From: Lysobacterales bacterium
GTDB lineage: Bacteria; Pseudomonadota; Gammaproteobacteria; Xanthomonadales; SZUA-38
DNA length: 64,000 bases
Direction of reading: 5' to 3'
Assembly (NCBI GenBank): GCA_045106555.1
Contig: JBGCET010000035.1
Location: forward strand, 3,551-67,550
The translations under genes and the position numbers were made by a program. Within the stretch, counting starts at the first letter, position 1, and each line of letters starts with the position of its first letter. Shown here one piece after another: positions 1 to 64,000 of this stretch. The notes beneath the pieces are model-generated. The model did no database searches and had not been told where the DNA came from. It saw only the letters and a program-made list of their open reading frames with translations.

Positions 1-148
1 CTGATTGTACGGACTGGCGCAGCGCTCCGGGGTAATTCACGGAAAATGACGCTTGTGCACGCCTTTTTGCCCGTACTGATCTTATTCAGCGGTCGGTTGC
101 GCTTCTGATAGTAAGTTCTTGACCCTGTCTGACGCTCTTGAGGTATCC

Positions 149-2281
149 ATGAAAAATCTGTTTGTTTCCCTTTTATTCACGCTGAACTGCTTGCATCTTG
201 CAGCGGCTAACACACCGATACCAGGTGTTGCCGGTTCAGCATTCTCTGTTGCTGACAGCAGCGACAAAGGGGGCTTGGCCATCTCCCTGATACATGAGGT
301 TCAGGGGGCAATGAGCAGCAGTCCTTTGAACGGTGAAGGCGTGCTGGTAGAAGCCATTGTTGTGGGCGATTTCCAAACCGGCGATGCCGATACTGGGAGA
401 GAACTTGGCGGCTTCTACGTGCAAGAAGAAGACAGTGATGCTGATGCAGACACGACGACGTCAGAAGGGGTGTTTGTCTTTGAGGGTGGCGCCTTCATTA
501 CCGATGTGCAGGTTGGCGATTTAGTTAGGGTGGCCGGTACGATGACAGAGGTCGACGGAGAAACCCGCATTGGGTCGGTAACCAGTATTTCAATTGTGAG
601 CCAAGGCAACGGGTTGCCGACCGCGTCGGAGATTGTGCTTATTCCCGATGGGCCCACAACGCTCAGTCAGAGCGGACGGCTGCAGCCGGACCTGGAAGCG
701 TTTGAAGGCATGCGGGTGACATTTACCGATACGTTGACTATTTCTGAGATGTTTCAACTTGTGCGGTTTAACGAAATTAAGCTGAGCCAGGGTGGCCGTC
801 TCGAGCAATTTACTCAGAGCAATCTGCCCGATGTTTCGGGGTTTGCTGACCACCTGCAAACCGTTGGATCACGCTCCATCGTCTACGACGACGGCCTGAA
901 CGTGCAAAACGCGCTGATCGGCAACCTGGACGGCTTTGGCCCAACGTTCAGCACTGATACCGATCTGCGCATTGGCGACACGGTAGCGGGTCTTGCCGGG
1001 ATACTCAGTTACCAATGGGCCGGCAATGCCGCCAGCCCGGCTACCTGGCGAGTGCGTGCCTCACGGGACGGCGAAAACACCTTCGACAAGGCCAATGAAC
1101 GACTGACAACGCCCGAGCCTGTCGGCGGCACCCTGAAAGTGGCGGGTTTCAACGTGTTTAACTACTTCAGCACGCTGCGGGACGCGGGAACCACCGCGAT
1201 AGGGGCCAATCCGCGAGGGGCTAGCAACGCCGCCGAATTTGCCCGGCAAACGCAAAAGCTGGTGACCGCACTGACCGCTATCGATGCCGATGTTGTCGGG
1301 CTGGTCGAGCTTGAAAATGATTTCCTGGTTGGTGCTAACGGCAATGCCCTGGACAACCTGGTTGCTGAACTCAACGCTGTGCTTGGCGCCGGCACCTATG
1401 CCTGGGTTAATCCTGGAGAGCAGTTTATTGGCGTTGATGCCATTGCCAATGGTTTGATCTACAAACCCGCGCTGGTGAGTGTTGTTGCGGTGGATTCCCT
1501 GGTCTTTCAGACCGCGTCGGGCAACGCAACCTTAGCCACTGCCCAGGTATTGAACCCGTTTGTTGGCGCAGCCGACCAAGTGTTTGACAATCAGCGTAAC
1601 CGTCCAACGTTGGCCGCCACGTTTGAAGATAGGGCAGGCCAACAACTCACCGTTGCGGTCAGTCACTTCAAAGCGAAGAGCGACAGCAACCTGCAGGACC
1701 TGGCGATGGAGGCCCAAACGGTGCTGGACGCTGGAACAACAGGATTCAGTCAAACCGACATCGATAATCTTCTTGCTGATCCAAACTACGATCAGGGTGA
1801 CGGCCAAGGCTTTTGGAACGCTGCACGCGCGGACGCCTCCTCCGAGCTGGCTCAGTGGCTATCTGACACCACCGGCGGCGGCTACGCCGCAGGCGCCATT
1901 GCCGACGCAGACTTTTTGATCGTGGGTGATCTCAACGCCTACGCTCAGGAAGACCCTGTGGCGGCGTTAGGCAGCCAGGGCTTTGTAGATCTGGCGGCAA
2001 CACGCACAACGAACCCAAGAAGTTTCATGTTCAGTGGTCAAAGTGGAACCTTGGACTATGCGCTGGCCAGCCCTTCATTAAGCAGTCAGGTCACCGGCGT
2101 GACGCTTTGGAATATCAACGCAGATGAACCTAACGCGCTCGACTACAACACGGACTTTAGCCGCGATGTTTCGATTTTTGACGGTGCTTTGCCTTTCCGT
2201 GCCTCTGATCACGATCCTATTATTGTGGGGCTGCGCCTGACCGACTTGCCACCGGAGATTTTCGCTGACGGCTTTGAGTAA
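149..2281 (+). CDS. Exported ExeM/NucH/Xds-family extracellular nuclease (endonuclease/exonuclease/phosphatase fold)
   Basis: ORF 119..2281 opens on TTG. The in-frame ATG at 149 lies 6 nt after AGGT and gives a signal peptide (MKNLFVSLLFTLNCLHLAAA). EEP-fold motifs are LKVAGFNVFNYF, VVGLVELEN, LIVGDLNAY and a terminal SDHDP. The N-terminal OB-like region resembles ExeM/Xds. The protein ends ...EIFADGFE-stop. Confidence 0.8.
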   Translation: MKNLFVSLLFTLNCLHLAAANTPIPGVAGSAFSVADSSDKGGLAISLIHEVQGAMSSSPLNGEGVLVEAIVVGDFQTGDADTGRELGGFYVQEEDSDADADTTTSEGVFVFEGGAFITDVQVGDLVRVAGTMTEVDGETRIGSVTSISIVSQGNGLPTASEIVLIPDGPTTLSQSGRLQPDLEAFEGMRVTFTDTLTISEMFQLVRFNEIKLSQGGRLEQFTQSNLPDVSGFADHLQTVGSRSIVYDDGLNVQNALIGNLDGFGPTFSTDTDLRIGDTVAGLAGILSYQWAGNAASPATWRVRASRDGENTFDKANERLTTPEPVGGTLKVAGFNVFNYFSTLRDAGTTAIGANPRGASNAAEFARQTQKLVTALTAIDADVVGLVELENDFLVGANGNALDNLVAELNAVLGAGTYAWVNPGEQFIGVDAIANGLIYKPALVSVVAVDSLVFQTASGNATLATAQVLNPFVGAADQVFDNQRNRPTLAATFEDRAGQQLTVAVSHFKAKSDSNLQDLAMEAQTVLDAGTTGFSQTDIDNLLADPNYDQGDGQGFWNAARADASSELAQWLSDTTGGGYAAGAIADADFLIVGDLNAYAQEDPVAALGSQGFVDLAATRTTNPRSFMFSGQSGTLDYALASPSLSSQVTGVTLWNINADEPNALDYNTDFSRDVSIFDGALPFRASDHDPIIVGLRLTDLPPEIFADGFE

Positions 2282-2331
2282 CCGGCAAGCGGGTGTCAGT
2301 GGGGCAGGGGTAGCCTATAATCCTGCCGCCT

Positions 2332-4230
2332 ATGCTCGCTCTTACCGACATCGCCATTCGCCGTGGCCAGAACGTCCTATTTAATGGGGCAAGCTTTCAG
2401 GTTCACGCCGGTCAGCGGCTGGGGGTAATTGGTGCCAATGGTTGCGGCAAGTCGTCTTTGTTTGCCATGCTTCGGGGCGAGTTGGAGCCCGATGACGGTG
2501 AGCTGTCGTTAGATTCCAATGACGTGATTGCCCATGTTGCGCAGGAGAGCCCTCAGGGCAGCGGCAGCGCGGTTGAGTATGTAATGGACGGCGACCAGGA
2601 GCTGCGTCGGGTGCAGGCTGCCATTGCTCAGGGTGAGGCGGCGGATACCCCGACGGACCTACATCTGCACTATGAAAAGATGGAGGCTATCGACGGTTTC
2701 ACCGCCGACTCAAGAGCCTCGCGCCTGCTGCACGGGCTTGGCTTTTCTTCAGAAGAATTCAACCAGTCTGTCAGCGCCTTTTCCGGCGGATGGCGAATGC
2801 GTCTTAATCTCGCCCGAGCCTTGATGTGTCGCTCTGACATCCTGTTGCTGGATGAGCCCACCAACCACCTGGATTTGCCGGCTATCCTGTGGCTGGAGCG
2901 CTGGCTGAAACGCTACGAGGGGATTTTGCTGGTGGTGTCCCATGACCGGGATTTTCTTGACCAGATCTGCACCCGAATCGCCCATATCGAACACCAGGCG
3001 GTCAACCTGTTCAGCGGCAATTACAGCCAGTTTGAAACCCTTCGCGCTGAACAGCTGGCACAACAGCAGTCGCTGTACACTCGCCAGCAAAAACAGATCA
3101 AACACATGCAAAGCTATGTGGATCGATTTCGTTACAAGGCGTCCAAAGCCCGTCAGGCCCAAAGTCGAATCAAAATGCTGGAAAAAATGCAGCAGATTGC
3201 CCCGGCCCATGTGGATTCGCCATTTCAGTTTCATTTTCTTGAGCCTAAAAAACAGCCTCAACATCTGCTTGGGCTGATGGATGCCAGCGCGGGCTACGAC
3301 GACCAGGTGATTGTTGACGACATCAGTCTGAATCTGGCTGCCGGCGATCGTCTGGGGTTACTGGGCGTCAACGGCGCGGGAAAATCGACATTGGTCAAAG
3401 CCCTGTGTACCGGCAGCACCTTGTTGGCGGGAGACCGAGTGCTGAGTAAAGATACTCGCATAGGGTATTTCGCTCAGCATCAGCTGGAATTGTTGCAGCC
3501 AGAGCGCAGCCCCATCGACCACCTAAGGGACTATGCGCCAGATGACCGAGAGCAGGATCATCGATCCTACCTGGGCCGCTTTGGCTTCAGTGGCGATCGA
3601 ATCTTTGAGCCGGTGGCGCCATTTTCCGGCGGCGAAAAGGCGCGCCTAGTGCTGGCGCTGATGATTCGCCAGGCACCCAATCTGCTGTTGCTCGATGAGC
3701 CCACCAACCACCTGGATCTTGAGATGCGTCAGGCCCTAAGCATCGCGCTGGTGGAATACACCGGCGCGCTGGTGGTGATTTCCCACGACCGGCATCTGCT
3801 GCGCAGCGTGTGTGATGAGCTGCTGATTGTGCATGAAGGCCGGGTCAACGAATTTGATCGCTCCCTCGACGAGTATCCGGCCTGGCTTAAAGAACAGGAA
3901 GTGACCTCTGAAACGGAGGACGGACAGGATGCCCATTCACCGGCTAAAACCGTCAACCGCAAGCAACAGCGTCAAGAGCAGGCGCAGCAGCGACAGCGCC
4001 TCAAACCTCTCTACAACAAGGTCCGCTCCACAGAGAAAAAGCTCGCGGAGCAACAGACCCAGCTGGCAACGCTTGAAGCAAAGTTAGCCGATGAGTCGCT
4101 TTACGCTGACGAAAGCCGGAAGGCGGAACTCAGTGGGCTGATTCAAGATCAGGCCAAGGTAAAGTCGACGATTGAAGCGTTGGAGATGGCGTGGCTGGAA
4201 GCCAGCGAGGAAATTGAACAAGCAACCTAG
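2332..4230 (+). CDS. yheS: ABC-F family ATPase (two ABC domains, no membrane domain), YheS type
   Basis: 632 aa. Two Walker A motifs (GANGCGKSS, GVNGAGKST) and two signature/Walker B pairs (FSGGWRMRLNLARAL..LLLDEPTNHLD; FSGGEKARLVLAL..LLLDEPTNHLD). Linker KQAQSRIKMLEKM and a C-terminal coiled coil. Collinear over full length with E. coli YheS as I recall it. Confidence 0.85.
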   Translation: MLALTDIAIRRGQNVLFNGASFQVHAGQRLGVIGANGCGKSSLFAMLRGELEPDDGELSLDSNDVIAHVAQESPQGSGSAVEYVMDGDQELRRVQAAIAQGEAADTPTDLHLHYEKMEAIDGFTADSRASRLLHGLGFSSEEFNQSVSAFSGGWRMRLNLARALMCRSDILLLDEPTNHLDLPAILWLERWLKRYEGILLVVSHDRDFLDQICTRIAHIEHQAVNLFSGNYSQFETLRAEQLAQQQSLYTRQQKQIKHMQSYVDRFRYKASKARQAQSRIKMLEKMQQIAPAHVDSPFQFHFLEPKKQPQHLLGLMDASAGYDDQVIVDDISLNLAAGDRLGLLGVNGAGKSTLVKALCTGSTLLAGDRVLSKDTRIGYFAQHQLELLQPERSPIDHLRDYAPDDREQDHRSYLGRFGFSGDRIFEPVAPFSGGEKARLVLALMIRQAPNLLLLDEPTNHLDLEMRQALSIALVEYTGALVVISHDRHLLRSVCDELLIVHEGRVNEFDRSLDEYPAWLKEQEVTSETEDGQDAHSPAKTVNRKQQRQEQAQQRQRLKPLYNKVRSTEKKLAEQQTQLATLEAKLADESLYADESRKAELSGLIQDQAKVKSTIEALEMAWLEASEEIEQAT

Positions 4231-4374
4231 CAGCCTGTTGAAAAAGTCTCAGCCGAGTGCGAGACAAGGCGGGAAGGGCCGAAAAAGCGCAGTGTACTGA
4301 CAGGTACATGAGCATTTTGAGGCGCTTTCCAACGCCGGATCGTGCCGGCTGAGGGTTTTTCAACAGTCTGCTAG
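4227..4374. repeat. Nested imperfect inverted repeat (29-nt arms, 26/29 complementary, about 90-nt interior with further inner palindromes) filling the convergent yheS / M64 intergenic gap
   Basis: Left arm 4227..4255 is ctagcagcctgttgaaaaagtctcagccg. Right arm 4346..4374 is cggctgagggtttttcaacagtctgctag. Inner pairs are AAAGCGC 4284..4290 / GCGCTTT 4322..4328 and TGTAC 4293..4297 / GTACA 4304..4308. The left arm includes the yheS stop codon. Confidence 0.6.
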
Positions 4375-4386
4375 CCTAAGGCGCGG

Positions 4387-6378
4387 TCAGCATTCGTTGG
4401 GCAGGGTAGCGGCAAGCCGCACCACTGCGGAGACCTTCTCGCCATCCTCGCCGTTCAGCGTAAACGTTCCTGTATCGCAGCTATCCAGGGTTATTTGCAA
4501 TGTCCCCCAACGTTGCAGGGAGTCGGGTGACGCTGGGGTTTGAAATCGGCCTTCGCCGCCAATCATCATCTCCAGCGCCAGCGGTTCGTTCCCAGGCACC
4601 GGGCCGGACACCGAATTACTCACTAACCATAACCGCGAACCGTCAGCGCGATAGCCAAAGTAAAACACCGTGATGGTGCCGCCGGCTTCGATAACATTAA
4701 ACCCTTCACCTTCCTTCGCTGGATCGAACCACAGGCCGGATGCGGAAAATCCTTCAGCCTGGATTGTCCAGGTCTCACTGAACAGCCGTTGCTGGGCGTC
4801 CAGCGCACCGGACAGAAACGGTGACCGATCAATCGCCGTAAGCGTTATTTCGTATTGGCCAGGCAAGTCCGCTTGAAAGTTGAACGTTGCCGTTGTGGCC
4901 AGCGACGGGTTTTCGAGATTGGGGGTGGCCGTTGCTGAGGTCATCAGCTGTCCATCAACTGCCCACTGTGTTTCAACCCCATGGGCCGGCATCAAAAGTT
5001 TTGCCGAAAGCGCCAGGGATTGGCCGGCATTAAGCGTGATCGTTTCAGCGGGTGATGGAATCTGAGACGCGGGTTCAATGACCGAGATACCGTTGTCGGG
5101 CAATCCCCAGCCGCCGCCGTACAGAGTGCTGACATAAGTTTGGGCGCAGACAGGGCAGAACTCTCTTCCCAATGACCGCATGGCGCATTGCTGAATTGGC
5201 CGATACATTCCTTGGCTTTGATAGCGGGCGCCTTCGAACAGCCCAACAACCTCCCGAGTGCCAAGATTTGTTGGCGTAGGAATGGCAACAGACTCATCCA
5301 CCCAACCACGCCACTTCAAATGGGTGCGTCGCGTTTCGTCCGTGGCATTGGCCTCACAGGGCGGCAGCGACAGATCCCGATCACTGCACGTTGGAGCGTT
5401 AGCAAAATCCTCATACTCATCGGTCAGCAGGGTGAACGAATGTCCCCATTCGTGGATCAATAGTTCGGGCGATAACGGATGGGTGGAAAAGGTGGTGAAA
5501 AATCCACCGGCGCCGCCGTAGGTGTCGTCATTCACAATCACGGCAACCCGGTCCCAAGGAAACGGCGCTTCGGCCGCCACCCGCGCGACAGCGTTTCGAT
5601 CCACGGTTAGCAGTCGATCGAAACCTGCAGTGCAGAAGGTGCCGTTAAAGGCGGTATCCACCTCCAGCGGCGCTTTGGGATCGGTGTCCTCGCATCCGGG
5701 GTGATCAGCGCCGGATTGGTTAGATCGTACAAAGTAGGGGTGAACGTCAAGAAACTCCCGATAGGAGCGATAAGGCTCGATGGCGAAAAAACCCTCGAGG
5801 GCTCGATCCACATCCTGATGGAACTTGTCTTCCTCGGCAGCGGTATAACCCTCGCCCATTAACAGCAGATTGACCCGGTTGAGCGATCGCTCGTCCTCAA
5901 CGGATCCGCCTTTCACCGTGGCTCCGCGCTCCCTCGCGATGCCAATCAGGTCATCCACTGACCATTGATGAGTCAAGGTGGCCGATTCACCCCAGTGTTG
6001 AACCACCACCGAAGGTGCTGATGCGGGAACTCGGAGTACCACCGTTATGGTGGGTTCGGTGCGGTGATGGGTAGCTGTTGACACCCTGGCCACCACCAGC
6101 CCGTTTGCGTCCACCGCCAGCAGGGTGTTGTGCCATCGCTGACTTGATACTTTGGCAGGAGTCCGGTGAGACATATCAATTTGTTGATAATAGGTCACCG
6201 CTGGCGCCGAATCGGTAACCGAGCCGGGGTTCAACTCCAGCACCAAGTAATGGGTCGCAGCGCCATGGGCACTGCTAACGCAAAGCAGCGCTAACAATCC
6301 AGCGACGATTGCCACGCGCCATTGAAAATCGGTCTTAATTTGTTGGACGGCCGAAAAGTGTTGGGTAGCGATGTTCAC
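4387..6378 (-). CDS. Exported M64-family (IgA-peptidase-like) zinc metallopeptidase with extra C-terminal module
   Basis: 663 aa with a GTG start and a signal-like N-terminus (VAIVAGLLALLCVSSAHG). M64 hallmarks are VNLLLMGEGYT and TYGGAGGFF, with zinc site HEWGHSF followed by DEYE. The last 116 aa form a separate module (see 4390..4737). Confidence 0.8.
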   Translation of the reverse strand: MNIATQHFSAVQQIKTDFQWRVAIVAGLLALLCVSSAHGAATHYLVLELNPGSVTDSAPAVTYYQQIDMSHRTPAKVSSQRWHNTLLAVDANGLVVARVSTATHHRTEPTITVVLRVPASAPSVVVQHWGESATLTHQWSVDDLIGIARERGATVKGGSVEDERSLNRVNLLLMGEGYTAAEEDKFHQDVDRALEGFFAIEPYRSYREFLDVHPYFVRSNQSGADHPGCEDTDPKAPLEVDTAFNGTFCTAGFDRLLTVDRNAVARVAAEAPFPWDRVAVIVNDDTYGGAGGFFTTFSTHPLSPELLIHEWGHSFTLLTDEYEDFANAPTCSDRDLSLPPCEANATDETRRTHLKWRGWVDESVAIPTPTNLGTREVVGLFEGARYQSQGMYRPIQQCAMRSLGREFCPVCAQTYVSTLYGGGWGLPDNGISVIEPASQIPSPAETITLNAGQSLALSAKLLMPAHGVETQWAVDGQLMTSATATPNLENPSLATTATFNFQADLPGQYEITLTAIDRSPFLSGALDAQQRLFSETWTIQAEGFSASGLWFDPAKEGEGFNVIEAGGTITVFYFGYRADGSRLWLVSNSVSGPVPGNEPLALEMMIGGEGRFQTPASPDSLQRWGTLQITLDSCDTGTFTLNGEDGEKVSAVVRLAATLPNEC
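4390..4737 (-). other. C-terminal module copy 1 (GLWFDP...WGT..C..G..TF...C) shared by three hydrolases
   Basis: GLWFDPAKEGEGFNV...YFGY...GGEGRF...WGTLQITLDSCDTGTFTL...RLAATLPNEC-stop. It aligns by eye with 59755..60123 and 61347..61748. Confidence 0.6.
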
Positions 6379-6473
6379 GAAACTTAGCGTACTTAAGCTT
6401 TCGTAGGTTTGCCAGTGCAGTCCCGAAGACGTTTCTTTATGGCTGTTACGGTGTTGCCGCTACAATACCGGCC

Positions 6474-8810
6474 ATGGCTGACGTGTTTGTCTCATACTCC
6501 AGAAAAGACCGGGATCGAGTGCGGCCGCTGGTGGACGCGCTGGAGCACGCAGGTCTCAGTGTTTGGTGGGACCGGGATCTGATCTCTGGTGAAGATTTTG
6601 GGCGCGCTATTGAGCGAGAAATATCCGCTGCAACGGCGGTGGTGGTGGTCTGGTCGAAACATGGCGCTGAATCTCAATGGGTTCGCGATGAGGCGAGTCT
6701 TGCCCAGCGTCAGAACAAACTCTTTCCCGTCAGTATCGATACCACGGTTGCGCCGCTGGGGTTTCAGCAGCTTCAGTCGTTGGACCTTTCTGCATGGAAT
6801 GGCGATCCGGAATTCCCAGAGCTGCAGTTGTTGGCCCAGCGTGTGGGTGGCAAACAGGATGAAAAACCAGCAAAACCAGTTGTGCCCAACAAGGAAACCC
6901 GGGGGGCGCTTTTTAACGGTGTGCTGGCGGTTTTACTGTTGGGTTGTGTCGCCCTGGCATGGTTTGGCCTTGGCGAAAAGTCGGGCATTGAACGTTCCGA
7001 CCCAAAGCAACACGATGCCATTCGACTGGCTGTGTTGCCGTTCTCCAACCTGTCTAACGATGCCGAAGACGAGCTGTTCGTTGACGGATTGTCTGAGGAG
7101 CTCTTAAACCGGTTTTCCGCAGTGGTTGGGTTACAGGTGCCGGGCCGCACCTCAGCGTTTCGCTTCAAGGGCAAAACCGGAGATCCCCAATCCATCGGTC
7201 GATCGTTGAAGGTTGAGTATCTGCTGGAGGGTGCAGTACGGCGCTCTGGGGACGTGCTTCGGGTGACCTGCGCGCTGATTGAACCTGTCACCGGCTTTAC
7301 CCGCTGGTCGCAAACCTACGATCGAGAAGTGTCTGATATTTTTCAGGTTCAGGATGACATTGCGCGGGCCGTTGTCAATCAGTTGCTAGGCGCTATTGAA
7401 TACGAGGCGACGTATCTTAAGTCGGAACAGGTAGGGGTGTCAGCAGACGCCCATATCCAGTATCTGGAGGGACGGGCGCTGTGGAGTCGTCGCAGCTCAG
7501 CGGCTACTGAGAAGTTTCGCAAGGCAATAGCGATTGATCCTGAACATGCGCTCGCCCAAGCCTATCTGGCCATTGCAAGTGCCTATTTCATTCGCTCTCC
7601 TGACCCAGAAATCAGCCAGTCTCTGAATGCAGCTGTGGCGCTCCGGCCGCAATCTCCCGACGTATTGTTTGCCCAGGGTTGGGTGGCCGAAATGTTGGGA
7701 AAATCCAGCCAATCCAGCTGGGAACAGTTTTATCAAATGGCGTTGCGGGCCAATCCGCGAAGTGTGGAGGCGCTTTATGCGGTCTATCGGCTTAGTAAAG
7801 ACCAAACCTTGCTGGAAACTGCGCTAGGCATTGATCCGGCCCATGTGCCGTCCATTTCTTCTTTGGCTGCTGAACGTTATCAGCTCAACGATATGGCGAG
7901 CGGCGGTGCGGTATTGGATCAAACGTACGCAGCGTTCCGCGATTTCCCCATCGGGGACCTTGCAGCTATCGCCAAAGACTACGGTGATATCTCAAGAATG
8001 GCGCGCCTGGTCTTTGCCGATTGGTCTCGACGCGAGAATTCTGACCCGTTTTCCCTGGCCCTGGGGCCGACGTTGCTGGCCGATTTTGGCCGCTTTGACG
8101 ATGCGCTGTTTTTCGCCTCCCAGAGCCCTGGACCATTTGGTCAACTAAATGCCGCTGCGCTGCGGGAAGACTACGACCAGTATATTGCTCTGTCCCGCGA
8201 CCCGCAGGTGCCCGGGGCGTTCCGGTCTTTTGCTCATGCGTTGGGTCTGACAGCAAACGGCAATCCAGCCGACGCGCTGGAGGTCTTGCAAAGGCGATGG
8301 CCAGAAGTCTTTACAGGCCAAAACTCTGGCGTGGATTCTGGGCGCTTTGGCTCCAGCGGAGATTGGGTCGCGATGCTCGGCGCAGTGGCTATGAGCCGGA
8401 TAGGAAAGGAAAGGGAATCGGCACAGCTTTTCCGCAAGATCCTTGCGTCAATTGAGAACAATATGGGGTCGGAGTTAATGTTCGACAGCTGGAGCGCTGC
8501 AACGCACCGGTCTATTGCCCACGCCAATCTGGGAAACCGGGATCAGGCGATGGCGTTTTTGCAACACGCTTATGATCGCGGTTTTCGGTTTCCTCGGTCG
8601 TATGGGTGTTCGTCATGTATCTGGCCCGCCATTGATGACCCCATTGGGTTTCTGGCACCGCTGGTGGGTGACCCGGAGTTTCAGGCGTTTATGAAGCGCC
8701 TGAATCTGGAAAATGAACGGCTGATGGCAACCATTAACGAGCGCTACGCAACGTTTGATACGTTCCAGGCGGCGAGAGACGCGGCAAGTGAGCGTGCAAC
8801 CGGCGAATAG
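6474..8810 (+). CDS. TIR domain - single TM helix - periplasmic sensor-like module + TPR repeats
   Basis: 778 aa. Residues 1 to about 125 follow the bacterial TIR pattern (VFVSYSRKD..GLSVWWDRD..SQWVRDE, with Glu73 at 6690..6692). One TM helix (ALFNGVLAVLLLGCVALAWFGLG). Next comes the IRLAVLPFSNLS..DGLSEELL module typical of TM one-component sensors, then about 450 aa of TPR-like helical repeats. Confidence 0.75.
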   Translation: MADVFVSYSRKDRDRVRPLVDALEHAGLSVWWDRDLISGEDFGRAIEREISAATAVVVVWSKHGAESQWVRDEASLAQRQNKLFPVSIDTTVAPLGFQQLQSLDLSAWNGDPEFPELQLLAQRVGGKQDEKPAKPVVPNKETRGALFNGVLAVLLLGCVALAWFGLGEKSGIERSDPKQHDAIRLAVLPFSNLSNDAEDELFVDGLSEELLNRFSAVVGLQVPGRTSAFRFKGKTGDPQSIGRSLKVEYLLEGAVRRSGDVLRVTCALIEPVTGFTRWSQTYDREVSDIFQVQDDIARAVVNQLLGAIEYEATYLKSEQVGVSADAHIQYLEGRALWSRRSSAATEKFRKAIAIDPEHALAQAYLAIASAYFIRSPDPEISQSLNAAVALRPQSPDVLFAQGWVAEMLGKSSQSSWEQFYQMALRANPRSVEALYAVYRLSKDQTLLETALGIDPAHVPSISSLAAERYQLNDMASGGAVLDQTYAAFRDFPIGDLAAIAKDYGDISRMARLVFADWSRRENSDPFSLALGPTLLADFGRFDDALFFASQSPGPFGQLNAAALREDYDQYIALSRDPQVPGAFRSFAHALGLTANGNPADALEVLQRRWPEVFTGQNSGVDSGRFGSSGDWVAMLGAVAMSRIGKERESAQLFRKILASIENNMGSELMFDSWSAATHRSIAHANLGNRDQAMAFLQHAYDRGFRFPRSYGCSSCIWPAIDDPIGFLAPLVGDPEFQAFMKRLNLENERLMATINERYATFDTFQAARDAASERATGE

Positions 8811-8870
8811 GGCGCGGTATAGGGTTTTCCCTATCAGGTTTTGAGAATTCTCCATGGTAATTTCGATTCC

Positions 8871-9230
8871 ATGGAACTACACGAACAGGCACAGGCCATT
8901 GCCCGAAAACTCCACATGGTCAACGACGCTGATCAACTCGGTCGGCTACAGGATCAACTGCTTTCCATGGTGCTTAGCTGTGCCCATTGGCGTCGCTCCC
9001 TGAACCCGGGACGAACGTTAGGCGGGCTCACTGCAAGCCACCTGGCGTTAACCAGCAAAGAGCGCATCGCCGCGCGTAAAAAGCTTCTTGAGGACGCCCA
9101 GCTGGACGTCTATGAGTTTTCTTTGGTGGCCAAGACTGGGCCGTCGGGAGCCGTGGTAACTCAGGCGGTTTGTCTGTCAAACCCGTCGATGGATGCCAGC
9201 CAATTTGTCGGCGTGTCGCTGAGCGGTTAA
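8871..9230 (+). CDS. Hypothetical protein (119 aa), directly downstream of the TIR gene
   Basis: ORF 8841..9230 opens on TTG; the first ATG is at 8871. No recognisable motif. Same strand as the TIR gene and about 30-60 nt after its stop. Confidence 0.35.
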   Translation: MELHEQAQAIARKLHMVNDADQLGRLQDQLLSMVLSCAHWRRSLNPGRTLGGLTASHLALTSKERIAARKKLLEDAQLDVYEFSLVAKTGPSGAVVTQAVCLSNPSMDASQFVGVSLSG

Positions 9231-9266
9231 GCCCTGCCGATCAACCTACCGAAACCTCCCTTCGGA

Positions 9267-10145
9267 TTACTGGGAGCGCTTAATGGCCGGGTAGTACCAA
9301 ACGTTCAGGATTTTCTGGTCTGCAATTTCATAGACCGCCGTTGCGCTCTGAGACTGGGCCGAACCATCATCTGTTGTCCAATGAGCCGTTTCCTTGACCG
9401 TTACGAAACGCTCATTGACCGACCACTGAGACAGCTCGCTGCGCACAGAGCAACCATTGGCCATATAGCTCTCAAGTTCCGCCACCAGTTGGTCTTTGTC
9501 GTTGGCGGCGGAAGTAAGCTCAGCTCCGGAAATATTCAACCACTGAATATCCGGGTGCATGAGCTTTGCGGCCTCGGCCAGGTCACACTGGTTGTAGGCT
9601 TCAACGTAGCGCTTAACGAGCATTGCGTTGGCGTCGCTCGGGGGCCTGGATCCAGAGGCTTGAGCGCAACGATCAAACGCAATGGCCGATTCTCGGCGGT
9701 CGTGGCCCTCGCCCGCACCGATGGTTGCTGTGAGGCTGGCGCCTTCACGACGATACTCGATGTACTGAGGGTAATCATGCTGCAAATTTTCAAACCGGAC
9801 CCACTGAGAGCCCTCAGTAACGCGGGAAAATGCCGTCGCCGTTCTGCCGCCGGGCTGAGCCAGGTACACAGGCGGCTGGGACTGCAGGTCAATCTGCAGA
9901 AATTCGAAGGCCACTGCGCGTCCGTCTCTGAGCGTGCGGTTAACACCCAGAAGTCGTCCGCCAGCGTCGCTTAACCAATGCTCTTCGGTAGTAACGTCAT
10001 CGTTTATTGGCGTGCACCATCGGCCGTTCATCCAGTCAAGCGGTGCTGCGATGGCGCCAGTCATACCGGTCAATAGCAGCAGCAATGTGTTGCTGAAGGT
10101 TCGGCGCAAGTAAGAGGGGCTGGTCAGTCGGGAAGTGATTTTCAC
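9267..10145 (-). CDS. Exported DUF6265-like + SnoaL/NTF2-like two-domain protein
   Basis: The maximal ORF (to 10373) would run through the divergent gntR promoter. GTG at 10145 follows AGGA by 9 nt; an alternative ATG lies at 10193. Signal-like LLLLLTGMTGAIAAP. DUF6265-like pattern W-x-G-x-W..EEHW..FEFLQI..YLAQPGG..FENLQHDYPQYIEY. The C-terminal half is NTF2-like (YVEAYNQCDL..). Confidence 0.6.
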   Translation of the reverse strand: MKITSRLTSPSYLRRTFSNTLLLLLTGMTGAIAAPLDWMNGRWCTPINDDVTTEEHWLSDAGGRLLGVNRTLRDGRAVAFEFLQIDLQSQPPVYLAQPGGRTATAFSRVTEGSQWVRFENLQHDYPQYIEYRREGASLTATIGAGEGHDRRESAIAFDRCAQASGSRPPSDANAMLVKRYVEAYNQCDLAEAAKLMHPDIQWLNISGAELTSAANDKDQLVAELESYMANGCSVRSELSQWSVNERFVTVKETAHWTTDDGSAQSQSATAVYEIADQKILNVWYYPAIKRSQ

Positions 10146-10290
10146 GTTCGTTATTCCTGTCCGTTCCTGCAGTAAACGTCTGTCCGGTTGCATCCTAGCA
10201 GGTCGGTTTGGCCGCTCTTCAGCGTAACAGGGAGCTGATAAATAGATCGGTGACGTCGGCAATAACGTGAAGGCCGTCGGGGATGGTGAC

Positions 10291-10319
10291 TTTGACCACC
10301 TGTATATACTGTGTATACT
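10291..10319 (+). promoter_or_regulatory. Sigma70-like promoter overlapped by two tandem 9-mers TGT[A/G]TATAC (putative YtrA-type operator)
   Basis: TTGACC at 10291..10296, a 17-nt spacer, then TATACT at 10314..10319, which is 11 nt before the ATG at 10330. The 9-mers TGTATATAC (10301..10309) and TGTGTATAC (10310..10318) each contain a palindromic core (GTATATAC / GTATAC). Confidence 0.4.
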
Positions 10320-10329
10320 CAGTTGCCAC

Positions 10330-10704
10330 ATGAGCACTAAAATTGTCCTTTCCCAGGCAGACGCCCGCCCCATCTATGCGCAAATCATTGACGAGATCAG
10401 TCATCGGGTGGCGCTAGGCGACTGGGAGCCTGGGTTTGCCTTGCCCTCGATCCGGGAGCTGGCCGCTGAGCTGAGTGTGAGCGTCATTACCGTCAAGCGT
10501 GCGTATCTGGAGCTGGAGCGGGCAGGGGTCATCACAACGCGTCATGGCAAAGGCTCATTTGTCAGCCAACACAGCGCAGTCCAGGACGCCAGGCGAGCGG
10601 AGCTTGAGCGGCTGCTGGGTCAGACCGCGGCGCTGGCCGCCGCCATGCAAATGACCGACGACGAACTGATCACGTTGCTGCAGCAAATGCTCAAGCAACG
10701 CTGA
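10330..10704 (+). CDS. GntR-family transcriptional regulator, short YtrA-like subfamily
   Basis: ATG at 10330 within ORF 10267..10704. wHTH pattern IYAQIIDEISHRVALGDWEPGFALPSIRELAAELSVSVITVKRAYLELERAGVITTRHGKGSFV. The short C-terminal tail and the ABC genes that follow are the YtrA hallmark. Confidence 0.8.
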   Translation: MSTKIVLSQADARPIYAQIIDEISHRVALGDWEPGFALPSIRELAAELSVSVITVKRAYLELERAGVITTRHGKGSFVSQHSAVQDARRAELERLLGQTAALAAAMQMTDDELITLLQQMLKQR

Positions 10705-10730
10705 ATAAACCACTTTTTGAGGAACCGCCA

Positions 10731-11648
10731 ATGAACGCAATTGAATGTCGTGGCATCACCAAACGCTATCGAGATTTTTCTTTGGACCATGTAGATCTGA
10801 CCCTGTCTCAGGGGTCGGTGCTGGGGTTTGTAGGACCCAATGGCGCCGGGAAATCTACCACTATTCGCATCATTATGGGGTTGGTCCATCAGGATAGCGG
10901 TAGCGTCGAGGTGCTTGGCCACGCTATGCCCCAGCAGCAGGTGGCGGCAAAGTGGAATATTGGATTTGTGTCCGAAGACATGCGCCTTTATGGGCACCGC
11001 ACCATCGGCTTCCATCTAGATTTTTTAAAGTCCATCTTTCCCAGCTGGGACGACGGCTACGCCGAAACTCTAATGAAGCGGTTTGAGCTTAACCCCACAC
11101 AAAAGGTCAAGGGCCTTTCCCACGGTCAGCGCGTGAAAGCGGCCTTGTTAACCGTATTTGCCAGAAAACCTCAGCTGTTGGTTCTGGATGAGCCCACCAC
11201 CGGGCTAGACCCGGTGGCACGTAAAGTCATCATGGAAGAAATGATGAGAATTATGGAGGACGAGTCGCGCTCTGTTCTGTTTTCGTCCCACAACACGCTG
11301 GAAGTTGAGCAGATGTGTGATCACATTGTTTTTATCAACAAGGGAAAAGTGGTTGCCAGCGAGGATAAAGAAACGTTTCTGGATTCCTGGCGACGGCTGC
11401 GGTTGGTGGTAGGTGATGGCTATCAGCCTCCCTCGACGTTGCAGTGCATGGACTGCCAGCGGAGCGGAAGTCAGATGGTGATAACTGTGTCGAACTATCA
11501 TGGCGAACTCGAGCAGCAGGTGCGCGCCAGCGGCGCAGAAATTCGCCAGGTTGAACGGCTCACATTGGAAGAGATTTTTGTCACGAGTGTGGAGTCTCAA
11601 CGTGACAAGAAAGCCGATTTTCAGGCTGATACGGGAATAGCAGCATGA
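10731..11648 (+). CDS. ABC transporter ATP-binding protein (ABC-2/YtrB-like)
   Basis: Walker A GPNGAGKST, signature LSHGQRVK, Walker B LLVLDEPTTGLD. Confidence 0.85.
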   Translation: MNAIECRGITKRYRDFSLDHVDLTLSQGSVLGFVGPNGAGKSTTIRIIMGLVHQDSGSVEVLGHAMPQQQVAAKWNIGFVSEDMRLYGHRTIGFHLDFLKSIFPSWDDGYAETLMKRFELNPTQKVKGLSHGQRVKAALLTVFARKPQLLVLDEPTTGLDPVARKVIMEEMMRIMEDESRSVLFSSHNTLEVEQMCDHIVFINKGKVVASEDKETFLDSWRRLRLVVGDGYQPPSTLQCMDCQRSGSQMVITVSNYHGELEQQVRASGAEIRQVERLTLEEIFVTSVESQRDKKADFQADTGIAA

Positions 11649-12328
11649 ATACCCTATCGCGATCTGCGGTGATTTCCGCGTTAATCAAAAAAGACCTCGC
11701 CATTATGAAAGTACCGGCCATTTGCTACTGGCTGGCGGGACTGGCCGCCATTGGGCTGGCGATGGTTTTCGGCGATTCCAGCGGCACCGTGGCGTTCATT
11801 TTGTTTGTCTCGGCGCTGGTGGCAACGGGCCTTCATGCCGCTATGCAAACGGTTTCCGAGGAACGCCGTGCTCAGAACCTGCCGTTCATACTGAGTCTTC
11901 CCATTACCATTACCGACTACACCATCGCCAAGATGGGGGCCAACCTGCTGCTGGGCGGCGGTATCTGGTTATTGCTGTCGGCGGCCAGTTTTGTGATCTT
12001 CCTGGGTGATTCGGTGCCCCATGGCCGGGCGCCCTACATGATTATTCTGCTGGTGCAGATACTGCTGGCCTACATTGTGGTGTTGGTAACCAGCTTAGTG
12101 TTTGAGGGCTTGGCGGCCACCATGACCGCCATAGTGGGAGCGAACCTCGGCAGTCAGGTGCTGCTGTGGACCATCGCCGGTCTGTACGGTGTTCGCAGCA
12201 CGATCAATGGGTCAGAGGTGGTCTGGAATAGTACCTACCTCACCATCATCTCGGTGCAGATTGCCGTGTTAGTCGGGCTGATCGCGCTGACATTTTTTGC
12301 CCAATCTAGAAAAACCCGATTCATCTAG
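11645..12328 (+). CDS. Integral membrane protein, probable ABC-2-type permease partner
   Basis: 227 aa with about 6 hydrophobic segments. Its start overlaps the ATPase stop (ATGA at 11645..11648). Confidence 0.55.
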   Translation: MNTLSRSAVISALIKKDLAIMKVPAICYWLAGLAAIGLAMVFGDSSGTVAFILFVSALVATGLHAAMQTVSEERRAQNLPFILSLPITITDYTIAKMGANLLLGGGIWLLLSAASFVIFLGDSVPHGRAPYMIILLVQILLAYIVVLVTSLVFEGLAATMTAIVGANLGSQVLLWTIAGLYGVRSTINGSEVVWNSTYLTIISVQIAVLVGLIALTFFAQSRKTRFI

Positions 12329-14229
12329 TGTTTTTCACGAAACGCTGGTGGACGCCAATACTCATGGCGGGCGTTGTTCTGTTCGGGTGCAGCGAAACTG
12401 AAAGGGCGCAAAATCCCGCGGGGGATGGCGGTGCGACTTCGCAAAGCGACCCTGAGACGCTGTTTTCTGAGCGTTGCTCTTCCTGCCATAGCGATCCAGC
12501 CAACAAACGGGCCGTGAGTCGATCGGTGTTGGCCCAGCTCGGTGCAACCCAGATTGCCTTTGCGCTGAGCAATGGGGTGATGAAGTCGCAGGCTGATGGC
12601 TTAGATTTTGGCCAAATACTATCCCTGGCCGACCATATCACCGACGGCAGGGAGCGTTACTCGCCACCCCGTGAGCATTTTTGTCAGGCTCCAGGGGCAT
12701 CATCTATTAACGATGCTTCCGCAGTCATTAGCCGCTGGGCCGTTGATGATCAGAGCACTTTCAGTGTGCCGCCGGGCGTCAGCAACATTACAGCTAAGAA
12801 CGTGGCGTCGCTCAGTTTGGCCTGGGTATTCGGCTTGCCTGCGGTGGCCACCGCCCGTTCCCAGCCAGTGATCACCAAAGACACGCTGATTGTGGCCACC
12901 AATAGTGGCCATCTTTTTGCGCTGGACCGTTTCAGCGGCTGTATTCGTTGGCACCAGGCGCTGGAGTTAGGCGCGCGGACCGCGCTAACGCTGGGAACAA
13001 TATCCGGCCAGTCGGTGATCTTTTTCGGTGACACTGACGCCTACGTCAACGCGCGAGCGCTGCAGGGGGGCGAGCTACTGTGGCGGGCCAAAATTGCCAT
13101 TAGCAAACACAGTCTGCTGACGGGTGCTCCGGTTCAAAGCGAGCACCGCTTGATTGTGCCGGTTTCTATGTCTGAGGTGGGCCTGGCCGGCGCCGCCGAC
13201 TATCCCTGTTGCCGGTCCCATGGCGGCATCACCGCGCTGGACGTTGAAACGGGTGCACTATTGTGGACTTTCCACACAACCAACGTTGCCACCCTGCAAG
13301 GGGTCAATGAGTCAGGGGTGCAGCAATGGGGGCCCAGCGGCGCACCGGTGTGGAGTACCCCCACCATCGATGAAGAACGCGGCGTGATTTACTTCGGGAC
13401 CGGCCAAAATGCATCGGCTCCGGCCACTGGACTGTCGGACGCTGTGGTTGCGCTGGATATCGACAGTGGCGAAAAGGTTTGGCATTTCCAGACCCTGGCT
13501 GGCGATGTCTACAACGTTGCCTGCGATCAGAACCCGCCTGGGCCTAACTGTCCGAAATGGCGCGGGCCAGATCACGATATCGGTGCGGCCATCGTATTGG
13601 CTACCGATGCCGCTGGCAACGATCGATTACTGGTGGGGCAGAAATCCGGCGACATCTACGCTTTGGACCCGGATGCCGATGGTCGGGTGGTGTGGCGGCA
13701 ACGCGCTGGCGCAGGCTCCGCGTTAGGCGGTGTGCACTGGGGCTTGGCGGTTACCGGCGGGCGGGTGTTTGCGCCAGTAGCAGATCCGCCTTTTCCATTG
13801 CCCAACTACCGACCGGCTCCTGGTCTGTACGCGTTTAGTCTCGATCAAGGAGAGCCGCTGTGGTTTGCGCCGGTGGAGCGCGGCTGCACAACGCACCTTT
13901 ATGAATATTTTGCTCGCTCTACCCTGTATCCGGAATGTTCTTTCTATTTTGGTCTGTCGGCAGCCCCCTTGGCTGTGAACGATCTAGTGTTTGTTGGCGC
14001 ACTTGATGGATCGGTTCGGGCGTTTTCCCAAAGTGAGGGAGATGCGTTGTGGCAGGAAAATACGGCGAATGCCTACCCGTCACTGAATGGGGTTGTAACT
14101 CACGGTGGGGCTATTGATGTTGCCGGCGTTCAAGCCGCGGGGGACATGCTTTATGTTCAGTCGGGCTATGCGCTGTTTGGCCAGCTTCCGGGCAACGCGC
14201 TGCTGGCGTTCAAACTGACCAAACTCTGA
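12328..14229 (+). CDS. Lipoprotein with N-terminal c-type cytochrome domain and PQQ-type beta-propeller (polyvinyl-alcohol-dehydrogenase-like quinohaemoprotein)
   Basis: The GTG start shares 1 nt with the permease stop (TAGTG). Lipobox LFGC. Heme motif CSSCH. Repeated propeller motifs are LFALDRFSGCIRW, ITALDVETGALLW, VVALDIDSGEKVW, IYALDPDADGRVVW and VRAFSQSEGDALW. Vicinal Cys pair in DYPCCRSHGG. Confidence 0.7.
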   Translation: MFFTKRWWTPILMAGVVLFGCSETERAQNPAGDGGATSQSDPETLFSERCSSCHSDPANKRAVSRSVLAQLGATQIAFALSNGVMKSQADGLDFGQILSLADHITDGRERYSPPREHFCQAPGASSINDASAVISRWAVDDQSTFSVPPGVSNITAKNVASLSLAWVFGLPAVATARSQPVITKDTLIVATNSGHLFALDRFSGCIRWHQALELGARTALTLGTISGQSVIFFGDTDAYVNARALQGGELLWRAKIAISKHSLLTGAPVQSEHRLIVPVSMSEVGLAGAADYPCCRSHGGITALDVETGALLWTFHTTNVATLQGVNESGVQQWGPSGAPVWSTPTIDEERGVIYFGTGQNASAPATGLSDAVVALDIDSGEKVWHFQTLAGDVYNVACDQNPPGPNCPKWRGPDHDIGAAIVLATDAAGNDRLLVGQKSGDIYALDPDADGRVVWRQRAGAGSALGGVHWGLAVTGGRVFAPVADPPFPLPNYRPAPGLYAFSLDQGEPLWFAPVERGCTTHLYEYFARSTLYPECSFYFGLSAAPLAVNDLVFVGALDGSVRAFSQSEGDALWQENTANAYPSLNGVVTHGGAIDVAGVQAAGDMLYVQSGYALFGQLPGNALLAFKLTKL

Positions 14230-14422
14230 GGTCATTTGCCAGGTTTGTTGGGGCAATCAATGGGCCAAACCTGATCACTTTTGGTGCAATTTCCACGTTG
14301 CGATTTTTAATATAGCTGGTATTCCAAAACAAAGTTGCATCGTCGCCGTGTGATGGTGCCTTATATGTTCACAAAACGTTAACGCCATCGTTATACCAGG
14401 AGAGGGTGTTTTTATAACCACT

Positions 14423-16771
14423 ATGCTTAGACGTCCACTGGCAATTGCTGCATTATCATTCTGTTTTATTGCTGAGCCGGTGCTAGCGCAGCTTGAAGAG
14501 ATTACGGTGACCGCTCGTCGGGTTGAGGAAAACCTGCAGGATATTCCGATATCGGTCAGCGCGTTTTCCGCTGCCGACCTTGAAAGACGCGGCATTCAAA
14601 GCCTGGAAGACGTGGCGGCCTACACCCCGGGCCTGGCATTCGAAGATTTTTCCGGCGCCCTGGAAGCTCCAGTAATACGGGGACAGACCCAGGTTCGACT
14701 GAGCAACCCGGTGCAAAACGTGGCCACGTTCCTTGACGGGGTCTACCTGCAGCGCAGTTATATGATCGATACCGGCATGGTTGCCCTGGATCGGGTAGAG
14801 GTGGTGAAGGGGCCGCAGTCGGCGCTTTACGGGCAAAACTCGTTTGCCGGCGCCATTAACTACGTGACCAGCAAGCCGACCGAGGAATTTGAGGGCAATG
14901 TTCAGCTAGGTGCGGGGTCCGATGAGTTCTTTACGGCACGAGCAACATTTTCCGGTCCCATCATTGAAGATAAGCTGCTCGGGCGCCTCACTTACGGCCA
15001 GCAGGAATATGATGGCACCTGGTCTAACGCCCACCCCTTGGCTGACGCAGGGATCAGCCCCGGCACAGATGGCAACCTTGGGGGTTTCGATAATGAGACT
15101 TTAACGGCAAACCTGACGTTCATTGCCACCGAGGATCTCAAGTTTGACCTGGGTTACTACCGAACCGAAATTATGCAGGAAGCCAATCCGATCTTTACCA
15201 GGCTGGGTCGAAACGGCGTTTCGTTCTTTGGATTTGCCGGCGAAAACTCGGCAAACTGCTCGGTGACGCCACGGCCGGGTCTGGAGTTTCTGGGCGCCAG
15301 CAATACGCTGATTTGCGGCGAGCTCACCACGACCCCGCCTTCTACCGCTAGCCCCGACGGTGAGAATTTGATCCTGGATCCGCGCTCATTTGGTCAGGAA
15401 GGTACTAACGAAGTCACCACGTTCCGCATTGAGTGGTCGCTTAGTGATACCTGGGACATGAGCTACCTGTATGGCAGGGCGGATTCCCGGCTCCGATCAG
15501 GTGGCCAGGCGATACCCGATGCCATCAATGGATCAGGTAACCCCAACTCGTTGCTGAACTTCTTCCCGGGCACGGTGATTTTTGACTCTCAGCCCAACGG
15601 TGGTCTGGAATCTGACTCCCACGAACTGCGTTTTGACTACTCATCAGGCGGCTTGATTGATGCTTCAGTTGGCGTATTCCGCTACGAATCAGACGATTTG
15701 TACGAAGCGATCGGATACTTCCTGCAGCCCCTTGGTACAACGCCATTGCCTCAGTTACCAAACGTTGATCCCAACCCGGACTTCTTCGCTGACGAAACCA
15801 CAGCGATTTTTGGTCGCGTAGGATTCAACTTGATGGATGGCCGATTGAAAGTCAGTCTTGAAGGACGGTACTCGCAAGAAGACAAGTCGGTAGAAACGAT
15901 TGGTGTCGCAGATACCGCTGCGTCTGACACATTCAATATCTTTGTACCCAGGGTTACGGTTGACTATGCGCTGACCGATGAAAACCTCCTTTATCTGTCG
16001 TTAGCTGAGGGAACCAAAGCCGGCGGTTTCAACAGCCCAATCTTGGGCGGATCTGGAAACCCGGTTGATCCATCGCAGGCTAGCTACGACGAGGAGAGCA
16101 ACTGGACCTTTGAAATTGGATCAAAGAACCGCTTCTTGGACGGCAGCCTGCTGACTAACATTGCGCTGTACTACATCGACTGGACCGATTTGCAGATCAA
16201 TACGGCGGCCATTGGTGGCGCGGCTAATGATCCGGTGGTTATCGACAACGTGGGTGGGGCCTCCACCTGGGGTCTGGAGATTGACGGCATTTACCAGGCA
16301 ACGGACAACATTTCGTTAAACTACGGTTTCTCGTATAACGAACCCGAGCTGGATAACGGCACATTCTTCATTGAAGCGGAGCGCGGTGGCTGGTGTGATG
16401 ACATTGTTTGCCCGTCCAACGGCGACGTGAGCAACAACACCGTCAGCCGCACACCTCGTTTGCAGTACACCCTGGGCGCTCAATACACGGCAGAAATCAG
16501 CAACGGTTGGGAGTACTACGTCCGGGGCGACCTGAACTACCAGTCCCGCCAGTTTCTCAGCCTGTTGAACGTGGGTTGGGTGCCTTCGCGCCAGCTGCTT
16601 AATACACGCCTTGGTATCAGCAACGGTCAATGGGATGTTGCCTTGTGGGCGAGAAACCTGGCGAACGAAAAGTATGTATCAAACTCGCTGTTCCTGGGCT
16701 TTTCTAACGGCTATGTCGCGGCTCTGGGTGAGCAGCGAACCTATGGCTTAACCGCCAGCTTCAACTTCTAA
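14423..16771 (+). CDS. TonB-dependent outer-membrane receptor
   Basis: Signal peptide, then plug region LEEITVTARRVEENLQDIPISVSAF and VEVVKGPQSALYGQNSFAGAINYV. Long beta-barrel ending YGLTASFNF. Confidence 0.9.
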   Translation: MLRRPLAIAALSFCFIAEPVLAQLEEITVTARRVEENLQDIPISVSAFSAADLERRGIQSLEDVAAYTPGLAFEDFSGALEAPVIRGQTQVRLSNPVQNVATFLDGVYLQRSYMIDTGMVALDRVEVVKGPQSALYGQNSFAGAINYVTSKPTEEFEGNVQLGAGSDEFFTARATFSGPIIEDKLLGRLTYGQQEYDGTWSNAHPLADAGISPGTDGNLGGFDNETLTANLTFIATEDLKFDLGYYRTEIMQEANPIFTRLGRNGVSFFGFAGENSANCSVTPRPGLEFLGASNTLICGELTTTPPSTASPDGENLILDPRSFGQEGTNEVTTFRIEWSLSDTWDMSYLYGRADSRLRSGGQAIPDAINGSGNPNSLLNFFPGTVIFDSQPNGGLESDSHELRFDYSSGGLIDASVGVFRYESDDLYEAIGYFLQPLGTTPLPQLPNVDPNPDFFADETTAIFGRVGFNLMDGRLKVSLEGRYSQEDKSVETIGVADTAASDTFNIFVPRVTVDYALTDENLLYLSLAEGTKAGGFNSPILGGSGNPVDPSQASYDEESNWTFEIGSKNRFLDGSLLTNIALYYIDWTDLQINTAAIGGAANDPVVIDNVGGASTWGLEIDGIYQATDNISLNYGFSYNEPELDNGTFFIEAERGGWCDDIVCPSNGDVSNNTVSRTPRLQYTLGAQYTAEISNGWEYYVRGDLNYQSRQFLSLLNVGWVPSRQLLNTRLGISNGQWDVALWARNLANEKYVSNSLFLGFSNGYVAALGEQRTYGLTASFNF

Positions 16772-16804
16772 TTGACGCGATGAGTCAAGCCATCAGTTTA
16801 CGGG

Positions 16805-16825
16805 TGCCGGCGTGAATCGCCGGCA
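16805..16825 (+). promoter_or_regulatory. GC-rich stem-loop (8-bp stem TGCCGGCG/CGCCGGCA, loop tgaat) enclosing the GTG start of the MDR gene; a third complementary copy lies at 16832..16840
   Basis: Read directly from the sequence: 16805..16812 pairs with 16818..16825 and is followed by atttcgtt. The downstream segment TGCCGGCAC could pair alternatively with either arm. Confidence 0.3.
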
Positions 16826-17918
16826 TTTCGTTGCCGGCACTCTAACGGCGGCTGGGTTGAGTGCTGTGGGGCAGGCAGGGGCAAAGGATACCTATCGAGC
16901 GTGGGAAGTGGGGCCGAAAGGCCCCTTCAATACCATGCGACTGGTGGATCGCCCTGTTGCTCAACCCAAATCCGGTGAGGTGATGGTCCGAGTAGCGGCC
17001 AGCGGGCTTGCGGGTCGAGATCGCGCCATCGCCCGTGGATGGTTTCTGCAAGACAAATTGCCTGAGAGAATTCCCCTCAGTGAGGGGGTAGGTACCGTCA
17101 CGGCCATCGGCCCGGGCGTCACTCGGGTGGCGGTTGGGGATCGAGTCACCAGTATTCATTTTCCCCTGTGGGAGTCTGGCCCCTGGACCCCGGCCAACTA
17201 TGTTGCGGACGTAGGCAACACGATCGATGGCTGGCTTACTGAGATGGCCACCTTGCCCCAATCGGGCTTGGTTAAAGTTCCTGGGGCGATTAGCGATCAA
17301 ACCGCCGCTACCTTGTCGGGCTCTGCCTTAACAGCCTGGCAGGCGCTCTATCACGTGGCCAGCGTCAAACCTGGAGACACCGTATTGTCACTGGGCACCG
17401 GTGGCGTATCGAGTTGGGGTGTGATGCTGGCTAAAGCCGCCGGAGCCCGGGTAATACTTACGTCGTCCAGCGATGAAAAGTTGGCGCTGATGACTGAGCG
17501 ATACGGGGTAGACGCGACGGTAAACTATCGCAAGACACCTCAATGGGGTGAACGTGTTGCCGAGCTTACCGACGGCAAAGGCGCCGATATTGTGTTGGAA
17601 AACGTCGGTTGGCCAACCCTTGATCAATCTCTGCAGGCTGCTGCGGTCAACGCAACGGTGGTCATGATTGGTACCGGACCTCGGCCAAAAAAGCTGTTGG
17701 CGATGCCGGATTTTTATATCAAGAACATCACAATGAAAGCGATCAGCAACGGTAGCCGGGTGATGATGCAGGAGCTTGTCGAAGCGGTAGAAACCGCTGG
17801 GCTGGAAGCGTTGGTGGCGAAAGAGTTTGCGTTTGACGATGCGGTAGCGGCTTTTGAGTTTATGGATCAGTCTTCTCACGTTGGAAAGGTGCTGATCCTA
17901 AACGCCGGATCTGGCTAA
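16812..17918 (+). CDS. Tat-signal-bearing medium-chain dehydrogenase/reductase (quinone-oxidoreductase-like)
   Basis: GTG start. Twin-arginine signal MNRRHFVAGTLTAAGLSAVGQAGA. MDR fold with GEVMVRVAASGL, VGDRV and the Rossmann motif LGTGGVSSWGVMLAKAAGARV. Confidence 0.75.
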   Translation: MNRRHFVAGTLTAAGLSAVGQAGAKDTYRAWEVGPKGPFNTMRLVDRPVAQPKSGEVMVRVAASGLAGRDRAIARGWFLQDKLPERIPLSEGVGTVTAIGPGVTRVAVGDRVTSIHFPLWESGPWTPANYVADVGNTIDGWLTEMATLPQSGLVKVPGAISDQTAATLSGSALTAWQALYHVASVKPGDTVLSLGTGGVSSWGVMLAKAAGARVILTSSSDEKLALMTERYGVDATVNYRKTPQWGERVAELTDGKGADIVLENVGWPTLDQSLQAAAVNATVVMIGTGPRPKKLLAMPDFYIKNITMKAISNGSRVMMQELVEAVETAGLEALVAKEFAFDDAVAAFEFMDQSSHVGKVLILNAGSG

Positions 17919-17933
17919 CGCTATCACTGCCAG

Positions 17934-17950
17934 ACCCGGCGCGGGTTTTC
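17934..17950 (+). terminator. Weak rho-independent terminator candidate after the MDR gene
   Basis: ACCCG-gcg-CGGGT followed by TTTC. The stem is only 5 bp. Confidence 0.3.
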
Positions 17951-17965
17951 CCATTGCGGACTGCG

Positions 17966-18529
17966 TCAGCTGCCTAACATGGCGTTGATTTCCTGTTGTT
18001 CATCCAAGCACTGACGGCGAGTGTTTCGCAGCCTTGCCGCGCGTCGTCGCGACTGGCGAACTTCCGACCTTTCCAATACCCCGTCAGCATTGGTATCCAG
18101 GCGGTCAAAACGCTCTATCGCCGTGTTCTCCGCGCTAACCAGCGCTTCATCCAAAGTAATTACCCCGTCGCCATCTAAGTCGGCAGCGTCAAATCGAGAT
18201 CCGGCATCCGGCGGTTCGGGTAGCGTAATGTCCAGGGTCTGTTCGATACAGCTGCGTAGGGCCTGTCGGTCGACGTCTGGTCGTTCGGGCAGGTCAGCGA
18301 AATCGTCGGCGGTAACAATGCCGTCCTCGTTTCGATCCAAACGCCCAAATCGGCGTTCGGCCCTTTGCGCTGACGCGGCAATAAACTCGTCTTGAGAAAC
18401 CTGCCCGTCGCCATTGCTGTCCAGGGGATTTCTCTCGCCGACTCGCGGTGATTGAGCATTCACGTCGGTCACAACCAGCGCGGGCGCCGAGGCAACGCAA
18501 ACTAACAGCAGGGTAGAAAGTGTTTTCAT
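17966..18529 (-). CDS. Exported EF-hand calcium-binding protein
   Basis: Signal peptide MKTLSTLLLVCVASAPALV. Four EF-hand loops: DSNGDGQVSQDEF, DRNEDGIVTADDF, DLDGDGVITLDEA, DTNADGVLERSEV. Confidence 0.8.
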   Translation of the reverse strand: MKTLSTLLLVCVASAPALVVTDVNAQSPRVGERNPLDSNGDGQVSQDEFIAASAQRAERRFGRLDRNEDGIVTADDFADLPERPDVDRQALRSCIEQTLDITLPEPPDAGSRFDAADLDGDGVITLDEALVSAENTAIERFDRLDTNADGVLERSEVRQSRRRAARLRNTRRQCLDEQQEINAMLGS

Positions 18530-18645
18530 GTGAAGTCGTCCTTTTGGTTAAGCCTTCGGTTCAGTCAACGCGAGTCGCCGGAGTTGGTTGACATCAGATG
18601 AGCGTTTTGTCGCATCCAGGGCGAAAGCTTGATGCCTTTTATTAG

Positions 18646-18655
18646 TTAGCGCTAA
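18646..18655. promoter_or_regulatory. Perfect 10-bp palindrome TTAGCGCTAA flanked by a direct ATTAGT repeat, upstream of the SRPBCC-ArsR operon (possible ArsR-type operator)
   Basis: The sequence reads tATTAGTTAGCGCTAATATTAGTg and lies about 35 nt before the ATG at 18689. Confidence 0.3.
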
Positions 18656-18688
18656 TATTAGTGATTGCTAAAAAACTGGGGTAATTCG

Positions 18689-19324
18689 ATGTCAGAACAA
18701 TCTTTTTTCGGCGCCTCCTTCCGTGAGGTCACCGGTCGAACCCGGGACGGCAAAGACACTCGAGTGGTTTCGGCGACGCGAAACTATCGCACTGATCCGG
18801 AAGACCTTTGGGATGCGTTAACCACGCCAGAGCGGCTGGCCCGCTGGTTTCTACCGCTATCGGGAGAGTTAAAGCCTGGCGGGCGTTATCAGCTGGAAGG
18901 CAATGCCGGTGGTGTCATCCAGCAGTGCCAGCCTCCCGAAAAGCTGTTGGTAAGCTGGGAGTTTGGCGAAAATATCAGCTGGCTTAGCGTGACCCTGCAG
19001 GCGGTGGACGACGGTACCCAACTGGTTTTGGAGCATGAAATGGCGACGGATCCAAGCAGCGAAGCCCATTGGGACCAATATGGGCCCGGTGCTACCGGGG
19101 TAGGCTGGGATTTGGCACTTGTCGGGCTTCAGTGGCATACCGATAAGACAGATCCAGACTTCGGAAAGCTTGCGAACGAAGATTGGATGATCAGCGAATC
19201 GGGAGGCGCATTCATCAAGGCCAGTACGGAGGCGTGGGAACACGCGGATGAACGCTCAGGACAGCCGTCAGATATCGCGAGTCGACGATCCCTGGCAACG
19301 TACAAATTCTACACGGGTACCTGA
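18689..19324 (+). CDS. SRPBCC/AHSA1-family protein
   Basis: ATG at 18689 inside the TTG-initiated ORF 18665..19324. Pattern DLWDALTTPERLARWFLP...GGRYQLEGNAGG..., typical of Aha1-like START-fold proteins paired with ArsR regulators. Confidence 0.65.
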   Translation: MSEQSFFGASFREVTGRTRDGKDTRVVSATRNYRTDPEDLWDALTTPERLARWFLPLSGELKPGGRYQLEGNAGGVIQQCQPPEKLLVSWEFGENISWLSVTLQAVDDGTQLVLEHEMATDPSSEAHWDQYGPGATGVGWDLALVGLQWHTDKTDPDFGKLANEDWMISESGGAFIKASTEAWEHADERSGQPSDIASRRSLATYKFYTGT

Positions 19325-19326
19325 TC

Positions 19327-19668
19327 ATGCAGGCTTTCGACGTGCTGGCAGATCCGGTCCGGCGGCAAATACTGGAAACCCTGTCGCGGGACCAAAAGAC
19401 GTCAGGGGAAATCGTTTCGGTGATTCAATCCCGCTTTGGTATTTCCCAATCGGCGGTTTCTCAACATTTGAAGGTCCTGCGAGATCATGGTTTTGCTCAG
19501 GTGGCCGTCGAGGGGACGCGCCGGCGTTACGCTCTCGATGCCGCCGGATTTGAAGAAGTAAACGGCTGGATGCAGCAGTTTGCCCAGCTTTGGGCACCTC
19601 GCCTGGACGCTCTGGCCACCGAAGTGGCTCGGGGAAGCCGCCTCCGTCGCGGGTCAGTCAAAAAATAG
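19327..19668 (+). CDS. ArsR/SmtB-family transcriptional regulator
   Basis: FDVLADPVRRQILETL...ISQSAVSQHLKVLRDHGF is the wHTH. The gene starts 2 nt after the upstream stop. Confidence 0.85.
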   Translation: MQAFDVLADPVRRQILETLSRDQKTSGEIVSVIQSRFGISQSAVSQHLKVLRDHGFAQVAVEGTRRRYALDAAGFEEVNGWMQQFAQLWAPRLDALATEVARGSRLRRGSVKK

Positions 19669-19857
19669 CGACCCAATCTTCGAGTCCAATTGACTCTGTC
19701 TACGTGCGCCACCGAACAAAAGACCGTTGGTCCATACTCAAGACGGCAAAGAGCCGGCCCGTCGAACGTGGTGAGCTGCGCCTTTTTGCGCAGTTGGTTA
19801 ACCCTGAATAGAAACCATGGCCTTGGAAAACCCACGGCAGTGCGTGATGATGGTCAA

Positions 19858-20769
19858 ATGATTAACCTCCTTCACAACCGTTTGAACGCCCTGCGCCTGC
19901 TGCTGATCGTCGGCCTCGCGGGCCAGATTGGCGGCGCCTATGCTCAAGAAGCCCTGCTACAAACCACAGCAAATCCGGCTATCCATCAGGGGTATGTTGA
20001 TACGCCTGACGGTCAGTTGCACTACTGGGAGGCAGGCCAGGGAGAAGCGCTGTTGTTGGTTCACCAGTCGTCCTCGTCGGTGGAGGAGTATGCCGGGCTG
20101 GTGCCTTTTCTCGCGGATCGATATCGGTTGATTACCTGGGACTGGCCAGGCCACGGTAGCTCTGACGACCCCGACCACGAGTTGGGTGTCGATGAGTACA
20201 GTGCCGGCGCGTTAGCGGTGTTGGCGCATTTGAAGGTGAAAAAATTCCACGTGCTTGGGCATCATGGCGGCGCACTTATTGCGATGAATCTCGCCTGGAA
20301 ACATCCCGATCGCGTTGAGGGGATTATCTTGTCCGGTACCAGTGGCGTTAAGGATACGTCCGAGACTAAAGCGTTTACCGATAGCCTGGACCTTAAGAAT
20401 CGAAAACGACTGGACCGGGAGGGTCGTTCACTGGACGCTGCGTGGCAGCGGTATGTAGGGTATATGCCTAATGCGTCTGCTGAGCAGGTGCTGGTGGCCT
20501 ATCTCAACAATGTTGTCACCCGATTGCGGCCCTTTGATGCCCACTATGGCGTATTGCGCTGGGACCGTCGACCGGCGCTGGCCAGTCTGAAAGACCGTCA
20601 TGTGCTGCTCACCCAGGGGGAGCGAGACGAATATGTCAGCCACCAAGAAAATCTGTTGGAACTCTTGCCTAAGGCTCAGCGTACGGTAGTGAAGAACGCC
20701 GGCACGTTTTTGTTCTTCGAAAAACCCAAGGCCTGTGCTGCGATGATTAGAGATTACCTGGATGGTTAG
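19858..20769 (+). CDS. Exported alpha/beta-hydrolase-fold protein with atypical nucleophile elbow (G-H-H-G-G)
   Basis: ATG at 19858 gives the signal MINLLHNRLNALRLLLIVGLAGQIGGAYAQ. Fold motifs are LLLVHQSSSS and WDWPGHGSS. The elbow reads VLGHHGGALIA (20257..20271), where G-x-S/D-x-G is expected. Confidence 0.7.
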   Translation: MINLLHNRLNALRLLLIVGLAGQIGGAYAQEALLQTTANPAIHQGYVDTPDGQLHYWEAGQGEALLLVHQSSSSVEEYAGLVPFLADRYRLITWDWPGHGSSDDPDHELGVDEYSAGALAVLAHLKVKKFHVLGHHGGALIAMNLAWKHPDRVEGIILSGTSGVKDTSETKAFTDSLDLKNRKRLDREGRSLDAAWQRYVGYMPNASAEQVLVAYLNNVVTRLRPFDAHYGVLRWDRRPALASLKDRHVLLTQGERDEYVSHQENLLELLPKAQRTVVKNAGTFLFFEKPKACAAMIRDYLDG

Positions 20770-20866
20770 GCCTGGGTTTTACTTCATCCGTTCATAGCGG
20801 CCATCCCCTAGGGGGTTGCAGGATGTTCCGCTATCGAGGGACGCCTGCCACTGGTATTCTTTGGAT

Positions 20867-22777
20867 ATGACTAATCCACAATCTTTAAGCCGCTTAACTC
20901 GGCCTGATTTTTTCTTTCGTTCTTTGCTGATTCTGGGGATGCTCTGTCCCATCTGGGTGACCGCTCAACCCACAGTTAAACCGGTTCTGCACGGAAAACA
21001 CTGGGTGGCCATAACCGGCAAGCCATTGGCAGCCACTGCGGGAAGTTTGACCTTTGCCCGCGGCGGCAACGCGGTGGATGCCGCCTGCGCAATGCTGGCG
21101 GCTACCTCTACCATGTGGGATACGCTGGGGTGGGGCGGCGAAACCCAGGCATTGATCTATAACCCCAATACCAAAAAGGTTGTCGGTATCAATGCGCTGG
21201 GAGTAGCGCCGACAGGCGCGACCCCAGAATTTTTTAAAGAAAAGGGCATGGTGTACCCGCCGGAATATGGACCGCTGGCGGCGGTAACTCCCGGAACTCC
21301 CGGAGGCTTGATGGTGATGCTGGCCGAATACGGCAGCCTGAGCCTGGCTGAGGTTCTTGCGCCGGCGATGGAGATGGCCAAGGGATATCCCATTGAGGAA
21401 TCTCAGGCCGATAACATGGAGCAACGCAAAGACATCATCATGCAGTGGTCGTACTCCCGCGATGTGTTTTTGCCCCACCTGGCCGCAGACAATTCTCAAG
21501 AGCGGGCGGCCCCCAAAGCCGGAGAGATTTTTCGCCAGCCCAATTTGCTAAAAACTCTCAACAAACTGGTTGAAACCGAGCGACGGGCGCTGGACCGGGG
21601 TGAAAGTCGCAAAGACGCCATTATGGCTGCCTACCAACGGTTTTATCGGGGCGATATTGCGCGGGAGATTATCCGCGCTTCTACCGAATATGAGGGCATC
21701 ATGACCCTGGCAGATCTGGCCAATTGGGAGGTGAAAATCGAAGAGCCGGTGAGCACCAACTATAAGGGCGTGGAGGTGTACAAGCTGACCCACTGGGTGC
21801 AGGGCCCGGTGCTGCTTCAGGCGTTGAATATTCTTGAGGACATAGACCTTAAGAACATGGGTTACAACACCGGTCGCTACATTCACCTGTTGTATCAGGT
21901 AATGAATCTGGCGTTTGCTGATCGGGATTTTTACTACGGCGATCCTTACACACCACCGGAGGAACCGATCCGCGGACTATTGTCCAAGGAGTACGCCAAG
22001 CACCGTCGCGATCAGATCAGCTGGGAAAAAAATGATCCCGAAGTTAAGCCTGGCGACCCCTACCCGTTCCAGGGTGAGGTCAATCCGTTTATGCATTTGC
22101 TGAACGACTGGAACAATATTCCTCCCACGGCTCAGGCCGACGGCGTGGACGGATTCCAGCAGGCTAATCTGACGAAACGTGATGAAGAATTCCTGGCCGG
22201 TACGACGTCAATTCAAGCGGCCGACGCCCAGGGCTGGGTGGTTTCCATTACCCCCAGCGGCGGCTGGATTCCCGCGTTTATCGCCGGCGATACCGGTATC
22301 GGTCTTAGTCAGCGGATGCAGAGCTTTGTCTTGGACGAAGCCATCAACCCCTACAATGTGGTTCAACCCGGCCAGCGACCCCGCTCTACGTTAACCCCAA
22401 GTATTGCCCTTAAAGATGGTAAGCCGCTGATGGCGTTTTCCGTTCAGGGCGGCGACACCCAAGATCAAAACCTGCTGCAGTTTTTCCTGAACATGGTGGA
22501 GTTCGACATGAATGTTCAGCAGGCGGTGGAAGCACACATGATTACCAGCTACCAGATGCAAAGTTCTTTTGGCGCCCATGAAGCCCAACCTGGCCGCTTA
22601 CAGGTGACGCGCAAAGTGCCTGACTGGACCCGCGCCGAGCTAAAGCGTCGAGGGTATTTTGTTGAAGTGATTGACCGTACCTATAGCCCCGTCACGGCGA
22701 TCTATTTCGACCATGAAAACGGCAGCATGTGGGGCGGCGCCAGCGACTACGGTGAAGACTACGGTATTGCCTGGTAG
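20867..22777 (+). CDS. Gamma-glutamyltransferase-family (Ntn hydrolase) protein
   Basis: ATG at 20867. Signal/TM segment LLILGMLCPIWVTAQP. N-terminal GGT pattern GNAVDAACAMLAA. Autoprocessing site LAGTTSIQAADAQGWVVSITPSGG. Confidence 0.8.
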   Translation: MTNPQSLSRLTRPDFFFRSLLILGMLCPIWVTAQPTVKPVLHGKHWVAITGKPLAATAGSLTFARGGNAVDAACAMLAATSTMWDTLGWGGETQALIYNPNTKKVVGINALGVAPTGATPEFFKEKGMVYPPEYGPLAAVTPGTPGGLMVMLAEYGSLSLAEVLAPAMEMAKGYPIEESQADNMEQRKDIIMQWSYSRDVFLPHLAADNSQERAAPKAGEIFRQPNLLKTLNKLVETERRALDRGESRKDAIMAAYQRFYRGDIAREIIRASTEYEGIMTLADLANWEVKIEEPVSTNYKGVEVYKLTHWVQGPVLLQALNILEDIDLKNMGYNTGRYIHLLYQVMNLAFADRDFYYGDPYTPPEEPIRGLLSKEYAKHRRDQISWEKNDPEVKPGDPYPFQGEVNPFMHLLNDWNNIPPTAQADGVDGFQQANLTKRDEEFLAGTTSIQAADAQGWVVSITPSGGWIPAFIAGDTGIGLSQRMQSFVLDEAINPYNVVQPGQRPRSTLTPSIALKDGKPLMAFSVQGGDTQDQNLLQFFLNMVEFDMNVQQAVEAHMITSYQMQSSFGAHEAQPGRLQVTRKVPDWTRAELKRRGYFVEVIDRTYSPVTAIYFDHENGSMWGGASDYGEDYGIAW

Positions 22778-22778
22778 C

Positions 22779-24140
22779 TCATTCAAAACCGTTGCTAAAT
22801 ACCGTGTCGGGTCGAGTAAGAATCAGGTCTTGAGTAATGCTGGCGTTTGGCGCCACTTGAGCAATGGTGGCTTCGCCGCCTTGGAATTCATCGGTTAGAA
22901 CCCGCAGTGACAAATTCTCCGCCCCCGATTGTCCCGTCGCCGTCTGTAGCACCACAATGGAATAGCTGCCGTCCGCCGGGTCGCTCACGGTGGCAATGTT
23001 GTCACTGGACAGAATGAACAGGCCACCCACCGGCGCGTTGCTGCCGGCCTCGAGAACCTGCCCGGAAATAGTGGCCAACGGTGCACAAACAAACTGGGCA
23101 TCAATGGGTTGAAAGGTATAGCTGTAGGTCGCCGTTTGCGGGGCGGTTGGACAATGGCGAACGCGAAACAGAAACTCTGCCGGTAGCTGCAGCGTGGTTC
23201 CGGCCGGAGCCGTCGTGCCACAGGCGCCCAGCACATCCGTTGCGCTAACGCCCGGGTCAGCAAGTCTAGCGGATGGGAACGTCTCAAAGATTGGCTGAAA
23301 CCCCGGTGTATCGGAGGTGACAGTGATGAAGAACGGGAAATTGTCGGAACTGCAGCCGGTGTTTTCCGCCAGTTCCCAGTAAATCCAATCTTCGTCCCCC
23401 GGGGTTAGCGTGTGTGACTGGATTTGGCCCTCAAGGGCGTTGGGGAAGCGCGATGCGAGTTGGGGTTGGTCATCAATTTCGAACCCATCGTCAACGCCGT
23501 TGGTGGCGTTCTCATCCACCGCAAAGACAAAATTGGCAATGGCAATGTCGTCACCGCCGGTGTCTTCATCAAACCGCAGGCCGAAAAAATCCACCTCACT
23601 GACGATGCCCACAAACGTATTGGTGCTGGCGCCCAGGTCGGGCATGGGTAATATTTCGATCACGGCGCCACCGGAGTCCAGCAGGGCGATGGCCTCACCC
23701 GCGGTGCCATTGGTATCGCGCAGGGTGAATCCAAAAATTCGCAGCGGCTCACCACTGGTTACCGAGATCACCCAGTCGTCGTTTTCAAAATTATCCAGAT
23801 CACCGATAGATAATGCGTTATCGAAATTAGGCAAGTTTCCGCCGCCTTCATCGTCGTCGAAGGTTATGCCGCCGCCTTCAATGGCGGTGAGGGTAAAGCT
23901 GCGGGATAAGCCGGTATTGGCTTGATCAAAGGTCAATGTGCTGCCGCCAACACCGGAATTTGGGTTCAGGGCTATGGGTATTTCCGACGCCAGTGCCACG
24001 CCTGCGGCGTCCGTTATCAGCGTTTCCACCCGCGTACCCGCATTTTGGTCGAAACGAAGTCGATCCACGAGTAGTTGGGCGCCAGATGCCTGCAGTGCGC
24101 TGAGCATCAGAGTAATGGTGACGAAGAGTTTTGCTGGCAT
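22779..24140 (-). CDS. Exported multidomain protein of unknown function (PPC-like and CarboxypepD_reg-like segments) ending in VFSNGFE
   Basis: ATG at 24140 gives the signal MPAKLFVTITLMLSALQASGA; the maximal ORF starts on GTG at 24170. Acidic Gly/Asp-rich N-terminal half. PPC-like segment LTPGDEDWIYWEL. CarboxypepD_reg-like segment ISGQVLEAGSNAPVGGLFILS..DGSYSIVVL. Internal DGFE at 23478..23489. Confidence 0.65.
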   Translation of the reverse strand: MPAKLFVTITLMLSALQASGAQLLVDRLRFDQNAGTRVETLITDAAGVALASEIPIALNPNSGVGGSTLTFDQANTGLSRSFTLTAIEGGGITFDDDEGGGNLPNFDNALSIGDLDNFENDDWVISVTSGEPLRIFGFTLRDTNGTAGEAIALLDSGGAVIEILPMPDLGASTNTFVGIVSEVDFFGLRFDEDTGGDDIAIANFVFAVDENATNGVDDGFEIDDQPQLASRFPNALEGQIQSHTLTPGDEDWIYWELAENTGCSSDNFPFFITVTSDTPGFQPIFETFPSARLADPGVSATDVLGACGTTAPAGTTLQLPAEFLFRVRHCPTAPQTATYSYTFQPIDAQFVCAPLATISGQVLEAGSNAPVGGLFILSSDNIATVSDPADGSYSIVVLQTATGQSGAENLSLRVLTDEFQGGEATIAQVAPNASITQDLILTRPDTVFSNGFE

Positions 24141-24209
24141 ATTGTGGCGGAAAATTCCTTTAGAGCTCACGATAAGTGTAGCAGCCGATTGCGCTGGCTA
24201 AGCGATGGG

Positions 24210-24971
24210 TCAATGATGCCTGGCTTTCCCAGGTGGCCAGCCGAACAGGCGCGCAAATGCCTCGCTGAATGCCGACTGGCTGCGGTACCCCGCATCTACC
24301 CAGGTGTTCGCAACACTCTGACCCGCCGACAGATCGCCAAGGGCTCGGGTGAGCAGGTACAGTCGCCGCCAGCGTGCTGGCGTTAACCCGGTTTGTGCCA
24401 TGAACAGGCGCTCAGCTGTGCGTCGACTTAAGCCTGCTCTGGGCAATAGTTCATCCAGGCTTGTCTGCGCCTGGTCGCGCTGGGAAATCCAGTGAATCAA
24501 ATGCAGAGCCCGGTTGTCAGCCGGCATAGGCAGCTGGATGGCGTTATCCGGCGCGTTGCGAATTTCGGTTGCTACCAACGCCGCCACCTGTTGATGGTGG
24601 CTGATGCGTTGATCCAGAGCGCCGATCTGGCAGGCTCGGACAATGAGTTCATGCAGCAAGGCACAGACTTCAAATGCCCTCGGGATCGCCAGCGCCAGGT
24701 CAAATTTCGGTGCCAGGTACAGCGAGCGTAATTCCACCGGGCCGAGCATCGTTAACTCGTGTGGCAGTTGCGCTGGAATCAAGATCGCCCGACCGCGGGG
24801 GACCATCCACTGTGTATCACCAACCCTCAGACTCAGCGCGCCGGCACCTGCATAGAGCAATTGGCTCCAGGAGTGGCAGTGCTCAGGCTCAGTCGCTCCT
24901 GCGCGATAGTTGAGGCTGAGCGATCGCAGCAGGAGGTGAGGTTCGTCATGGGGTGTGAGCGATTGCCGCAT
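24210..24971 (-). CDS. AraC-family transcriptional regulator (cupin + HTH)
   Basis: N-terminal cupin EPEHCHSWSQLLYAGAGAL. C-terminal HTH pair LSRRTAERLFMAQTGLTPARWRR..GYRSQSAFSEAFARLFG. Confidence 0.85.
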   Translation of the reverse strand: MRQSLTPHDEPHLLLRSLSLNYRAGATEPEHCHSWSQLLYAGAGALSLRVGDTQWMVPRGRAILIPAQLPHELTMLGPVELRSLYLAPKFDLALAIPRAFEVCALLHELIVRACQIGALDQRISHHQQVAALVATEIRNAPDNAIQLPMPADNRALHLIHWISQRDQAQTSLDELLPRAGLSRRTAERLFMAQTGLTPARWRRLYLLTRALGDLSAGQSVANTWVDAGYRSQSAFSEAFARLFGWPPGKARHH

Positions 24972-25050
24972 AAACGAATAATAAGGTCGTTTTTCCGTAA
25001 TTGCGACAGCGGGGTGCCGTGGTAGCTTAACGGTTCTAGGAGGAACACCA

Positions 25051-25434
25051 ATGCCGAACCGATTAGCCCATTTTGCGATTGAAGCAGACGATGTTGAGCG
25101 CGCGCGGAATTTTTACAGTGCCGTATTTGAGTGGAAGTTTGAACCGTGGGGGCCGCCGGGTTTTTACCTGATTCACGAAGCCGGCGTTGCTGGCGCGTTG
25201 CAAAAGCGTCAGCAGCCACTTGCCGATGGGCGAAGAGGATTTGAGTGCACCTTCGCTGTGGACAACCTGGAGGCAACCCGCCAGCGGGTAATTGACGCCG
25301 GCGGTTCGCTGGATGCAGAACCGCTCACTATTCCAACCGTCGGCACTCTGGCTCGATTTGCGGATACGGAGGGAAACGAGGCGCTGTTGATGCAGTACGA
25401 GCCTGAGCGACTTAAGGCGATGGGCTGGGATTAG
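25051..25434 (+). CDS. VOC (glyoxalase/bleomycin-resistance/dioxygenase) family protein
   Basis: 127 aa. HFAIEADDVERARNFYSAVFEW...FADTEGNEALL is the pattern of single-domain VOC proteins. Confidence 0.7.
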   Translation: MPNRLAHFAIEADDVERARNFYSAVFEWKFEPWGPPGFYLIHEAGVAGALQKRQQPLADGRRGFECTFAVDNLEATRQRVIDAGGSLDAEPLTIPTVGTLARFADTEGNEALLMQYEPERLKAMGWD

Positions 25435-26477
25435 TCCCATAACCAGCCGGAGGCACGGGTGAGGGCTTCGGCCGTCGCATAGTGGTCAGCCAGTGCGGAC
25501 ATAGGCTGGCGTGATTCGGCAAAGTCACCGAACAGGGATTGCGCAGCCGACGACCGTGCGCCATCAACGATGGGGAACTCTCTGCCCCTTTCCACCAACA
25601 GCCGTTGACTGGCGGGGCGAACCAAATATTCCATAAACTGAAGCGCCTGAGCGGCATTTTCTGCCCCTTTCGCCATTCCAACGGCGCTGATATTCATATG
25701 GACACCTTGGCCATCGATTCCCGTAGCGAGAGGTTTGACCGTTTCCAGCAGATCTCGGGTCAGCTGGCCGGCCTCTGGAGACAGCGGGTGATAACGCAAG
25801 TCCATCAGGCGGTGATAGTAGTAGCTGTTGGCGATGGCGATATCGCAGACGCCCTGGGCAACGCCGCTGAGCTGAGCCATGTCCAGATCAACCGGCTGAC
25901 GGGCAAAGTTCTTGACCAGTGCCTGAGCGAAGGCCGCCGTAACGGATTCGCCTTTGCTGGCAATCATCGATGCCAATAGCGACTGCACATAAACCTTGTT
26001 CGCAGTTCTGACGCAAATGCGTCCACGCCAGCGCTCATCAGTCAGCGATTGAAGACTGATGATGGTGTTGGGATCTACCCGATCAGCGGCGTAAAAAACA
26101 CTGCGGCTCCATTTGCTAATGCCAAACCACAGATTTTTTGGATGGCGAAAATGAGCCGGTACCGCGTTCTCGAGGACGCCTGAGGTCACCGGTTCCAGTA
26201 CCCCAGCCTTTACCAGCGCGGCAAGACGCTTAGCCTCCAGGGAAAGCACAACATCAACGGGTTGCTTGCCACTGGTTAGCGTTTCCAGAACCTGTTTTGC
26301 CGATTGATAGGTTACCTCCACCGCAACCCCGGTTTCCTGCTCAAACACCTCAACGACCGGCGAGAGCGTAGAGGGGTTCTGGTAGGCCAGGATGTGTAAA
26401 GGTTGAGCCGCAATGAGGCCGCTAACGCCGCATAGTCCCAGTGCAATGGTCACTCGTTGGAAAAATCTGTGGGTCAT
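25431..26477 (-). CDS. Periplasmic solute-binding protein, Fe(3+)-type (family 1 SBP)
   Basis: Signal peptide VTIALGLCGVSGLIAAQP. The length and pattern resemble AfuA/FbpA-like SBPs. No cognate permease or ATPase gene is adjacent. Confidence 0.6.
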   Translation of the reverse strand: MTHRFFQRVTIALGLCGVSGLIAAQPLHILAYQNPSTLSPVVEVFEQETGVAVEVTYQSAKQVLETLTSGKQPVDVVLSLEAKRLAALVKAGVLEPVTSGVLENAVPAHFRHPKNLWFGISKWSRSVFYAADRVDPNTIISLQSLTDERWRGRICVRTANKVYVQSLLASMIASKGESVTAAFAQALVKNFARQPVDLDMAQLSGVAQGVCDIAIANSYYYHRLMDLRYHPLSPEAGQLTRDLLETVKPLATGIDGQGVHMNISAVGMAKGAENAAQALQFMEYLVRPASQRLLVERGREFPIVDGARSSAAQSLFGDFAESRQPMSALADHYATAEALTRASGWLWD

Positions 26478-26561
26478 CAGAGGGAGGTCCTGGCCGTTAA
26501 TTCTTTATGGATGGCTTTGGTAGCAAATGATGGTGTCGTTTGCCGGCAAATCTCAAAACGA

Positions 26562-27227
26562 CTACACGCCTGGCTTCATTACGCTCAGCACAACAATACC
26601 AATGATGAAAGCCCAGAGCAGCAACAGTACCGATGTTGCCTGCCGATAGGTCCGATGAATATGTTGATTGTTTTCATCGGTGTTTTGGCCCTGTTGCATC
26701 ACAGACCAAACGGCGAACTGGCGAATGAGAACCAGCCGGATACCCAAGCCACAGGCAATGACGCCAGCAAATAGACCCAGTTTCCAGCGTAGCCACTGCC
26801 CCATAGGCCAGGCGTCAAATAGCAGCCCCAGCGCTACCGCAGTGAGACTGATAACCAGGATATAACGCATCCAGCGGTCCAAAGTGGCGAGCCCTTTGCC
26901 CAAGGCGGAGGCGCGCCTGCGGTGCACAATCTCAACAAAGATCAGCCACAGTGCAGTGACCGCGCCGGCGGCCATCAGTGTTGCATTGCCGCCTGGAATG
27001 TCGCCACGAATGGCGGCCAAACCGGTGCCCAAACCCGCCTGCAGAATCAGCGCATAGCGCACGTGTTGATCCACCTGCATAACGTGGTCCATGAGGCGCA
27101 TTCGCTCTGCCATGGGCATGTGTCGGCCAAGGCAGACATAGCGATAGGTGGAGTTGATCACAAACTCGGCGCCCAGCCAGTAGCCCAGCACCGCGATGTG
27201 AAAAACCAAAAGCCATGTGTAGGTCAT
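26562..27227 (-). CDS. Integral membrane protein, unknown function
   Basis: 221 aa with about 6 hydrophobic helices. Same strand as the flanking genes. Confidence 0.5.
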   Translation of the reverse strand: MTYTWLLVFHIAVLGYWLGAEFVINSTYRYVCLGRHMPMAERMRLMDHVMQVDQHVRYALILQAGLGTGLAAIRGDIPGGNATLMAAGAVTALWLIFVEIVHRRRASALGKGLATLDRWMRYILVISLTAVALGLLFDAWPMGQWLRWKLGLFAGVIACGLGIRLVLIRQFAVWSVMQQGQNTDENNQHIHRTYRQATSVLLLLWAFIIGIVVLSVMKPGV

Positions 27228-27266
27228 GTTACGTGCGGTATTGCAAGCTGCGCGACTTCCTAAGAG

Positions 27267-27797
27267 TCACGAGCGGGATCGCGGTTCGGTTTTATAAAAG
27301 TGCGGTTGGTCGTAGGACTGCCAGTCCCGGGACGTCCGGCGTTCGTTGATCAGTGTGCGCTGAAACAGGCGATCTTTGCGGTACCAGTGCCAGGTTCGAT
27401 TGCGGCTTTCGCCATCTTCTGACACGGTAATAATTTCGTAGTACCGAAAGCCCGGTTCAGATGGGCGAGTCCAACCCACCATCAAGGTGCGTCCTGTAGG
27501 GTCCAGGCTGATGGCCCCGGTCCAGCCGGTGATCAGCTCATTGTCCAATCGAATATGACCATCATGATAGTCGCCTTCGAAGTAGCGAACCTCCTGTTCA
27601 CCGTCGGCCCAGGTGTAGATGTTGGTTTGTTTGATCACCCCAGGGGCGTCATCAGTGTCTTGGTCGTGCAGTCTCACCAGCAGCTGGGATTGGTGCCGGT
27701 CAAATTCCTGATGATTTAAATCGACGTGAACGTATTCGCCTTCCCAGACGCCGGCCATATCGGCGATCAGCGGTTGAGTTTGTGCAACGATGCCCAT
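27267..27797 (-). CDS. Hypothetical protein (beta-rich, calycin-like pattern)
   Basis: ATG at 27797; the alternative ATG at 27824 opens the maximal ORF. Contains the GVWEGEY motif. No confident family call. Confidence 0.45.
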   Translation of the reverse strand: MGIVAQTQPLIADMAGVWEGEYVHVDLNHQEFDRHQSQLLVRLHDQDTDDAPGVIKQTNIYTWADGEQEVRYFEGDYHDGHIRLDNELITGWTGAISLDPTGRTLMVGWTRPSEPGFRYYEIITVSEDGESRNRTWHWYRKDRLFQRTLINERRTSRDWQSYDQPHFYKTEPRSRS

Positions 27798-28007
27798 GAT
27801 TTCTCCGATGCCGACCGGCGGCATTTGTTGAGGTGACTAACAACAAGAGCATACAAGTTAACCACCCGCTTTGGCGACCGTCAGCCTTTATCCGCGGAAC
27901 GTTGATAGAATCCAGAACAAACACCACGTAAACAACGGCTGCTGGGGATTGGCGCAATGCCACTTTCCCGTTCAACGCCGGATCGACATATGGGGAAACA
28001 GGGGAAC

Positions 28008-29468
28008 ATGGCAAAGGTTATTGCGTTGGCACTGGTGCTGGCCGTCTGTTTGTTTGCCGGTGGCTATGAGTCCCAGCTGCAGGCGCTACTGGGAGTCAGC
28101 GACAATGCATCTGTGGCGACGGGGTTGAGTCAGTTCCTGCAGGTCTTGAGCTGGTTGGCTGGCGCGCTGCTGCTCAACGTGCTGATTCGCAAGCTGCTGT
28201 GGGAAGGCGCCGTGCGCCGCGCAATCGGCCACGATGTGCCGCTGCTGTTGATGCAGCTATCCAACGTTGCGGTGCTGTTTATCGTCATCTTGATCATCGT
28301 CCACAGCGTGTTCGATGCTAGCGTGCTGGGTTTTCTGACTGCCCTGGGCGCGGTTAGCGTGGTTATCGCCTTTGGTCTACGAGGCCTGGTGTCGGATCTG
28401 TTTACGGGCCTTGCGATCAACATTGAGCAACCGTTTCAGATTGGCGACTGGATCGCCTTTTACGATACCCAGGGCGGTCGCCACGTTGGCCAAGTCAAAC
28501 AAATCAACTGGCGAACCACCCACCTGGTGGCTGAGAACCAAAACTATCTGGTCATCCCTAATCGGGAAATTGGCGACTCCACCCTGATTAACTACTGGCG
28601 ACCGCGACACGCCAATCGCTTCGAGTTCACCCTGACCCTGGACTACGCCGTAGCGGTTGAGGAGGCTCGGCGAATTCTCCTGGCAGCTGTCACCTCAGTC
28701 ACTGACTCGCCAGGATTCGACAGCACCTTAAAGCCTCAAGTACTGATTGATGAGCTGGATGACGACGGCGTGCGTTATAAAGTTCGATATTGGATTAAGC
28801 CGTGGGACGGCACCTCACCCTCATTGTCCCGGGATCTGATTCAGACCCACATTCTCAAACACCTCAGGTTGGCAGGAATTACACCAGCCTATTCCAAGCT
28901 GGAGCACTTTCAGCAGCCCAAGCCCGAAGTGTTGACCGCAGGGACCCAGGCCCATTTGAGCATGCGTCAGATGTTGGGGCTAATGGAGTTCTTTGCTCCG
29001 CTGAACGACGATGAGCTTGATCAAGTCGTGGCTAAAAGCGCAACGGGTTCATGGCAGGAAGGTGACACTCTGTTAACTCAGGGGGAAGAAGGGGCCTCCA
29101 TGTTTGTTGTGCTGCAGGGATTGCTGGATGTGTGGCTGCAGTCTGAACAGGGAGAAGATATTCGAGTAGCGCGGATTGAGGCGGGAGAGTTTTTTGGCGA
29201 GATGTCTCTACTTACTGGCGCGCCGCGAGGCGCCACCATTCGCGCGGCAACACCGGTATTGACGCTGGAAATCACCAAGCCGGTAATGCAGGAGTTGCTG
29301 GCTGATCGTCCTTCTCTGGGAGAACGGATCTCCGAGGTGGTGGCCCGCCGCCAGCTTGCCACACAAAAAGCCACCGACCAGCACGCCAGTCGTAACGCGG
29401 ACGTGGACCCGCAAAACGCGGCAGCTCAGCTGTTTGGAAAAATTCGAACGTTTTTCAGTCAGTCCTGA
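28008..29468 (+). CDS. MscS-family mechanosensitive channel fused to a C-terminal cyclic-nucleotide-binding domain
   Basis: ATG at 28008 follows AGGGGAAC. MscS core is GLRGLVSDLFTGLAINIEQPFQIGDWIAF. cNMP domain is FFGEMSLLTGAPRGATIRA. Confidence 0.8.
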   Translation: MAKVIALALVLAVCLFAGGYESQLQALLGVSDNASVATGLSQFLQVLSWLAGALLLNVLIRKLLWEGAVRRAIGHDVPLLLMQLSNVAVLFIVILIIVHSVFDASVLGFLTALGAVSVVIAFGLRGLVSDLFTGLAINIEQPFQIGDWIAFYDTQGGRHVGQVKQINWRTTHLVAENQNYLVIPNREIGDSTLINYWRPRHANRFEFTLTLDYAVAVEEARRILLAAVTSVTDSPGFDSTLKPQVLIDELDDDGVRYKVRYWIKPWDGTSPSLSRDLIQTHILKHLRLAGITPAYSKLEHFQQPKPEVLTAGTQAHLSMRQMLGLMEFFAPLNDDELDQVVAKSATGSWQEGDTLLTQGEEGASMFVVLQGLLDVWLQSEQGEDIRVARIEAGEFFGEMSLLTGAPRGATIRAATPVLTLEITKPVMQELLADRPSLGERISEVVARRQLATQKATDQHASRNADVDPQNAAAQLFGKIRTFFSQS

Positions 29469-29519
29469 GAAAACAACATTGCCTGGATGAAGTGATCTGC
29501 CGCCGAGTGAGCGACGTTT

Positions 29520-31592
29520 TTATTGAAGACTGCGCAACAGCGCCTGAATATTCCGGTTAGTGGGAAACGCCGACGCCAACTGCTGGGCGGTGGTACGGGC
29601 GGACTCCAGCTGACCCGCGTCCCGTTGCAGGGTGGCTAGCGCCCAACCAATGTCAAAGTCATCGGGAAAACGTTCACGGGCCTTCGCCATCAGCGGCAAC
29701 GCAGCAACAGCGTGGCCCGTTGAATTGAGCGCAATGGCGTAGACGTAGATGAATCGAGAATTGTCGGGTGCCAGACTCGAGGCCGTTTTTAACGCGCCCA
29801 AAGCGTCTGGAATACGTTTTTGACGAACCAGGAACAAGCCATAAGCGTGATGGGCTAAAGCCATCCCAGGCAGCACTCTCAGCGCGAGTTGGTAAGCATC
29901 CTCGGCGGCGTCAACATTGCCGGAGCGAGATTCAAGGTCTGCCAGTGCCAGCGCATTGCCTGGCAAAAAACCGTTGGAACGAAGACTGACTCTTGCTTCA
30001 TTCAGGGCGCCACGTAACGCCAGCGAACGCTCCATCGACAGCCGATTCTCGTCAGCTGCCAGCGCATTTGCTGCCTGGATCCGTACCGCCAGGATCGGGT
30101 CGGTCAGCAGCGGGCTGGCGAGCGCGACGCGGCTGGCCGGAGCAAGGGAAGTCACAGAACGTAAGGCGCCAATGCGCAGCAGCGGATTGGGGTCGACTAG
30201 GTGCAGCTCCATGACCTGGGTGGACATGACGCGGGCATCCAACATCGTGAGTGCGGTTGCCCGCACAATGTCTGGTGTTTGCGTATCACTGGCAACAGCA
30301 GCCAATCGCGCGTTGGCCCCTGGGGCGCCTGACCGTGCAGCAGCAAAAGCGCTGCCGAAGTGATCAGGTCGAGTGCCTGCGCCTGGTATTGCAAAGCTGT
30401 GATCTCGCCGGTTGTCAACGCCCATATAGGTGCGGCTTTTCATATGGCACTCCACACAGTTTCCCGCGGTTTCTGCCTGCGAAGACCCATGGTCCAGTTG
30501 GCCAAATCGGGCCGGCAGGTGGCATTGGGCACAGACGCCATTGGGGTTTGCCGGCGTTTTCAGTAGGGTGCTGTGGGGGTTGTGGCAATCGCTGCAGGTC
30601 ACACCGGCCTGATACATGCGGCTTTGCAGGAATGACCCGTAGACGTAAACTTCATCCCGAATCTGGCCGTCATCAAAGTACAGGTTGGCCTCCAGTAATG
30701 CGGGCTGATGGGTGTTGGTGAGAGGCTCGCCAAAGCGGTAATCCACACTGAGGGTACTACGCCTGGCATGACATCGGCCGCAGGCTTCCACTTGTTTAGG
30801 TGAGGCTGCGGGGAGGGAGCGCTGGGCGATTGCGGTATCAGCGTTCATGAGCCATTGAGCCTGGCCCCGGTCGTTCAGCGACAGGGCAAGGCCCAGGTCA
30901 GGCCGGAATTTTTCGGTCCGTGCCTGAGTCACGTGATCTGAGCCGGGTCCATGGCACCCCTCGCAGCCCACAGACACCTCCGAAAACGTTGTGTCAAAGG
31001 TGTTTTCGACGGGGTCGTAGTTCACCTTAAGGTTTGTCGAGTGACACTCGGCACACATCCCGTTCCAGTTAAACATGGGGCCGGCCCAATGCAGCTCATC
31101 GCCCGCCGGCGTGGTCTCATCCAGCAGAAGATCAAACCAGCGTTGTCCGCCCTGATCGGCGGTCCGGCTGTCCCAAGCCACGGTTAGGGCCTGTTTGCGT
31201 CCACCCGCGGTATCCACCAGATACTGTTGCAGCGGATACACGCCAAAGGTGTGGGTGATGGTAAATGTCTTTGGTTCTCCGGCAGTGTCGAACGTTCTGA
31301 TCTGGTATTGCCCGCCGTTGGTTTTGAAGTGAATCTCACCGGCGGAACTTTCGAAGGAATGATTGGCAAAGTTACCTAAAACGGATTGAGGTGTGGCCAC
31401 CTGCATCGCTAACTGATGATGGGAGCCTTGCCATTGCTCGTACGCATCGCTATGACACTCCCCACAAACTTCGCTGGTAACAAATTCCGCCGCCCACCCG
31501 CTGATGGGGCCAGCCAGTGCAAGTAGCCAAACCGCTAGCCATCGAGCTTTTCCCGGGAGTATTGTCTTACGCAAACTTATCGATAGCCTCAA
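29520..31592 (-). CDS. Periplasmic multiheme c-type cytochrome (7 CXXCH) fused to C-terminal TPR repeats
   Basis: Heme motifs CGECH, CAECH, CEGCH, CGRCH, CSDCH, CAQCH and CVECH fall in the first ~400 aa. The C-terminal ~280 aa are TPR-like. TTG start at 31592 (a second TTG at 31574). Signal WLAVWLLALAGPISGWA. Confidence 0.8.
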   Translation of the reverse strand: MRLSISLRKTILPGKARWLAVWLLALAGPISGWAAEFVTSEVCGECHSDAYEQWQGSHHQLAMQVATPQSVLGNFANHSFESSAGEIHFKTNGGQYQIRTFDTAGEPKTFTITHTFGVYPLQQYLVDTAGGRKQALTVAWDSRTADQGGQRWFDLLLDETTPAGDELHWAGPMFNWNGMCAECHSTNLKVNYDPVENTFDTTFSEVSVGCEGCHGPGSDHVTQARTEKFRPDLGLALSLNDRGQAQWLMNADTAIAQRSLPAASPKQVEACGRCHARRSTLSVDYRFGEPLTNTHQPALLEANLYFDDGQIRDEVYVYGSFLQSRMYQAGVTCSDCHNPHSTLLKTPANPNGVCAQCHLPARFGQLDHGSSQAETAGNCVECHMKSRTYMGVDNRRDHSFAIPGAGTRPDHFGSAFAAARSGAPGANARLAAVASDTQTPDIVRATALTMLDARVMSTQVMELHLVDPNPLLRIGALRSVTSLAPASRVALASPLLTDPILAVRIQAANALAADENRLSMERSLALRGALNEARVSLRSNGFLPGNALALADLESRSGNVDAAEDAYQLALRVLPGMALAHHAYGLFLVRQKRIPDALGALKTASSLAPDNSRFIYVYAIALNSTGHAVAALPLMAKARERFPDDFDIGWALATLQRDAGQLESARTTAQQLASAFPTNRNIQALLRSLQ

Positions 31593-32196
31593 TCAGCGCC
31601 TCTGGCGGCTGGGCGCCAACCAGCGCCGCCTTGCCGTCAAAGATAATGGTCGGGACGCCGGTTACGCCCATTTGCCGGTATTGCTCATCGATCTTGCGTA
31701 CCTCGCTCAAATCGCCTTCAAGAATCGATCGACAAACCTCTTCGCTGATGCCGCAGCCTGCTGACAGTTTAACCAGCGTGTCGTCATCGCCGATATCGAC
31801 CGCCGATACAAAAAATCCCTCAAGGATGTTTTCCTTCAGTTGATTTTGTCGTTCCCATTGGCCATCCAGGTGGTGCAGCAGGGTGTGGGATTTGAGCGTA
31901 TTGGGTTGACGGGTGATGGCGTCAAAGGCAAATGCCAAGCCCAGACTGGCGCCGACCTCTCTTAGCTGTTCCACCATTCCTGCCAGGCGGTCGCTGTTAC
32001 CGAACTTCTGTTTCCAGTGAGTTTCCCGATCCACACCTTCCAGCGGCATGTCCGGGTTGAGCTGAAACGGTTGCCAGCGACAGTCCACTGCCACCTCCGG
32101 GCGCGCAGCCAATGCGGCCTCCAGATGACGTTTGCCAACAAAACACCAGGGACACACGGTGTCGGAGACGATGTCGATTCGTAGCGGCTTGGTCAT
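31567..32196 (-). CDS. DsbA-family (FrnE/HCCA-isomerase-like) thiol oxidoreductase
   Basis: ATG at 32196. IDIVSDTVCPWCFVGKRHLE carries the CPWC active site. The 3' end overlaps the cytochrome gene start. Confidence 0.8.
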   Translation of the reverse strand: MTKPLRIDIVSDTVCPWCFVGKRHLEAALAARPEVAVDCRWQPFQLNPDMPLEGVDRETHWKQKFGNSDRLAGMVEQLREVGASLGLAFAFDAITRQPNTLKSHTLLHHLDGQWERQNQLKENILEGFFVSAVDIGDDDTLVKLSAGCGISEEVCRSILEGDLSEVRKIDEQYRQMGVTGVPTIIFDGKAALVGAQPPEALIEAIDKFA

Positions 32197-32394
32197 ATTC
32201 TGCTCACGGTAGGTTCTTCGGCAGTTTGGTGGCAAATCGTTTCAAAGGCAAAAGTTGCATGCCTATTTGTGTATACCCAAATTCGCCTGGTGCACGTTTG
32301 GGCAAACCCTGGTTCTCCTCACGGCATGGCCGACAGGGCCGGCCGAACCCTACCATTTGACGCAAATGACCCAATCCCCTTTGAGGTGCGCTGA

Positions 32395-34680
32395 ATGTCA
32401 CACAAATTACTGAAAACCCCGTTACCTGCGTGCGTGGCGCTGGCGCTAAGTATGCCGGCAGCCGCTCAGCTGGAAGAGATTGTTGTGACCGCGCAAAAGC
32501 GCGAGGAAGGGTTGCAGGATACGGCCATTGCCGTCACCGCCTTTACCGCTGGAGCGATCGAGAACAAAAATATCGTTGATATCTCTGAGTTGGCAAACTT
32601 CACACCTAACCTGGTGTTTGATACGACCTCCCCGGTGAGCGGCCTGTCGTCTGGTGCGGTGATCTTTATCCGCGGCATTGGCAATACCGATTTCAGTCTG
32701 ACTACCGACCCGGGTGTGGGCACCTACGTAGACGGTGTCTATCTGTCCCGCTCTGCCGGCGGCGTTTTTGACGTGTTGGATATCGAGCGCATTGAGGTCC
32801 TTCGGGGTCCCCAGGGGACGTTGTTTGGCCGTAACACCATTGGTGGCGCGATGAGCATCACCTCGCGCAAGCCGGGCCGGGAACTCAGTGGCAGCCTCTC
32901 TGCAACCGCCGGCAATTTTTCGCGCTTTGACGTGCGGGGGTCGCTGGATGTGCCCGTTTCAGAAAAGCTGCTCACCAGTTTTGTGTTTTCCCGAAAATCC
33001 GCCGACGGCTATGTGGATCGGGTGCTCGCCGGTGGTGAGCTGGGTGACCAGGATCGGATCGCGTTTCGTGCCAAAGCCGTGTACGAAGCCACCGACAATC
33101 TCGACTTCCAGTTGACTTACGATTACACAAAAATTGATGAGAACAGTGCAGCGTCAGTCATCCTCGGGTTCACGCCGGGTGCCAGCACCATTGGTTACGA
33201 TCTGTTCCGCGCAGCGTTTGCTCCAGACCTTCCGCCGGTGACAGACTTCTTGCGTAACCCTGAAGATGACGTCAGCTTTACTGATGGACCTACCGGCACT
33301 GACCTTGATTTGAACGGTGTATCGTTCAGCGCAACCTATACAGCCGATAGCTGGGCGCTGAAGTACATAGGCGGATTTCGCGATACCGACGGATCGTTCA
33401 ACCGCGACCCTGATAACACCCCGATCGCCATCACCCACACCTTTAATCCTGAGTATGAGCATGAACAAACCAGCCACGAGCTGCAGTTGACAGGCAACAT
33501 CGGCGATCGACTGCAATACATCGCTGGTGCCTACTTTTTTGAGGAAGACGGCACCGACAACGTGTTTGTGCCCATATTTCTTCCCAACGTTGACGACCCG
33601 GCCAATCCCTTTGGGTTTCCCGCAGCGGTGAATAACTTTGCCACCGTAGACAACTCCAGCGACGCGTTTTTTCTGCAGGGCACCTATGACATAACCGATA
33701 CCGTTTCGGTGACAGCAGGCATTCGTAAAACCGATGACGACAAAGGTTTTCGCTACACCCAGTACATCGCAGCCGATATCGACGGCAATCCGTTGCCAGT
33801 GCCGCTGTCGGCGGTCGACGAAAACGGCAACCTGACCCCAGGGTTAATTCCTATCGTCGGAAACGGTAGCGGCAATGAAACCATTTCCTTTGACGAGACC
33901 ACCGTTCGCCTTGGCCTGGACTGGGCATTTCAAGACAATGCGTTGGTCTACTACAACTACTCAGAAGGTTTTAAGAGTGGCGGCTTTGTCCTGCGCTACG
34001 TTGAGGCCCGACCGGCGCCGCTGACCTTCGACCCTGAGTTTGTTGAGTCCCATGAGATTGGTTTGAAATGGCAGGGTTTTGATGACCGCGTAAGAGTCAA
34101 TACGGCGATTTTTTCCATGGACTATCAGGATGCCCAGGTGACGTTTTTCGACAACCTGGGCGGACCCATTACGGCGAACGCCGGCAGCGTAGACATAACC
34201 GGCTTGGAGTTAGAGGTTACCGCTCTGGTGACAGATAACCTGCTGCTGGAGCTGGCTTACGGATACACCGACGCAGAATATCAGTCGATTCGACCTATCG
34301 GGGGGCTGTCACTAACCATTGATGAAACCGCCAGCCTGGTGAATACGCCAGAAAACTCGCTGCAGCTGGGCGCTGAATACTCCTGGCTGCTGTCCGGTGG
34401 CGGCGATCTGACACTCCGAGGTGACTATATTTACACCGACGATATTTTCAACGATTCACAAAACTCACCGTTTCTGTTCCAAGATGCCTACGACATGGTC
34501 AACCTGGCGCTGTCCTACACGGCTAGCGATGAACGTTGGAGCCTCACCGGGTTCGTCAAGAACGCCACTGACGAGCGATTTATTACCAGTGGAGATTCCA
34601 ATTTCGGTTTGGGCTTTCACGAAGGTAACCTGAATCGACCGCGAGAATACGGCCTGCGTCTGAACTACAACTTTAACTGA
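32395..34680 (+). CDS. TonB-dependent outer-membrane receptor
   Basis: Signal peptide. Plug region LEEIVVTAQKREEGLQDTAIAVTAF and IEVLRGPQGTLFGRNTIGGAMSI. 761 aa barrel. Confidence 0.9.
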   Translation: MSHKLLKTPLPACVALALSMPAAAQLEEIVVTAQKREEGLQDTAIAVTAFTAGAIENKNIVDISELANFTPNLVFDTTSPVSGLSSGAVIFIRGIGNTDFSLTTDPGVGTYVDGVYLSRSAGGVFDVLDIERIEVLRGPQGTLFGRNTIGGAMSITSRKPGRELSGSLSATAGNFSRFDVRGSLDVPVSEKLLTSFVFSRKSADGYVDRVLAGGELGDQDRIAFRAKAVYEATDNLDFQLTYDYTKIDENSAASVILGFTPGASTIGYDLFRAAFAPDLPPVTDFLRNPEDDVSFTDGPTGTDLDLNGVSFSATYTADSWALKYIGGFRDTDGSFNRDPDNTPIAITHTFNPEYEHEQTSHELQLTGNIGDRLQYIAGAYFFEEDGTDNVFVPIFLPNVDDPANPFGFPAAVNNFATVDNSSDAFFLQGTYDITDTVSVTAGIRKTDDDKGFRYTQYIAADIDGNPLPVPLSAVDENGNLTPGLIPIVGNGSGNETISFDETTVRLGLDWAFQDNALVYYNYSEGFKSGGFVLRYVEARPAPLTFDPEFVESHEIGLKWQGFDDRVRVNTAIFSMDYQDAQVTFFDNLGGPITANAGSVDITGLELEVTALVTDNLLLELAYGYTDAEYQSIRPIGGLSLTIDETASLVNTPENSLQLGAEYSWLLSGGGDLTLRGDYIYTDDIFNDSQNSPFLFQDAYDMVNLALSYTASDERWSLTGFVKNATDERFITSGDSNFGLGFHEGNLNRPREYGLRLNYNFN

Positions 34681-34691
34681 GGAATTCGTGC

Positions 34692-35720
34692 ATGAGTGAC
34701 CAACCCCAACTGGTGAAAGCCGCCGCGGTACAGGCAGCGCCTGCGTTCATGGACCTCAAGGCGTCGGTGGAAAAAACGTGCGACTACATCGCAATGGCAG
34801 CGGGACAGGGCTGTGACCTTGTGGCCTTTCCCGAGACCTGGATTCCCGGTTATCCCTGGTACATTTGGCTCAATGCCACTGCCCTGAACATGAAATATTT
34901 TGGTCAGTACCACGCCAACTCCCTGGCCATTGGCAGCGATGAATACGAGACCATTGCTCAGTGTGCCAAGCAACACAACATTTACGTGTCGTTGGGCGCG
35001 AGCGAGCGCGACCATGGCTCTTTGTATATCGCCCAGTTTCTGTTCGGCCGCGACGGGCAAACGCTGGCCACCCGCCGCAAACTCAAACCCACCCACATGG
35101 AGCGCACGGTGTATGGCGATGGCGACGGTTCAGATCTCAAAGTAACCGAAACCGATATTGGCAATATTGGGCAACTGGCCTGCTGGGAGCATCTTCAGCC
35201 CTTAAATCGGTACGCCATGTTCAGCCTGCATGAACAAATTCACGTGGGTGCCTGGCCCTCGTTTAGCATGTATCCCGAGGCGCATGCGTTGGGGCCAGTA
35301 GTGAATACTGCGGCATCATTGACCTACGCGGTGGAGGGAAGTTGTTTTGTTGTTGCCCCTTGCGGCGTGATCTCCCAGGAAATGGTGGACGCCCTGGTAG
35401 AAAACGAAACCCACGCTGCGCTCATGAAAAAAGGCGGCGGTCACGCGCGGATATACGCTCCTGACGGCAGTGCTATGGGAGCCAATATTGACCCGGAAGA
35501 AGAGGGGCTGGTGGTGGCTGACCTGGACTTAAGCGCCATTACCATTGCCAAGTGCTTTGCTGACCCGGTGGGGCACTACTCCCGACCGGACGCCACCGCT
35601 TTACTGTGGAATCAGCAGCCGATGACGCCCACTCGCCCTATGGCCGGTGCCCTACGCGTTGCCAGTCAGACAGACAACGGCGAGGATTGTCCGGCGGACG
35701 GCGACAGCGGTGCCGAGTAG
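34692..35720 (+). CDS. Nitrilase (carbon-nitrogen hydrolase superfamily, branch 1)
   Basis: The E-K-C triad contexts are VAFPETWIPGYP, RRKLKPTH and GQLACWEHLQPL. 342 aa. Confidence 0.85.
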   Translation: MSDQPQLVKAAAVQAAPAFMDLKASVEKTCDYIAMAAGQGCDLVAFPETWIPGYPWYIWLNATALNMKYFGQYHANSLAIGSDEYETIAQCAKQHNIYVSLGASERDHGSLYIAQFLFGRDGQTLATRRKLKPTHMERTVYGDGDGSDLKVTETDIGNIGQLACWEHLQPLNRYAMFSLHEQIHVGAWPSFSMYPEAHALGPVVNTAASLTYAVEGSCFVVAPCGVISQEMVDALVENETHAALMKKGGGHARIYAPDGSAMGANIDPEEEGLVVADLDLSAITIAKCFADPVGHYSRPDATALLWNQQPMTPTRPMAGALRVASQTDNGEDCPADGDSGAE

Positions 35721-35733
35721 CTCCCCGCTGGCG

Positions 35734-36744
35734 ATGAACCGGGTTCAAGCATACGATGAGTCTATGAAATTTGTGATTCGCAACGGTTACCAGAAGGACG
35801 TTGACGACCTTAAGGGCATGTCCCGTTGGGAATACTGGTGCGATGTGGTTAATCACGAGTTTGTGAATCTGGACTGCTCGGCAATCCCCGGTCAGGACAA
35901 AAGTGATTTCAGCGGAACGCTGCGAGGGGGGCTGGGCGTTGGTCAGGTCAATTTTTCTGAGGTGGTGGCTATGCCTCAATTTGTTCAGCGATCGCGGCAA
36001 CGGATTGCCCGCGCGACCAAAGACGATTTTCTCATCAGCTTCCAGCTGGAACGCGAATGCGTGGTGCGCCAATCGGGCCGCGAAGCGCTGCTAAAACCCG
36101 GTAGTTTTGCGCTCTACGACAGCGCGTCGGAATACTCTCTGGCGTTTGCTCGCCCATTCCACCAGTTCGTTTTGCAGATGCCCCGAGATGTGTTGTCTCG
36201 GCATCTGATGGAGCCTGAGAAGTATACCGCCATTCCCATCAGCGCCAATGAAGGAATGGGGCTGATACTGAAGAACTTTCTTTACTCCCTGGTGGGCGAA
36301 CTCAGCGCTACCGACGAACCGATCAACGACCAGCTGTCCGACAATCTGGTCAACATGATTGCGCTAACCTTCAGTTCAACGGTCATCACCAGCAAATTGA
36401 TTGAGACCGACTGCGTCAAAGAAGCGCTGATGCGAAGGTTGCGTCAGTTCATCGACAACAATCTGTTCGACCCCCGATTGAATAACGCGCGCATTGCGGA
36501 ATCTCAGAACATCAGTGTGCGCTACCTCTACAAGCTGTTCTCCGGTGAAGCTGAATCCGTTCACGAGATGATCATGCGCAAGCGGCTGGAGGCTTCCAGG
36601 GCGATATTGATGGATGAGCACACGCGTAGGCCCTCCATCGAAAGCCTGGCACATCACGTAGGTTTTGCCAGTGCCGCCCATTTTTCCCGAGCCTTCAAAA
36701 AGCGCTTCGGCGCCAGTCCCAGCGACGTATCGCCTCAGGCATGA
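35734..36744 (+). CDS. AraC-family transcriptional regulator (effector-binding N-domain + HTH)
   Basis: The maximal ORF (35647) would overlap the nitrilase gene by 74 nt; ATG codons at 35734 or 35764 avoid this. C-terminal HTH is ARIAESQNISVRYLYKLF...GFASAAHFSRAFKKRFG. Confidence 0.8.
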   Translation: MNRVQAYDESMKFVIRNGYQKDVDDLKGMSRWEYWCDVVNHEFVNLDCSAIPGQDKSDFSGTLRGGLGVGQVNFSEVVAMPQFVQRSRQRIARATKDDFLISFQLERECVVRQSGREALLKPGSFALYDSASEYSLAFARPFHQFVLQMPRDVLSRHLMEPEKYTAIPISANEGMGLILKNFLYSLVGELSATDEPINDQLSDNLVNMIALTFSSTVITSKLIETDCVKEALMRRLRQFIDNNLFDPRLNNARIAESQNISVRYLYKLFSGEAESVHEMIMRKRLEASRAILMDEHTRRPSIESLAHHVGFASAAHFSRAFKKRFGASPSDVSPQA

Positions 36745-36781
36745 AAAGGCGTGTTCAATCCGCAATTCACAGGGTAAGACC

Positions 36782-37822
36782 ATGACGCAAAGTACTACCG
36801 GTAATCGCACCTACTCGCTGAAGATGCCCGACGGCTGGGAGCCGCCTTATCCGTCGTTCATGTCCGAATTTGACGACAATAGAACGACGGTGGTGATGTG
36901 CTTGATGGGGTGCCAATACGATGAGGGCCATCGTCCCGACGCGCTGGCTCTGGTTCAACAGCTGAGAGCGCTGATGCTGGAATTTGGCCAGGCGGCCTAT
37001 GTGGACTTATCCGAATGTGAGGCCGACAGTGCAGGGCGACGGCAACTCGTGGCCACGGGCTATTGGTTTGAACCCGAACCTTTGCGCCGTTTGTTTGAGT
37101 CTGAGGGGTTTACTCAAACTTGGGGTGCCCATACCCAGGCGGATCTTCCTTATGGCGTGTTTCGTGAGGTATTCAACTTTCCCATGAGTCGGTTCGAGAC
37201 CCTGCATTCCGGTCCGGATCATCTGGTGGGTATTGCCAATGTGCGCGACGGCATTACCGAGCCTATTCCCCGCCATGCCTATTGGGGCAGCATGCGCGAT
37301 CGAATACCGGACGCAGCCATTGACCGGTTTGAGGCCAACGAGCGCGTCCAGGTGCTGGATCAAGATGCTCACAGCGTGACCATTCGGCCTAACGTGAATC
37401 TGGCCATTATCCGCTCTGGCCAGGACATCACTGACGCGGTGGACGAGGAACGCGCTCAGTACTCCAACGATGTTGAGCCAACCCTGGTTAACGGCATGAA
37501 CTTTCTGCGCGACGAAGGCGAGGAGGTGAAGTGTTATGACTGCCGATTTTTCCGCTTTGTCGATGAGCACGGGGAACCGTCAGACCATACGTACGGCTAT
37601 GCGTATTTTCAGTCGCTTGAGGAGCTGGAAAAGTGGGCTGAGCATCATCCCTCTCACAACGCCATCTTTGGTTCTTTCTTAGAGTTTGCACCCAAGTATG
37701 GCGAGGACATGCGCTCACGGTTTTGGCACGAAGTCGCGGTGCTGCCGGCAGACGATCAGTTTGCTCAGTATGTGAACTGCGCCGAGGGCACCGGGCTGTT
37801 GGGTGGCCTGAACCCCCGATAG
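36782..37822 (+). CDS. oxd: Aldoxime dehydratase (heme enzyme, Oxd family)
   Basis: ATG at 36782. Blocks HAYWGSMRDR, LAIIRSGQD, EPTLVNGMNFLRDEG, LEKWAEHHPSH and FWHEVAVL..YVNC match the Oxd family as I recall OxdA/OxdB. Length 346 aa. Confidence 0.8.
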   Translation: MTQSTTGNRTYSLKMPDGWEPPYPSFMSEFDDNRTTVVMCLMGCQYDEGHRPDALALVQQLRALMLEFGQAAYVDLSECEADSAGRRQLVATGYWFEPEPLRRLFESEGFTQTWGAHTQADLPYGVFREVFNFPMSRFETLHSGPDHLVGIANVRDGITEPIPRHAYWGSMRDRIPDAAIDRFEANERVQVLDQDAHSVTIRPNVNLAIIRSGQDITDAVDEERAQYSNDVEPTLVNGMNFLRDEGEEVKCYDCRFFRFVDEHGEPSDHTYGYAYFQSLEELEKWAEHHPSHNAIFGSFLEFAPKYGEDMRSRFWHEVAVLPADDQFAQYVNCAEGTGLLGGLNPR

Positions 37823-37854
37823 CCAGCCGATAGCGCTCGCAGTATCATAAAAAA

Positions 37855-38364
37855 ATGATTGAGACTGAACGCCTGATTCTTCGCCCGGTAGATCCAGACA
37901 AAGATTTTGATGGCTGGGCCAAAGCCATGGCCGATGCCAACACCATGAAGTACCTTGGGTCCGCGCCGTTGGATCGGGCCAAGGCCTGGCGCAATATGGC
38001 GATGGTGATGGGTCACTGGCAAATTCGCGGTTTCGGGTTTTTCTCTGTAGAAGAAAAAACCACTGGCGATTGGGTTGGCCGAGTCGGGCCATGGTATCCA
38101 GTGGGCTGGCCGAAAGCCGAAGTAGGCTGGCTCACCTCACCAGAACATCTGCGGCGAGGTTTCGCGGCAGAAGCGGCCAAGGCCAGCATTCAGTATGCGT
38201 TTGGCGAGTTAGGCTGGCCCGAGGTGACGCATGTCATTTTGGATGGCAACGTCGCCAGCGTTTCGGTGGCGGAGAAAGTCGGGTCGCGGTACATTCAAAC
38301 GCTGCAAGGATTACCTGGCGTCACCGATACCCCGGTGCACGTGTACGGGCAGCAACGCCCGTAA
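37855..38364 (+). CDS. GNAT-family N-acetyltransferase (RimJ/RimL-like)
   Basis: The MIETERLILRPV start and the GFGFFSV / G-W segments are typical of Acetyltransf_3. Confidence 0.75.
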   Translation: MIETERLILRPVDPDKDFDGWAKAMADANTMKYLGSAPLDRAKAWRNMAMVMGHWQIRGFGFFSVEEKTTGDWVGRVGPWYPVGWPKAEVGWLTSPEHLRRGFAAEAAKASIQYAFGELGWPEVTHVILDGNVASVSVAEKVGSRYIQTLQGLPGVTDTPVHVYGQQRP

Positions 38365-38386
38365 TTCCTAGCAGCGCTTAGAATCT

Positions 38387-40363
38387 TTACAGTGCGCTTG
38401 CCACGCGATGGCCTTCGCCGGTAGCCGCTAGAACTGTTCGCGGAGCGGCGCAGTCGCCGATACGAATCACCTCAACACCTGCTTCAACGAGCGGATTTAG
38501 CAATGCCACGTTGGGCACTCTTGGGCCGGCGTAGGTAATGGCCACCACGTTGTCGACCATTTGCTGATTGCCCGTGTAAACGTTGCGCAGAGCCAGTTGG
38601 GCTTCACCCAGGTCGTCCAGGTTAATAGGTTCGACGCAGGTAATCAGTTCGATGTTCTTGTCATGCAATCGCTGGTAGATCCCTTGGCGGTTGATCAGCG
38701 AAACGTCTGATGCAAAGCGCTCTCGGGATGTGATCAGCACCACCTGTTCGAACAAGCCGGCGAACAATTCCGCGGCGGCGTAGGTCATTTCCGTGTGATC
38801 GCTGTCCACCACCACCAGGGCGCCGTCAGTGGGGGTAGGGCGTGCAAGCATCTGGGCCGAAAGCTCGCGGACGTCGGGAATCATCTCTGCCCAGTCCGGA
38901 TCGAGCCAGGCGGGCAGGGCGGTCGTAGAGCCCGTGGCCAAAAGCACCGTGTCAGGTTCCAGGTCGAGCACGCTGGCTGCCGTCGCAGGCCCCTCTAAGA
39001 TGTACTGAACCCCCGCGCGTTGTCCCGCCAGGTACTGATAGTCGTAAATACTGCTGAGATTTTCGCCGCCGGGAAGGTCAGCATGAATTCGGGTTTTGCC
39101 GCCAAACTCTGCTGAGCTGCCAAGGACGGTCACCTGATGGCCTCGGGCGGCGGCCACGTGGGCAGCCTCAAGACCGGCGATACCGGCGCCCACCACCACA
39201 ACCTTTCGCGGATTCGCTGAGGGCGCCGGCTGCCATATTTCCTCTGCCGGCTCACCCACCCTGGGGTTGTTGTCGCAGCGCAGCTGATTGCCCTCAATAA
39301 TGGCTCTCCAGCAGGTGTTGCAGGACACGCAGTAACGAATGGTGGCTTCCTGCCCGTGTTGCGCCTTGTTGCCAAACGCGGCGTCAGTGATGAGGGGGCG
39401 GCCAAGAAAGGCAATCTCGGCGGTACCGTCGGTGAGGGCTTTTTCACATTCGTTGGGGTCGGTCATATAACCGATGGCGCCGGTGGCAATGCTCGGGTCG
39501 GCCTGGCGCAGATCTTTGATGGTGTCTAAATACGGGTGACGCTCGCCGTGAGCATCCGGTAAATGTTTGTACAGTGAGTTGGCGTGAGCGCCCCAGCAAA
39601 ACGTCCAGTAACTGAAGTTACCGTTGGCCGCCACCTGTTTGGCGATGTCGGCTGCCAGGCTAAGGTTGATGCTGCCGGGTATGCCGTCGTCTCCCGGCAG
39701 CTTAATGCCAATGATGAAGTTTTCGCCGCAGGTTTGGCGTACGGCATTTATCAGTTCGCACAGCAGATTACAGCGTCGCTGGTGGTCACCGCCGTAGTGG
39801 TCATCACGTCGGTTGCTCCAAGGGGACAGAAACTGATGAAAAATATGGCCGTGTCCGGCAGAGATTTCTACCCCGGAAAACCCGGCGCGCTGAAGCCGCA
39901 GGCTGGACTCAGCCCACTGCTCAATGAGACTGCGTATTTCGTCTTCAGTCAGGGCCCGCGGTACGGTCCAGCTTAAATCATCGGGCAAGGCCGATGCGCT
40001 AACGGCTGAGTCGTTTCGGCCAATGGAGTGACGTCCCCGTCCAGGGTCCTGGATCTGGCCCAGCAGCCGCGTATCGGCAGACTCGACCACCTCGGCCACC
40101 TGTTTCAGACCGTCCATGGCCACATCGTCGTAAACCCGAAGTTTGCCCGCGTCCGGGTTATGCCGGGTCATGGCCAGTGGCTCGGTGACGATCAAGCCGG
40201 TTCCGCCGCGGGCACGGGCTCCCAGGTAGTTCAGCATGGCTTCGCTGGGCCGGCCGTCACTGACCAGTCGGGTCAAAATAGAGGCATGGGCCAGACGGTT
40301 GCGCAGATGATGTCCGGACAGGGTTAGGGAACTAAAGAGAGTGGGGTAAATTGTGTCGCTCAT
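38387..40363 (-). CDS. Old-yellow-enzyme-type FMN oxidoreductase fused to an FAD/NAD(P)-binding domain (2,4-dienoyl-CoA-reductase-like)
   Basis: 658 aa. N-terminal TIM barrel (LFSSLTLSGHHLRNRLAHAS, GFSGVEISAGHGHIFHQFLSP). Cys cluster CVSCNTCW..C. Dinucleotide fold VVVVGAGIAGLEAAHVAAARGHQV. Confidence 0.8.
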   Translation of the reverse strand: MSDTIYPTLFSSLTLSGHHLRNRLAHASILTRLVSDGRPSEAMLNYLGARARGGTGLIVTEPLAMTRHNPDAGKLRVYDDVAMDGLKQVAEVVESADTRLLGQIQDPGRGRHSIGRNDSAVSASALPDDLSWTVPRALTEDEIRSLIEQWAESSLRLQRAGFSGVEISAGHGHIFHQFLSPWSNRRDDHYGGDHQRRCNLLCELINAVRQTCGENFIIGIKLPGDDGIPGSINLSLAADIAKQVAANGNFSYWTFCWGAHANSLYKHLPDAHGERHPYLDTIKDLRQADPSIATGAIGYMTDPNECEKALTDGTAEIAFLGRPLITDAAFGNKAQHGQEATIRYCVSCNTCWRAIIEGNQLRCDNNPRVGEPAEEIWQPAPSANPRKVVVVGAGIAGLEAAHVAAARGHQVTVLGSSAEFGGKTRIHADLPGGENLSSIYDYQYLAGQRAGVQYILEGPATAASVLDLEPDTVLLATGSTTALPAWLDPDWAEMIPDVRELSAQMLARPTPTDGALVVVDSDHTEMTYAAAELFAGLFEQVVLITSRERFASDVSLINRQGIYQRLHDKNIELITCVEPINLDDLGEAQLALRNVYTGNQQMVDNVVAITYAGPRVPNVALLNPLVEAGVEVIRIGDCAAPRTVLAATGEGHRVASAL

Positions 40364-40430
40364 AGACGAATTCTGCCACGTTCAGAGGGTAATGCGTGGT
40401 AAATTTGTCATCTAAATTGAGGAGCCATCC

Positions 40431-40748
40431 ATGACCACTATTGTTGTTCTGTTTAATTTAAAAAGTGATGCTGATGCTCAGGCCTATGAGCAATGGGCCA
40501 GAACCACAGATCTTCCCACCGTTCGTGGTCTAAAGGGCGTGGATGGTTTTGATGCATTCCGCACGACTGGCCTGCTGGGTAAAGACGGTCAGGCAGCCCC
40601 GTATCAGTACGTTGAGATGATTGAAATCAGCGACATGGAGGCCTTTGGCGCGGAATGTGCCACTGACACCATGCGCAAGGTGGCCGGAGAATTCCAGGCG
40701 TTTGCCGACGGGCCTTGCTTCATGCTGAGCGAGCGGCTGGACGGATGA
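40431..40748 (+). CDS. Small dimeric alpha/beta-barrel protein (REDY/HapK- or EthD-like)
   Basis: 105 aa, with a GAGGAG RBS. The pattern is IVVLFNLKSDADAQAYEQWARTTDLPTVRGL...YQYVEMIEI. Confidence 0.5.
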   Translation: MTTIVVLFNLKSDADAQAYEQWARTTDLPTVRGLKGVDGFDAFRTTGLLGKDGQAAPYQYVEMIEISDMEAFGAECATDTMRKVAGEFQAFADGPCFMLSERLDG

Positions 40749-41575
40749 AGCCACTGAAAGGAAAGGTTGCAGTGTGCACAGGTTCGGGCCGACAGCTGGG
40801 GCTGGGGCAAGGAATTTTGAAACGCCTGGCGGAGCAGGGCGCCAGCGTTGTGGTGACCGATATTGGTCGAACGGACGGCGCCTTATCGGCAGATAACGTG
40901 GGCGCCAGCGATGAAATGGAACAGGTGGCCCAGGAACTGCGGGATGCCGGTGCCCAGGCCATCGCGGTGGCCTGTGATGTGCGCAGCGAAGAACAGATTG
41001 ATCGTTTGGTCGAGACCACGGTCGGTGAGTTCGGTCGGCTGGACATCATGGTGAACAACGCCGGTGTAGGTTATTTGATGCAGCCTCTGGAAGAGGTGAC
41101 GGCAGAAAACTGGCGTTTGGTGATCGACATAAATCTCACCGGGGCTTTTCTCTGCACCAAAGCCGCGGCGATCCAGATGCGCAAGCAGGGTGATGGCGGG
41201 CGAATCGTCAATATCGCCAGTCAGGCAGCGAAGTCGGGCTTTCCCCATTTGCCCGCCTATGTCGCTTCAAAGCATGGCATGGTGGGGCTGACTCGCGCGA
41301 CGGCTATCGAACTGGCGCCGGATCAAATCACTGTCAACGCGGTGTGTCCAAACCACGTCACCACCGGGCTTGGGGCGAAACAAAATGAGTACTTTGCTCG
41401 CTATCGAGGTGTGTCGGTGGAAGAGTATCGCGCCAACCTGAAGGCCCGCATTCCGCTAGGGCGAGTGGGTCTGGTGGAAGACACGGCAGCGGCCACGGCG
41501 TTTCTGTGTTCTGACGATGCGGCGTTTATTACCGGTGAGGCGATGAATGTCAGCGGCGGTGAAGAAATGCACTGA
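40745..41575 (+). CDS. Short-chain dehydrogenase/reductase (SDR)
   Basis: The start overlaps the upstream stop (ATGA at 40745..40748). Cofactor motif TGSGRQLGLG. NNAG. Catalytic YVASKHG. Confidence 0.85.
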   Translation: MKPLKGKVAVCTGSGRQLGLGQGILKRLAEQGASVVVTDIGRTDGALSADNVGASDEMEQVAQELRDAGAQAIAVACDVRSEEQIDRLVETTVGEFGRLDIMVNNAGVGYLMQPLEEVTAENWRLVIDINLTGAFLCTKAAAIQMRKQGDGGRIVNIASQAAKSGFPHLPAYVASKHGMVGLTRATAIELAPDQITVNAVCPNHVTTGLGAKQNEYFARYRGVSVEEYRANLKARIPLGRVGLVEDTAAATAFLCSDDAAFITGEAMNVSGGEEMH

Positions 41576-41733
41576 TTCGGGTTGCTTGATTTTCTGTGAA
41601 TGATCGATGGGGTGAAGCGTAAACGCCGTCTCCGAAGGGTTAGCCTTTGCTGTTTGACTCCTTGGCAGCATCCGTCGTGACGTTTGCATGACATCTGTTT
41701 TGCTACTTTTCTTATGCTATTACGGAGGTAACG

Positions 41734-42189
41734 ATGAGTAAGTCGCAACTTTTAATCACATGTCTATGTTTGGGTGGTGGCATTGGCTTGGCTTCTGCAT
41801 CGCCTTCTGCGTCGGTCCCTCGCGCAACGCCTGTTCACTGGCACTACTCGGTGCCGCCACCGGTGGTTGAGTCCACCGAGTCTATGGGGCAGCTTGCCGC
41901 GGGTCAGTCGGACTCCGTGCGGCTGAAAGTTCGAGAGGCACGGACCCGTTCCAACCGGGTTCTGGATGGATATGCCAGAGAAATTGAAAATTGCCGGTTT
42001 GAATCAACACTGCATTTTGACGATCGGGATCGCACCCGCTTGATTGGCAACGCTCAACCCTGTCAGGGTCGGTACCAAAAGCTAATGAACGAAGAACGCC
42101 GCTCACTGAAACAACGAATCAGTGAGCTTAGAGCGCCAAGCCAGAATGACGCTCTGTTTCCCGTTGTGCAGCAAAAGACCTCAGAATAG
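41734..42189 (+). CDS. Hypothetical exported protein
   Basis: 151 aa. Signal LLITCLCLGGGIGLASA. No family call. Confidence 0.45.
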   Translation: MSKSQLLITCLCLGGGIGLASASPSASVPRATPVHWHYSVPPPVVESTESMGQLAAGQSDSVRLKVREARTRSNRVLDGYAREIENCRFESTLHFDDRDRTRLIGNAQPCQGRYQKLMNEERRSLKQRISELRAPSQNDALFPVVQQKTSE

Positions 42190-42227
42190 TTGGCGCCGGC
42201 TAACGATTCGCTGAGGGCCGATGATGC

Positions 42228-43277
42228 TCAGGCGGCAACTCTGCGGCGAGACTCACCTCGCTCACTCATGATCCGCTGGAACAGATCCTTCGGGTCATCG
42301 AGCTCAGGGATCAGGGCAACATCTTCCCCTTCGTTCAGTTCCAATGCCATGCGGTGGATGTAACTGAGGGTGGAAAAATCTTCCAGTGCGAACCCAACTG
42401 AATCGAAAATGGTGATGTCCTGGTCGCGCTCTCTTCCGGTTCCTGGCTCGGCGATGGCCTGCCAGATCGGAAATACAGGATGGTCTGCCGGGAGTTGCTG
42501 AATATCACCTTCCACCCGGGTTTGGGGTTCGAATTCGACAAAAATCTTGCCGTTGCGCAGCACTTCCACATGCAGCTCGGTTTTGCCGGGGCAGTCTCCG
42601 CCTACGCCGTTAATATGCATGCCAGGCTCCACCATGTCCGGTGTGAGGATGGTGGCCCATTTCTTGTCCGCGGTGCAGGTTGTGACGATATCTGCGCCGT
42701 TGGTGGCTTCTGACGCGGATCTTGCAGGAATGACCTTCAACCCAGGAAACTGTTTCAGGTGGCCCTCCAGCTTGGTCATGGCCTGAGTATCCACATCAAA
42801 AATTCTTACTTCCTCAATACCCAAAAGCGTGTGAAATGCCATGGCCTGAAATTCGCTTTGGGCGCCGCTGCCTATCATGGCGAGCACTTTGGCGTTCTCG
42901 CGAGCCAACGCTTTGGCGGCAATGGCAGAGGCCGCGGCGGTGCGAAAGGCGGTGGCCAGCGTGAGTTCAGACAGCAAAACCGGATAGCCGGTGTCCACGT
43001 CCGCCAGCGCACCGAAGGCCATAACGGTCGACACGCCGCGGGCGGGATTGCCGGGATGGCCGTTGACGTACTTGAAGCCGTAGCGGGATTCATCAGAGAT
43101 GGGCATGATTTCAATCACCCCGACATCGCTATGGTTGGCAACCCGCGCGCACTTGTCGAAAGACTCCCAGCGTGTGAAATCTTCGGTCATGGTGTCTGCA
43201 ACACCTTTGACAAATTCCTCGGGGCCAATGTGGTTCACCATGCGGCAAAGCGCGGGTACGTCGACAAATCGGGTCAT
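42228..43277 (-). CDS. ocd: Ornithine cyclodeaminase (mu-crystallin family)
   Basis: 349 aa. Collinear with Pseudomonas OCD as I recall it (FKYVNGHPGNPARG, MIGSGAQSEFQA, INGVGGDCPGKTELH, FDSVGFALEDFS). Confidence 0.85.
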   Translation of the reverse strand: MTRFVDVPALCRMVNHIGPEEFVKGVADTMTEDFTRWESFDKCARVANHSDVGVIEIMPISDESRYGFKYVNGHPGNPARGVSTVMAFGALADVDTGYPVLLSELTLATAFRTAAASAIAAKALARENAKVLAMIGSGAQSEFQAMAFHTLLGIEEVRIFDVDTQAMTKLEGHLKQFPGLKVIPARSASEATNGADIVTTCTADKKWATILTPDMVEPGMHINGVGGDCPGKTELHVEVLRNGKIFVEFEPQTRVEGDIQQLPADHPVFPIWQAIAEPGTGRERDQDITIFDSVGFALEDFSTLSYIHRMALELNEGEDVALIPELDDPKDLFQRIMSERGESRRRVAA

Positions 43278-43419
43278 GACACTGTCTCGCTAATAATCTA
43301 GTGAGCGTAGGTTAGGTGCTTTTGTGGCTATAAAATAGACGTATTTGTGATCAAAAAGCGTAACTAAGTGTCATAATTAACACTAATGATTGGCAAAAAG
43401 TAAAACTCTCAGGTGATCA

Positions 43420-43842
43420 GTGCAGCTAGAACCTAAAGATCAGCGATTGTTGGCCCTCCTGCGCGACAACGCCAGGATGTCCGTTATCGACATGGCGCGG
43501 ACCCTTGGCGTGTCCCGCGCCACCGTGCAAAACCGTATGCGACGGTTGGAATCCCAGGGTGTTATTACCGGCTACACAGTGGTGGTGGGTACCGATATCG
43601 AAGATTCAGAGGTACGTGCCTTAATGAGTATTCAGTCGCAAAGCGCGCGCGAGGCGGCGGTGATTGCTGAGCTTCGGGGCAACCCTAATGTCACGGCTAT
43701 TCATCACACGACCGGGCGCTGGGATCTCATTGCGGAAATTCAGACGGACTCTTTGGCGGCGTTTAACCAGATTGTAGGGGCCATCCGGTTGATTGAGGGT
43801 GTGACGGCCACTGAGACCAATTTGTTGTTAGACAGCTACTGA
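43420..43842 (+). CDS. Lrp/AsnC-family transcriptional regulator
   Basis: GTG start after AGGTGA. DQRLLALLRDNARMSVIDMARTLGVSRATVQNRMRRLESQGVI. Divergent from ocd across an AT-rich gap. Confidence 0.85.
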   Translation: MQLEPKDQRLLALLRDNARMSVIDMARTLGVSRATVQNRMRRLESQGVITGYTVVVGTDIEDSEVRALMSIQSQSAREAAVIAELRGNPNVTAIHHTTGRWDLIAEIQTDSLAAFNQIVGAIRLIEGVTATETNLLLDSY

Positions 43843-43882
43843 TGGGTTGTTGATCTTTTTTCAGGATTCGCGGAATCGGGTC

Positions 43883-43967
43883 GGCAACAGCCAGTCATAG
43901 GTGTTTGAGGGAATGGCTCCCTTCGGTCCGCTTTATTTCCCTCAAACACCTATGACTGGCTGTTGCC
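43883..43967. repeat. Perfect 31-bp inverted repeat with 23-nt spacer in the convergent lrp / MFS intergenic region
   Basis: GGCAACAGCCAGTCATAGGTGTTTGAGGGAA (43883..43913) is the exact reverse complement of 43937..43967, checked base by base. Confidence 0.9.
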
Positions 43968-44068
43968 TAGATCTGTGATCTGGCCTAAAGAGATAGGAGC
44001 CAATCGGGACTCGATCTTCCAATAAGCCATGAGTCGTGACCGTCGCAGGTTGTTGGGTTGTGAGGGCG

Positions 44069-45322
44069 TCAGGCGGGATTGGGCGGTGGTTCGGGTCGGC
44101 GGGTTAGGACTATGGTCATGGCGACCAGGGCACAGGCCACCATTAGGGCGGTGACGCCGACGACGCCGAAGGGCAGGATTTGGCCGACGATTTGGGCCAT
44201 CAGGCCGCCGGTTAGCAGTTGCAACGCGCTGAAGCAGCCTGAGCCTGCGCCTTGGTTTGGGGCCGAGGCTGAGAGCAGGCGTATCTGCAAAGCAGGGTAG
44301 GCCAAGGCCTGGGCGGTGGTCATCAGCGCGATGGGGCCGAATACGCCCCAGGGACCAATGTCGGTTGTGGCCGATAGGACCAGCGCGGTGGTGCAGGCCA
44401 GCAGACTGCCCGTTGCACCCCAGAAAATCAGCGCCCGGGGAGTAACCCGACTGCCGAACTTTCCTGTGGTTAAGCTACCGATCAAATAGCCCAAAGGGAC
44501 GCCAAAAAAATACCAGCCGTAGGCTGACGCCGGCAGTCCGTAGTATTGGGTGATCAGATAGGGCGCGGCAGATAAGAAGGTCATGAACGCGCCCTGCAGC
44601 GCGGCGCCGTAGATGACCATCCGCGCGTAGGGCCTGCGCGATAGCAGACTGGCAAAACGCTTCCAGGGCACTAGCTGCGGGTCGCCCTTCACGTCCGCGG
44701 GGCGGGTCTCTGGCAGGAGGAAAAATACTCCGGCCAGTAGCCCTGTAGAAAGTGTCGCCACCGTCAGAAAAATATAACGCCAGCTGAAATATTCAATCAG
44801 GTAGCCGCCGATAAAAGGTCCCAAAACCGGGGCCAGCATCGTTGCCGCTGAGATATAGCCCAGCAGGCTCGTTGCGGACTTATCGCCATAGACGTCTTGC
44901 ACCACCACACGGGACAGCGTGAAACCCACTGTGGCCCCAGCGGCTTGAATGGCGCGCCCGGCAATGACCAGCCAGATGCTGTTGGCGCTGGCGCAAATGA
45001 TAGACCCCACTACCGCGAGGCTGACGCCCAGCAGGATCACCGGTCGCCGGCCGAGGCGATCTGACAACGCGCCGTAGATCAACGAACCCAACGCCATAAA
45101 CAATAAAGACACCGACAGGGTCAGTTGGGCAACCGATAGGCTGACACCAAATCCCTCCTGCAGGGCGGGAAGGGCAGGAATGAACGAGGACATGGCCAGC
45201 GGACCTAAGCCGGTAATGCACACCAGCAGCACCAGCAGGCCCCTCGAACCCCTGATGGGTGGGTTTGTTGGCGTGGGTTTGGCGGGTGGTTTGGGCGCTT
45301 CTGACGCGTGAAACGGGTCCAT
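44069..45322 (-). CDS. MFS transporter (Bcr/CflA-like drug:H+ antiporter type)
   Basis: 417 aa with about 12 TM segments. MFS motif GALSDRLGRRPV. Confidence 0.8.
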   Translation of the reverse strand: MDPFHASEAPKPPAKPTPTNPPIRGSRGLLVLLVCITGLGPLAMSSFIPALPALQEGFGVSLSVAQLTLSVSLLFMALGSLIYGALSDRLGRRPVILLGVSLAVVGSIICASANSIWLVIAGRAIQAAGATVGFTLSRVVVQDVYGDKSATSLLGYISAATMLAPVLGPFIGGYLIEYFSWRYIFLTVATLSTGLLAGVFFLLPETRPADVKGDPQLVPWKRFASLLSRRPYARMVIYGAALQGAFMTFLSAAPYLITQYYGLPASAYGWYFFGVPLGYLIGSLTTGKFGSRVTPRALIFWGATGSLLACTTALVLSATTDIGPWGVFGPIALMTTAQALAYPALQIRLLSASAPNQGAGSGCFSALQLLTGGLMAQIVGQILPFGVVGVTALMVACALVAMTIVLTRRPEPPPNPA

Positions 45323-45534
45323 CGGGTTTAGCTCCTGCAGGGTTACTCAGGGTAGACCCTTTCCTGTTGAGGTAATACCCCTATCGGCAGCGGCCGGCGT
45401 TACATTGCGTCGGGCAAAAAAAAGGACGATTATCTTTCGAGGGGATGTACCACGCAATCGCCCGATGGAGTTCATCTCGGCTTGCCAACACGTTTTTCAC
45501 TAACAACAAATTACCCACACCTACAGGAACTACT

Positions 45535-45975
45535 ATGAACCCACTTCTAGGACCCGCTGCTGTTTTGGTGCTGTGGTCATTGCTTGTTTTGGTTTGGCTG
45601 GTAGCAACCCGATTTCCGGCGTTTTCCAAAGCCGGCGTTGATGTAAAAAAATCCGCGCCTGGCGGGCGTTATGTTGATGTTGAGCAAAACATGCCGGCCA
45701 AGGTGAACTGGGTTTCCCATAACTACACCCATCTAATGGAGCAACCGACGCTGTTTTATGCGGTGATTGGGGTGTTGGCCATTTCTGGCGATATGGCGAC
45801 AGTGAACGTCGTGGCTGCTTGGGGGTACGTCGTTCTCCGCATCCTTCACAGCCTGTGGCAGGGGCTGGTGAACGTGGTCAAAGTTCGCATTGTGCTGTTT
45901 TCCTTGTCGACGTTGTGCCTGTTTGTACTGGCGTTTCATGCGGTGTTGAGAACGGTGGTGTTTGCTCACGGCTGA
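45535..45975 (+). CDS. MAPEG-like small membrane protein
   Basis: ATG at 45535 after GGAA. 146 aa with 4 hydrophobic helices. The HNYTHLMEQPTLFY segment resembles the MAPEG motif. Confidence 0.5.
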   Translation: MNPLLGPAAVLVLWSLLVLVWLVATRFPAFSKAGVDVKKSAPGGRYVDVEQNMPAKVNWVSHNYTHLMEQPTLFYAVIGVLAISGDMATVNVVAAWGYVVLRILHSLWQGLVNVVKVRIVLFSLSTLCLFVLAFHAVLRTVVFAHG

Positions 45976-46063
45976 TGCCGGCGACATGACACCTAAACCT
46001 CAGGTGTTGTCCATGCCGAATCGCAGGTGGGGTGCTGATTTTCAGCATCATCGCAGGGATAAA

Positions 46064-47761
46064 TTAGGGCTGAAATACGCAGCTCGGGTCCAGGGCTGCG
46101 GGACGATGCCAGTTGATGGTGGATTCATTGCGAAACGCCGCGGGCATTAGCGGCGACGGCTGGTCGGCCAGCCACTCAATGATAATGTCCCTGACCAGCG
46201 GCGCGCCAAAATCAATCGGAAAGCCGCCCTCGGGCATCACGGATTCCAGCACTTGGGCGCCGCCCAGCGCCAGGTAGTCGCTGGTGGCGACACTAATCTG
46301 GTCGCTGTCCTGTACAACCGATCCGTCGTTCCGCTGAAGCTTGACCGTCATCCCATCGCTTTCGCAGCTAATGAAAACCGAGACGCCTGAAATGCCCACA
46401 GTTCTCTGGCCGCGCCTGGCTTCGGACCCGGCGACCTGGCGCAGCTGAGCGCCCGACAGCGAAAGCTTTACTACCCGGTTGTCGAACGGAAACGTCTTGA
46501 ACAAGCTGCCGTAGGTTAACGGGCCCGCCGGTAGTGCGGTGCGCAGCCCGCCCACCACATTTTGCAGCACGATGTCGGCGTCCAGCGATTCATGCATCGC
46601 TTGAGTAAACAGATTGCCGAGGGACGAGTCAGGGCTTTGTTGCAGGGTGAAGGCGGCGCCCAAATCGACCCCAATCGGCTGGTTCCGTAGTGCTTGTGCC
46701 GCTGTCCTGGCACGGCTGGCGATAGCGCTGACTTTGGGCTGTGGCGCAATGGGCTGCCCCTCGTAAGTACTGCCTGCCCTAATTGGCTGGGGTGGATAAA
46801 TCACCTCAGATTCTACCGTTCCCCCGCGGGTGTTGATTTGATAATCCACTCGGCTGAACGCTCTTGTATTGGAATACGCCGAAGTGATGATAGTGCCGCC
46901 AACACGATGGGCCAGGCCCTGGTGTACATGGCCCGCAATAATTTGGTTGACCAGTCCCTCCGGCAAGGCTCGGGCCACCTGAAAAATTTCGCTGTCAGGC
47001 CGGCAGCTGGATAAATTGTGGGGATTGTCGAACCGTTCGCACGCCCCCCCTGCATGGGCGGTGACGATAACCAGTTGCGCGCCGCGTTGGCGCAGGCTTC
47101 GCGCCTCACGTTCAATGGTTGCCGCGAGCGGCGCCACTCGAAGGTCTGCCACGTTGGCCGCTATCGTGCCGGCCAATCCACGGCTGGCCAATACGCCGAT
47201 GACGCCAATAGACACACCGTTTTTTTCCAGCAGCACTGATGGCAGTATGTTGTCCCAGCCGATTGACTTACCGGTTTCGGCCACCGTCAGATTGGCGATA
47301 AGCAGCGGGAAATTCGCTTCCCGGGCGCGTCGCTTGAGTGCGCCCCGGGAATCTTCCGAAGCCGAGCGGGCGATGGCCTCTTTACCCTCCGGGCCAAAGT
47401 CGAACTCATGATTTCCAACGGCGGCGGCGTCATAGCCCATGGCGTTAAACGCCGCCACTACGTCTGCGCCTTCCGTCAGGTTTGACTCCAGCGTGCCCTG
47501 CCACATATCGCCGGCATCAATAAGAACGACGGCGCCACCATCGCCGGAGCGCACCTCACGCAGCCGCTGTACATAGCCGGAGAAGGTTTCCAGGCCTCCC
47601 ACACCGCCGCGTGCAGCCAGTTCCCCATGCACGTCGTTACTGCCAATGACCGTTAAAGTCATTAGCGACTGGTCGGGACTGCTGGCGCATCCGCTGGCTA
47701 GCAGGGCAAAGGCGATTACGTGGCTATAGAGCGTCGATTTCATGGGGCGACTATACCTCAT
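46064..47761 (-). CDS. Lipoprotein bifunctional metallophosphatase / 5'-nucleotidase (UshA-like)
   Basis: Lipobox LLASGC. Metallophosphatase motifs GSNDVHG, DAGDMWQG, GNHEFDFG. C-terminal 5'-nucleotidase domain. An alternative start lies at 47743. Confidence 0.8.
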   Translation of the reverse strand: MRYSRPMKSTLYSHVIAFALLASGCASSPDQSLMTLTVIGSNDVHGELAARGGVGGLETFSGYVQRLREVRSGDGGAVVLIDAGDMWQGTLESNLTEGADVVAAFNAMGYDAAAVGNHEFDFGPEGKEAIARSASEDSRGALKRRAREANFPLLIANLTVAETGKSIGWDNILPSVLLEKNGVSIGVIGVLASRGLAGTIAANVADLRVAPLAATIEREARSLRQRGAQLVIVTAHAGGACERFDNPHNLSSCRPDSEIFQVARALPEGLVNQIIAGHVHQGLAHRVGGTIITSAYSNTRAFSRVDYQINTRGGTVESEVIYPPQPIRAGSTYEGQPIAPQPKVSAIASRARTAAQALRNQPIGVDLGAAFTLQQSPDSSLGNLFTQAMHESLDADIVLQNVVGGLRTALPAGPLTYGSLFKTFPFDNRVVKLSLSGAQLRQVAGSEARRGQRTVGISGVSVFISCESDGMTVKLQRNDGSVVQDSDQISVATSDYLALGGAQVLESVMPEGGFPIDFGAPLVRDIIIEWLADQPSPLMPAAFRNESTINWHRPAALDPSCVFQP

Positions 47762-47857
47762 TGTTAGTCGGTTTTAGGGCCACCCGAATCTGCCCCGGCA
47801 GGCCCAAGATTCAGCGCTCAACTGATACTATGAGCGAGAAGAAATCGGGACCCTCCA

Positions 47858-49690
47858 ATGATGACTATTCGCCACCACCTCGTGCTTGCCGCAGTACTAG
47901 TCCTTGTCGCCTGCAGCCAATCCCCCACCACGCTGAAGCCGAGTGCTTCGCCCAGCGCCTTGTCTGAGGATCAGAGATTACTGGACTTTATCGAGGGGGT
48001 ATTCGACCGAGAACTGGCCAAGAGTCCGGACCGCCAGTCTGAACTGGGAATCGACGGTGGGGCGCAGTCGCAGTGGACCGACCGGTCCGATGCCAGAGCC
48101 CGACGTGATCGTTTGCAGGCCCAGTTAGACCTCACCGAAATCACCACAAAAATTGATCGATCCCAGCTGAGTGACGAGGGTCAGTTGAACTATGATCTGT
48201 TTCGCCGCGAACTGACCGAACAGATCGCGAATGCCAGATTCCGTCGTCAAAGTTATGTCGTCGATCAATTTCGGGGCCAGTACACCTCGCCGCTAACCCT
48301 GCTGCAGAACAACCACAAAATTACCGACGTGGCGGGCGCAGAAGCGTACGTGCAACGCCTTTATGGTCTGGAGGCGGTGTTGACCGATATGGCAACGCGG
48401 ATGGCCGATCGGGCGACCTTCAGCGCCAACCCGCCGGCTTTTGCCTTTGAGCCGATGATTTCGGACATCCGCAGCATCCTCAGCGGTCAACCGCTGGATA
48501 ACAGCGTCACCGATCATCCGCTGTGGTCAGACTTCAAGTCTAAGGTCGATGCCCTGGCGCTGGACTCAGCACGCAAACAGGCCCTGTTGGAATCGGCGAC
48601 AGTGGCATTAAAGGGGCCGTTCCGGCGAGGATATCAGCGTCTGCTGGCAGAAATTGAACGCCAGCAGCCCCACCAGAAAAATAGCCAGGGGGTTTGGGCG
48701 CTGCCCGATGGGAAGGCGTTTTATGCGCGCCGAGTGAAGGCATCAACGACCCTGGACCTATCGCCCGAGGAGATTCACCAGCTAGGGCTAAGGGAAGTTG
48801 CCCGCATTCACAATGAGATGCGAGAGATCATGAGAGCGGTGAAGTTCTCAGGAGACCTGCGGGGGTTTTTTGAATTTATCCGTACCGACCCTAACAACTT
48901 CTATCCCAACAGCGATGAAGGTCGCGAGCAGTTCTTAGCGGATGCGCGGACCCAGACCGCAGAGATTTTTGCCATTGCTGATCAGTATTTTCACACCCTG
49001 CCCAAAGCGTCGCTGGACGTTCGTCGCGTGGAGCCCTGGCGGGAAAACTCGACCTCGATCGCGTTTTATAACCGGCCAAGTCAGGACGGTACGCGCCCGG
49101 GTGTGTACTACGCAAATCTCGCCGATATGACCGGCGTGCAGAAATACGTTTTCCAGGCTATCACCTATCACGAAGGCGTTCCGGGCCATCACTTTCAGCT
49201 GGCCCAGGCACAGGAGATGGAGGGCATTCCTCAGTTTCGTAAATTTGGCGGTCAGGTGGCCTACATTGAAGGTTGGGCGCTGTATGCCGAGCAGCTGGCG
49301 AAGGAAATGGGCTTCTACAAAGAGCCGCTGTATGACTTTGGCCGCCTGCAAAACGAGCTGTGGCGGTCGGTGCGGCTGGTGGTGGATACCGGCATTCACC
49401 ACAAGCGCTGGAGTCGCCAGCAGGCCATTGACTATTTTGTCACCAACACGCCGTTGTCTGCGCAGGACATTGTGACCGAGGTCGAACGGTACTTTGTAAA
49501 CCCGGGGCAGGCGCTGTCGTACAAGATGGGCATGATTACCATTTTGGGCCTTCGAAGTGAGGCCCAGAAAGCGCTCAAAGATGCGTTCGATATTCGCGAT
49601 TTTCACCAGGCCGTTCTTGGCGCAGGTTCGCTCCCCCTGCCTGTTCTTGAGAGTCGCGTCAGACGTTATATAGCCAGCGCAGTTCGCTAG
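47858..49690 (+). CDS. DUF885-family lipoprotein (putative metallopeptidase-like)
   Basis: Lipobox LVACS. DUF885 signature ITYHEGVPGHHFQ and EGWALYAE. Confidence 0.75.
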   Translation: MMTIRHHLVLAAVLVLVACSQSPTTLKPSASPSALSEDQRLLDFIEGVFDRELAKSPDRQSELGIDGGAQSQWTDRSDARARRDRLQAQLDLTEITTKIDRSQLSDEGQLNYDLFRRELTEQIANARFRRQSYVVDQFRGQYTSPLTLLQNNHKITDVAGAEAYVQRLYGLEAVLTDMATRMADRATFSANPPAFAFEPMISDIRSILSGQPLDNSVTDHPLWSDFKSKVDALALDSARKQALLESATVALKGPFRRGYQRLLAEIERQQPHQKNSQGVWALPDGKAFYARRVKASTTLDLSPEEIHQLGLREVARIHNEMREIMRAVKFSGDLRGFFEFIRTDPNNFYPNSDEGREQFLADARTQTAEIFAIADQYFHTLPKASLDVRRVEPWRENSTSIAFYNRPSQDGTRPGVYYANLADMTGVQKYVFQAITYHEGVPGHHFQLAQAQEMEGIPQFRKFGGQVAYIEGWALYAEQLAKEMGFYKEPLYDFGRLQNELWRSVRLVVDTGIHHKRWSRQQAIDYFVTNTPLSAQDIVTEVERYFVNPGQALSYKMGMITILGLRSEAQKALKDAFDIRDFHQAVLGAGSLPLPVLESRVRRYIASAVR

Positions 49691-49725
49691 CGATGTTAGT
49701 ACTTTCCAATAATTTGAGTTGACGG

Positions 49726-50514
49726 ATGTTTAACTTTACCTACGACGCTTCGGTATTCATGGTGGTGTTTTTCTTATTGGTGCCGGTCACGTTAGCCTGG
49801 CTCTGCCGCCGGGTTGGCGGTTGGCGAAAATTCTTGTGGCTGTTGCTTACCGTGGTGTTTTCTTGGGGAGCATTGATTGCACTGCTTGTTTTGGTGCCGC
49901 GGAAACTTGCCAGCGCAGAGGAACGGACGCCCTGGCAGCAACGTGTTTGGGTCATCGGCGCCCTGGTTTTGGTTACCATCGTAAGTCCAGCGCTGGGGCT
50001 ATTGTCTGATGAGTTTTTGGATGCGCCAATGATCCAATCATCGGTATTGCCAATTGAAACAGCCTATCAAGCCATTGGGCGCAGAAGTTATCATCGAGAA
50101 GTTCTGAAAAAAATCCAGGCCAAACATCAATGGCGTTATCTGTGGCACGTGGTTTTTACCAACGTTGCGTTACTCCAGGACGAACCCTTTGGGCTGAACC
50201 CTGTGGTTCGTATGAAGTTTGGCGACGGCAGTATTCTGCAGTACCACGTACGAAAAATTGGACTCGACGAAATTAGACTAGAAGTACAAAAGGGCCGGGA
50301 TGCCGACAACAACGCAATCGTTCCGCCCGCTCAAGCTCATAAATATCGTGGTACTCGCGGTGAACTAGGCAGTGCAGAAAACATTGCTGCTTTTACTGCT
50401 TACTTGCAACGGATCGGTGTTGAGGTTGTGGACGAAGTGCCAGGTGCTGCCGCTGCCCGTTGGCATTGCCCGGGACCTGATTTCCGTTGCCGGGTTTTTG
50501 CTCAAGACCAGTGA
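49726..50514 (+). CDS. Hypothetical membrane-anchored protein, AT-rich relative to its surroundings
   Basis: 262 aa. Three N-terminal hydrophobic helices (a PLDc_N-like segment FLWLLLTVVFSWGALIALLVLVPRK), then about 150 aa with no motif. A hand count gives 43 G+C in the 100 nt at 50041..50140. Confidence 0.5.
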   Translation: MFNFTYDASVFMVVFFLLVPVTLAWLCRRVGGWRKFLWLLLTVVFSWGALIALLVLVPRKLASAEERTPWQQRVWVIGALVLVTIVSPALGLLSDEFLDAPMIQSSVLPIETAYQAIGRRSYHREVLKKIQAKHQWRYLWHVVFTNVALLQDEPFGLNPVVRMKFGDGSILQYHVRKIGLDEIRLEVQKGRDADNNAIVPPAQAHKYRGTRGELGSAENIAAFTAYLQRIGVEVVDEVPGAAAARWHCPGPDFRCRVFAQDQ

Positions 50515-50557
50515 GTACCTCCTTAAGGTTATGCTCTTTGATCAAGCCGCTCACGAG

Positions 50558-51097
50558 CTACGCTAAGCGCCTTGCATGACTCATTGCGATGTAAGCACCC
50601 AACGCGATTTCTATCACCCCCACGGGGAGTGCAACACCCAATGACATCACCGTAGGTGTCACGATGGCCGCAATGCCAATACCTGCTAACAGTGTTCCCA
50701 GTACCCAGAACGTCCGATCACCGTACAGCGTGTTGAAGGCAAAATAATGGGTGCCCACGGCAATGGCCAGAAGCGGAAACACCCATTGCGGGTGAGTGGG
50801 CAGGATTAGATAGGCGGCAAGAAACCCGCCAATCATGGCAATCGTGCTTTCAAGGGCAATATTGCTCAATCGATTGTCCCCATCTAGCGCCGGTCGTTTG
50901 AAGACCTGACGAGCGATTAGCGTGGCCAGGGGAAAAATCAGCATCCCGCCGAAGAACAAGACGACAAAAGCGGTTTCAGTCGTTCGCTGACGTTCCACCA
51001 GGCCGGCGATGACCCAAATTACCCCGGACACAATGACGCCCGGACCCCCGCCCACATAAGACCGTCGTACGTTCTCTTGAGCGGATGCAAGTTCCAT
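50558..51097 (-). CDS. Integral membrane protein, unknown function
   Basis: 179 aa with about 5 TM helices. Divergent from the second GntR gene. Confidence 0.5.
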   Translation of the reverse strand: MELASAQENVRRSYVGGGPGVIVSGVIWVIAGLVERQRTTETAFVVLFFGGMLIFPLATLIARQVFKRPALDGDNRLSNIALESTIAMIGGFLAAYLILPTHPQWVFPLLAIAVGTHYFAFNTLYGDRTFWVLGTLLAGIGIAAIVTPTVMSLGVALPVGVIEIALGAYIAMSHARRLA

Positions 51098-51193
51098 GAG
51101 CTTTGTCCCTGTTGATCATTGTTTATTGAGGTTAGTTGCTGGCGAGTCACTCAAAAACTCACATTTGTCATTGATCTTGATATTTCTTTGATC

Positions 51194-51225
51194 CATATGT
51201 ACCATTACAGCGAGTGGTACATATG
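51194..51225. promoter_or_regulatory. Perfect 11-bp inverted repeat CATATGTACCA-N10-TGGTACATATG, putative operator of the adjacent YtrA-like regulator
   Basis: 51194..51204 is the exact reverse complement of 51215..51225. The repeat ends 14 nt upstream of the ATG at 51240, in the divergent gap. Confidence 0.55.
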
Positions 51226-51239
51226 GTGCATAGATCAAT

Positions 51240-51620
51240 ATGGATATCGTGATTGACCTGGAAGCCTCCAGCCCGCCCTTTGCTCAATTGATGGAGCAGA
51301 TCAAGACAGCGGTGGCCAGCGGTATGCTCAAACCCGGTGCAGGGTTGCCATCAATACGCCAGCTGGCTGGTGATCTGGGCCTCAACAGCAAGACCGTCGC
51401 AAAGGCTTATCGGCTGCTGGAGCGTGATGCTGTCATCTTGTGCCGAGGCTACCGGGGTACCGTGGTGCATCCCGATGGCGCGGCCAATTGTTCGGTGGAT
51501 TTGAGCGCTCAGATCAACCAAACCCTGCGCGAGAGCGTCGCAAAGCTGCGCGATCTTGGCGCAACGGATTCAGAACTTCGAATAGCGTTCAGCAACGTGA
51601 TGAACGAACCCAAATCTTAG
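51240..51620 (+). CDS. GntR-family transcriptional regulator, short YtrA-like subfamily
   Basis: PFAQLMEQIKTAVASGMLKPGAGLPSIRQLAGDLGLNSKTVAKAYRLLERDAVI. 126 aa. Confidence 0.8.
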   Translation: MDIVIDLEASSPPFAQLMEQIKTAVASGMLKPGAGLPSIRQLAGDLGLNSKTVAKAYRLLERDAVILCRGYRGTVVHPDGAANCSVDLSAQINQTLRESVAKLRDLGATDSELRIAFSNVMNEPKS

Positions 51621-51629
51621 GAGCCTGCC

Positions 51630-52511
51630 ATGCATACTTGGGCACAGTGGTTGTTTTACATCGTATTTGCGGGTCAGATCTGGCTCGTTTCTCGGTACTT
51701 TCCGCGCAGGCAGGAGGCGCGCATGCGCCATGTGCTGGAAACTTATCCACCCGAAGAGTTCCCTCGCCTGTATCCCCGCTCGCGGGACTACTACGTGGGG
51801 TCACTGCTCGCTTATCGTTGGGCGAACAAGGCCATCTCGGCGTTGGGCGTTGTGGTGTTACTGGCCCTGGTATTTGTTGTGGACCACGCCAACTTTGCTG
51901 ACGATGGATATGTTTCTGAAATCTGGCCACTGCTGTTCGCAGCCGTTCAGTTTATTCCTCTTATCGCGCTTGAGATTTCCGCCTGCGGTCAGTATCGAAT
52001 GATGCGTCGGCTAAACACTGCCAGCGTGCGCCGAGCGCCACTGGTGCCCAGACGTCTCAGCGATTTTGTGTCGCCGTTAACATTGAGTGTCGCCGTGGTT
52101 TTGATTGTTGCCGCCGTGGGGTTTGATGCGGCGCTCAATGGCGCTGATCATGGTGGCATCGCGGGCGCTTTCACCCGCTCGTTAGGTCTAATCTTTGGCA
52201 ATGGCGTGATCGCTATCTCCGGCGCCATGATGTTGCGAGGGCGCAAACCCAACCCCCATCAAAGCGCTCACGATCGGGCGCGGCACATCTCCGCTGCGTT
52301 AACCTCGTCGGTTTGCGTCAGCATTGCGCTCAGCGTATTTCATATGGCCGGCACCCTGGATCGGGCGTTCGACCTGGATTACCTGGACGCCACCATCAGC
52401 AGTTTGTACGTGGTGATTATTGCCAGCCTGTCCATTGGGTATTTGATGCAGAAGCTGACCCTTCGTCCCTCGGACTTTGAGGGCTACCGAGACGACCCTA
52501 CAAGCGCCTGA
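51630..52511 (+). CDS. Integral membrane protein, unknown function (co-transcribed with the YtrA-like regulator)
   Basis: 293 aa, AGGAG RBS, about 7 hydrophobic helices. Starts 9 nt after the regulator stop. Confidence 0.55.
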   Translation: MHTWAQWLFYIVFAGQIWLVSRYFPRRQEARMRHVLETYPPEEFPRLYPRSRDYYVGSLLAYRWANKAISALGVVVLLALVFVVDHANFADDGYVSEIWPLLFAAVQFIPLIALEISACGQYRMMRRLNTASVRRAPLVPRRLSDFVSPLTLSVAVVLIVAAVGFDAALNGADHGGIAGAFTRSLGLIFGNGVIAISGAMMLRGRKPNPHQSAHDRARHISAALTSSVCVSIALSVFHMAGTLDRAFDLDYLDATISSLYVVIIASLSIGYLMQKLTLRPSDFEGYRDDPTSA

Positions 52512-52554
52512 AGGGTCGTGTGCTGTCGCGAGAATCTTTTAACCAGAGCGAAAA

Positions 52555-52896
52555 ATGACCACAAGCCAAGCAAGTGAAATGCCCACTGTTGTGATTGTTA
52601 CGTTTCCCAGCGTCTCGACGATGTCGCAAGGGGATCTGCGTCGTTTGCTGGAAGAGACGGGGCCGAAATACACCGCTATCGAAGGCCTGAAACGTAAGTA
52701 CTTTATCTCCGGTGAACAATGCGGAGGCGGCGTGTACGAATGGCGCTCCAGGCCTCTGGCTGAGCAGTTTTATACTGAAAGCTGGTACAGCCAGATGCAC
52801 GATCGCACCGGTACCAGGCCTACAGTTACCTTTTATGATGCCCCGGCCATCGCAGATGGGATAAGCCACCAGCTAGAAATTTTTGTGAGTGATTGA
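52555..52896 (+). CDS. YdhR-like small monooxygenase-fold (dimeric alpha/beta barrel) protein
   Basis: 113 aa. The YFISGEQCGGGVYEWRSRPLAEQFY pattern resembles the YdhR family. Confidence 0.45.
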   Translation: MTTSQASEMPTVVIVTFPSVSTMSQGDLRRLLEETGPKYTAIEGLKRKYFISGEQCGGGVYEWRSRPLAEQFYTESWYSQMHDRTGTRPTVTFYDAPAIADGISHQLEIFVSD

Positions 52897-52961
52897 CCAC
52901 CAATCGGCACATCCTTATGCCGGCTCAAATTCATTAGGCTTAGGCCGACTCGTGTCCTGAG

Positions 52962-55900
52962 CTACTCAAATCCATCGCTGAACACAAATTCTCCTTCCGG
53001 TACCAACTGCTGGTCTGCCACATTGGTATCCTGGCCTGCATCAACGTCAAGTCCGGGTACCGTCATGGGCGCGTAATCCATTCGGGTAAATTCCAGTGCG
53101 TAGTTGCCTGGCTCCAAACCTGACAACACATAGTTGCCGCTGTCATCGGTTAACGCAGGTTTTTGCAAGGGATCGTCCTTAACCGAAACCAGGATATTCG
53201 TCAGGCCTTCATTTCCGCTCAGGGTGATTCGCCCGGTGATGCGGCCCAGAGTGCCCGCAGGCCACTGGGTAATGTCATCCACATACCGAATCGATACGTT
53301 GCCACTGGGGTCACGGTACTGAACGGTCACGGTGCGGATGGTGGGTACCGATACCCCATCGAAATTCACCGTCCATTGAGACACGTAAGGCATCCAGGGG
53401 CCAAAGCGATCTTGATCCAGTCGAGCGCGGAATTCGGCGGTTGCTGGGTCTTCGTTATAGAGGGCGTTTTCCACCACCGCTGAATTTCCATCGGTACGCA
53501 GGTGATAGTCGGCGATCGAAACCGAGCCTAGTGGCGCGTTGGCGTCAGCGAGCGCAAAGCCTGAGAAAATTCGACCAGGAGCCGACAGCGAGCCGTCGGC
53601 CATTTCACCCTGAAACTGGTAGAAATACTCCTGGCCAATGTCTACCCGTCGATCCACATATTCCTGGGTTTGATGGGCGCCGGAATCAAAAGTGGTCAGA
53701 GGCAGTAACGAATCTTCGGTAAGGCCCCGCTTGAGTGTCAGATTGTCGAAGCGGCCGTAGGCAGGTAGTTTTACGGTCACTGCGTTATCGGTCAGTAGCG
53801 CTTGCTCCTCGTGCTCTGTACGTTGGGTGACCACATGGCCGCCCAACGGCATCGGCAGGGCGTCGTCGGTGGGGTCCAGCGGGTTACGTCCACCGCGCAC
53901 CTCCGAGCCGTCCATTTCGCCACCGCCATCGGTGTCGGTCAGGCAAGGACGGGTACCGCGGGTGAACTCAAAAAAGTTGCTTAACATGTCGTCGTCGCCG
54001 TCGACTGTGGCGTCATTTACATCGCCGTCCAGGCAGCTATAGCGGTCTTCATAAGAATCGGGCAGCTGATCGCCATCACGATCCGGCGGCGTGGTTTGTT
54101 GAACGACGTGGGTCACTTCATGCGCGATCAATTTTCGGCCGTCTGCCAGTTCGGCATCCAGCTGCACTTGGTAGGTGCCCCTCTGCCCGCTGCTTCCGTC
54201 GTCGGGTAAGCCGGTTGCGCTGCCGCTGTTGGATAGGAAGGAAAAGTTGATGGAGCGGGACCCAGAGCCTTCTTCCACGCGTAAAGACTCGGTTTGGCCC
54301 GTTTCTTCGCTGTCCACCGGCACGTTAATCACCTGCGTGTCGCCGTTGGGCATTTCGATGGTGGCGATTAATGAGCGTAGCGGTTGTAACCCCTGGCTGT
54401 CGGCGACAGAAAATCCGACACCAATCGGTTGGCCAACAACAAAACCCAGCACAACGTCATCGTCTACTTCCGGCAGAAAAAACCCGGTTTGCGCGTTCAG
54501 CCCGTTGGCATCAGGGATCGACACAGCGACCTCAGCCTGCTGGTTATTGGCGGCGGTGGCGGCTGTTACCTCCAAACGCCAAGTGCCTTTCACCAGGGCG
54601 CCGATAAAACTCACGGCATTACCCTCATCGCTGCGCGCCACATCGAGGTCACGGGCCAGCACTTCGCTGCCATCGGGTCGGAACAACCGCACTGACTGTA
54701 TGGAGGGCGGGGTAAACAGCGAACGAGCCGAACGCACGCCAATCACGGCGGGTGCGCTAGTATTCTCTCTGATAGGAATATCCAAACTGATGACATTGCC
54801 GACATCCAAGGCCAGTTGCTCACGCTGAATTTGCGTGCGCCCTTCAATTACGTCAGCAATCTGACCCAGGGCGGCGTGCAGATCCAGTACCTCGGTAAAC
54901 AGCGGCTGAACGTCGGCATAACGAAACTCGCCGCCGGTGGCGCGGGCAATTTCCGCCAGCAAGGCCTGGTCGGCCAACGGGCCCAGGGCGACGGTGTGGA
55001 CGATCATCCCTGAGGCCACGATGGTGTCGCGGATGTCCCGCCACAGGTCCTCTTCATTTTCCGGGCCGTCAACAACCAACACCGTGTGCTGAGCCCTTAG
55101 CGGCTCACCATCCGATAAAAACATTTGGTAGGCAGTGCGCAGTCCATCGCCGATAGCGGAGGTTCTGCCGGCGTCAGCGGACAGTCCGTTCAGCGCGACG
55201 CGAATGCGGTTGCGGTGGGTGGCGTCGGCAGCGGCTAACGGCGCCAGCGTGCGTCCATCATCATTCGGTTCAGTACCATCACCGCTAAAATCTACCAGGC
55301 CCGCGGCGAGGACGCTGTCCAGCTGTTGCAACAGGTGCAGGCCGGCGTCAGTAACGGCAGCGAGTTTTGAACCGTCTGGCGGGAATGCCATGGTGGAAGA
55401 GGTATCAATGGCCAAAATAACCTCGGTCGGCGGCGTATCGATGTAGGCCACCGCGTTGTCGATGGTTTGAACGGCTTCGCCGGCGCGGATTTCCAGCGGA
55501 TACGCACCGTCCGCCGCCTGAGGCGGCACCAACAGTTGAAGCAGATAACCATCGCCGTCAGGCACCGCCTGCAAAACCTGAGCGGGCTGATCGCCAATGC
55601 TGGCGTCGAACTGCAGCGCCGATAATCCGCTGACGGTTTTTCTGCCGTCAATCCCGGTGCTGGTGGGAACCACCGACACGGCGATGGTGCCTGGGTTGCT
55701 CGCGCTGCCGCCATAGTGTGGACGACTCTCGCCTGCCAGTGGGAAATCTACGTCGAACGTGGATTGGGGTGATTGACACGATAGGGTTACGTTGCCGATC
55801 CAGAACCCCGCCACCGGGGCGATCACCAGGTAGAGTTCGTCAAATCGATTGCTGCGTTGAAAGGTGGTGAGGGTCCAGTCCACGTCGTACTTTTTGTAAA

Positions 55901-57101
55901 ACTCGCGTGGGCGATCATTGCGATTGATCACCACGCCGTAGCTGGCCACCGCATCCGCGCCTGATGTTGTGGTGTCCGCGGCGTCGATTTCCAGTTGAAT
56001 GATCTTGTTGGCCGGACAGCTGGAAATATCGGCCTTCAGGTAGCGTGCACCAAAATATTGCACCCCTACCAGCTGAGTCACCTCCTGACCCTGGCCAATG
56101 GTCCCCAGGTCAAAATCTATCGTCACGTCGTTGTAGTTCATCATGTTAAAGCCACCGACGGGGTCTTCATCTCGGTAGGAGTATCGATTCACAAAACCGC
56201 TGCTGGCGTTACTGAGGTCAAAGTCCTTCACCAGGTTGGCGATGGTGAAATTCTGGAATGCGCTGTAGAGGCTGTGGGACTCGTCAAATAGCTTGATGGT
56301 GCTATCAGTGATCGACATGGCATCAGCTCCCTGCAGCCCTGCGGCAACTGCCTGTCCCCACCAAAGGGTTAGGAAATCAACCCCTAAGCCAGGCTCCTGC
56401 TCGTTAATGCCGTACTGCTCCGTGAGGTAGGTCCACCATAGCGCTGCGTCATAGCTGGCCAGCCAAAGGGATTGATTGGTGTCGCCAAGGTAATTGTTCA
56501 CTTGGCCCAGATAAGGCGCTGTGCAGCTGGCGCTGGGGAGCAGGTCTAAAAGGTTATAGACCTTGTCTTGCATCGCTCGAGCCTGGCCCTCGCAAACCGT
56601 GTTGCCCCAGAGGCTGCCGCATCCGCTACCACCGATCAGTTCGGCGTAGGCAAACTCCACATGGTGGAAGAGCTCATGACCGACGATCATGTTGATACAG
56701 CTGTCCGATTCGTCTGCGTAGACTGACGTGGGTAGCAGAATGCGAGAGAGGGTCGCGAAGCCGTTGTCACAGCCGCCGTTACCGTCGGGTTCTTTGCAGT
56801 CGTAAATGTCCAGCGATTTGGGCTGCTCGCTGAAATACGGGGACGCAAACAAGAAGTTGGCAAAGCCCTCGTGGTGTCCGCGCGGATTACCGGGACTGCT
56901 GGCCCCGGTTCGATCTAGCGCCAAAGCCGCCGCAAAGGCCTTGCTGGAGGGAAAAAAGTCGTCAGATGCCGGGTTAGGGTTCCACGATACCTCGTAGCCT
57001 TCGTTCAAAGTGGTTGCGGTGGACGGCAGTGGTGGTGGGGTGTTGGGCGCAAGACCCGTCATTGTCAGTCCAAACAGCAGTGCAACGGCTTGAGTATTCA
57101 T
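52962..57101 (-). CDS. 1379-aa exported multidomain protein: N-terminal HEXXH metalloprotease-like region, VWA domain, Ca-binding TSP3-like acidic repeats, CarboxypepD_reg-like domain, VFSDGFE terminus
   Basis: ATG at 57101 gives the signal MNTQAVALLFGLTMTG. HELFH at 56664..56678 with a Glu about 25 residues downstream. VWA MIDAS-like VILAIDTSSTM. Acidic repeats DRDGDQLPD, TDTDGGGEMDGSE, NPLDPTDD. ITGRITLSG..DDSGNYVLSGLEPGNYALEF. Ends FVFSDGFE-stop. Confidence 0.75.
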   Translation of the reverse strand: MNTQAVALLFGLTMTGLAPNTPPPLPSTATTLNEGYEVSWNPNPASDDFFPSSKAFAAALALDRTGASSPGNPRGHHEGFANFLFASPYFSEQPKSLDIYDCKEPDGNGGCDNGFATLSRILLPTSVYADESDSCINMIVGHELFHHVEFAYAELIGGSGCGSLWGNTVCEGQARAMQDKVYNLLDLLPSASCTAPYLGQVNNYLGDTNQSLWLASYDAALWWTYLTEQYGINEQEPGLGVDFLTLWWGQAVAAGLQGADAMSITDSTIKLFDESHSLYSAFQNFTIANLVKDFDLSNASSGFVNRYSYRDEDPVGGFNMMNYNDVTIDFDLGTIGQGQEVTQLVGVQYFGARYLKADISSCPANKIIQLEIDAADTTTSGADAVASYGVVINRNDRPREFYKKYDVDWTLTTFQRSNRFDELYLVIAPVAGFWIGNVTLSCQSPQSTFDVDFPLAGESRPHYGGSASNPGTIAVSVVPTSTGIDGRKTVSGLSALQFDASIGDQPAQVLQAVPDGDGYLLQLLVPPQAADGAYPLEIRAGEAVQTIDNAVAYIDTPPTEVILAIDTSSTMAFPPDGSKLAAVTDAGLHLLQQLDSVLAAGLVDFSGDGTEPNDDGRTLAPLAAADATHRNRIRVALNGLSADAGRTSAIGDGLRTAYQMFLSDGEPLRAQHTVLVVDGPENEEDLWRDIRDTIVASGMIVHTVALGPLADQALLAEIARATGGEFRYADVQPLFTEVLDLHAALGQIADVIEGRTQIQREQLALDVGNVISLDIPIRENTSAPAVIGVRSARSLFTPPSIQSVRLFRPDGSEVLARDLDVARSDEGNAVSFIGALVKGTWRLEVTAATAANNQQAEVAVSIPDANGLNAQTGFFLPEVDDDVVLGFVVGQPIGVGFSVADSQGLQPLRSLIATIEMPNGDTQVINVPVDSEETGQTESLRVEEGSGSRSINFSFLSNSGSATGLPDDGSSGQRGTYQVQLDAELADGRKLIAHEVTHVVQQTTPPDRDGDQLPDSYEDRYSCLDGDVNDATVDGDDDMLSNFFEFTRGTRPCLTDTDGGGEMDGSEVRGGRNPLDPTDDALPMPLGGHVVTQRTEHEEQALLTDNAVTVKLPAYGRFDNLTLKRGLTEDSLLPLTTFDSGAHQTQEYVDRRVDIGQEYFYQFQGEMADGSLSAPGRIFSGFALADANAPLGSVSIADYHLRTDGNSAVVENALYNEDPATAEFRARLDQDRFGPWMPYVSQWTVNFDGVSVPTIRTVTVQYRDPSGNVSIRYVDDITQWPAGTLGRITGRITLSGNEGLTNILVSVKDDPLQKPALTDDSGNYVLSGLEPGNYALEFTRMDYAPMTVPGLDVDAGQDTNVADQQLVPEGEFVFSDGFE

Positions 57102-57248
57102 GGATGCTGCCCTCAAATTCAGGCGGCAGTTTTTGGCGTGCCGCAATGTTCGCTAGCCCGACGATTGAGCGGGAGGGCGATTTCTGATTTGAGTGTGGAG
57201 CAGCGCGAGAGGGGTGTTTACCCAAATTATTGGGGGTCGGAGAAGTTT

Positions 57249-59105
57249 TTAGTTGGGTAGGCTAAGCAAGACCTGAGTGCCTCCCTCTGGACTAGGGCAG
57301 CGGCTGAACTGACCGCCAACGGCTGTCGCCCGGCGTTTCATCGTCCGAGTGCCATACCCCTGAGAGCTTGGATTGTTGTCGTTGTCGAGTTCAGGGGCGC
57401 CTTTTCCATCATCCCGAACGGTAATCTGGGTTTCTTCGGCGTGCTGCTCCAAGGTCAGCCACAGGTGCTGAGCGGCCGCGTGTTTCACAACGTTCTGAAC
57501 GGCTTCTTGAACAAATCGCAACACGTTAATTGTGTGCCCGGGTGCCATTGGCAATTGTTCAATCTTGCTGTCCACCGTCCAGTGCAACGTTATGCCAGCA
57601 GATCTCAATAGCGGCTCGTAACGTTCTTTTAATCTCGCCATGGCGAGCACCAGGTCTTCCCCCGCAGGCGTCAGCGCGTCCAACACCATTCTTAAATCGG
57701 CAAGAATGGCGTCCAGTTCCTCACCCACGGCGCGGGGGTCCAACTCTCCGCGCCGGTTGGCAGCAATGAGGCCAACTAGCTGACCGCCCACGCCGTCATG
57801 CATATCGGCCATGATGCGTTGGCGTTCCTGGTACAGCGCAATCTGTCGCTCAGAGGCTACCCGCTGGCGACTTTCCTGCTCCAGCGCTTCGGTCTTGGCA
57901 TCCAGTCGGCGGTTAAGTTCGTCGTTGAGATCCTGGGAATTGAGCAATGCCCGGGCGATGCGATGAACCAGCACGCCGCCGTAACCTGCGGACATAAACA
58001 CAATCGCGTAGTGAGAGAGATAAAAATCGCGAATCAGCCAGTGCTGTACATCAAACAGCACGGCCACATCGTGAAGGCCCAATAGAAGTCCCAGCAGGCT
58101 GCCAACGAGCAGCCAGTGCAGGTAGACGTGGTGGCGCCGTATGAGCGCGACGGCTAACAGCGAACTGACGTATATGATCCCCAGCAGTACCATGGGCATG
58201 CTGGTCATAAAGGTGAGGTTGGCGAACTCGCTGTTGCGCCCGCTTAGCACTAGCGCCAGACCGGCGCCAAACACGGCCAGATAGAACACCCCCAGAGCAA
58301 TTTCCAACCAGCGCCTCTTGATCTCCAGAAAGCGATGCGTGAAGCAAACAAAGGCCCACAAGAACATCGCCCTGGCGAGCAGATAGGACCAGTTGGCGAG
58401 GTAGGACAGAGCAATCTGGCGGTGGCCAACAAAGCTGTACAGGTAATAGCTGAAGGCCAGGAAGGCCAGCGCCAGCCAGCCGTATTCTGCCAGCTGGGGT
58501 CTAACTACCCAGATGGTTGCCATAAATAATCCCAGCAAGACAGAGGCCGCCAGTGCCGCCAGCAGGAGATCCTGGCGAAAGAAGTCGAAGATAACGTACA
58601 CCGGTTCCAGTCGCTCCGCGGGGCCGACGTAGAAGGTGCTGAGCATCATGGTAGTACTCTCGGCCTTGAGGTTGATGCGCAGTTCATTGAGGCCGCTGGG
58701 CTTAAGCGTTTTCGGCGGTACCGGAATCCATTGGGGCTGGTATTTGTAGCTCGTTCGGAATGTGGTGGGCGGGTTGTGGACCAGATGGTCGTTAACGAAA
58801 ATCTGCGCGGTGGAGTTCATTCGCGGAATAAATACTGCGATGTCTTGACCGTCGTCAGGCCCTTCAAACTGATGGATAAAGGGGGTGGTCTGTGGTGGGT
58901 CGTCGACCCGGCGAACCAGGCCTAATTTTTGTGCGGCACGGTCGGGATGTTCGACGTCGGTAATTTGGGTGACCTCGAACTCAGCCAACTGATGAAACGC
59001 GTTACCCAGATAGCCAATGGCGCCCAGGTACGCCAGTGCCAGTATCCAGGGGGTGGCAATCGCAAGCGTGTTGAGCGCCGTCGCAGGAAGAGTCTGCGGT
59101 TTCAA
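57249..59105 (-). CDS. Sensor histidine kinase (extracytoplasmic domain + 7 TM region, HisKA_3 / HATPase_c)
   Basis: The TTG start overlaps the response-regulator stop (TTGA). About 170-aa periplasmic domain, then about 7 TM helices. H-box MADMHDGVGGQLVGL. ATPase region VRDDGKG..GYGTRTMKRRA. Confidence 0.8.
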   Translation of the reverse strand: MKPQTLPATALNTLAIATPWILALAYLGAIGYLGNAFHQLAEFEVTQITDVEHPDRAAQKLGLVRRVDDPPQTTPFIHQFEGPDDGQDIAVFIPRMNSTAQIFVNDHLVHNPPTTFRTSYKYQPQWIPVPPKTLKPSGLNELRINLKAESTTMMLSTFYVGPAERLEPVYVIFDFFRQDLLLAALAASVLLGLFMATIWVVRPQLAEYGWLALAFLAFSYYLYSFVGHRQIALSYLANWSYLLARAMFLWAFVCFTHRFLEIKRRWLEIALGVFYLAVFGAGLALVLSGRNSEFANLTFMTSMPMVLLGIIYVSSLLAVALIRRHHVYLHWLLVGSLLGLLLGLHDVAVLFDVQHWLIRDFYLSHYAIVFMSAGYGGVLVHRIARALLNSQDLNDELNRRLDAKTEALEQESRQRVASERQIALYQERQRIMADMHDGVGGQLVGLIAANRRGELDPRAVGEELDAILADLRMVLDALTPAGEDLVLAMARLKERYEPLLRSAGITLHWTVDSKIEQLPMAPGHTINVLRFVQEAVQNVVKHAAAQHLWLTLEQHAEETQITVRDDGKGAPELDNDNNPSSQGYGTRTMKRRATAVGGQFSRCPSPEGGTQVLLSLPN

Positions 59106-59752
59106 AGAATGCCCAGTTCCCGCGCTTTGTGTACCGCCTCGCCCCGGGATCGAGCGGCCAGCTTGCTGTAAATTTCTTGAGCGTAGGTGGACACCGTGTT
59201 GAACGCGATGTCCATTTCTGAAGCGATTTGCTGGTAGGTCAGACCTCTAGCCAACAGGTTCAGCGTTTGTTGCTGACGTGGTGGCAAAAAGGTCGAAGGC
59301 TCTTCCCTTGGGGCAGGCTCAGCCAACCGAATATGACTCATGATGCATTGGGCCACCGAAGGGCTCAGCGGCGGCTTGCCGTCGACAATTTCAACCAGAG
59401 CGGTGCGCAGATTGGTTTGGGTGTCCTGCTTCAGAAGATATCCCTGGGCCCCTAATCCGATCGCGTTGACGATGGTTTCCTCATCGCTGAATCCCGACAA
59501 AATAACCACCCGGGCAGGGCGGACTTCACTGTGTTGGTCCACCAGGAGTTCCAGTCCGTTACCGTCGGGCAACCCCACGTCCAGCAAGATCAGCTCAGGT
59601 TGGTTAATCGCCTGCAGTCGGCGGGCGTCAGCCAGGCTTGCGCAGGCCCATAATGAGCCTTCGCTAACCAGGTCCGCCAGGGATTCCCGCAGGTGACTTT
59701 GCAGCGCGGGATCGTCTTCTACGATCAGCAGGCTGTTGATGGGTGAGCCCAT
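59102..59752 (-). CDS. Response regulator, NarL/LuxR family
   Basis: ATG at 59752 shares 1 nt with the upstream stop (TAATG). Receiver LLIVEDDP..LILLDVGLPDGNG. HTH LTYQQIASEMDIAFNTVSTYAQEIYSKL. Confidence 0.85.
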   Translation of the reverse strand: MGSPINSLLIVEDDPALQSHLRESLADLVSEGSLWACASLADARRLQAINQPELILLDVGLPDGNGLELLVDQHSEVRPARVVILSGFSDEETIVNAIGLGAQGYLLKQDTQTNLRTALVEIVDGKPPLSPSVAQCIMSHIRLAEPAPREEPSTFLPPRQQQTLNLLARGLTYQQIASEMDIAFNTVSTYAQEIYSKLAARSRGEAVHKARELGIL

Positions 59753-61272
59753 TAAGGCAGGGCGCTCTTGGCGGCGTTGCTTGCACAATTTTCAGCGCCG
59801 GTCAGCCGGCTTAAGGGAATCACGCCCTGGTTTGCGCCATCGGTGCTGATGAAGGTCATTTGGCCATGTAAACAGGAATCGAAGCTGAGCTCAGCGGTTC
59901 CCCAGCTTTCCACGGTGGCCGCGGTTGCTTGGGCGGGGCGACCGCCAGTGGTGACCAGCAGTTCAAGCGAGGCTGTGTCGTCGGCAATGGGGCCCTGGCC
60001 AATCAGCCAGCGTTGGTTGCCGCGGTCGTCGTAGGTGTACCAGTAAGCCAGAGCTTCACCCCGGCTTTCCAGGACCTCAAGATTCACGCCTTGGGCTGGT
60101 GACTCCGGGTCGTACCATGAGCCATTGAGCCGGGCGCTAAGTGGTTCGCGTTGTCCGCTCACAGTGATTGCTGGAAGTATATGTTCGCGCAGAGCGGTGC
60201 CGATGCCTGGGCCGTCGTATTGGTAGTCTTCAGCAAGCTGCACTACCACCAGGTCGGCCTCTGGGATCATCATGATGAATTGACGCCCGTATCCGTTGGC
60301 GTAATACATGTCGAAGGTGCGGCTCAGGTCATCGGTGATGGGTTGAATCCACCACTGATAACCGTAGCCCGAGCCGGGAACGGAAAACACTTCGGGGTCG
60401 CTGGCGGGTGTGCTGTAGGTTTGGACGGATGCATCAATCCAGTCCTGGGAGATCAGTTGTTGGCTATCAAAACGTCCTCCCTGGGCCATCATCAGACCGA
60501 TGCGGGCCATGTCCGGTAACGTGAGCCACAGACCAAACCCCAGTGGCGCATTACCCAGGGGAAAGCCTTCTTCGGCAATGCAGATTTGGCGTGAGTCCAG
60601 GCAGTTGATTCCCCAGCGAATGCGGCTGATGCCCAGGGGCTCGAACAATGCCTGCTGTGCATAGGCCTGGGTGTTCAGCCCAGTGGCATCAAGCACAATG
60701 CCGGACATTAGCCCGGAAGCGCCGGTGCTGTACTGGAAGGTTTGTCCCGGCGGTTCAGCCATGGGCCAGGTGAGCACCGTTCTTAACCAGTCCGTTGAAC
60801 CCAGCATGGTGCTGATGGGATGGTCTTCGCGACCATAGGGCCACTCTATCCAGTTGTAGCCGTGGCGCTGTTGCAGCACATGCTCGATGGTAATTTGCTG
60901 ACGTAGCGGGTCTTGCTGAATTTGCGGGTATTGAGTGAAGGCACTGTTGAGCGGCGCGCTGGTGCTGATGAGACTATCGCGCACCAGGGTGCCGATGAGA
61001 ATTGAGCCCACGCTCTTGGTCACAGAGTAAATCGGCAGCGGCTCGCCCTGGTAGCCGCGGAAATATTCGCGATAAACCTCCTGCCCGCCGCGCACCACCA
61101 TCAGACCATCGACGCGCCCCAGTTCTCCGGTTGCCAGCCTTGCAGTGAGGCTGGCCAAAAGCGCCTCATCCATACCTTGAGAGGCAGGCGGGACCGCTTG
61201 CCACTCAAATGCGTAACCCCCACTAGTGAGAGCAAGAAGCAACGCTAAGGTGGTGAAAACTTTGCCCGTCAT
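59752..61272 (-). CDS. Exported serine hydrolase (class C beta-lactamase / PBP-like fold) with extra C-terminal module
   Basis: Signal MTGKVFTTLALLLALTSGGYA. S-x-x-K motif YSVTKSV. YSTGASG. The last 123 aa form the shared module. Confidence 0.8.
   Translation of the reverse strand: MTGKVFTTLALLLALTSGGYAFEWQAVPPASQGMDEALLASLTARLATGELGRVDGLMVVRGGQEVYREYFRGYQGEPLPIYSVTKSVGSILIGTLVRDSLISTSAPLNSAFTQYPQIQQDPLRQQITIEHVLQQRHGYNWIEWPYGREDHPISTMLGSTDWLRTVLTWPMAEPPGQTFQYSTGASGLMSGIVLDATGLNTQAYAQQALFEPLGISRIRWGINCLDSRQICIAEEGFPLGNAPLGFGLWLTLPDMARIGLMMAQGGRFDSQQLISQDWIDASVQTYSTPASDPEVFSVPGSGYGYQWWIQPITDDLSRTFDMYYANGYGRQFIMMIPEADLVVVQLAEDYQYDGPGIGTALREHILPAITVSGQREPLSARLNGSWYDPESPAQGVNLEVLESRGEALAYWYTYDDRGNQRWLIGQGPIADDTASLELLVTTGGRPAQATAATVESWGTAELSFDSCLHGQMTFISTDGANQGVIPLSRLTGAENCASNAAKSALP
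59755..60123 (-). other. C-terminal module copy 2
   Basis: GSWYDPESPAQGVNLEV...YWYTYDDRGNQRW...TTGG...WGTAELSFDSCLHGQMTF...RLTGAENC.... Confidence 0.6.
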
Positions 61273-61343
61273 CTGCCCATTATAGCCCGCCTTCGACCAA
61301 TGGACGTGTGACAGAAATCTCGACGCTTTTGCAGGCTGGTGGG

Positions 61344-62918
61344 TTACCTAATTGAAATGCAGCCCTCGCCCAATAGGCGGGTGATCGAAAGGGTTTGTTC
61401 TACTGGCGAACCCGCGCTGCGCTCGGTCAGCTGAAAGGTGACGGTGCCGTTGGCGCAATCTTGAAACGTGAGGTTCAGCGTGCCGGCCGGGCTGAAATCC
61501 GTTTCGCTGTCGAAATCGACCGCGCGGAGTGTGGAAAATCCGCCGCCGGCAGATTGGAATAAGGGCACGCTCAGCGTTGAAGCCAGATCCCAAGACTCCA
61601 CGTTGACACTGCCCGCGTAAAAATTGGCCTGTCCTGCGTCATCGTAGGTATACAGCACTAACGCCACATCGGTGGACACAGTATCTTCACCATCGCGAAC
61701 CATCAGGCTTAATCCATGCCCGGGCAGGTCCGGCGGAAACCATAGGCCATCGAAGGTGAGGTCCACCTGGGTGTTGAAGGCGGCGGAATGGGTCAGCGCA
61801 CCCTCCAGCGCAAATAGCCGTTGATCTCCTCGGTCGATCCAGCTGAAGCGGGGGTCGTTGTCGTAACTGAAGCGACCAGACTTAATCCGATGTTCACCCA
61901 GCAACAGGCCGTCAATGCCAATGAAGCTGCCGTCTTTTATTAACGAAAAGTGCACATGGGGGGCCCGAGACAGGCCGCCCTGGCAAACCGCAGTGATCCG
62001 GTCATCGGCGTATTTGGCCAGATCCTGACCTTTTTTCACTGATTGGCCCGTTTCCACCACTATGTCTTCCAGGTGGTAGTACTGGGTGCTCCAGCCGCTG
62101 GGGTGGGAGACGCGCATGATGCAGCGGCCATACACCTGAGCGATGCCGTCATGGGCCGCCAAAATACGGCTGCCTGACGTGTCCGTATCCCACGGCTGAC
62201 GCCAGTCCTGGCTGAAATCGATCGAGGACATAGGGTTGCCGTCGTCAGCGCCGGTATAGGTATGGGTGCCGTAAAACTCCCAGTCCTGGTTGTAGGCGAA
62301 CGGTAAATCCATTAGCGGGCGTGGTCCCGCTTTGGGTAGTGGCTGCAAAGACAGTCCGGCCAACTTTGCCAGGTTTGAGGCGTGTTTCGTCAACTCAGGC
62401 AGGTCATTTTCCATTGAGCGCTTTTGGCTCTCGTGGTGTTTCGCGGGCTTTGAGAGCTGGCTGGCCAAATTGGCAGCAAGGTTTTCGATTTTTCTGTCGA
62501 CAGTCTCGCTGGACTTGTCGGTCATGGACCTTAGCGACTCTTCTACTAACGCCAATACTGCCAGTGGGCTGACACTGTGAAATCCGGCCTGAAATAACAT
62601 TTCGTCGGCCCATGGCGTGAGGTGTGGGCGATGGGCGTCAACAAAGGCGTGAAAATCCAGCGCGGCATAGCGGCGATCCAGTAACAGCGTTTGCTGATCT
62701 GACTGAGCCACAGTTGGGTTGTTGGACAAGGTCAGAAGACACAGGACCGTGAGAATTCCAGTTTTCCCGATGAGTGTGCGGCGAAACAGAGTGCTGGCTA
62801 TAGAATTAATATTGATTGCGTTTTTCAGAGCATAGCGGATGTCAGGGGTTTTTTTGCGGCTTTTGCGGCGGCAACAGCCGCAGCGGTTGACCGTTCCCAA
62901 TATAGTCCGGCACCTCAT
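61344..62918 (-). CDS. Exported M23-family metallopeptidase with extra C-terminal module (start codon uncertain)
   Basis: M23 motifs [26 protein letters not shown]. The signal-like segment [29 protein letters not shown] begins near 62789. The only ATG opening the ORF (62918) lies 77 nt inside the upstream gene, so the true start is probably a non-ATG codon below 62842. Confidence 0.75.
61347..61748 (-). other. C-terminal module copy 3
   Basis: [17 protein letters not shown]...[12 protein letters not shown]...SAGGGF...[18 protein letters not shown]...[11 protein letters not shown]-stop. Confidence 0.55.
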
Positions 62919-63321
62919 TCACGGGATGAATGGTCACGCTGATGTTCGCCTCACCGGCGCGCAGATGCCGAATTGCCTGATAGTCGTCGGAAAACCAAAA
63001 GCCCCGGGCCGCCTCCACACAGGGAAATCGCGCACCCACAATAAACTGATTGTCTGGCCATTCGCCCTCAAAGGTCTCGCTGGGCCGGGTCGCAAACTCG
63101 TAGTACCCCTGTTGTTCGGGGTAGGTGTTCAGTTTTCGCAGGGCCTGGCCATAAGCTTTCAGCGAGTCCTTGCTGTTTAGCTGGCCGATCACAAGCATCA
63201 GAACCGGCTCATTGCATTGATCGGTTTCTGGCGTGTGAACAGGGCTCTGGGCAGATACGCAGGCTGATATGGCCGCCATCAAAAAAACGAGCAACCACGT
63301 CCAACACTTTTGACCAGCCAT
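62842..63321 (-). CDS. Exported DUF1330-domain protein
   Basis: Signal [20 protein letters not shown]1330-like body ([15 protein letters not shown]...[28 protein letters not shown]). The start shares 1 nt with the upstream stop (TGATG). Confidence 0.6.
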
Positions 63322-64000
63322 CAGTGTGTATCGCCCTCGCTAGCATTGGGATTGTCTTCGATGTATTTCTTGAAAACGGTCCAGGACGTCTCGTTGGGTC
63401 GGCTGTCGTCCAACGGCGGTGGCGTCCAGTATTCCGGATAGCGTTCGTCCATAATTTTTACTAACTGCTCAGGCAGTTCGTCGCGCTCAAAGGTGCTGAA
63501 ACCTGTAGCGTTAAAAATCATCCAGCCTGGGCGGTCGCCCATTTTCAGCCAGGGCAGCCATTTGGCCACACGCACCCATCCCAGATGAGACTGCCCCAGG
63601 GACTTTGTGCGGTTATTGAGCAGCCGCTTACTGTTGTAGAAACTGTCGAAGATTTCCATGGCGTGGTAAGTGCCGCCCACGTACGGTTGATAATCGCCGC
63701 CCAAAGGATTGGTGTAAAACAGCGGTATCTCGGAGGAGCGGGCAGTCACCTCGCCGTAGCGGCGAAGCTTCATGGACAGGTTGGAGCTGCCGTCTTCTTC
63801 GAACTCAAAGCGCGGGCCGCGCATGTTCACCGGGTCGTTGGCAACGTGCAGCACCTTGATGGTTTCGCCGGTCCAGGGGTTGTCCCAGGTGTCGATGACC
63901 TCGCCGGTGGCCGGGTCCATGTACACCATAATTTCTCGAGATACGCTGCGGAATGAGCGGCCGCGCGTGGCGTCTTTGTCTACTCTGCACTGACGGACGT
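63321..64000 (-). CDS. DUF1838-like protein, 5'-truncated by the window edge
   Basis: The frame stays open from 63929 up to 64000 (..[34 protein letters not shown]..), so the gene starts beyond the window. The pattern [18 protein letters not shown] is DUF1838-like. Confidence 0.5.

What the first reader, a model, noticed from the sequence alone, without database searches (positions are those of the whole stretch)
2237..2281. Three unrelated exported proteins end in the same extreme C-terminal tail, F-[AS]-[DN]-G-F-E-COOH
Seen directly in three proteins:
- The nuclease (149..2281) ends LTDLPPEIFADGFE-stop (2258..2278).
- The 453-aa protein (22779..24140, minus strand) ends LTRPDTVFSNGFE-stop (22782..22802).
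- The 1379-aa protein (52962..57101, minus strand) ends LVPEGEFVFSDGFE-stop (52965..52985).

All three have N-terminal signal peptides, and their catalytic or other domains are unrelated. No TM helix or basic cluster follows the motif. It is therefore not of the PEP-CTERM, GlyGly-CTERM, LPXTG or MYXO-CTERM type, and it is not the terminal-Phe signature of beta-barrel OMPs.

From established knowledge, the homologous nucleases Xds (Vibrio cholerae) and ExeM (Shewanella) carry a GlyGly-CTERM rhombosortase signal at this same position. The extreme C-terminus of this nuclease family is thus a known slot for sorting signals.

My inference is that the tail is a short sorting, anchoring or processing tag recognised by unidentified machinery. 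One caveat: DGFE also occurs once internally at a domain junction (23478..23489). The motif could therefore be a conserved domain-boundary strand that merely happens to be terminal here.
Basis: partly seen in the sequence, partly recalled or inferred. Interest (0 to 1): 0.7.

Follow-up and report, generated by a model that had tools for sequence, protein, structure and literature searches.

The report
Undescribed short C-terminal tag, exported proteins
Three unrelated exported proteins in this Lysobacterales genome end in the same seven residues ([VI]-F-x-[DN]-G-F-E), which prove to be a widespread, selected and so far undescribed C-terminal tag sitting where related proteins carry known sorting signals; its function is still only inferred.

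Summary

- **Distribution.** A scan of 185,579 species genomes found V-F-x-D-G-F-E-stop at the end of long ORFs in all 49 hits from Lysobacterales-labelled genomes. In other taxa 47 of 53 hits fell in ORFs under 100 aa, that is, noise. Position -5 is free. The carriers mostly have signal peptides.
- **Selection.** Conservation is at protein level. Codons and 3' flanks differ between copies.
- **Placement.** AlphaFold leaves the tail disordered, beyond the end of the nuclease fold. In both the nuclease family and the 1379-aa family, homologues carry other signals in exactly this slot. These are JDVT-CTERM, T9SS, RTX, PEP-CTERM-like, IPTL-like or dockerin-like modules. Elsewhere the tail follows a choice-of-anchor Q domain.
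- **Relatives.** The tail is the shortest form of a series. The next form is a 19-residue tail, FxDGFESGDTSAWSxTVP-COOH, common in metagenomes. The longest is the first strand of ConA-like jelly-roll domains.

No Pfam or NCBIfam model matched either tail in the proteins scanned, and literal sequence searches of the paper library returned nothing. The best reading is a sorting or anchoring tag without a transmembrane segment that acts after Sec export. The machinery was not found, so function remains inferred.

The parts
149..2281 (+). Gene for a 710-aa ExeM/NucH family extracellular endonuclease with a signal peptide. It carries tail copy 1.
   Evidence: NCBIfam NF033681 scores 520 bits against a cut-off of 300, over residues 67-697. 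Pfam finds Exo_endo_phos. The protein is 100% identical to P0001, named 'MAG: Lysobacterales bacterium'.
2240..2257 (+). Variable linker T-D-L-P-P-E between the last strand of the nuclease fold and the tail.
   Evidence: The last modelled strand is residues 691-695. The linker differs among orthologues P0001-P0006 (TDLPPE, SDLPPE, VTAPGE, TSSLVE, GTLPDE, SEVQEE) while the tail is kept.
2258..2281 (+). Tail copy 1: I-F-A-D-G-F-E followed by TAA.
   Evidence: Residues 702-710 have pLDDT below 50 and no secondary structure.
22779..24140 (-). Gene for a 453-aa exported orphan protein. It carries tail copy 2.
   Evidence: Translation. There are no Pfam or NCBIfam hits. It has no real homologue in a database of 5.8 billion proteins: it finds only itself and one marginal hit at E 6.5e-6.
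22779..22802 (-). Tail copy 2: V-F-S-N-G-F-E followed by TGA.
52962..57101 (-). Gene for a 1379-aa exported multidomain protein (HExxH-type putative metalloprotease region, VWA, C-terminal CarboxypepD_reg). It carries tail copy 3.
   Evidence: CarboxypepD_reg covers residues 1288-1364, leaving 15 residues for linker and tail. A family of proteins of about 1400 aa was found.
52962..52985 (-). Tail copy 3: V-F-S-D-G-F-E followed by TAG.
   Evidence: Sixteen of 30 family members at 28-47% identity end in the tail or a close variant at the same position.
23478..23489 (-). Internal D-G-F-E inside the 453-aa protein (context G-V-D-D-G-F-E-I-D-D). This is not a tail copy.
   Evidence: It lacks the hydrophobic-Phe pair at -7/-6 that 61 and 68 of 69 tails carry, although those positions were fixed by the search pattern. 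It sits at an apparent domain start, consistent with DGFE-type sequences opening beta-sandwich domains.

Best explanation
**What it is.** [VIL]-F-x-[DN]-G-F-E-COOH is a lineage-specific peptide tag. A short linker enriched in Pro, Asp and Glu precedes it, often with an acidic residue at -9. The tag is appended to many otherwise unrelated Sec-exported proteins in a subset of Lysobacterales/Xanthomonadales. Examples are Chiayiivirga, Dokdonella, Aquimonas, Ahniella/Ahniellaceae, Rudaea, Tahibacter and uncultured lineages including this MAG.

**How it most likely works.** It acts after Sec export and signal-peptide cleavage, in the periplasm or at the cell surface. There it would serve as a flexible, exposed recognition peptide for one shared partner. 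That partner would either pass the folded cargo across the outer membrane or hold it at the cell surface. This is the same job that PEP-CTERM, GlyGly-CTERM, JDVT-CTERM, T9SS domains or dockerins do for homologues in other lineages. Because the tag has no membrane-spanning segment, an intramembrane or membrane-embedded sorting enzyme cannot process it.

**Shown here.**
- The tag exists and is almost exclusively C-terminal.
- It is restricted to certain lineages.
- Selection acts at the protein level.
- It is associated with signal peptides.
- It is disordered or exposed in the structure model.
- It occupies the 'anchor slot' in three protein families.
- It is related to a 19-residue tail and to the first strand of ConA-like domains.

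**Inferred.**
- That it is a sorting or anchoring signal.
- That recognition uses the two Phe side chains, the acidic residues and often the free carboxylate around a D-G/N-G turn.
- That binding may work by beta-strand addition to a partner, possibly a jelly-roll domain lacking its first strand.
For: **Real and non-random.**

**Lineage restriction.** The genome-contig scan for V-F-x-D-G-F-E-(TAA/TGA) gave 49 hits in Lysobacterales-labelled genomes. All 49 end ORFs of at least 100 aa or ORFs cut by the locus edge. In other taxa, 47 of 53 hits lie in ORFs under 100 aa.

**C-terminal only.** Fifteen non-seeded occurrences were found in the same loci: 11 are terminal, 3 are followed by one residue and 1 is internal. 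A complete scan of viral contigs, used as a control, gave 103 VFADGFE hits, none directly terminal.

**Unseeded positions are also conserved.** Position -5 is Ala or Ser in 39 of 69 tails, -9 is Asp or Glu in 37 of 69, and -10 is Pro or Gly in 25 of 69.

**Protein-level selection.** Synonymous codons, stop codons and 3' flanks differ among copies within one genome. The tail is kept in nuclease orthologues at 62-76% identity while the linker varies. It is also kept in the 1379-aa family at 28-47% identity.

**Exported cargo.** Signal-peptide-like N-termini are listed. They are enriched on tail ORFs: 25 of 32 against 43 of 105, Fisher p=2.5e-4.

**Not part of the preceding fold.**
- The nuclease model has mean pLDDT 85.5, its last strand is residues 691-695, and the tail scores below 50.
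- Several nuclease homologues end right after that strand.
- CarboxypepD_reg ends 15 residues before the C-terminus.

**Anchor slot.**
- ExeM/NucH homologues carry JDVT-CTERM, a T9SS type A domain or RTX at their C-terminus. The family's reference model is the GlyGly-CTERM form, NF033680.
- Members of the 1379-aa family carry PEP-CTERM-type, IPTL-like, TM-plus-basic or dockerin-like C-termini where others carry the tail.
- In L003 and L081 the tail follows directly after an NF041518 choice-of-anchor Q domain.

**Lineage-uniform forms.** Contigs carry either long or short forms, not both, as expected if the tag co-evolves with a partner.
Against: - No candidate receptor, protease or translocon was found. 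The only recurrent neighbours are an ECF-type sigma factor and a Ser/Thr kinase with TPR repeats, which look regulatory. Nothing suggestive lies in the window.
- There is no experimental evidence on localisation or processing.
- The core sequence is also the first strand of ConA-like jelly-roll domains, and in metagenomes it can sit just after a signal peptide. It might therefore have a structural or biophysical role of its own.
- In related lineages 1-5 or 12 residues follow the Glu. A free carboxylate on the Glu therefore cannot be a universal requirement.
- The signal-peptide enrichment rests on a crude home-made predictor and crude ORF calling.
Counts per genome and true absences are unknown.
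Confidence: 0.5

Rival explanations
1. The tail is a passive terminal cap with no dedicated partner. It would be a small self-contained turn or hairpin (F-x-D-G-F-E) that protects the C-terminus of extracellular proteins from carboxypeptidases or tail-specific proteases, or improves solubility and prevents edge-strand aggregation of beta-rich cargo.
For: - The tail has no TM segment and no cleavage-type motif.
- It is disordered in the model.
- The cargo is mostly beta-rich extracellular enzymes and repeat proteins.
- The same sequence can sit at a mature N-terminus in metagenomic proteins.
- No machinery was found.
Against: - A generic cap would not be expected to be lineage-restricted.
- It would not be expected to be uniform in form within a contig.
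- It would not be expected to occupy exactly the position where homologues carry bona fide sorting signals or dockerins.
- Seven nearly invariant residues are more than exopeptidase protection should need.
Confidence: 0.15
2. The tail is a processing or quality-control signal, not a destination signal. A periplasmic PDZ-type or tail-specific protease would recognise it. Cleavage would remove it as a short pro-peptide, activate the enzyme, or destroy cargo that fails to leave the periplasm.
For: - It is an exposed C-terminal peptide on exported proteins.
- Known periplasmic PDZ proteases read C-terminal peptides (established knowledge of DegS and Prc, not tested here).
- Several cargo proteins are hydrolases (nuclease, S8 and M-family peptidases) that could need latency control.
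Against: - Many cargo proteins are non-enzymatic repeat or adhesin-like proteins: delta-60 repeats, FG-GAP, LRR, choice-of-anchor Q.
- The tail replaces anchors and dockerins rather than pro-domains in homologues.
- A C-terminal Glu is atypical for known Prc or DegS ligands (own knowledge).
Confidence: 0.15
3. The tail is a vestige or domain-boundary strand. It would be the leftover first strand of a lost C-terminal ConA-like domain, or simply the last or first strand of a neighbouring domain, with no function of its own.
For: - The identical sequence opens ConA-like jelly-roll domains. PF14099 begins at the motif in L159, and NF033675 NTTRR-F1 matches start at the motif in L149, L207 and L131.
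- A graded series of truncations exists.
Against: - Roughly 70 unrelated proteins stop at the same residue.
- The tail is conserved across 28-76% identity in two families while the adjacent linker drifts.
- No full-length or long forms were seen in about 0.4 Mb of sampled Lysobacterales sequence.
- The tail lies outside the preceding folds.
- The 19-residue form has its own conserved ending, W-S-x-T-V-P-COOH, which differs from the domain form.
Confidence: 0.04
4. The tail is an artefact of a DNA-level repeat, such as a mobile element or terminator-associated repeat that overlaps 3' ends, or of gene calling.
For: None beyond the recurrence itself.
Against: - The copies differ at synonymous sites, use all three stop codons and have unrelated 3' flanks, both in the window and in other genomes.
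- No hidden TM segment or continuation lies in any frame downstream.
- The tail occurs in both low-GC and high-GC genomes.
Confidence: 0.01

Closest known systems
Tripartite C-terminal sorting signals (PEP-CTERM/exosortase, GlyGly-CTERM/rhombosortase, JDVT-CTERM, IPTL-CTERM, MYXO-CTERM, LPXTG/sortase)
   Same: - Extreme C-terminal position.
- Carried by many mutually unrelated exported proteins in one genome.
- Restricted to certain lineages.
- Occupies the same slot in the ExeM/NucH family, the 1379-aa family and after choice-of-anchor Q domains.
- PMC3237569 describes this 'many proteins, one signal' logic and lists extracellular nucleases among GlyGly-CTERM cargo.
   Different: - No transmembrane helix and no basic cluster; the protein stops at or just after the motif.
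- The defining tripartite architecture is therefore absent.
T9SS C-terminal domains (type A TIGR04183, type B TIGR04131)
   Same: A C-terminal signal without a TM segment on Sec-exported, folded proteins, read in the periplasm for outer-membrane transit and surface attachment. One ExeM/NucH homologue (P0106) carries it in the same slot.
   Different: T9SS domains are folded beta-sandwiches of about 70-100 residues, mainly in Bacteroidota. Here the signal is 7 residues (19 in the long form), disordered in the model, and found in Gammaproteobacteria. There is no model hit.
Recognition of C-terminal strands through a free carboxylate (OMP beta-signal read by BamA, OMP YxF read by the DegS PDZ domain, pilin C-termini held by PapD-like chaperones)
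   Same: A short C-terminal peptide with aromatic residues at alternating positions on periplasmic intermediates. Binding by strand addition is a plausible shared principle. This comparison rests on my own knowledge and was not tested.
   Different: Those signals end in an aromatic residue and belong to beta-barrels or pilins. This tail ends in Glu, sits on soluble multidomain enzymes and adhesin-like proteins, and tolerates extra residues after the Glu in sister lineages.
First strand of ConA-like jelly-roll domains (Pfam PF14099 Polysacc_lyase; NCBIfam NF033675 NTTRR-F1)
   Same: Same sequence. 'V-F-A-D-G-F-E-S-G-x-L-S-x-W-T' opens these domains, and the model matches begin at the motif.
   Different: The remaining 150-200 residues of the domain are missing. 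The tail is a stand-alone peptide behind a flexible linker.
19-residue tail [FL]-x-D-G-F-E-S-G-D-T-S-A-W-S-x-T-V-P-COOH (no name or description found)
   Same: Identical core. It is strictly C-terminal: in nearly every fragment with the core motif, exactly 12 residues follow the F-E. It sits on signal-peptide proteins of unrelated families. It is uniform within a contig.
   Different: It has twelve extra conserved residues. It occurs in other lineages (two sources name Acidobacteriota). It was not seen in the Lysobacterales loci or the window.
Dockerin-type C-terminal modules
   Same: Small C-terminal modules without a TM segment that tether secreted proteins to a scaffold. Several members of the 1379-aa family carry a TSP3-plus-dockerin-like C-terminus in the same slot.
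   Different: Dockerins are folded, calcium-binding modules of about 60-70 residues. The NF041540 hit was weak (16 bits against a cut-off of 29), and no cohesin-like partner is known here.

Membership tests
PEP-CTERM / GlyGly-CTERM / JDVT-CTERM / IPTL-CTERM / LPXTG (tripartite sorting signals) | Hydrophobic transmembrane helix after the signature motif | tested here: not met
   All three proteins stop directly after G-F-E. No TM segment lies in any frame downstream of such tails.
PEP-CTERM / GlyGly-CTERM / JDVT-CTERM / IPTL-CTERM / LPXTG (tripartite sorting signals) | [quoted passage not shown] | tested here: not met
   The C-termini are acidic (D, E), with no K or R in the last 8 residues.
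PEP-CTERM / GlyGly-CTERM / JDVT-CTERM / IPTL-CTERM / LPXTG (tripartite sorting signals) | Match to the curated sorting-domain model | tested here: not met
   NCBIfam at E<=0.1 gives no CTERM-type hit for any of the three proteins. The same search finds JDVT-CTERM and T9SS domains in nuclease homologues.
PEP-CTERM / GlyGly-CTERM / JDVT-CTERM / IPTL-CTERM / LPXTG (tripartite sorting signals) | Co-occurrence with a cognate sorting enzyme (exosortase, rhombosortase, sortase and so on) | not testable with these tools
   Whole genomes could not be retrieved. No such gene lies in the window or recurs next to tail genes.
T9SS C-terminal sorting domain | Folded C-terminal domain of about 70-100 residues matching TIGR04183 or TIGR04131 | tested here: not met
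   Only 13-15 residues follow the last domain. There is no model hit.
Outer-membrane beta-barrel C-terminal beta-signal | Terminal aromatic residue (usually Phe) closing a beta-barrel | tested here: not met
   The terminal residue is Glu. The cargo is soluble multidomain proteins: an EEP nuclease, and a VWA/CarboxypepD_reg protein.
ConA-like jelly-roll domain (PF14099 / NTTRR-F1 NF033675) | Complete domain of about 155-210 residues | tested here: not met
   Only the first strand's sequence is present. Full domains beginning with the same motif exist elsewhere: L149, L131, L159, L207.
ExeM/NucH family extracellular endonuclease (the carrier of tail copy 1) | Score above the curated cut-off of NF033681 | tested here: met
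   520.2 bits against a cut-off of 300, over residues 67-697.
ExeM (GlyGly-CTERM form, NF033680) | Full-length match including the GlyGly-CTERM tail | tested here: not met
   207 bits against a cut-off of 1300. The match ends at model position 724 of 884.
Proposed class: [VIL]-F-x-[DN]-G-F-E C-terminal tails | Motif within 0-1 residues of the C-terminus of a signal-peptide protein, behind a non-conserved linker, in a genome with many such proteins | tested here: met
   Three copies in the window. There are about 70 further carriers in related genomes, several per 8-kb locus.

The most novel reading that the evidence does not exclude
The tail and its 19-residue relative FxDGFESGDTSAWSxTVP-COOH are a new class of bacterial protein-sorting signal. 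They are short linear C-terminal tags without a membrane anchor, carried by many Sec-exported proteins per genome. An as yet unknown periplasmic or outer-membrane receptor would read them to export or surface-dock folded cargo. Docking might work by beta-strand complementation of a jelly-roll domain that lacks its first strand. That would be a dedicated sorting route in Gram-negative bacteria unrelated to the exosortase, rhombosortase, sortase and T9SS systems.
Probability: 0.35. Interest if true: 0.9.

Novelty: new variant of a known kind. Interest (0 to 1): 0.74.

Why it matters
C-terminal sorting signals are the main handle for predicting which bacterial proteins end up on the cell surface or outside the cell, and for finding the machines that put them there. 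All curated signals of this kind are either tripartite (motif, membrane helix, basic cluster) or folded domains.

A 7-residue tag without a TM segment, and its 19-residue relative, would mark a large and currently invisible part of the secretome. In the sampled loci it is carried by a few per cent of ORFs, on nucleases, proteases and adhesin-like proteins. It is seen in a subset of Lysobacterales, and the long form in Acidobacteriota-type metagenomic lineages.

It would also make the question 'what reads it?' directly testable. Possible routes are phylogenetic profiling, peptide pull-downs and reporter fusions in a cultured carrier such as Chiayiivirga flava.

It could be practically useful as a minimal secretion or display tag. 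Even if the function proves different, the motif deserves a curated model, because current annotation misses it completely.

Tried and rejected
**Searches that found nothing or could not run**
I had to fix Val and TAA/TGA, so Ile-type tails and TAG stops were not seeded.
- Literature searches for FADGFE, FSDGFE, DGFE motif, DGFESGD, SGDTSAWS and similar strings returned no papers. Searches on sorting signals returned only the known tripartite systems.
- The homologue search for the 453-aa protein found only itself and one marginal hit, so no orthologue test was possible.
When padded to 40 aa it returned only fragments of 70 aa or less and two organism names, so the taxonomic range of the long form stays poorly known.

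**Searches for the machinery**
- Neighbour clustering in 58 tail-bearing loci found only ECF sigma plus Ser/Thr kinase pairs.
- Contig look-ups showed ordinary housekeeping neighbours.
- Pfam annotation of ten further window proteins showed nothing related to secretion.

**Structure**
- A single-sequence AlphaFold model of the last 150 residues of the 1379-aa protein had pLDDT 42 and is uninformative.

**Ideas considered and dropped**
- Read-through or a hidden TM segment after the stop was rejected.
- A DNA repeat was rejected.
- The PEP-CTERM calls in the 1379-aa family rest on direct reading of [VIL]PEP plus helix plus Arg cluster. NCBIfam gave only sub-threshold hits to PEP-CTERM family models.
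- Any link to the gamma-glutamyl transpeptidase gene that converges on tail gene 2 was considered and dropped as coincidence.
Full report
**1. Observation**

The three proteins end exactly as reported:
- the nuclease (149..2281, + strand) in ...LTDLPPEIFADGFE;
- the 453-aa protein (22779..24140, - strand) in ...LTRPDTVFSNGFE;
- the 1379-aa protein (52962..57101, - strand) in ...LVPEGEFVFSDGFE.

In a six-frame translation of the whole window, F[AS][DN]GFE occurs three times and only at these stops. The corresponding DNA pattern gives 3 matches against 0.00 expected from shuffles. A composition-based estimate puts P(>=3) at about 3e-17. The copies use different codons and all three stop codons, and have unrelated 3' flanks, so the recurrence is at the protein level.

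The carriers are unrelated to one another:
- an ExeM/NucH endonuclease (NF033681, 520 bits);
- an orphan with no family hit and no real homologue among 5.8 billion proteins;
- a putative metalloprotease (HExxH-type)/VWA/CarboxypepD_reg protein.

The source is a Lysobacterales MAG.

**2. The tail generalises**

The result was sharply bimodal:
- All 49 hits in Lysobacterales-labelled genomes end long ORFs. These genomes include Chiayiivirga, Dokdonella, Aquimonas, Ahniella/Ahniellaceae, Rudaea, Tahibacter, Rhodanobacteraceae, Marinicella and many MAGs.
- 47 of 53 hits in other named taxa lie in ORFs under 100 aa, which is background.
- Fourteen of 17 hits in unresolved proteobacterial MAGs behave like the Lysobacterales ones.

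Position -5 is free (A, S, G, R, K, D, N, Q, H, L, F, T, E). Positions the search did not fix are nevertheless biased: Ala or Ser at -5, Asp or Glu at -9, Pro or Gly at -10.

Within the retrieved loci, occurrences that the search pattern could not have seeded are again almost all terminal: 11 at the end, 3 followed by one residue, 1 internal. Several loci hold two to four tail-bearing genes (L081, L088, L037).

Most complete carriers start with a typical Sec signal peptide. With a crude predictor applied equally to all long ORFs of the same loci, 25 of 32 tail ORFs against 43 of 105 others look exported (p=2.5e-4). A complete scan of viral contigs served as a control: 103 VFADGFE heptapeptides, none directly at a stop.

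**3. It is not part of the preceding domain, and it is under selection**

Nuclease orthologues at 62-76% identity keep [IV]-F-[AS]-D-[GDS]-F-E, in four of them followed by two residues. The six-residue linker before it differs in nearly every sequence. More distant homologues either stop right after the last catalytic strand (...DHDPVIVGLxL) or carry other C-terminal modules.

AlphaFold2 with a 28-sequence alignment gives a confident nuclease model (mean pLDDT 85.5). Its last strand is residues 691-695, and residues 702-710 are coil with pLDDT below 50. In the 1379-aa protein the CarboxypepD_reg match ends 15 residues before the C-terminus.

A search of 1.84 billion cluster representatives found a family of proteins of about 1400 aa at 28-47% identity. 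Sixteen of the 30 members read end in the tail or a close variant at the same position: GFE, DDFE, DSFE, GFESP, GFEDP and others.

Within single genomes the copies differ at synonymous sites and in their flanks, and nothing is hidden downstream of the stop.

**4. It sits in the 'anchor slot'**

- **ExeM/NucH family.** Homologues carry JDVT-CTERM (P0052, P0057, P0077, P0097), a T9SS type A domain (P0106) or RTX repeats (P0007) at the C-terminus. The curated ExeM model is the GlyGly-CTERM form. Extracellular nucleases are listed among GlyGly-CTERM cargo in PMC3237569.
- **1379-aa family.** Members without the tail carry one of several alternatives after the last CarboxypepD_reg domain:
  - [VIL]PEP plus helix plus Arg cluster, which is PEP-CTERM by direct reading, with only sub-threshold model hits (P0240, P0248, P0254, P0261, P0269, P0242);
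  - an IPTL-CTERM-like end (P0256, 17.9 bits against a cut-off of 20.5);
  - another helix-plus-basic end (P0246);
  - a TSP3 plus dockerin-like module (P0229, P0232, P0250, P0264).
- **Choice-of-anchor Q.** In L003 and L081 the tail follows immediately after an NF041518 choice-of-anchor Q domain. From my knowledge of NCBIfam naming, that name marks a domain found next to varied C-terminal anchors.

Other cargo includes S8 peptidases, delta-60 repeat proteins and PQQ-type propellers.

**5. Unexpected relatives**

An unbiased metagenome scan for V-F-A-D-G-F-E, with no stop required, showed that in long ORFs the heptapeptide occurs in four contexts:
- (a) directly terminal;
- (b) followed by 1-5 residues (GFES, GFEVQ, GFESP, GFEGD and others);
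- (c) very often followed by twelve conserved residues, giving ...F-x-D-G-F-E-S-G-D-T-S-A-W-S-x-T-V-P-COOH;
- (d) as the first strand of a further domain (...VFADGFESGNLSKWT...), sometimes directly after a signal peptide.

The domain in (d) is a ConA-like jelly roll. PF14099 starts at the motif in L159. There are weak 3keto-disac_hyd and Pentaxin hits. NCBIfam NTTRR-F1 matches begin at the motif in L149, L207 and L131.

A profile of form (c) retrieved 97 protein fragments. Nearly all end in DGFESGDTSAWSxTVP, with the F-E 12 residues from the end in almost every fragment that has the core motif. Two are named Acidobacteriota. Carriers of form (c) also have signal peptides and belong to unrelated families: FG-GAP, LRR, reprolysin, beta-helix.

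No Pfam or NCBIfam model matched either tail in the proteins scanned.

Contigs with several tail genes carry a single form. The Lysobacterales loci and the window show only the short form. The window's tail is thus the minimal member of a graded, lineage-specific series.

**6. Mechanism**

*Shown:* a protein-level-selected, exposed, almost strictly C-terminal peptide on exported proteins. It is lineage-restricted and stands where homologues carry sorting or docking modules.

*Inferred:* it is read after Sec export by a shared partner that determines the cargo's extracellular or surface fate.

The D-G/N-G pair suggests a tight turn presenting two Phe side chains and acidic groups. The identity with a jelly-roll first strand suggests binding by strand addition. 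Both points are speculation.

No machinery was found. The only recurrent neighbours are ECF-type sigma factors and large Ser/Thr kinases with TPR repeats, in 6 of 58 loci, and these look regulatory. The window holds ordinary metabolic, transport and regulatory genes.

The rivals (a passive protective cap, a protease or quality-control signal, a vestige, a DNA artefact) are weighed in their own section of this report. The last two are effectively excluded.

**7. Comparison and novelty**

The tail fails the defining features of:
- tripartite sorting signals (no helix, no basic cluster, no model hit);
- T9SS domains (no folded domain);
- the OMP beta-signal (terminal Glu, soluble cargo);
- ConA-like domains (only the first strand is present).

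It works most like a sorting or docking tag but belongs to none of the known families. Literal sequence searches of 8 million papers and preprints, Pfam-A (2025) and NCBIfam release 20 (2026) turned up no description of it.

I rate it a new variant of a known kind, namely C-terminal sorting or handling tags. There is a substantial chance that it marks a categorically new route.

**8. Limits**

The genome scan also required TAA or TGA, and the metagenome and viral scans fixed Ala at -5.
- ORF calling and signal-peptide prediction were home-made.
- Organism labels are those of the submitters.
- No complete genome could be scanned, so counts per genome and co-distribution with candidate machinery remain to be done.

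Noticed in passing
L123, L172, L179, L186, L199, L204, L216, L217, L218, L222, L226 (metagenome loci); P0123-P0219: A 19-residue C-terminal tail, [FL]-x-D-G-F-E-S-G-D-T-S-A-W-S-x-T-V-P-COOH, ends many unrelated signal-peptide proteins in metagenomes. It is nearly identical between proteins, and two sources name Acidobacteriota. No Pfam or NCBIfam model matched it in the proteins scanned, and literal sequence searches of the paper library found nothing.
   Followed up: partly
P0238, P0266, P0267 (1379-aa family); P0098, P0017 (nuclease family; P0017 is named Chloroflexota): Another short C-terminal ending without a TM segment, [FY]-L-P-[ILFA]-[IV]-x-[KRQ]-COOH (for example ...DVFLPIIIRAN, ...QTFLPIIIK, ...SVYLPLVVK, ...AIFLPFIQ). 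It occupies the same slot in both families. It may be a parallel, lineage-specific short tag.
   Followed up: no
L015 1820-5234, L017 3-2432, L035 1-1623, L045 3422-6930, L083 6369-8000, L084 3534-6686: In 6 of 58 tail-bearing loci the tail gene lies next to a Ser/Thr kinase of about 1000 aa with a TM segment and TPR repeats. In 3 of these there is also an ECF-type sigma factor of about 188 aa. This looks like a regulatory pairing for secreted proteins.
   Followed up: partly
L033 and L040 (Halobium salinum, Halogeometricum pallidum): Proteins of about 360-390 aa in haloarchaea, without signal peptides, also end in ...F-[VR]-F-E-D-[GD]-F-E, including neighbouring paralogues. This appears to be a family-specific conserved C-terminus unrelated to the bacterial tag. 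The motif alone is therefore not diagnostic outside the carrier lineages.
   Followed up: no
L020 5058-6650: An FG-GAP/VCBS-like repeat protein ends ...A-L-F-K-N-G-L-E, a near-variant of the tail with Leu in place of the second Phe.
   Followed up: no
window 22779..24140 (-): The 453-aa carrier is an orphan, finding only itself and one marginal hit in 5.8 billion proteins. Its internal G-V-D-D-G-F-E is followed by a stretch with G-D-E-D-W-I-Y-W-E-L, which resembles the D-x-D-W-Y signature of pre-peptidase C-terminal-type domains. That resemblance is from my own recollection and was not tested.
   Followed up: no
window 20816..22777 (+) and 22779..24140 (-): A gamma-glutamyl transpeptidase gene and tail gene 2 converge with their stop codons one base apart. 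I judge this a coincidence.
   Followed up: no
window 6474..8810 (+): A 778-aa protein with an N-terminal TIR domain followed by TPR repeats (Pfam TIR_2, 3e-25). It might be a defence or signalling protein and is unrelated to the finding.
   Followed up: no
window 4387..6378 (-): An exported M64-family peptidase (Pfam Peptidase_M64, 4.9e-43) ends in ...LPNEC, with a C-terminal Cys and no tail. Not all secreted hydrolases in this genome carry the tag.
   Followed up: no
P0261: NCBIfam holds a model named 'FxDxF family PEP-CTERM protein' (NF038126). It gave only a weak match to the PEP-CTERM end of P0261. Whether its name-giving FxDxF motif is the same domain-initial strand as the tail core was not examined.
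   Followed up: no
L006 6965-7999 (-): Only one ORF in about 0.4 Mb of tail-bearing loci has a classical helix-plus-basic C-terminus (...PVPVPVDARWALMLMVLAFLALAARQSRRSH), against 71 tail ORFs. The sample is biased by the way it was seeded.
   Followed up: no

Follow-up and report, generated by a model that had tools for sequence, protein, structure and literature searches.

The window, which is the whole 64-kb stretch of DNA that was analysed, comes from an uncultured Lysobacterales bacterium and contains three minus-strand genes for hydrolases, and at the 3' end of each ORF lies a copy of the same module, approximately 120 residues in length. The genes, the module copies and the codons of their conserved cysteines are as follows:

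4387..6378, minus strand: gene for an M64 (IgA-peptidase-type) zinc metallopeptidase, 663 aa (ORF, PF09471)
4390..4752, minus strand: module copy 1, M64 residues 543-663 (profile envelope, family HMM E=4.6e-28)
4477..4479, minus strand: codon TGC of Cys634, first conserved Cys of copy 1, in the strand 6-7 turn
4390..4392, minus strand: codon TGC of Cys663, second conserved Cys of copy 1 and final M64 residue
59752..61272, minus strand: gene for a beta-lactamase-fold serine hydrolase (Blac), 506 aa (ORF, PF00144)
59773..60141, minus strand: module copy 2, Blac residues 378-500 (profile envelope, family HMM E=6e-32)
59872..59874, minus strand: codon TGT of Cys467, first conserved Cys of copy 2
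59785..59787, minus strand: codon TGT of Cys496, second conserved Cys of copy 2
59755..59784, minus strand: 10-residue low-confidence tail after copy 2 (AlphaFold model)
61344..62918, minus strand: gene for an M23 metallopeptidase, up to 524 aa, start uncertain (ORF, PF01551)
61353..61766, minus strand: module copy 3, M23 residues 385-522 (profile envelope, family HMM E=1.8e-15)
61455..61457, minus strand: codon TGC of Cys488, first conserved Cys of copy 3
61359..61361, minus strand: codon TGC of Cys520, second conserved Cys of copy 3

The catalytic assignments made in a preliminary description of this DNA were upheld by Pfam-A. The M64 protein contains a PF09471 domain (E=4.9e-43) with HEWGH at residue 309, Blac a PF00144 domain (E=1.1e-27) with SVTK at residue 83, and the M23 protein a PF01551 domain (E=3.1e-10) with HVH at residue 321. 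At NCBI, Blac is MFK7957677.1 and is named 'serine hydrolase domain-containing protein'; the M23 gene adjoins the Blac gene in the window. All three products had been called exported. This is well supported for two of them: as read from the sequence, the hydrophobic N-terminus of the M64 protein carries a Sec-type signal peptide ending in VAIVAGLLALLCVSSAHG ahead of AA, and Blac begins with another of the Sec type, MTGKVFTTLALLLALTSGGYA, followed by FE. The N-terminus of the M23 protein, in contrast, is ambiguous, the protein having 461 aa according to NCBI (MFK7957678.1) and 518 aa according to a Logan gene call.

The starts originally given for the module (4737, 60123 and 61748) coincide precisely with the first G of its G[LS]W[FY]xP motif, and the coordinates were confirmed, although the profile envelopes are slightly longer than spans such as 4390..4737. 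The motifs that had been aligned by hand contain minor inaccuracies: G-x-G-[FVL] reads A-Q-G-V in the Blac copy, the Y-[FT]-Y block is F-G-Y in the M64 copy, in place of GG-x-F the M64 copy has E-G-R-F and the Blac copy G-G-R-P, and the terminal [EG]-x-C is N-E-C in M64. Both cysteines are indeed present in all three copies, at residues 634/663 (M64), 467/496 (Blac) and 488/520 (M23), and the last residues of the tails are either a Cys or a few Ala/Ser. Copy 1 belongs to a subfamily with the pattern 'GLWYDP…GEGYN…YYGY…G.RLWL.S…LAG..G..C', and copy 2 to one with 'GSWYDP…YW[FY]TYD..G.Q.WL.G.G'. Copy 3 is the most divergent of the three and has insertions in two loops.

That the tails are homologous, one module on three catalytically unrelated hydrolases, was established by statistical comparison. 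Pairwise BLASTP gave E-values of 3e-15 (M64/Blac), 5e-10 (Blac/M23) and 7e-4 (M64/M23). An independent family HMM, for which 265 domain copies from other proteins were used and the sequences of the window and any nearly identical to them excluded, matched only the three tails in a six-frame translation of the window and nothing else at E<=1; no extra or degenerate copies were detected in the 64 kb, even with all HMMER filters off. Each window copy has much nearer relatives among the modules of other organisms than in the other two, which rank 77th to 395th of approximately 430 by similarity to it. Recent duplication of the module within this genome was rejected on the strength of these ranks. 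Copy 1 shows 37-45% identity to single-domain relatives, and copy 2 shows 57-64% identity, within the module, to the orthologous Blac+module proteins P0008 and P0203 and to the L052 ORF. The domain shuffling suggested earlier is apparent in the family, where the module sits on many chassis, but no recent shuffling among the three window copies is involved.

The family is large. In an exhaustive search of the representatives of 50%-identity clusters, its profile matched 8,129 at E<=1e-3, of which 3,684 also reached E<=1e-10. The consensus is SGxWYDPxxxGEGF … YWFTYDxxGxQxWLxGxG … GGxFGxxFDP … WGxLxxxFxxCxxG … LxRL…GxxC, and exactly two cysteines, one after strand 6 and one near the C-terminus of the domain, occur in 254 of 268 copies (~95%). 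The HMM searches agreed with the earlier statement that the module could not be assigned to any family: no model of Pfam-A or NCBIfam covers it, and neither does any PDB sequence. Family members are named in the sources only as 'hypothetical protein' or after their catalytic domain. A word-indexed protein search with the three tails gave a single match, and a search with a 40-sequence profile returned 50 short or fragmentary proteins, all unnamed. No description of this domain was found in the literature on Lysobacter, Xanthomonadales and Wenzhouxiangella; a paper on the type II secretion system (T2SS) of Legionella mentions the Wenzhouxiangellaceae only for an unrelated protein. Carriers of the module are mainly Lysobacterales/Wenzhouxiangellaceae, in a sample of loci taken with a four-sequence alignment sharing 'ALVYWFTY' and biased towards that subfamily.

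Copies 1 and 2 were modelled with AlphaFold (pLDDT 92.0 and pTM 0.84; pLDDT 82.6 and pTM 0.75, respectively). Both models are eight-stranded up-and-down beta-barrels, in keeping with the beta-rich domain that had been predicted and with the lipocalin/avidin-like fold that had been put forward for a Foldseek comparison. The Foldseek matches themselves are all weak (best E=5e-3, TM 0.4-0.57), and the best 50 listed for each model consist almost entirely of lipocalins, avidins, FABPs and designed barrels; given this weakness, 'calycin-like' denotes here a fold class and not demonstrated homology. The best PDB match of the family profile, retinol-binding protein, was likewise not significant (E=0.38) and was aligned in register on the lipocalin G-x-W. 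Lipocalin, Lipocalin_2, Avidin and related Pfam models gave no match at E<=1 to the three proteins or to 40 isolated copies. We regard it as close to certain, with respect both to identity and to fold, that the three tails are copies of one family of eight-stranded, calycin-type barrels, undescribed within the databases and literature covered here.

Calycins carry a signature in which the G-x-W of strand 1 is packed against a basic side chain from the final strand. In the module, a nearly invariant G-x-W in strand 1 and a conserved L-x-R-L in strand 8, with its Arg, recall this signature, and the eight antiparallel strands in up-and-down order, making a barrel of 110-130 residues, are those of retinol-binding protein, nitrophorins, ApoD, Blc and avidin/streptavidin. 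A disulfide joining the C-terminal segment to the barrel is also common in lipocalins. The module differs from the calycins in showing no significant sequence similarity to them, in lacking a long C-terminal helix against the barrel, in being a repeated accessory unit of multidomain exported proteins rather than a stand-alone carrier, and in that the loops at its open end are conserved and not hypervariable. Given a meander topology, the models would place all the conserved loops at one end of the barrel, with the termini and both cysteines at the other; the former corresponds to the ligand-entry end of the lipocalin fold, the one with the loops between strands 1-2, 3-4, 5-6 and 7-8. Most of the residues conserved in the loops are Gly, Asp or Pro, and their conservation may reflect turn geometry instead of a binding site. 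Strands 1 and 3 have conserved aromatic residues on either face, so that the core could be filled and lack a cavity.

The same aromatics could form a protein-protein interface, and avidins and many lipocalins oligomerise. A barrel of this size and type might thus be a structural or regulatory appendage with no external ligand, serving in avidin-like oligomerisation, as a 'foot' for solubility or stability, or as an intramolecular inhibitor, but we consider this improbable. In the inhibitor variant, the module would keep hydrolases latent in the periplasm in the manner of Inh/AprI, a type of eight-stranded-barrel metalloprotease inhibitor. No Pfam match to the Inh, MliC or Avidin models was obtained, no Inh-type inhibitor is among the best 50 structural matches listed for either model, and since the module also occurs on non-enzymes and in module-only proteins an inhibitory role cannot be general. 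Barrels C-terminal to beta-lactamase-fold peptidases are also known from the lipocalin-like DUF3471 of Pab87-type enzymes and from domains B and C of the D-aminopeptidase DAP. The 506-aa Blac resembles these in having a small eight-stranded barrel after a PF00144-type domain; unlike them, the module is not specific to beta-lactamase-fold enzymes. The DUF3471 and D-aminopeptidase Pfam models did not match Blac, for which PF00144 was the only match at E<=1, and DUF3471/DAP structures are absent from the best 50 matches listed per model.

The architecture of the family was tabulated across its members. Among 150 representatives the module is at the C-terminus in 82, at the N-terminus only in 42, internal in seven and at both ends in four; 15 contain little else (fewer than 130 residues outside modules). 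The label 'C-terminal' thus suits the three window proteins but not the family as a whole, in which the module usually comes as a tandem pair instead of singly. One member, P0163, has just a single module besides its signal peptide and a linker. A signal-peptide-like N-terminus was recognised, by a crude test, in 105 of 138 carriers. The partner domains, scanned in 125 members, bore out the idea of domain shuffling: they include M14, S8, S41, M23, beta-lactamase, cyclophilin, Kelch, NHL, FG-GAP, LRR, PKD and DUF1800, and are catalytically and structurally unrelated, many not being enzymes at all. No recurrent neighbouring gene was found, no family accounting for more than four of the 107 ORFs beside module genes (56 loci).

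Promiscuous fusion of a non-catalytic unit, often in tandem and free as to position, is also seen with LysM, SLH, choline-binding repeats and CBMs; the fold of the module is unrelated to theirs and the likeness is one of functional analogy only. Our preferred explanation, put forward tentatively and at a little below an even chance, is that the module is a non-catalytic binding or tethering unit with one common ligand. It would fold after export, whereupon the Cys pair would form a disulfide between the strand 6-7 turn and the C-terminal segment, at the barrel end that holds both termini. The opposite, 'open' end, with the loops most conserved in the family (DP…GEGF, YD..G.Q.W and GG.FG..FDP), would recognise a single ligand shared by all carriers. 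Avidity would be gained from the tandem arrangement, and the module would tether its fusion partner, be it a peptidase, a serine hydrolase, a propeller or an LRR protein, to a surface. The target preferred here would be the outer membrane or envelope of the producer itself (a lipid or glycolipid), with the prey cell wall a close second. Retention specifically on the cell's own surface is judged possible but less likely than not. The medium of Wenzhouxiangella AB-CW3 had no detected proteolytic activity, and a link between the module and cell-bound proteolysis in Wenzhouxiangella is circumstantial.

The module could also be a CBM-like unit for substrate or prey targeting that attaches to peptidoglycan, teichoic acid or polysaccharide of prey cells, concentrating lytic enzymes and adhesin-like proteins on the target polymer. 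M23, M14, S8, S41 and DD-peptidase-like partners of the beta-lactamase fold plausibly act on walls or proteins, the adjacency of the M23 and Blac genes fits such a role, and a relative of this lineage preys on Gram-positive cells (PMC7691419). Five of 40 copies, moreover, match CBM_56, weakly and below threshold (E=0.0082-1). Cyclophilin, DUF1800, Kelch, NHL, FG-GAP and LRR partners, however, share no common substrate, and we find substrate or prey targeting doubtful. The N-terminal domain of GNBP3 is a beta-sandwich and not a closed barrel. It is this domain that CBM56 resembles (PMC7915573). Membership of CBM56 (PF22184, beta-1,3-glucan-binding) was rejected: all the CBM_56 matches are below threshold, the family profile matched no CBM56 chain at E<=10 in a copy of the PDB that should include the CBM56 crystal structures of PMC7915573, and no CBM is among the best 50 structural matches listed for either model.

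Eight-stranded barrels fused to interchangeable effector domains are the design of type 11 secretion (T11SS) cargo, among which TbpB has two barrels per protein (PMC12282271). The barrel of the module, set on similarly diverse domains of exported proteins, might by analogy be a sorting or secretion domain, read by an outer-membrane translocon (as the Slam/DUF560 system reads the C-terminal barrel of its cargo) or by the T2SS, through which proteins of varied kinds would be sent to the cell surface, into the medium or into vesicles. TbpB barrels are among the weak Foldseek matches (TM 0.41-0.46), the module is C-terminal in 82 of the 150 representatives, and the T2SS is core to Wenzhouxiangella genomes (PMC7691419); as the T2SS recognises folded proteins, the position of the module need not be fixed. 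Unlike T11SS cargo, however, the module has no evident handle or 'pedestal' domain and no sequence match, neither TbpBBD / lipoprotein C nor any other cargo-barrel Pfam model being hit. DUF560 was not found among the 45 ORFs scanned in the 64-kb window, nor is it among the 25 commonest families in the 107 ORFs beside module genes at the 56 loci. An N-terminal module alone in 42 of the 150 carriers, and tandem pairs as the usual form, fit avidity better than a signal. A sorting domain is accordingly assigned a low probability, and a T11SS-like role is unlikely. A T9SS C-terminal domain was rejected as well: there is no Pfam/NCBIfam CTD match, the host is a member of the Lysobacterales and not of the Bacteroidota, and the module is often N-terminal.

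A last candidate is the XVIPCD, which marks Xanthomonadales toxins for bacteria-killing type IV secretion. It too is a shared terminal module of approximately 120 residues in the same bacterial order, C-terminal as the module is in the window, and is carried by unrelated hydrolases, peptidoglycan hydrolases included (PMC8740702). The XVIPCD, though, has an alpha-alpha-beta-beta-beta fold and a glutamine-rich tail and binds cytoplasmic VirD4 (PMC8740702), with neither a signal peptide nor a Cys pair. The module is all-beta in both models, has a conserved Cys pair and no Gln-rich tail, is often N-terminal and occurs on carriers with Sec-type signal peptides, and its family profile matched no XVIPCD chain in the PDB. 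Fold, cysteines, signal peptides and position together refute the identity, leaving it a probability of practically nil.

With at least 8,000 clusters devoid of a Pfam-A, NCBIfam or PDB entry, annotation overlooks much of what is secreted by a poorly studied group of marine, saline and soda-lake Gammaproteobacteria, and defining the domain would bring an immediate gain, since carriers are now named after their catalytic half or as 'hypothetical'. A broader proposal, which we judge rather unlikely, is that the barrel is an 'address tag' used throughout the Lysobacterales/Wenzhouxiangellaceae to keep exported peptidases, wall hydrolases and adhesin-like propeller and LRR proteins on the surface, either by binding outer-membrane lipid or LPS or by being read by the T2SS or another outer-membrane secretion machine. 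If true, it would account for the way Wenzhouxiangella lyses prey, which is cell-bound and dependent on contact, and would make the calycin barrel the scaffold of a new class of domain for surface retention or sorting. Whether as tether or as address tag, the module would represent another calycin barrel recruited as a repeated accessory unit, would offer a small disulfide-stabilised barrel usable as a fusion tag for surface display, and would give a testable answer to how Wenzhouxiangella-type bacteria hold lytic enzymes on their surface.

Three hydrolase genes of the window carry at their 3' ends the same module of about 120 residues with two cysteines.

4387..6378, minus strand, M64 metallopeptidase ORF, 663 aa, the module being its 3' end
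59752..61272, minus strand, ORF of a beta-lactamase-fold serine hydrolase (Blac), 506 aa, the module being its 3' end
61344..62918, minus strand, M23 metallopeptidase ORF, up to 524 aa, the module being its 3' end

That these hydrolases are catalytically unrelated, as the preliminary description had claimed, was borne out by Pfam (Peptidase_M64, E 4.9e-43; Beta-lactamase, E 1.1e-27; Peptidase_M23, E 3.1e-10) and by the presence of the expected HEWGH, SVTK and HVH motifs. The module starts proposed there coincide exactly with the first residue of G[LS]W[FY]xP, and its hand-made motifs were right in substance and wrong in small details. Homology of the tails, judged earlier by eye, was confirmed using BLASTP (M64/Blac E 3e-15, Blac/M23 E 5e-10, M64/M23 E 7e-4). 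A family profile was built from 265 domain copies in other proteins, the window's own and near-identical sequences being left out; with all HMMER filters off it matched only the three tails in the six-frame translation of the window (E 6e-32, 4.6e-28 and 1.8e-15), and no further copies were found. The window copies are single rather than tandem, and belong to different subfamilies, that of M64 being of the 'GLWYDP…YYGY…RLWL.S…LAG' type and that of Blac of the 'YWFTYD' type; each resembles modules of other organisms far more closely than it does its two companions. Orthologues of Blac show 57–64% identity in the module which, judging from these sequences, has travelled together with its catalytic domain.

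Directly behind the M23 and Blac genes, on their strand and nearly without gaps (57249..62918), come two regulatory genes:

59102..59788, minus strand, LuxR/GerE-type response regulator, its start overlapping the Blac stop
57249..59105, minus strand, 7TMR-DISM histidine kinase, after the response regulator

The same gene order was found on an independent Logan contig. The cluster resembles an operon, a hint that two-component control extends to the two hydrolases. At the M23 N-terminus (62727..62918) the hydrophobic segment is preceded by only two start codons, ATG (residue 1) and TTG (residue 7), which give an unusually long, Arg/Lys/Cys-rich leader of ~50 residues containing 'FRRTLIG', resembling a twin-arginine motif. 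The NCBI start (residue 64) would remove the signal sequence entirely.

Among the other genes of the window are the following:

119..2281, plus strand, 720 aa, apparent signal peptide, Exo_endo_phos nuclease/phosphatase domain at the C-terminus
6474..8810, plus strand, divergent from the M64 gene, 778 aa, N-terminal TIR_2 domain (E 3e-25) and then TPR repeats, a protein that may be of defence or NADase type
17966..18529, minus strand, 187-aa protein of EF-hand calcium-binding motifs
29520..32235, minus strand, 690-aa multihaem cytochrome c with C-terminal TPR, directly downstream of and overlapping a DSBA-like thioredoxin-fold gene
32395..37822, plus strand, TonB-dependent receptor, nitrilase-family CN_hydrolase (E 4e-49), AraC-type regulator and haem-containing aldoxime dehydratase (Dehydratase_hem, E 4e-77), which looks like an aldoxime-nitrile utilisation locus
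52962..57146, minus strand, 1,394-aa protein with VWA, a C-terminal CarboxypepD_reg and, as a weak match, eCIS_core, Pfam leaving the greater part of the protein unassigned

The Exo_endo_phos and EF-hand proteins are probably further exported proteins; the family profile found no module in either.

When 1.84 billion cluster representatives were searched exhaustively with HMMER, 8,129 proteins matched at E<=1e-3, of which 3,684 also reached E<=1e-10 and 302 reached E<=1e-30; the consensus of the family is SGxWYDPxxxGEGF … YWFTYDxxGxQxWLxGxG … GGxFGxxFDP … WGxLxxxFxxCxxG … LxRL … GxxC. The conservation of two cysteines, noted earlier in the three tails, extends to the family, 254 of 268 copies having exactly two. 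Neither Pfam-A nor NCBIfam has a model for the tails, whether full proteins (E<=1) or 40 isolated domain copies were searched. The sole recurrent signal was CBM_56, sub-threshold in 5 of the 40 copies (best E 0.0082); membership of CBM56 was rejected on this ground and for want of structural support, the 50 best matches listed for either model including no CBM. No PDB sequence is similar, the best being retinol-binding protein (E 0.38). The module had at first been left without a family, and it indeed has no entry in Pfam-A 2025, NCBIfam 20.0 or PDB 2026. Carriers named in public sources are called 'hypothetical protein' or after the catalytic domain; the adjacent window proteins, from an NCBI MAG labelled Lysobacterales bacterium, are a 'serine hydrolase domain-containing protein' (Blac) and an 'M23 family metallopeptidase'. 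Full-text literature searches found no description of the family.

Two independent AlphaFold2 models were made, one of the Blac tail from four aligned sequences (pLDDT 82.6, pTM 0.75), the other of the M64 tail from 28 (pLDDT 92.0, pTM 0.84). Both predict eight beta-strands in simple succession with helix nearly absent, in keeping with the beta-rich domain suggested beforehand. Comparison with lipocalin- and avidin-like folds, also suggested then, gave weak neighbours of these kinds: using Foldseek, neither model matched the PDB at E<=1e-3, and nearly all matches listed were calycin-type or designed eight-stranded barrels (TM 0.4–0.57), including lipocalins (nitrophorins, retinol-binding protein, ApoD, E. 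coli Blc), the Rhodnius amine-binding protein, crustacyanin, avidin/streptavidin, FABP/CRABP, VtrC and TbpB barrels. When per-column conservation was laid over the predicted strands, the highest values fell on SGxWYDP (strand 1), GEGF (strand 1–2 hairpin), YDxxGxQxW (end of strand 3 and the hairpin into strand 4), GGxFGxxFDP (the long strand 5–6 loop), WG (strand 6) followed by the Cys of the 6–7 turn, LxRL (strand 8) and the C-terminal GxxC. The strand-1 G-x-W and conserved Arg of the last predicted strand recall the calycin signature. In an up-and-down barrel of this kind, loops 1–2, 3–4 and 5–6 would lie at one end, and both termini and the 6–7 turn at the opposite end, so that the two cysteines could come together and fix the C-terminal segment to the barrel. 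The conserved loops would form the end opposite the linker by which the barrel joins the remainder of the protein. In lipocalins the corresponding loop end is the ligand entrance. The fold itself is of a known kind.

Among the best 150 representatives (from protein clusters at 50% identity) the module is C-terminal in 82, N-terminal only in 42, internal in seven and at both ends in four, and 15 are module-only proteins with <130 residues outside modules; C-terminal placement therefore holds for the three window proteins and not for the family as a whole. Two copies occur in 147 of 151 proteins examined, a set that favours high summed scores, and a tandem pair in 53 of the 67 module-bearing ORFs at 56 genomic loci that a peptide pattern specific to the family had retrieved. 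The shuffling onto unrelated chassis first seen in the window was found again in 125 carriers, whose Pfam partners are M14, S8, S41, M23, beta-lactamase, cyclophilin, LRR, DUF1800, Kelch, NHL, FG-GAP, PKD, CarboxypepD_reg and SGL; in these carriers the module region falls under no Pfam family, and NCBIfam added no sorting tags. By a crude test, 105 of 138 Met-starting representatives have a signal-peptide-like hydrophobic stretch. In this pattern-biased sample the loci are overwhelmingly from Lysobacterales (Wenzhouxiangella/Wenzhouxiangellaceae, Elongatibacter sediminis, Rhodanobacteraceae and Xanthomonadaceae MAGs), with a few from Beta- or Gammaproteobacteria MAGs, and several genomes supply two or three each. 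The family, its two-Cys signature and its promiscuous, usually duplicated accessory use on exported proteins appear undescribed in Pfam-A, NCBIfam, the PDB, the names in public sources and the literature searched.

DUF1800 and DUF1501 are a known gene pair. Among these loci (L003–L058) DUF1800 occurs on five module-bearing proteins and DUF1501 in four neighbouring ORFs, so the pair has acquired the module in this lineage. At L051 (3728..4748) and L055 (2141..4746), from MAGs with isolate names MFD…, the module region is divided among three or four ORFs that overlap in different frames, which points to frameshifts (sequencing or assembly errors, or pseudogenes). Several loci (L035, L040, L043, L045 and L046) have two or three adjoining module genes, L043 for instance having two tandem 583-aa paralogues, which indicates local duplication of carriers.

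Partners without a common substrate or fold, free position, usual duplication, module-only proteins and a putative open end with conserved loops fit a non-catalytic binding module, a reading to which we give slightly less than even credence. Its open end would recognise a single ligand common to all carriers, and tandem copies would add avidity. A terminal secretion signal, or a domain adapted to a single enzyme, fits these facts less well. An inhibitor or oligomerisation appendage is very improbable and could not be general, given the non-enzyme and module-only carriers. A sorting domain is also improbable, either as a folded module read by the T2SS, which reads folded proteins, or as a barrel of the T11SS-cargo type. 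T11SS cargo has the same design, a variable effector plus an eight-stranded barrel (PMC12282271), but without sequence match to the module; moreover, a DUF560 gene is absent among the 45 window ORFs scanned, no family accounts for more than four of the 107 ORFs flanking module genes, DUF560 not being among the 25 commonest, and many carriers have the module at the N-terminus only. The XVIPCD, a stretch of ~120 residues that marks T4SS toxins of Xanthomonadales at their C-terminus, was excluded by its alpha-alpha-beta-beta-beta fold, Gln-rich tail and cytoplasmic reading (PMC8740702).

As to what a binding module would bind, what the carriers have in common is export and origin in a single bacterial lineage, and we therefore favour, doubtfully, attachment to the producer's own envelope by way of a lipid or glycolipid bound in a putative calycin-type site. 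The main alternative, binding to a polymer of the prey wall, is hardly less likely. Own-envelope tethering connects, circumstantially, with the cell-bound proteolysis of Wenzhouxiangella AB-CW3, which lyses Gram-positive prey, yet whose medium is without released proteolytic activity; the study of this strain concluded that outer-membrane anchoring of the lytic proteases was necessary, and could not tell insertion of the peptidases into that membrane from display on it (PMC7691419). Uncharacterised domains as such are common; this family is large and cleanly defined, and offers a lead on surface retention that can be tested.

Follow-up and report, generated by a model that had tools for sequence, protein, structure and literature searches.

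The locus lies within a window of 64,000 nucleotides (the whole stretch of DNA analysed) from a Lysobacterales bacterium, for which the search gave 'plant metagenome' as the sole habitat label and no marine one. Five genes follow one another on its + strand: a TonB-dependent receptor (TBDR; positions 32395-34680, 761 aa), an arylacetonitrilase-like nitrilase (34692-35720, 342 aa), a FeaR-like regulator of the AraC family (35734-36744, 336 aa), a predicted aldoxime dehydratase (Oxd), a heme enzyme (36782-37822, 346 aa), and a GNAT acetyltransferase (37855-38364, 169 aa; Acetyltransf_3, Pfam E 4e-30). The coordinates of the original prediction all hold in an open reading frame check of the window, and the 11-nt gap that it described between receptor and nitrilase is exact: the receptor's TGA ends at 34680, the nitrilase ATG lies at 34692, and the spacer between them (34681-34691, + strand) carries an AGGA ribosome-binding motif 8 nt ahead of that ATG. 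The regulator most likely starts, as judged from its sequence, at the ATG at 35734, 13 nt past the nitrilase stop; this start was chosen from alignment with relatives in the genus. The nit, AraC and oxd genes are thereby separated by spacers of 13 nt and 37 nt, and the locus has the make-up of an aldoxime-nitrile cluster, namely oxd linked on one strand to a regulator of the AraC type and an enzyme that converts nitriles. A promoter and terminator scan returned nothing over the shuffled expectation, and no terminator-like site was found in any spacer of the block. The receptor-nitrilase spacer has the identical 11-nt length in loci L001 and L003; in L002 and L035, a MITE-like insert breaks it, measuring 279-543 nt in genomes G002 and G006, so tight coupling of receptor and nitrilase is not essential, and we count this against reading the block as an operon. 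An 18-nt block (32290-32307, + strand), located ~90-105 nt upstream of the receptor start and kept in the alignment of the window with L001, L003 and L035, is a candidate operator or promoter element. The window contains it a single time, and 2.8 matches are expected by chance when <=3 mismatches are allowed, so the pattern alone is not significant. On the left flank, L003 and L035 have an ankyrin-repeat gene where the window and L001 have DsbA, and the block begins at the receptor in both arrangements. At the other end, the GNAT gene also follows oxd in L002 and L035 and is absent beside the cluster from all 80 metagenome loci; it is a genus-specific appendage.

The two enzymes and the regulator fall into the families that had been predicted for them. 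The nitrilase matches CN_hydrolase (PF00795) with E 4e-49 and 167.6 bits against a cut-off of 23.2, and no signal peptide was seen on it by eye. Residues E48, K130, E137 and C164 are all present, and the triad claimed to be intact is found in E48, K130 and C164, which we take to be the Glu-Lys-Cys positions. Among solved structures, the enzyme comes closest to NitA (6zby; E 7.5e-110 over residues 7-314), presumably the arylacetonitrilase of Pseudomonas fluorescens EBC191, with which it shares the catalytic residues and, judging from this likeness, may share the substrate range. The Nit6803-family model (equivalog TIGR04048) gave 251.6 bits against 502.6 and was rejected, the enzyme being nearer NitA. 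The regulator between nitrilase and Oxd has AraC_binding_2 and HTH_18 domains (Pfam); with 145.8 bits against a cut-off of 199 in the FeaR equivalog model (NF007243), it is FeaR-like, not FeaR. The Oxd matches PF13816 over profile positions 2-310 of 310 (E 3.7e-77; 260.2 bits, cut-off 25) and can be aligned with OxdRE (3a15, E 1.4e-63) and OxdA (3w08). The available parts of PMC4835899 and PMC5391958 give His299 as the proximal heme ligand of OxdA and Ser219, His320 and Arg178 as distal residues; the equivalents here are H292, S212, H316 and R174. Family model and conserved catalytic residues thus agree on a probable aldoxime dehydratase, and the protein, at 278 bits against a cut-off of 600, is not an exact OxdA equivalog (NCBIfam).

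Upstream of these genes, the receptor combines a Plug domain (residues 40-152, E 3e-17) with a TonB_dep_Rec_b-barrel domain (residues 262-723, E 1e-38) in Pfam, that is, the N-terminal plug and C-terminal 22-strand barrel domain that characterise a TBDR. By eye, its N-terminus is signal-peptide-like and is followed by a TonB-box-like EEIVVTA; genome G000 has 13 TonB_C matches. Among solved structures it has no close relative (best E 1.5e-13), and no fewer than 119 other sequence clusters, 55-86% identical, belong to its clade, all under generic names. Some relatives are called 'iron complex outermembrane receptor protein' in their sources, the best NCBIfam match of the receptor, a weak one, is a siderophore-receptor subfamily (158 bits), and Oxd is a heme protein according to the available part of PMC4835899, all of which would fit a receptor that supplies iron or heme to Oxd. 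However, those 158 bits lie below the cut-off of 223.5, and the receptor reaches the cut-off of no NCBIfam siderophore, heme or B12 receptor model (TIGR01783, 158 against 223.5; TIGR01785, 56.7 against 316.85; TIGR01779, 60.8 against 599.7 bits). It also stays with the metal-free nitrilase in L044 and L048, which lack Oxd, the accompanying regulator is an AraC protein of the small-molecule-sensing kind, and no Fur-box-like site was found upstream of the receptor, where the best site matches the consensus at 9/19 positions, less than the window mean of 9.9. We regard iron or heme supply as a very improbable function of this receptor.

In no fewer than six deep lineages, members of the receptor clade adjoin nitrilase, Oxd and AraC genes, the opposite of a receptor syntenic with nit and oxd in no relative, which the original prediction had named as grounds for its own refutation. 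A TBDR tree of 36 rows groups the 15 nitrilase- or Oxd-adjacent receptors in a single clade (SH-aLRT 100), to which none of the 20 unlinked receptors belongs. A metagenome scan of 80 loci gave the same division: nitrilase and/or Oxd is adjacent at all nine loci where the receptor is matched nearly in full, at 49-65% identity, and at none of the 67 loci with a receptor identity of <=41%. Among 401 sampled Gammaproteobacteria genomes, with clade membership set at E<=1e-140, the clade was detected in three (G000, G393 and G394) and in none of the other 398; G393 and G394 represent two other families and carry TBDR-nit-oxd-AraC on one strand. The best receptor paralogues within the window's own order reach <=42% identity. 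In the genus, the block is present in G001, G002, G004 and G006, while G003 (95% complete) has no receptor orthologue, no nitrilase and no Oxd; the receptor is gained or lost jointly with nitrilase and Oxd. Receptor, nitrilase and regulator have been passed on as a unit. The nitrilase tree gathers 13 of its 14 linked rows into a single clade (support 94), the linked nitrilase of L046 not being resolved from unlinked ones, and the regulator is 49-56% identical to those of the distant receptor-linked loci L034, L040, L042, L044 and L048. Its identities (56% to L048, about 50% to L034, L042 and L044, 34-35% to L033 and L047) track the receptor tree. The third enzyme is variable, being drawn from two Oxd lineages or replaced by a PPOX-type flavoprotein; the Oxd of the window belongs to a different lineage from the Oxds of sister receptor-linked loci, and L044 and L048 keep TBDR-nit-AraC without any Oxd. 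The predicted coupling of the receptor to a nitrilase-Oxd pair therefore stands as far as the depth of the linkage is concerned, but its constant partners are the nitrilase and the AraC regulator, not Oxd.

The genes of the block stand in different orders in different lineages, the receptor-nitrilase spacer tolerates inserts, and the aldoxime-nitrile pathway is found elsewhere without a receptor. These observations would suit adjacency without shared function, the receptor being a passenger on a mobile block or merely sharing a promoter. Against this, the linkage has been kept through divergence to about 49% identity in six lineages, and the receptor has a clade of its own that is absent from unlinked loci (0/67 in the metagenome, 0/398 in the genomes); we consider a passenger role unlikely. 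No TBDR lies within 18-20 kb of nine Oxd clusters of other Pseudomonadota, so the pathway works without one, and in genus g447 (nit-oxd type) none of the four sampled loci has a TBDR within 20 kb. The nit-nitR(AraC)-oxd clusters of Bacillus sp. OxB-1 and Bradyrhizobium sp. LTSPM299, as far as the available parts of PMC8955678 and PMC1199592 describe them, contain the same nitrilase, AraC-family regulator and Oxd genes and lead from aldoxime via nitrile to acid and ammonia; no outer-membrane receptor is described there, whereas a member of a dedicated TBDR clade precedes the nitrilase here. The cluster type of Pseudomonas chlororaphis B23, listed in the available part of PMC8955678 as oxd, amidase, nitrile hydratase and activator, resembles the locus in grouping Oxd with a nitrile-converting enzyme and an AraC regulator, but has nitrile hydratase and amidase instead of nitrilase. 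In 4/4 nitrile-hydratase-type Oxd clusters examined, the B23-type loci L032, L132, L133 and L134, a different outer-membrane barrel gene (PF13557), not a TonB-dependent receptor, adjoins oxd; an outer-membrane gate of its own thus recurs in the aldoxime-nitrile pathway. The PF13557 barrel Pput2725 has 12 strands, according to the accessible text of PMC5406399. DdvT of Sphingobium sp. SYK-6, a TBDR for a lignin-derived aromatic dimer, is described in the available part of PMC6874591 as serving aromatic carbon catabolism, not iron, and as encoded beside catabolic genes; it differs in substrate class and pathway and provides a precedent for TBDR uptake of a small aromatic compound. In the literature searched, no paper ties a TonB-dependent receptor to the aldoxime-nitrile pathway, in agreement with the earlier claim that TonB-dependent uptake had not been linked to it. 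The words 'transport', 'receptor' and 'membrane' are absent from the available part of a 2022 review (PMC8955678), as are 'TonB', 'outer membrane' and 'receptor' from that of Podar 2005 (PMC1199592).

We propose that the locus is probably an aldoxime-nitrile catabolic operon with an outer-membrane uptake step of its own. The TBDR, powered by the TonB system, would bring the pathway substrate, an aldoxime and/or the matching nitrile, over the outer membrane. The AraC regulator would sense the compound or its product and switch the block on. Cytoplasmic Oxd would then dehydrate the aldoxime to the nitrile, the nitrilase would convert the nitrile into a carboxylic acid (phenylacetate) and ammonia, and phenylacetate would enter the phenylacetate (paa) pathway of the genome. 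We infer that the receptor carries the pathway substrate, that this substrate is most likely of the arylacetaldoxime/arylacetonitrile type, e.g. phenylacetaldoxime or phenylacetonitrile, that it crosses the inner membrane and that the block forms a single transcript. The clues, which are indirect and drawn from sequence comparison, point to a route from phenylacetaldoxime or phenylacetonitrile to phenylacetate: a nitrilase that is NitA-like by E-value only, a FeaR-like regulator, paa genes and, in L048, a downstream MFS gene. Directly upstream of the receptor, L041 encodes PaaX and a true PaaK (729 bits against a cut-off of 646), and the genome G000 has PaaK (703 bits) and PaaA/C. The block has no conserved inner-membrane transporter, which counts against the proposal; MFS genes, of different MFS types, occur only in L047, L048, L002 and L003, the one downstream in L048 being aromatic-acid/H+ symporter-like and below the NCBIfam symporter cut-off.

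Phenylacetaldoxime and phenylacetonitrile are small (~120-135 Da), so a TonB-driven gate is not obviously needed for them, which we count against the import of such substrates. The cargo of TonB-dependent receptors is usually scarce or bulky, as would be the case if the receptor imported some other, or larger, natural product bearing a nitrile or oxime group and the nitrilase and the Oxd or PPOX-type protein acted on that product or its aglycone. Such a product might be a cyanogenic glycoside, a glucosinolate-derived nitrile, indole-3-acetaldoxime, indole-3-acetonitrile or another metabolite. Variation of the third enzyme while receptor, nitrilase and regulator stay would fit a family of related precursors, not one aldoxime, and the run label 'plant metagenome' suits plant defence compounds. 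However, the conserved genes of the block include none for a glycosidase, a sulfatase or a myrosinase-like enzyme, and the adjacency of PaaK and PaaX in L041 together with the NitA-like nitrilase indicates plain arylacetonitriles; import of a natural product of this kind is possible and, in our judgement, rather doubtful. A broader extension of the proposed uptake operon is offered just as tentatively. TBDR, nitrilase and AraC might form an old mobile three-gene core, with nitriles and aldoximes as a new TonB-dependent substrate class. Its nitrile-making slot would be interchangeable, occupied by either of two unrelated Oxd lineages or, on two independent occasions, by a 221-aa PPOX-type flavoprotein that would be either a non-homologous stand-in for Oxd or a converter of a different precursor to the same nitrile.

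The aldoxime-nitrile pathway has been studied mostly for its nitrile-chemistry enzymes and for the interplay of plants and bacteria, and substrate entry into Gram-negative cells is not addressed in the literature searched. The attachment of a receptor to the known two-enzyme aldoxime route, here and in many distant bacteria, suggests active scavenging. Two cultured species are among the source names of the receptor-clade clusters, which makes the idea testable, and the PPOX-type flavoprotein is a candidate new enzyme of nitrile metabolism. If the clade serves the pathway, a likely substrate class would be provided for at least 119 further receptor clusters. If the proposed uptake is true, nitrogen-bearing plant and algal defence metabolites would join the short list of non-iron TonB cargos, and these bacteria would presumably obtain carbon and nitrogen by scavenging such compounds from low concentrations.

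A tandem run of five genes on the forward strand occupies positions 32395 to 38364 of the window, in a 5.2-Mb metagenome-assembled genome (G000) that is 94% complete. The first (32395-34680, +) encodes a TonB-dependent receptor of 761 amino acids with plug and barrel domains; its N-terminus, read by eye, is signal-peptide-like and is followed by the TonB-box-like stretch EEIVVTA. The receptor stop ends at 34680 and, after a spacer of only 11 nt, the nitrilase gene starts at 34692 with AGGA ahead of it (34692-35720, +; CN_hydrolase, E 4e-49). An AraC-family regulator with AraC_binding_2 and HTH_18 domains follows on the same strand, and alignment with its relatives in the genus indicates that its start is most likely the ATG at 35734, 13 nt past the nitrilase stop. 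The aldoxime dehydratase (Oxd) gene (36782-37822, +; PF13816, E 3.7e-77) and a GNAT acetyltransferase gene (37855-38364, +) complete the block. The nitrilase retains E48, K130, E137 and C164, and its nearest solved relative is NitA (entry 6zby, E 7.5e-110), followed by cyanide dihydratases at about 1e-65. The Oxd aligns over its full length to OxdRE (3a15) and OxdA (3w08) and keeps R174, S212, H292 and H316, the equivalents of Arg178, Ser219, His299 and His320, whose roles are described in the available portions of PMC4835899 and PMC5391958. No signal peptide was seen by eye in the nitrilase or the Oxd, and both should therefore be cytoplasmic. The receptor has no close relative among solved structures (best E 1.5e-13). 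In a consensus scan for promoters and terminators, site counts did not exceed those of shuffled sequence and none fell in the spacers. The enzyme calls of the original prediction were sound, and its description of the block, from the coordinates and the 11-nt spacer to the catalytic residues, was borne out in every detail that sequence can show.

Within the genus, the block behaves as a unit. Receptor orthologues of 85-91% identity are present in five of the six other species, outside of which the best match reached no more than 42% in the 61 genomes searched. The order receptor-nitrilase-AraC-Oxd recurs in three loci of the relatives (L001, L003 and L035), and a fourth (L002) carries the C-terminal end of the receptor at its contig end, then the nitrilase, AraC and Oxd genes. 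The left flank comes in two forms, with DsbA and multiheme cytochrome genes shared by the window and L001 and an ankyrin-repeat gene shared by L003 and L035; in both contexts the block starts at the receptor, and an 18-nt stretch upstream of it (window 32290-32307) is kept. This stretch was considered as a repeated operator and rejected, as it occurs once in the window. In one species (G003, 95% complete) the receptor orthologue, nitrilase and Oxd are all absent together; in another, fragmented genome (G005) the receptor is cut at a contig end, the nitrilase lies on a small contig and the Oxd was not found. Further observations concern the flank itself. At window 29520-32235 (-), the gene for a 690-aa protein that combines multiheme cytochrome c motifs with TPR repeats in one fusion overlaps the DsbA-like gene by 26 nt, a pair also found ahead of the block in L001, and an MscS-type mechanosensitive channel with a fused C-terminal cyclic-nucleotide-binding domain is encoded at 27957-29468 (+).

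The linkage extends well beyond the genus. Oxd is rare: of the 401 Gammaproteobacteria genomes sampled, 4 have a full-length PF13816 match. G393 and G394 are among them and come from two further families; each has the order receptor-nitrilase-Oxd-AraC on a single strand, and their receptors share 52% and 49% identity with that of the window, above any paralogue in the window's own order. A receptor search of an equally large sample of the class gave matches at E<=1e-140 in exactly G000, G393 and G394. The fourth Oxd genome, G436, has a Pseudomonas-type cluster with nitrile hydratase and amidase. An OYE/FadH-like gene downstream of the window block (38387-40363, -) was considered as a shared partner, and the resemblance proved to be coincidence, the OYE that follows the block in G393 being only 24% identical. 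This flavoenzyme and an SDR at 40715-41575 (+) each scored best against mycofactocin-system models, at 428 and 219 bits respectively, both below cut-off.

Metagenomes were also scanned, with an alignment of six receptors as the query. The 80 loci obtained were compared with the window proteins by tblastn, and the best ten were annotated with Pfam. Wherever the receptor matched over nearly its full length at 49-65% identity, nitrilase and/or Oxd was present (9 of 9 loci, L040-L048); the nitrilase directly follows the receptor in seven, the contig ends within the receptor in the other two, and Oxd occurs in five. None of the 67 loci whose receptor was at most 41% identical had a nitrilase or Oxd at E<=1e-8. 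This tally excludes four loci: L055, L084 and L118, which hold the plug only, at contig ends (47-67% identity), and L051, which was counted neither for nor against. The L051 receptor is 51% identical on one segment and falls just outside the clade; in L051:1083-5675 the genes after it encode a divergent CN_hydrolase of formamidase/amidase-like type (E 1e-25) and a response regulator, an arrangement that may represent a second, separate receptor-amidohydrolase pairing. We built a receptor tree of 36 rows, 16 labelled as linked to nitrilase and/or Oxd genes and 20 as unlinked; the latter comprised the three best genome paralogues, the six best-matching unlinked metagenome loci and 11 full-length loci of about 30% identity, the other unlinked loci being left out. 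Fifteen linked receptors form one clade (SH-aLRT 100) of about six deep branches, with all 20 unlinked rows and L051 outside. Where L046 and L047 overlap they do not differ, and the two probably represent a single arrangement, MFS-oxd-AraC-receptor-nit. The receptor clade takes in at least 119 more sequence clusters at 55-86% identity, every one of them generically named; the cultured species Kineobactrum salinum and Pseudoteredinibacter isoporae, at 60% identity, are among their sources. No receptor of any type lies within 18-20 kb of nine Oxd loci from other Pseudomonadota: four nit-oxd loci belonging to a single genus, four nitrile-hydratase/amidase-type loci, and the divergent nit-oxd locus of G524. 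The receptor is thus characteristic of one variant of the cluster. The original prediction, that outer-membrane import is coupled to the aldoxime-nitrile pathway, was to fall if the receptor was not syntenic with the enzyme genes in any relative. Synteny was found in the genus, in G393 and G394 and in metagenome loci L040-L048; the cluster is real, its enzyme calls are sound and the prediction survives this test. That the receptor is a mere hitch-hiker is hard to square with linkage so specific to one clade.

The nitrilase and the regulator share the history of the receptor more closely than the Oxd does. In a nitrilase tree built without the divergent, very long-branched L051 hydrolase, 13 of the 14 rows with a linked receptor group in a single clade (support 94), and the L046 nitrilase has an unresolved placement beside unlinked nitrilases. 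The AraC regulators are orthologous across linked loci and their identities track the receptor tree: that of the window is 56% identical to L048, 53% to a partial copy in L040, 49-52% to L034, L042 and L044, and 34-35% to L033 and L045-47, and only 24-26% identical to Pseudomonas-type regulators. The Oxd of the window's genus groups with those of unlinked clusters (support 98), and the Oxds found in sister receptor loci make up a clade of their own (support 99); the gene order is nit-AraC-oxd in the window, whereas it is nit-oxd-AraC in the sister loci. Two loci without Oxd, each of which has an Oxd-bearing locus as its sister in the receptor tree, hold a 221-aa PPOX-type flavoprotein in the slot between nitrilase and AraC (L044:10637-11302 and L048:10580-11245; PNPOx_N match, TIGR04025-like but below cut-off), the two copies being 67% identical. 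We conclude that receptor, nitrilase and regulator are the stable core, and that the third enzyme was exchanged several times. The PPOX-type protein was rejected as a general partner of nitrilases, since eight distant homologues in other genomes (39-46% identity) are unlinked, with no nitrilase, Oxd, TonB-dependent receptor or AraC gene within 1.5 kb. Its family counts 6291 members at E<=1e-10, none with more than a generic name, its PDB match is weak (2htd, E 0.0016), and an Atlas search added nothing. The Oxd-free loci also bear on whether the receptor supplies iron or heme for the Oxd. This is unlikely, because the receptor keeps with the metal-free nitrilase where Oxd is absent and stays under the curated cut-off of every NCBIfam siderophore, heme and B12 receptor model, and because no site resembling the Fur-box consensus lies upstream of it.

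We propose that the block is an inducible catabolic unit, in which the receptor would carry the substrate over the outer membrane, Oxd would form the nitrile, and the nitrilase would yield acid and ammonia. The clues point to phenylacetaldoxime or phenylacetonitrile as the substrate and phenylacetate as the product, a reading that rests on the NitA-like nitrilase, the FeaR-like regulator (145.8 bits, below the model cut-off of 199), an aromatic-acid symporter-like MFS gene in L048, and L041:3-2160, where the receptor-nitrilase pair is directly preceded by genes for a PaaX regulator and a true phenylacetate-CoA ligase, PaaK (729 bits against a cut-off of 646). G000 encodes PaaK and PaaA/C elsewhere and has 13 TonB_C matches. 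A look-up of sequencing runs that contain this DNA gave three DNA runs, all of one study, and no RNA run. Their only habitat label, 'plant metagenome' (two of the runs may be the assembly source), fits plant-made aldoximes and is not independent evidence. It is quite possible that the receptor cargo is larger or different, such as a cyanogenic glycoside, a glucosinolate product or indole compounds, although no glycosidase is conserved in the block. Against uptake of an aldoxime or nitrile by the receptor stand the small size of the proposed substrates, the lack of an inner-membrane transporter conserved in the block, and the interruption of the receptor-nitrilase spacer in two species of the genus, by 279 and 543 nt. 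Both inserts contain a MITE-like element, about 270 nt long and bounded by 17-nt terminal inverted repeats (L035:4483-4761 and L002:379-921, the latter with a second insert of about 265 nt nested in it), a repeat absent from the window. That a TonB-dependent receptor can take up a small aromatic compound for catabolism has a precedent in DdvT, according to the available text of PMC6874591. In each of the four nitrile-hydratase/amidase-type clusters examined, oxd has a PF13557 (Phenol_MetA_deg) outer-membrane barrel gene as its immediate neighbour (L032:10598-11467, L132:10863-11732, L134:8173-9039 and L133:10335-11747); Pput2725, a PF13557-like protein of solved structure, forms a 12-stranded barrel and is grouped under transport proteins in the accessible part of PMC5406399. 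By analogy, this parallel supports the idea that the pathway may need an outer-membrane gate of its own.

As far as the available parts of PMC8955678 and PMC1199592 describe them, the clusters of Bacillus sp. OxB-1 and Bradyrhizobium match the nit-AraC-oxd part of the window. The main text of the 2022 review (PMC8955678), in its accessible portion, mentions no membrane component, the words 'transport', 'receptor' and 'membrane' being absent, and 'TonB', 'outer membrane' and 'receptor' are likewise absent from the accessible text of Podar 2005 (PMC1199592). We found no literature tying TonB-dependent or outer-membrane uptake to aldoximes, nitrilases or phenylacetonitrile, in a search that left subscription journals mostly uncovered, and an earlier mention is possible. 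What appears to be new is that a known pathway comes with a dedicated, widespread clade of receptors and a modular third enzyme.
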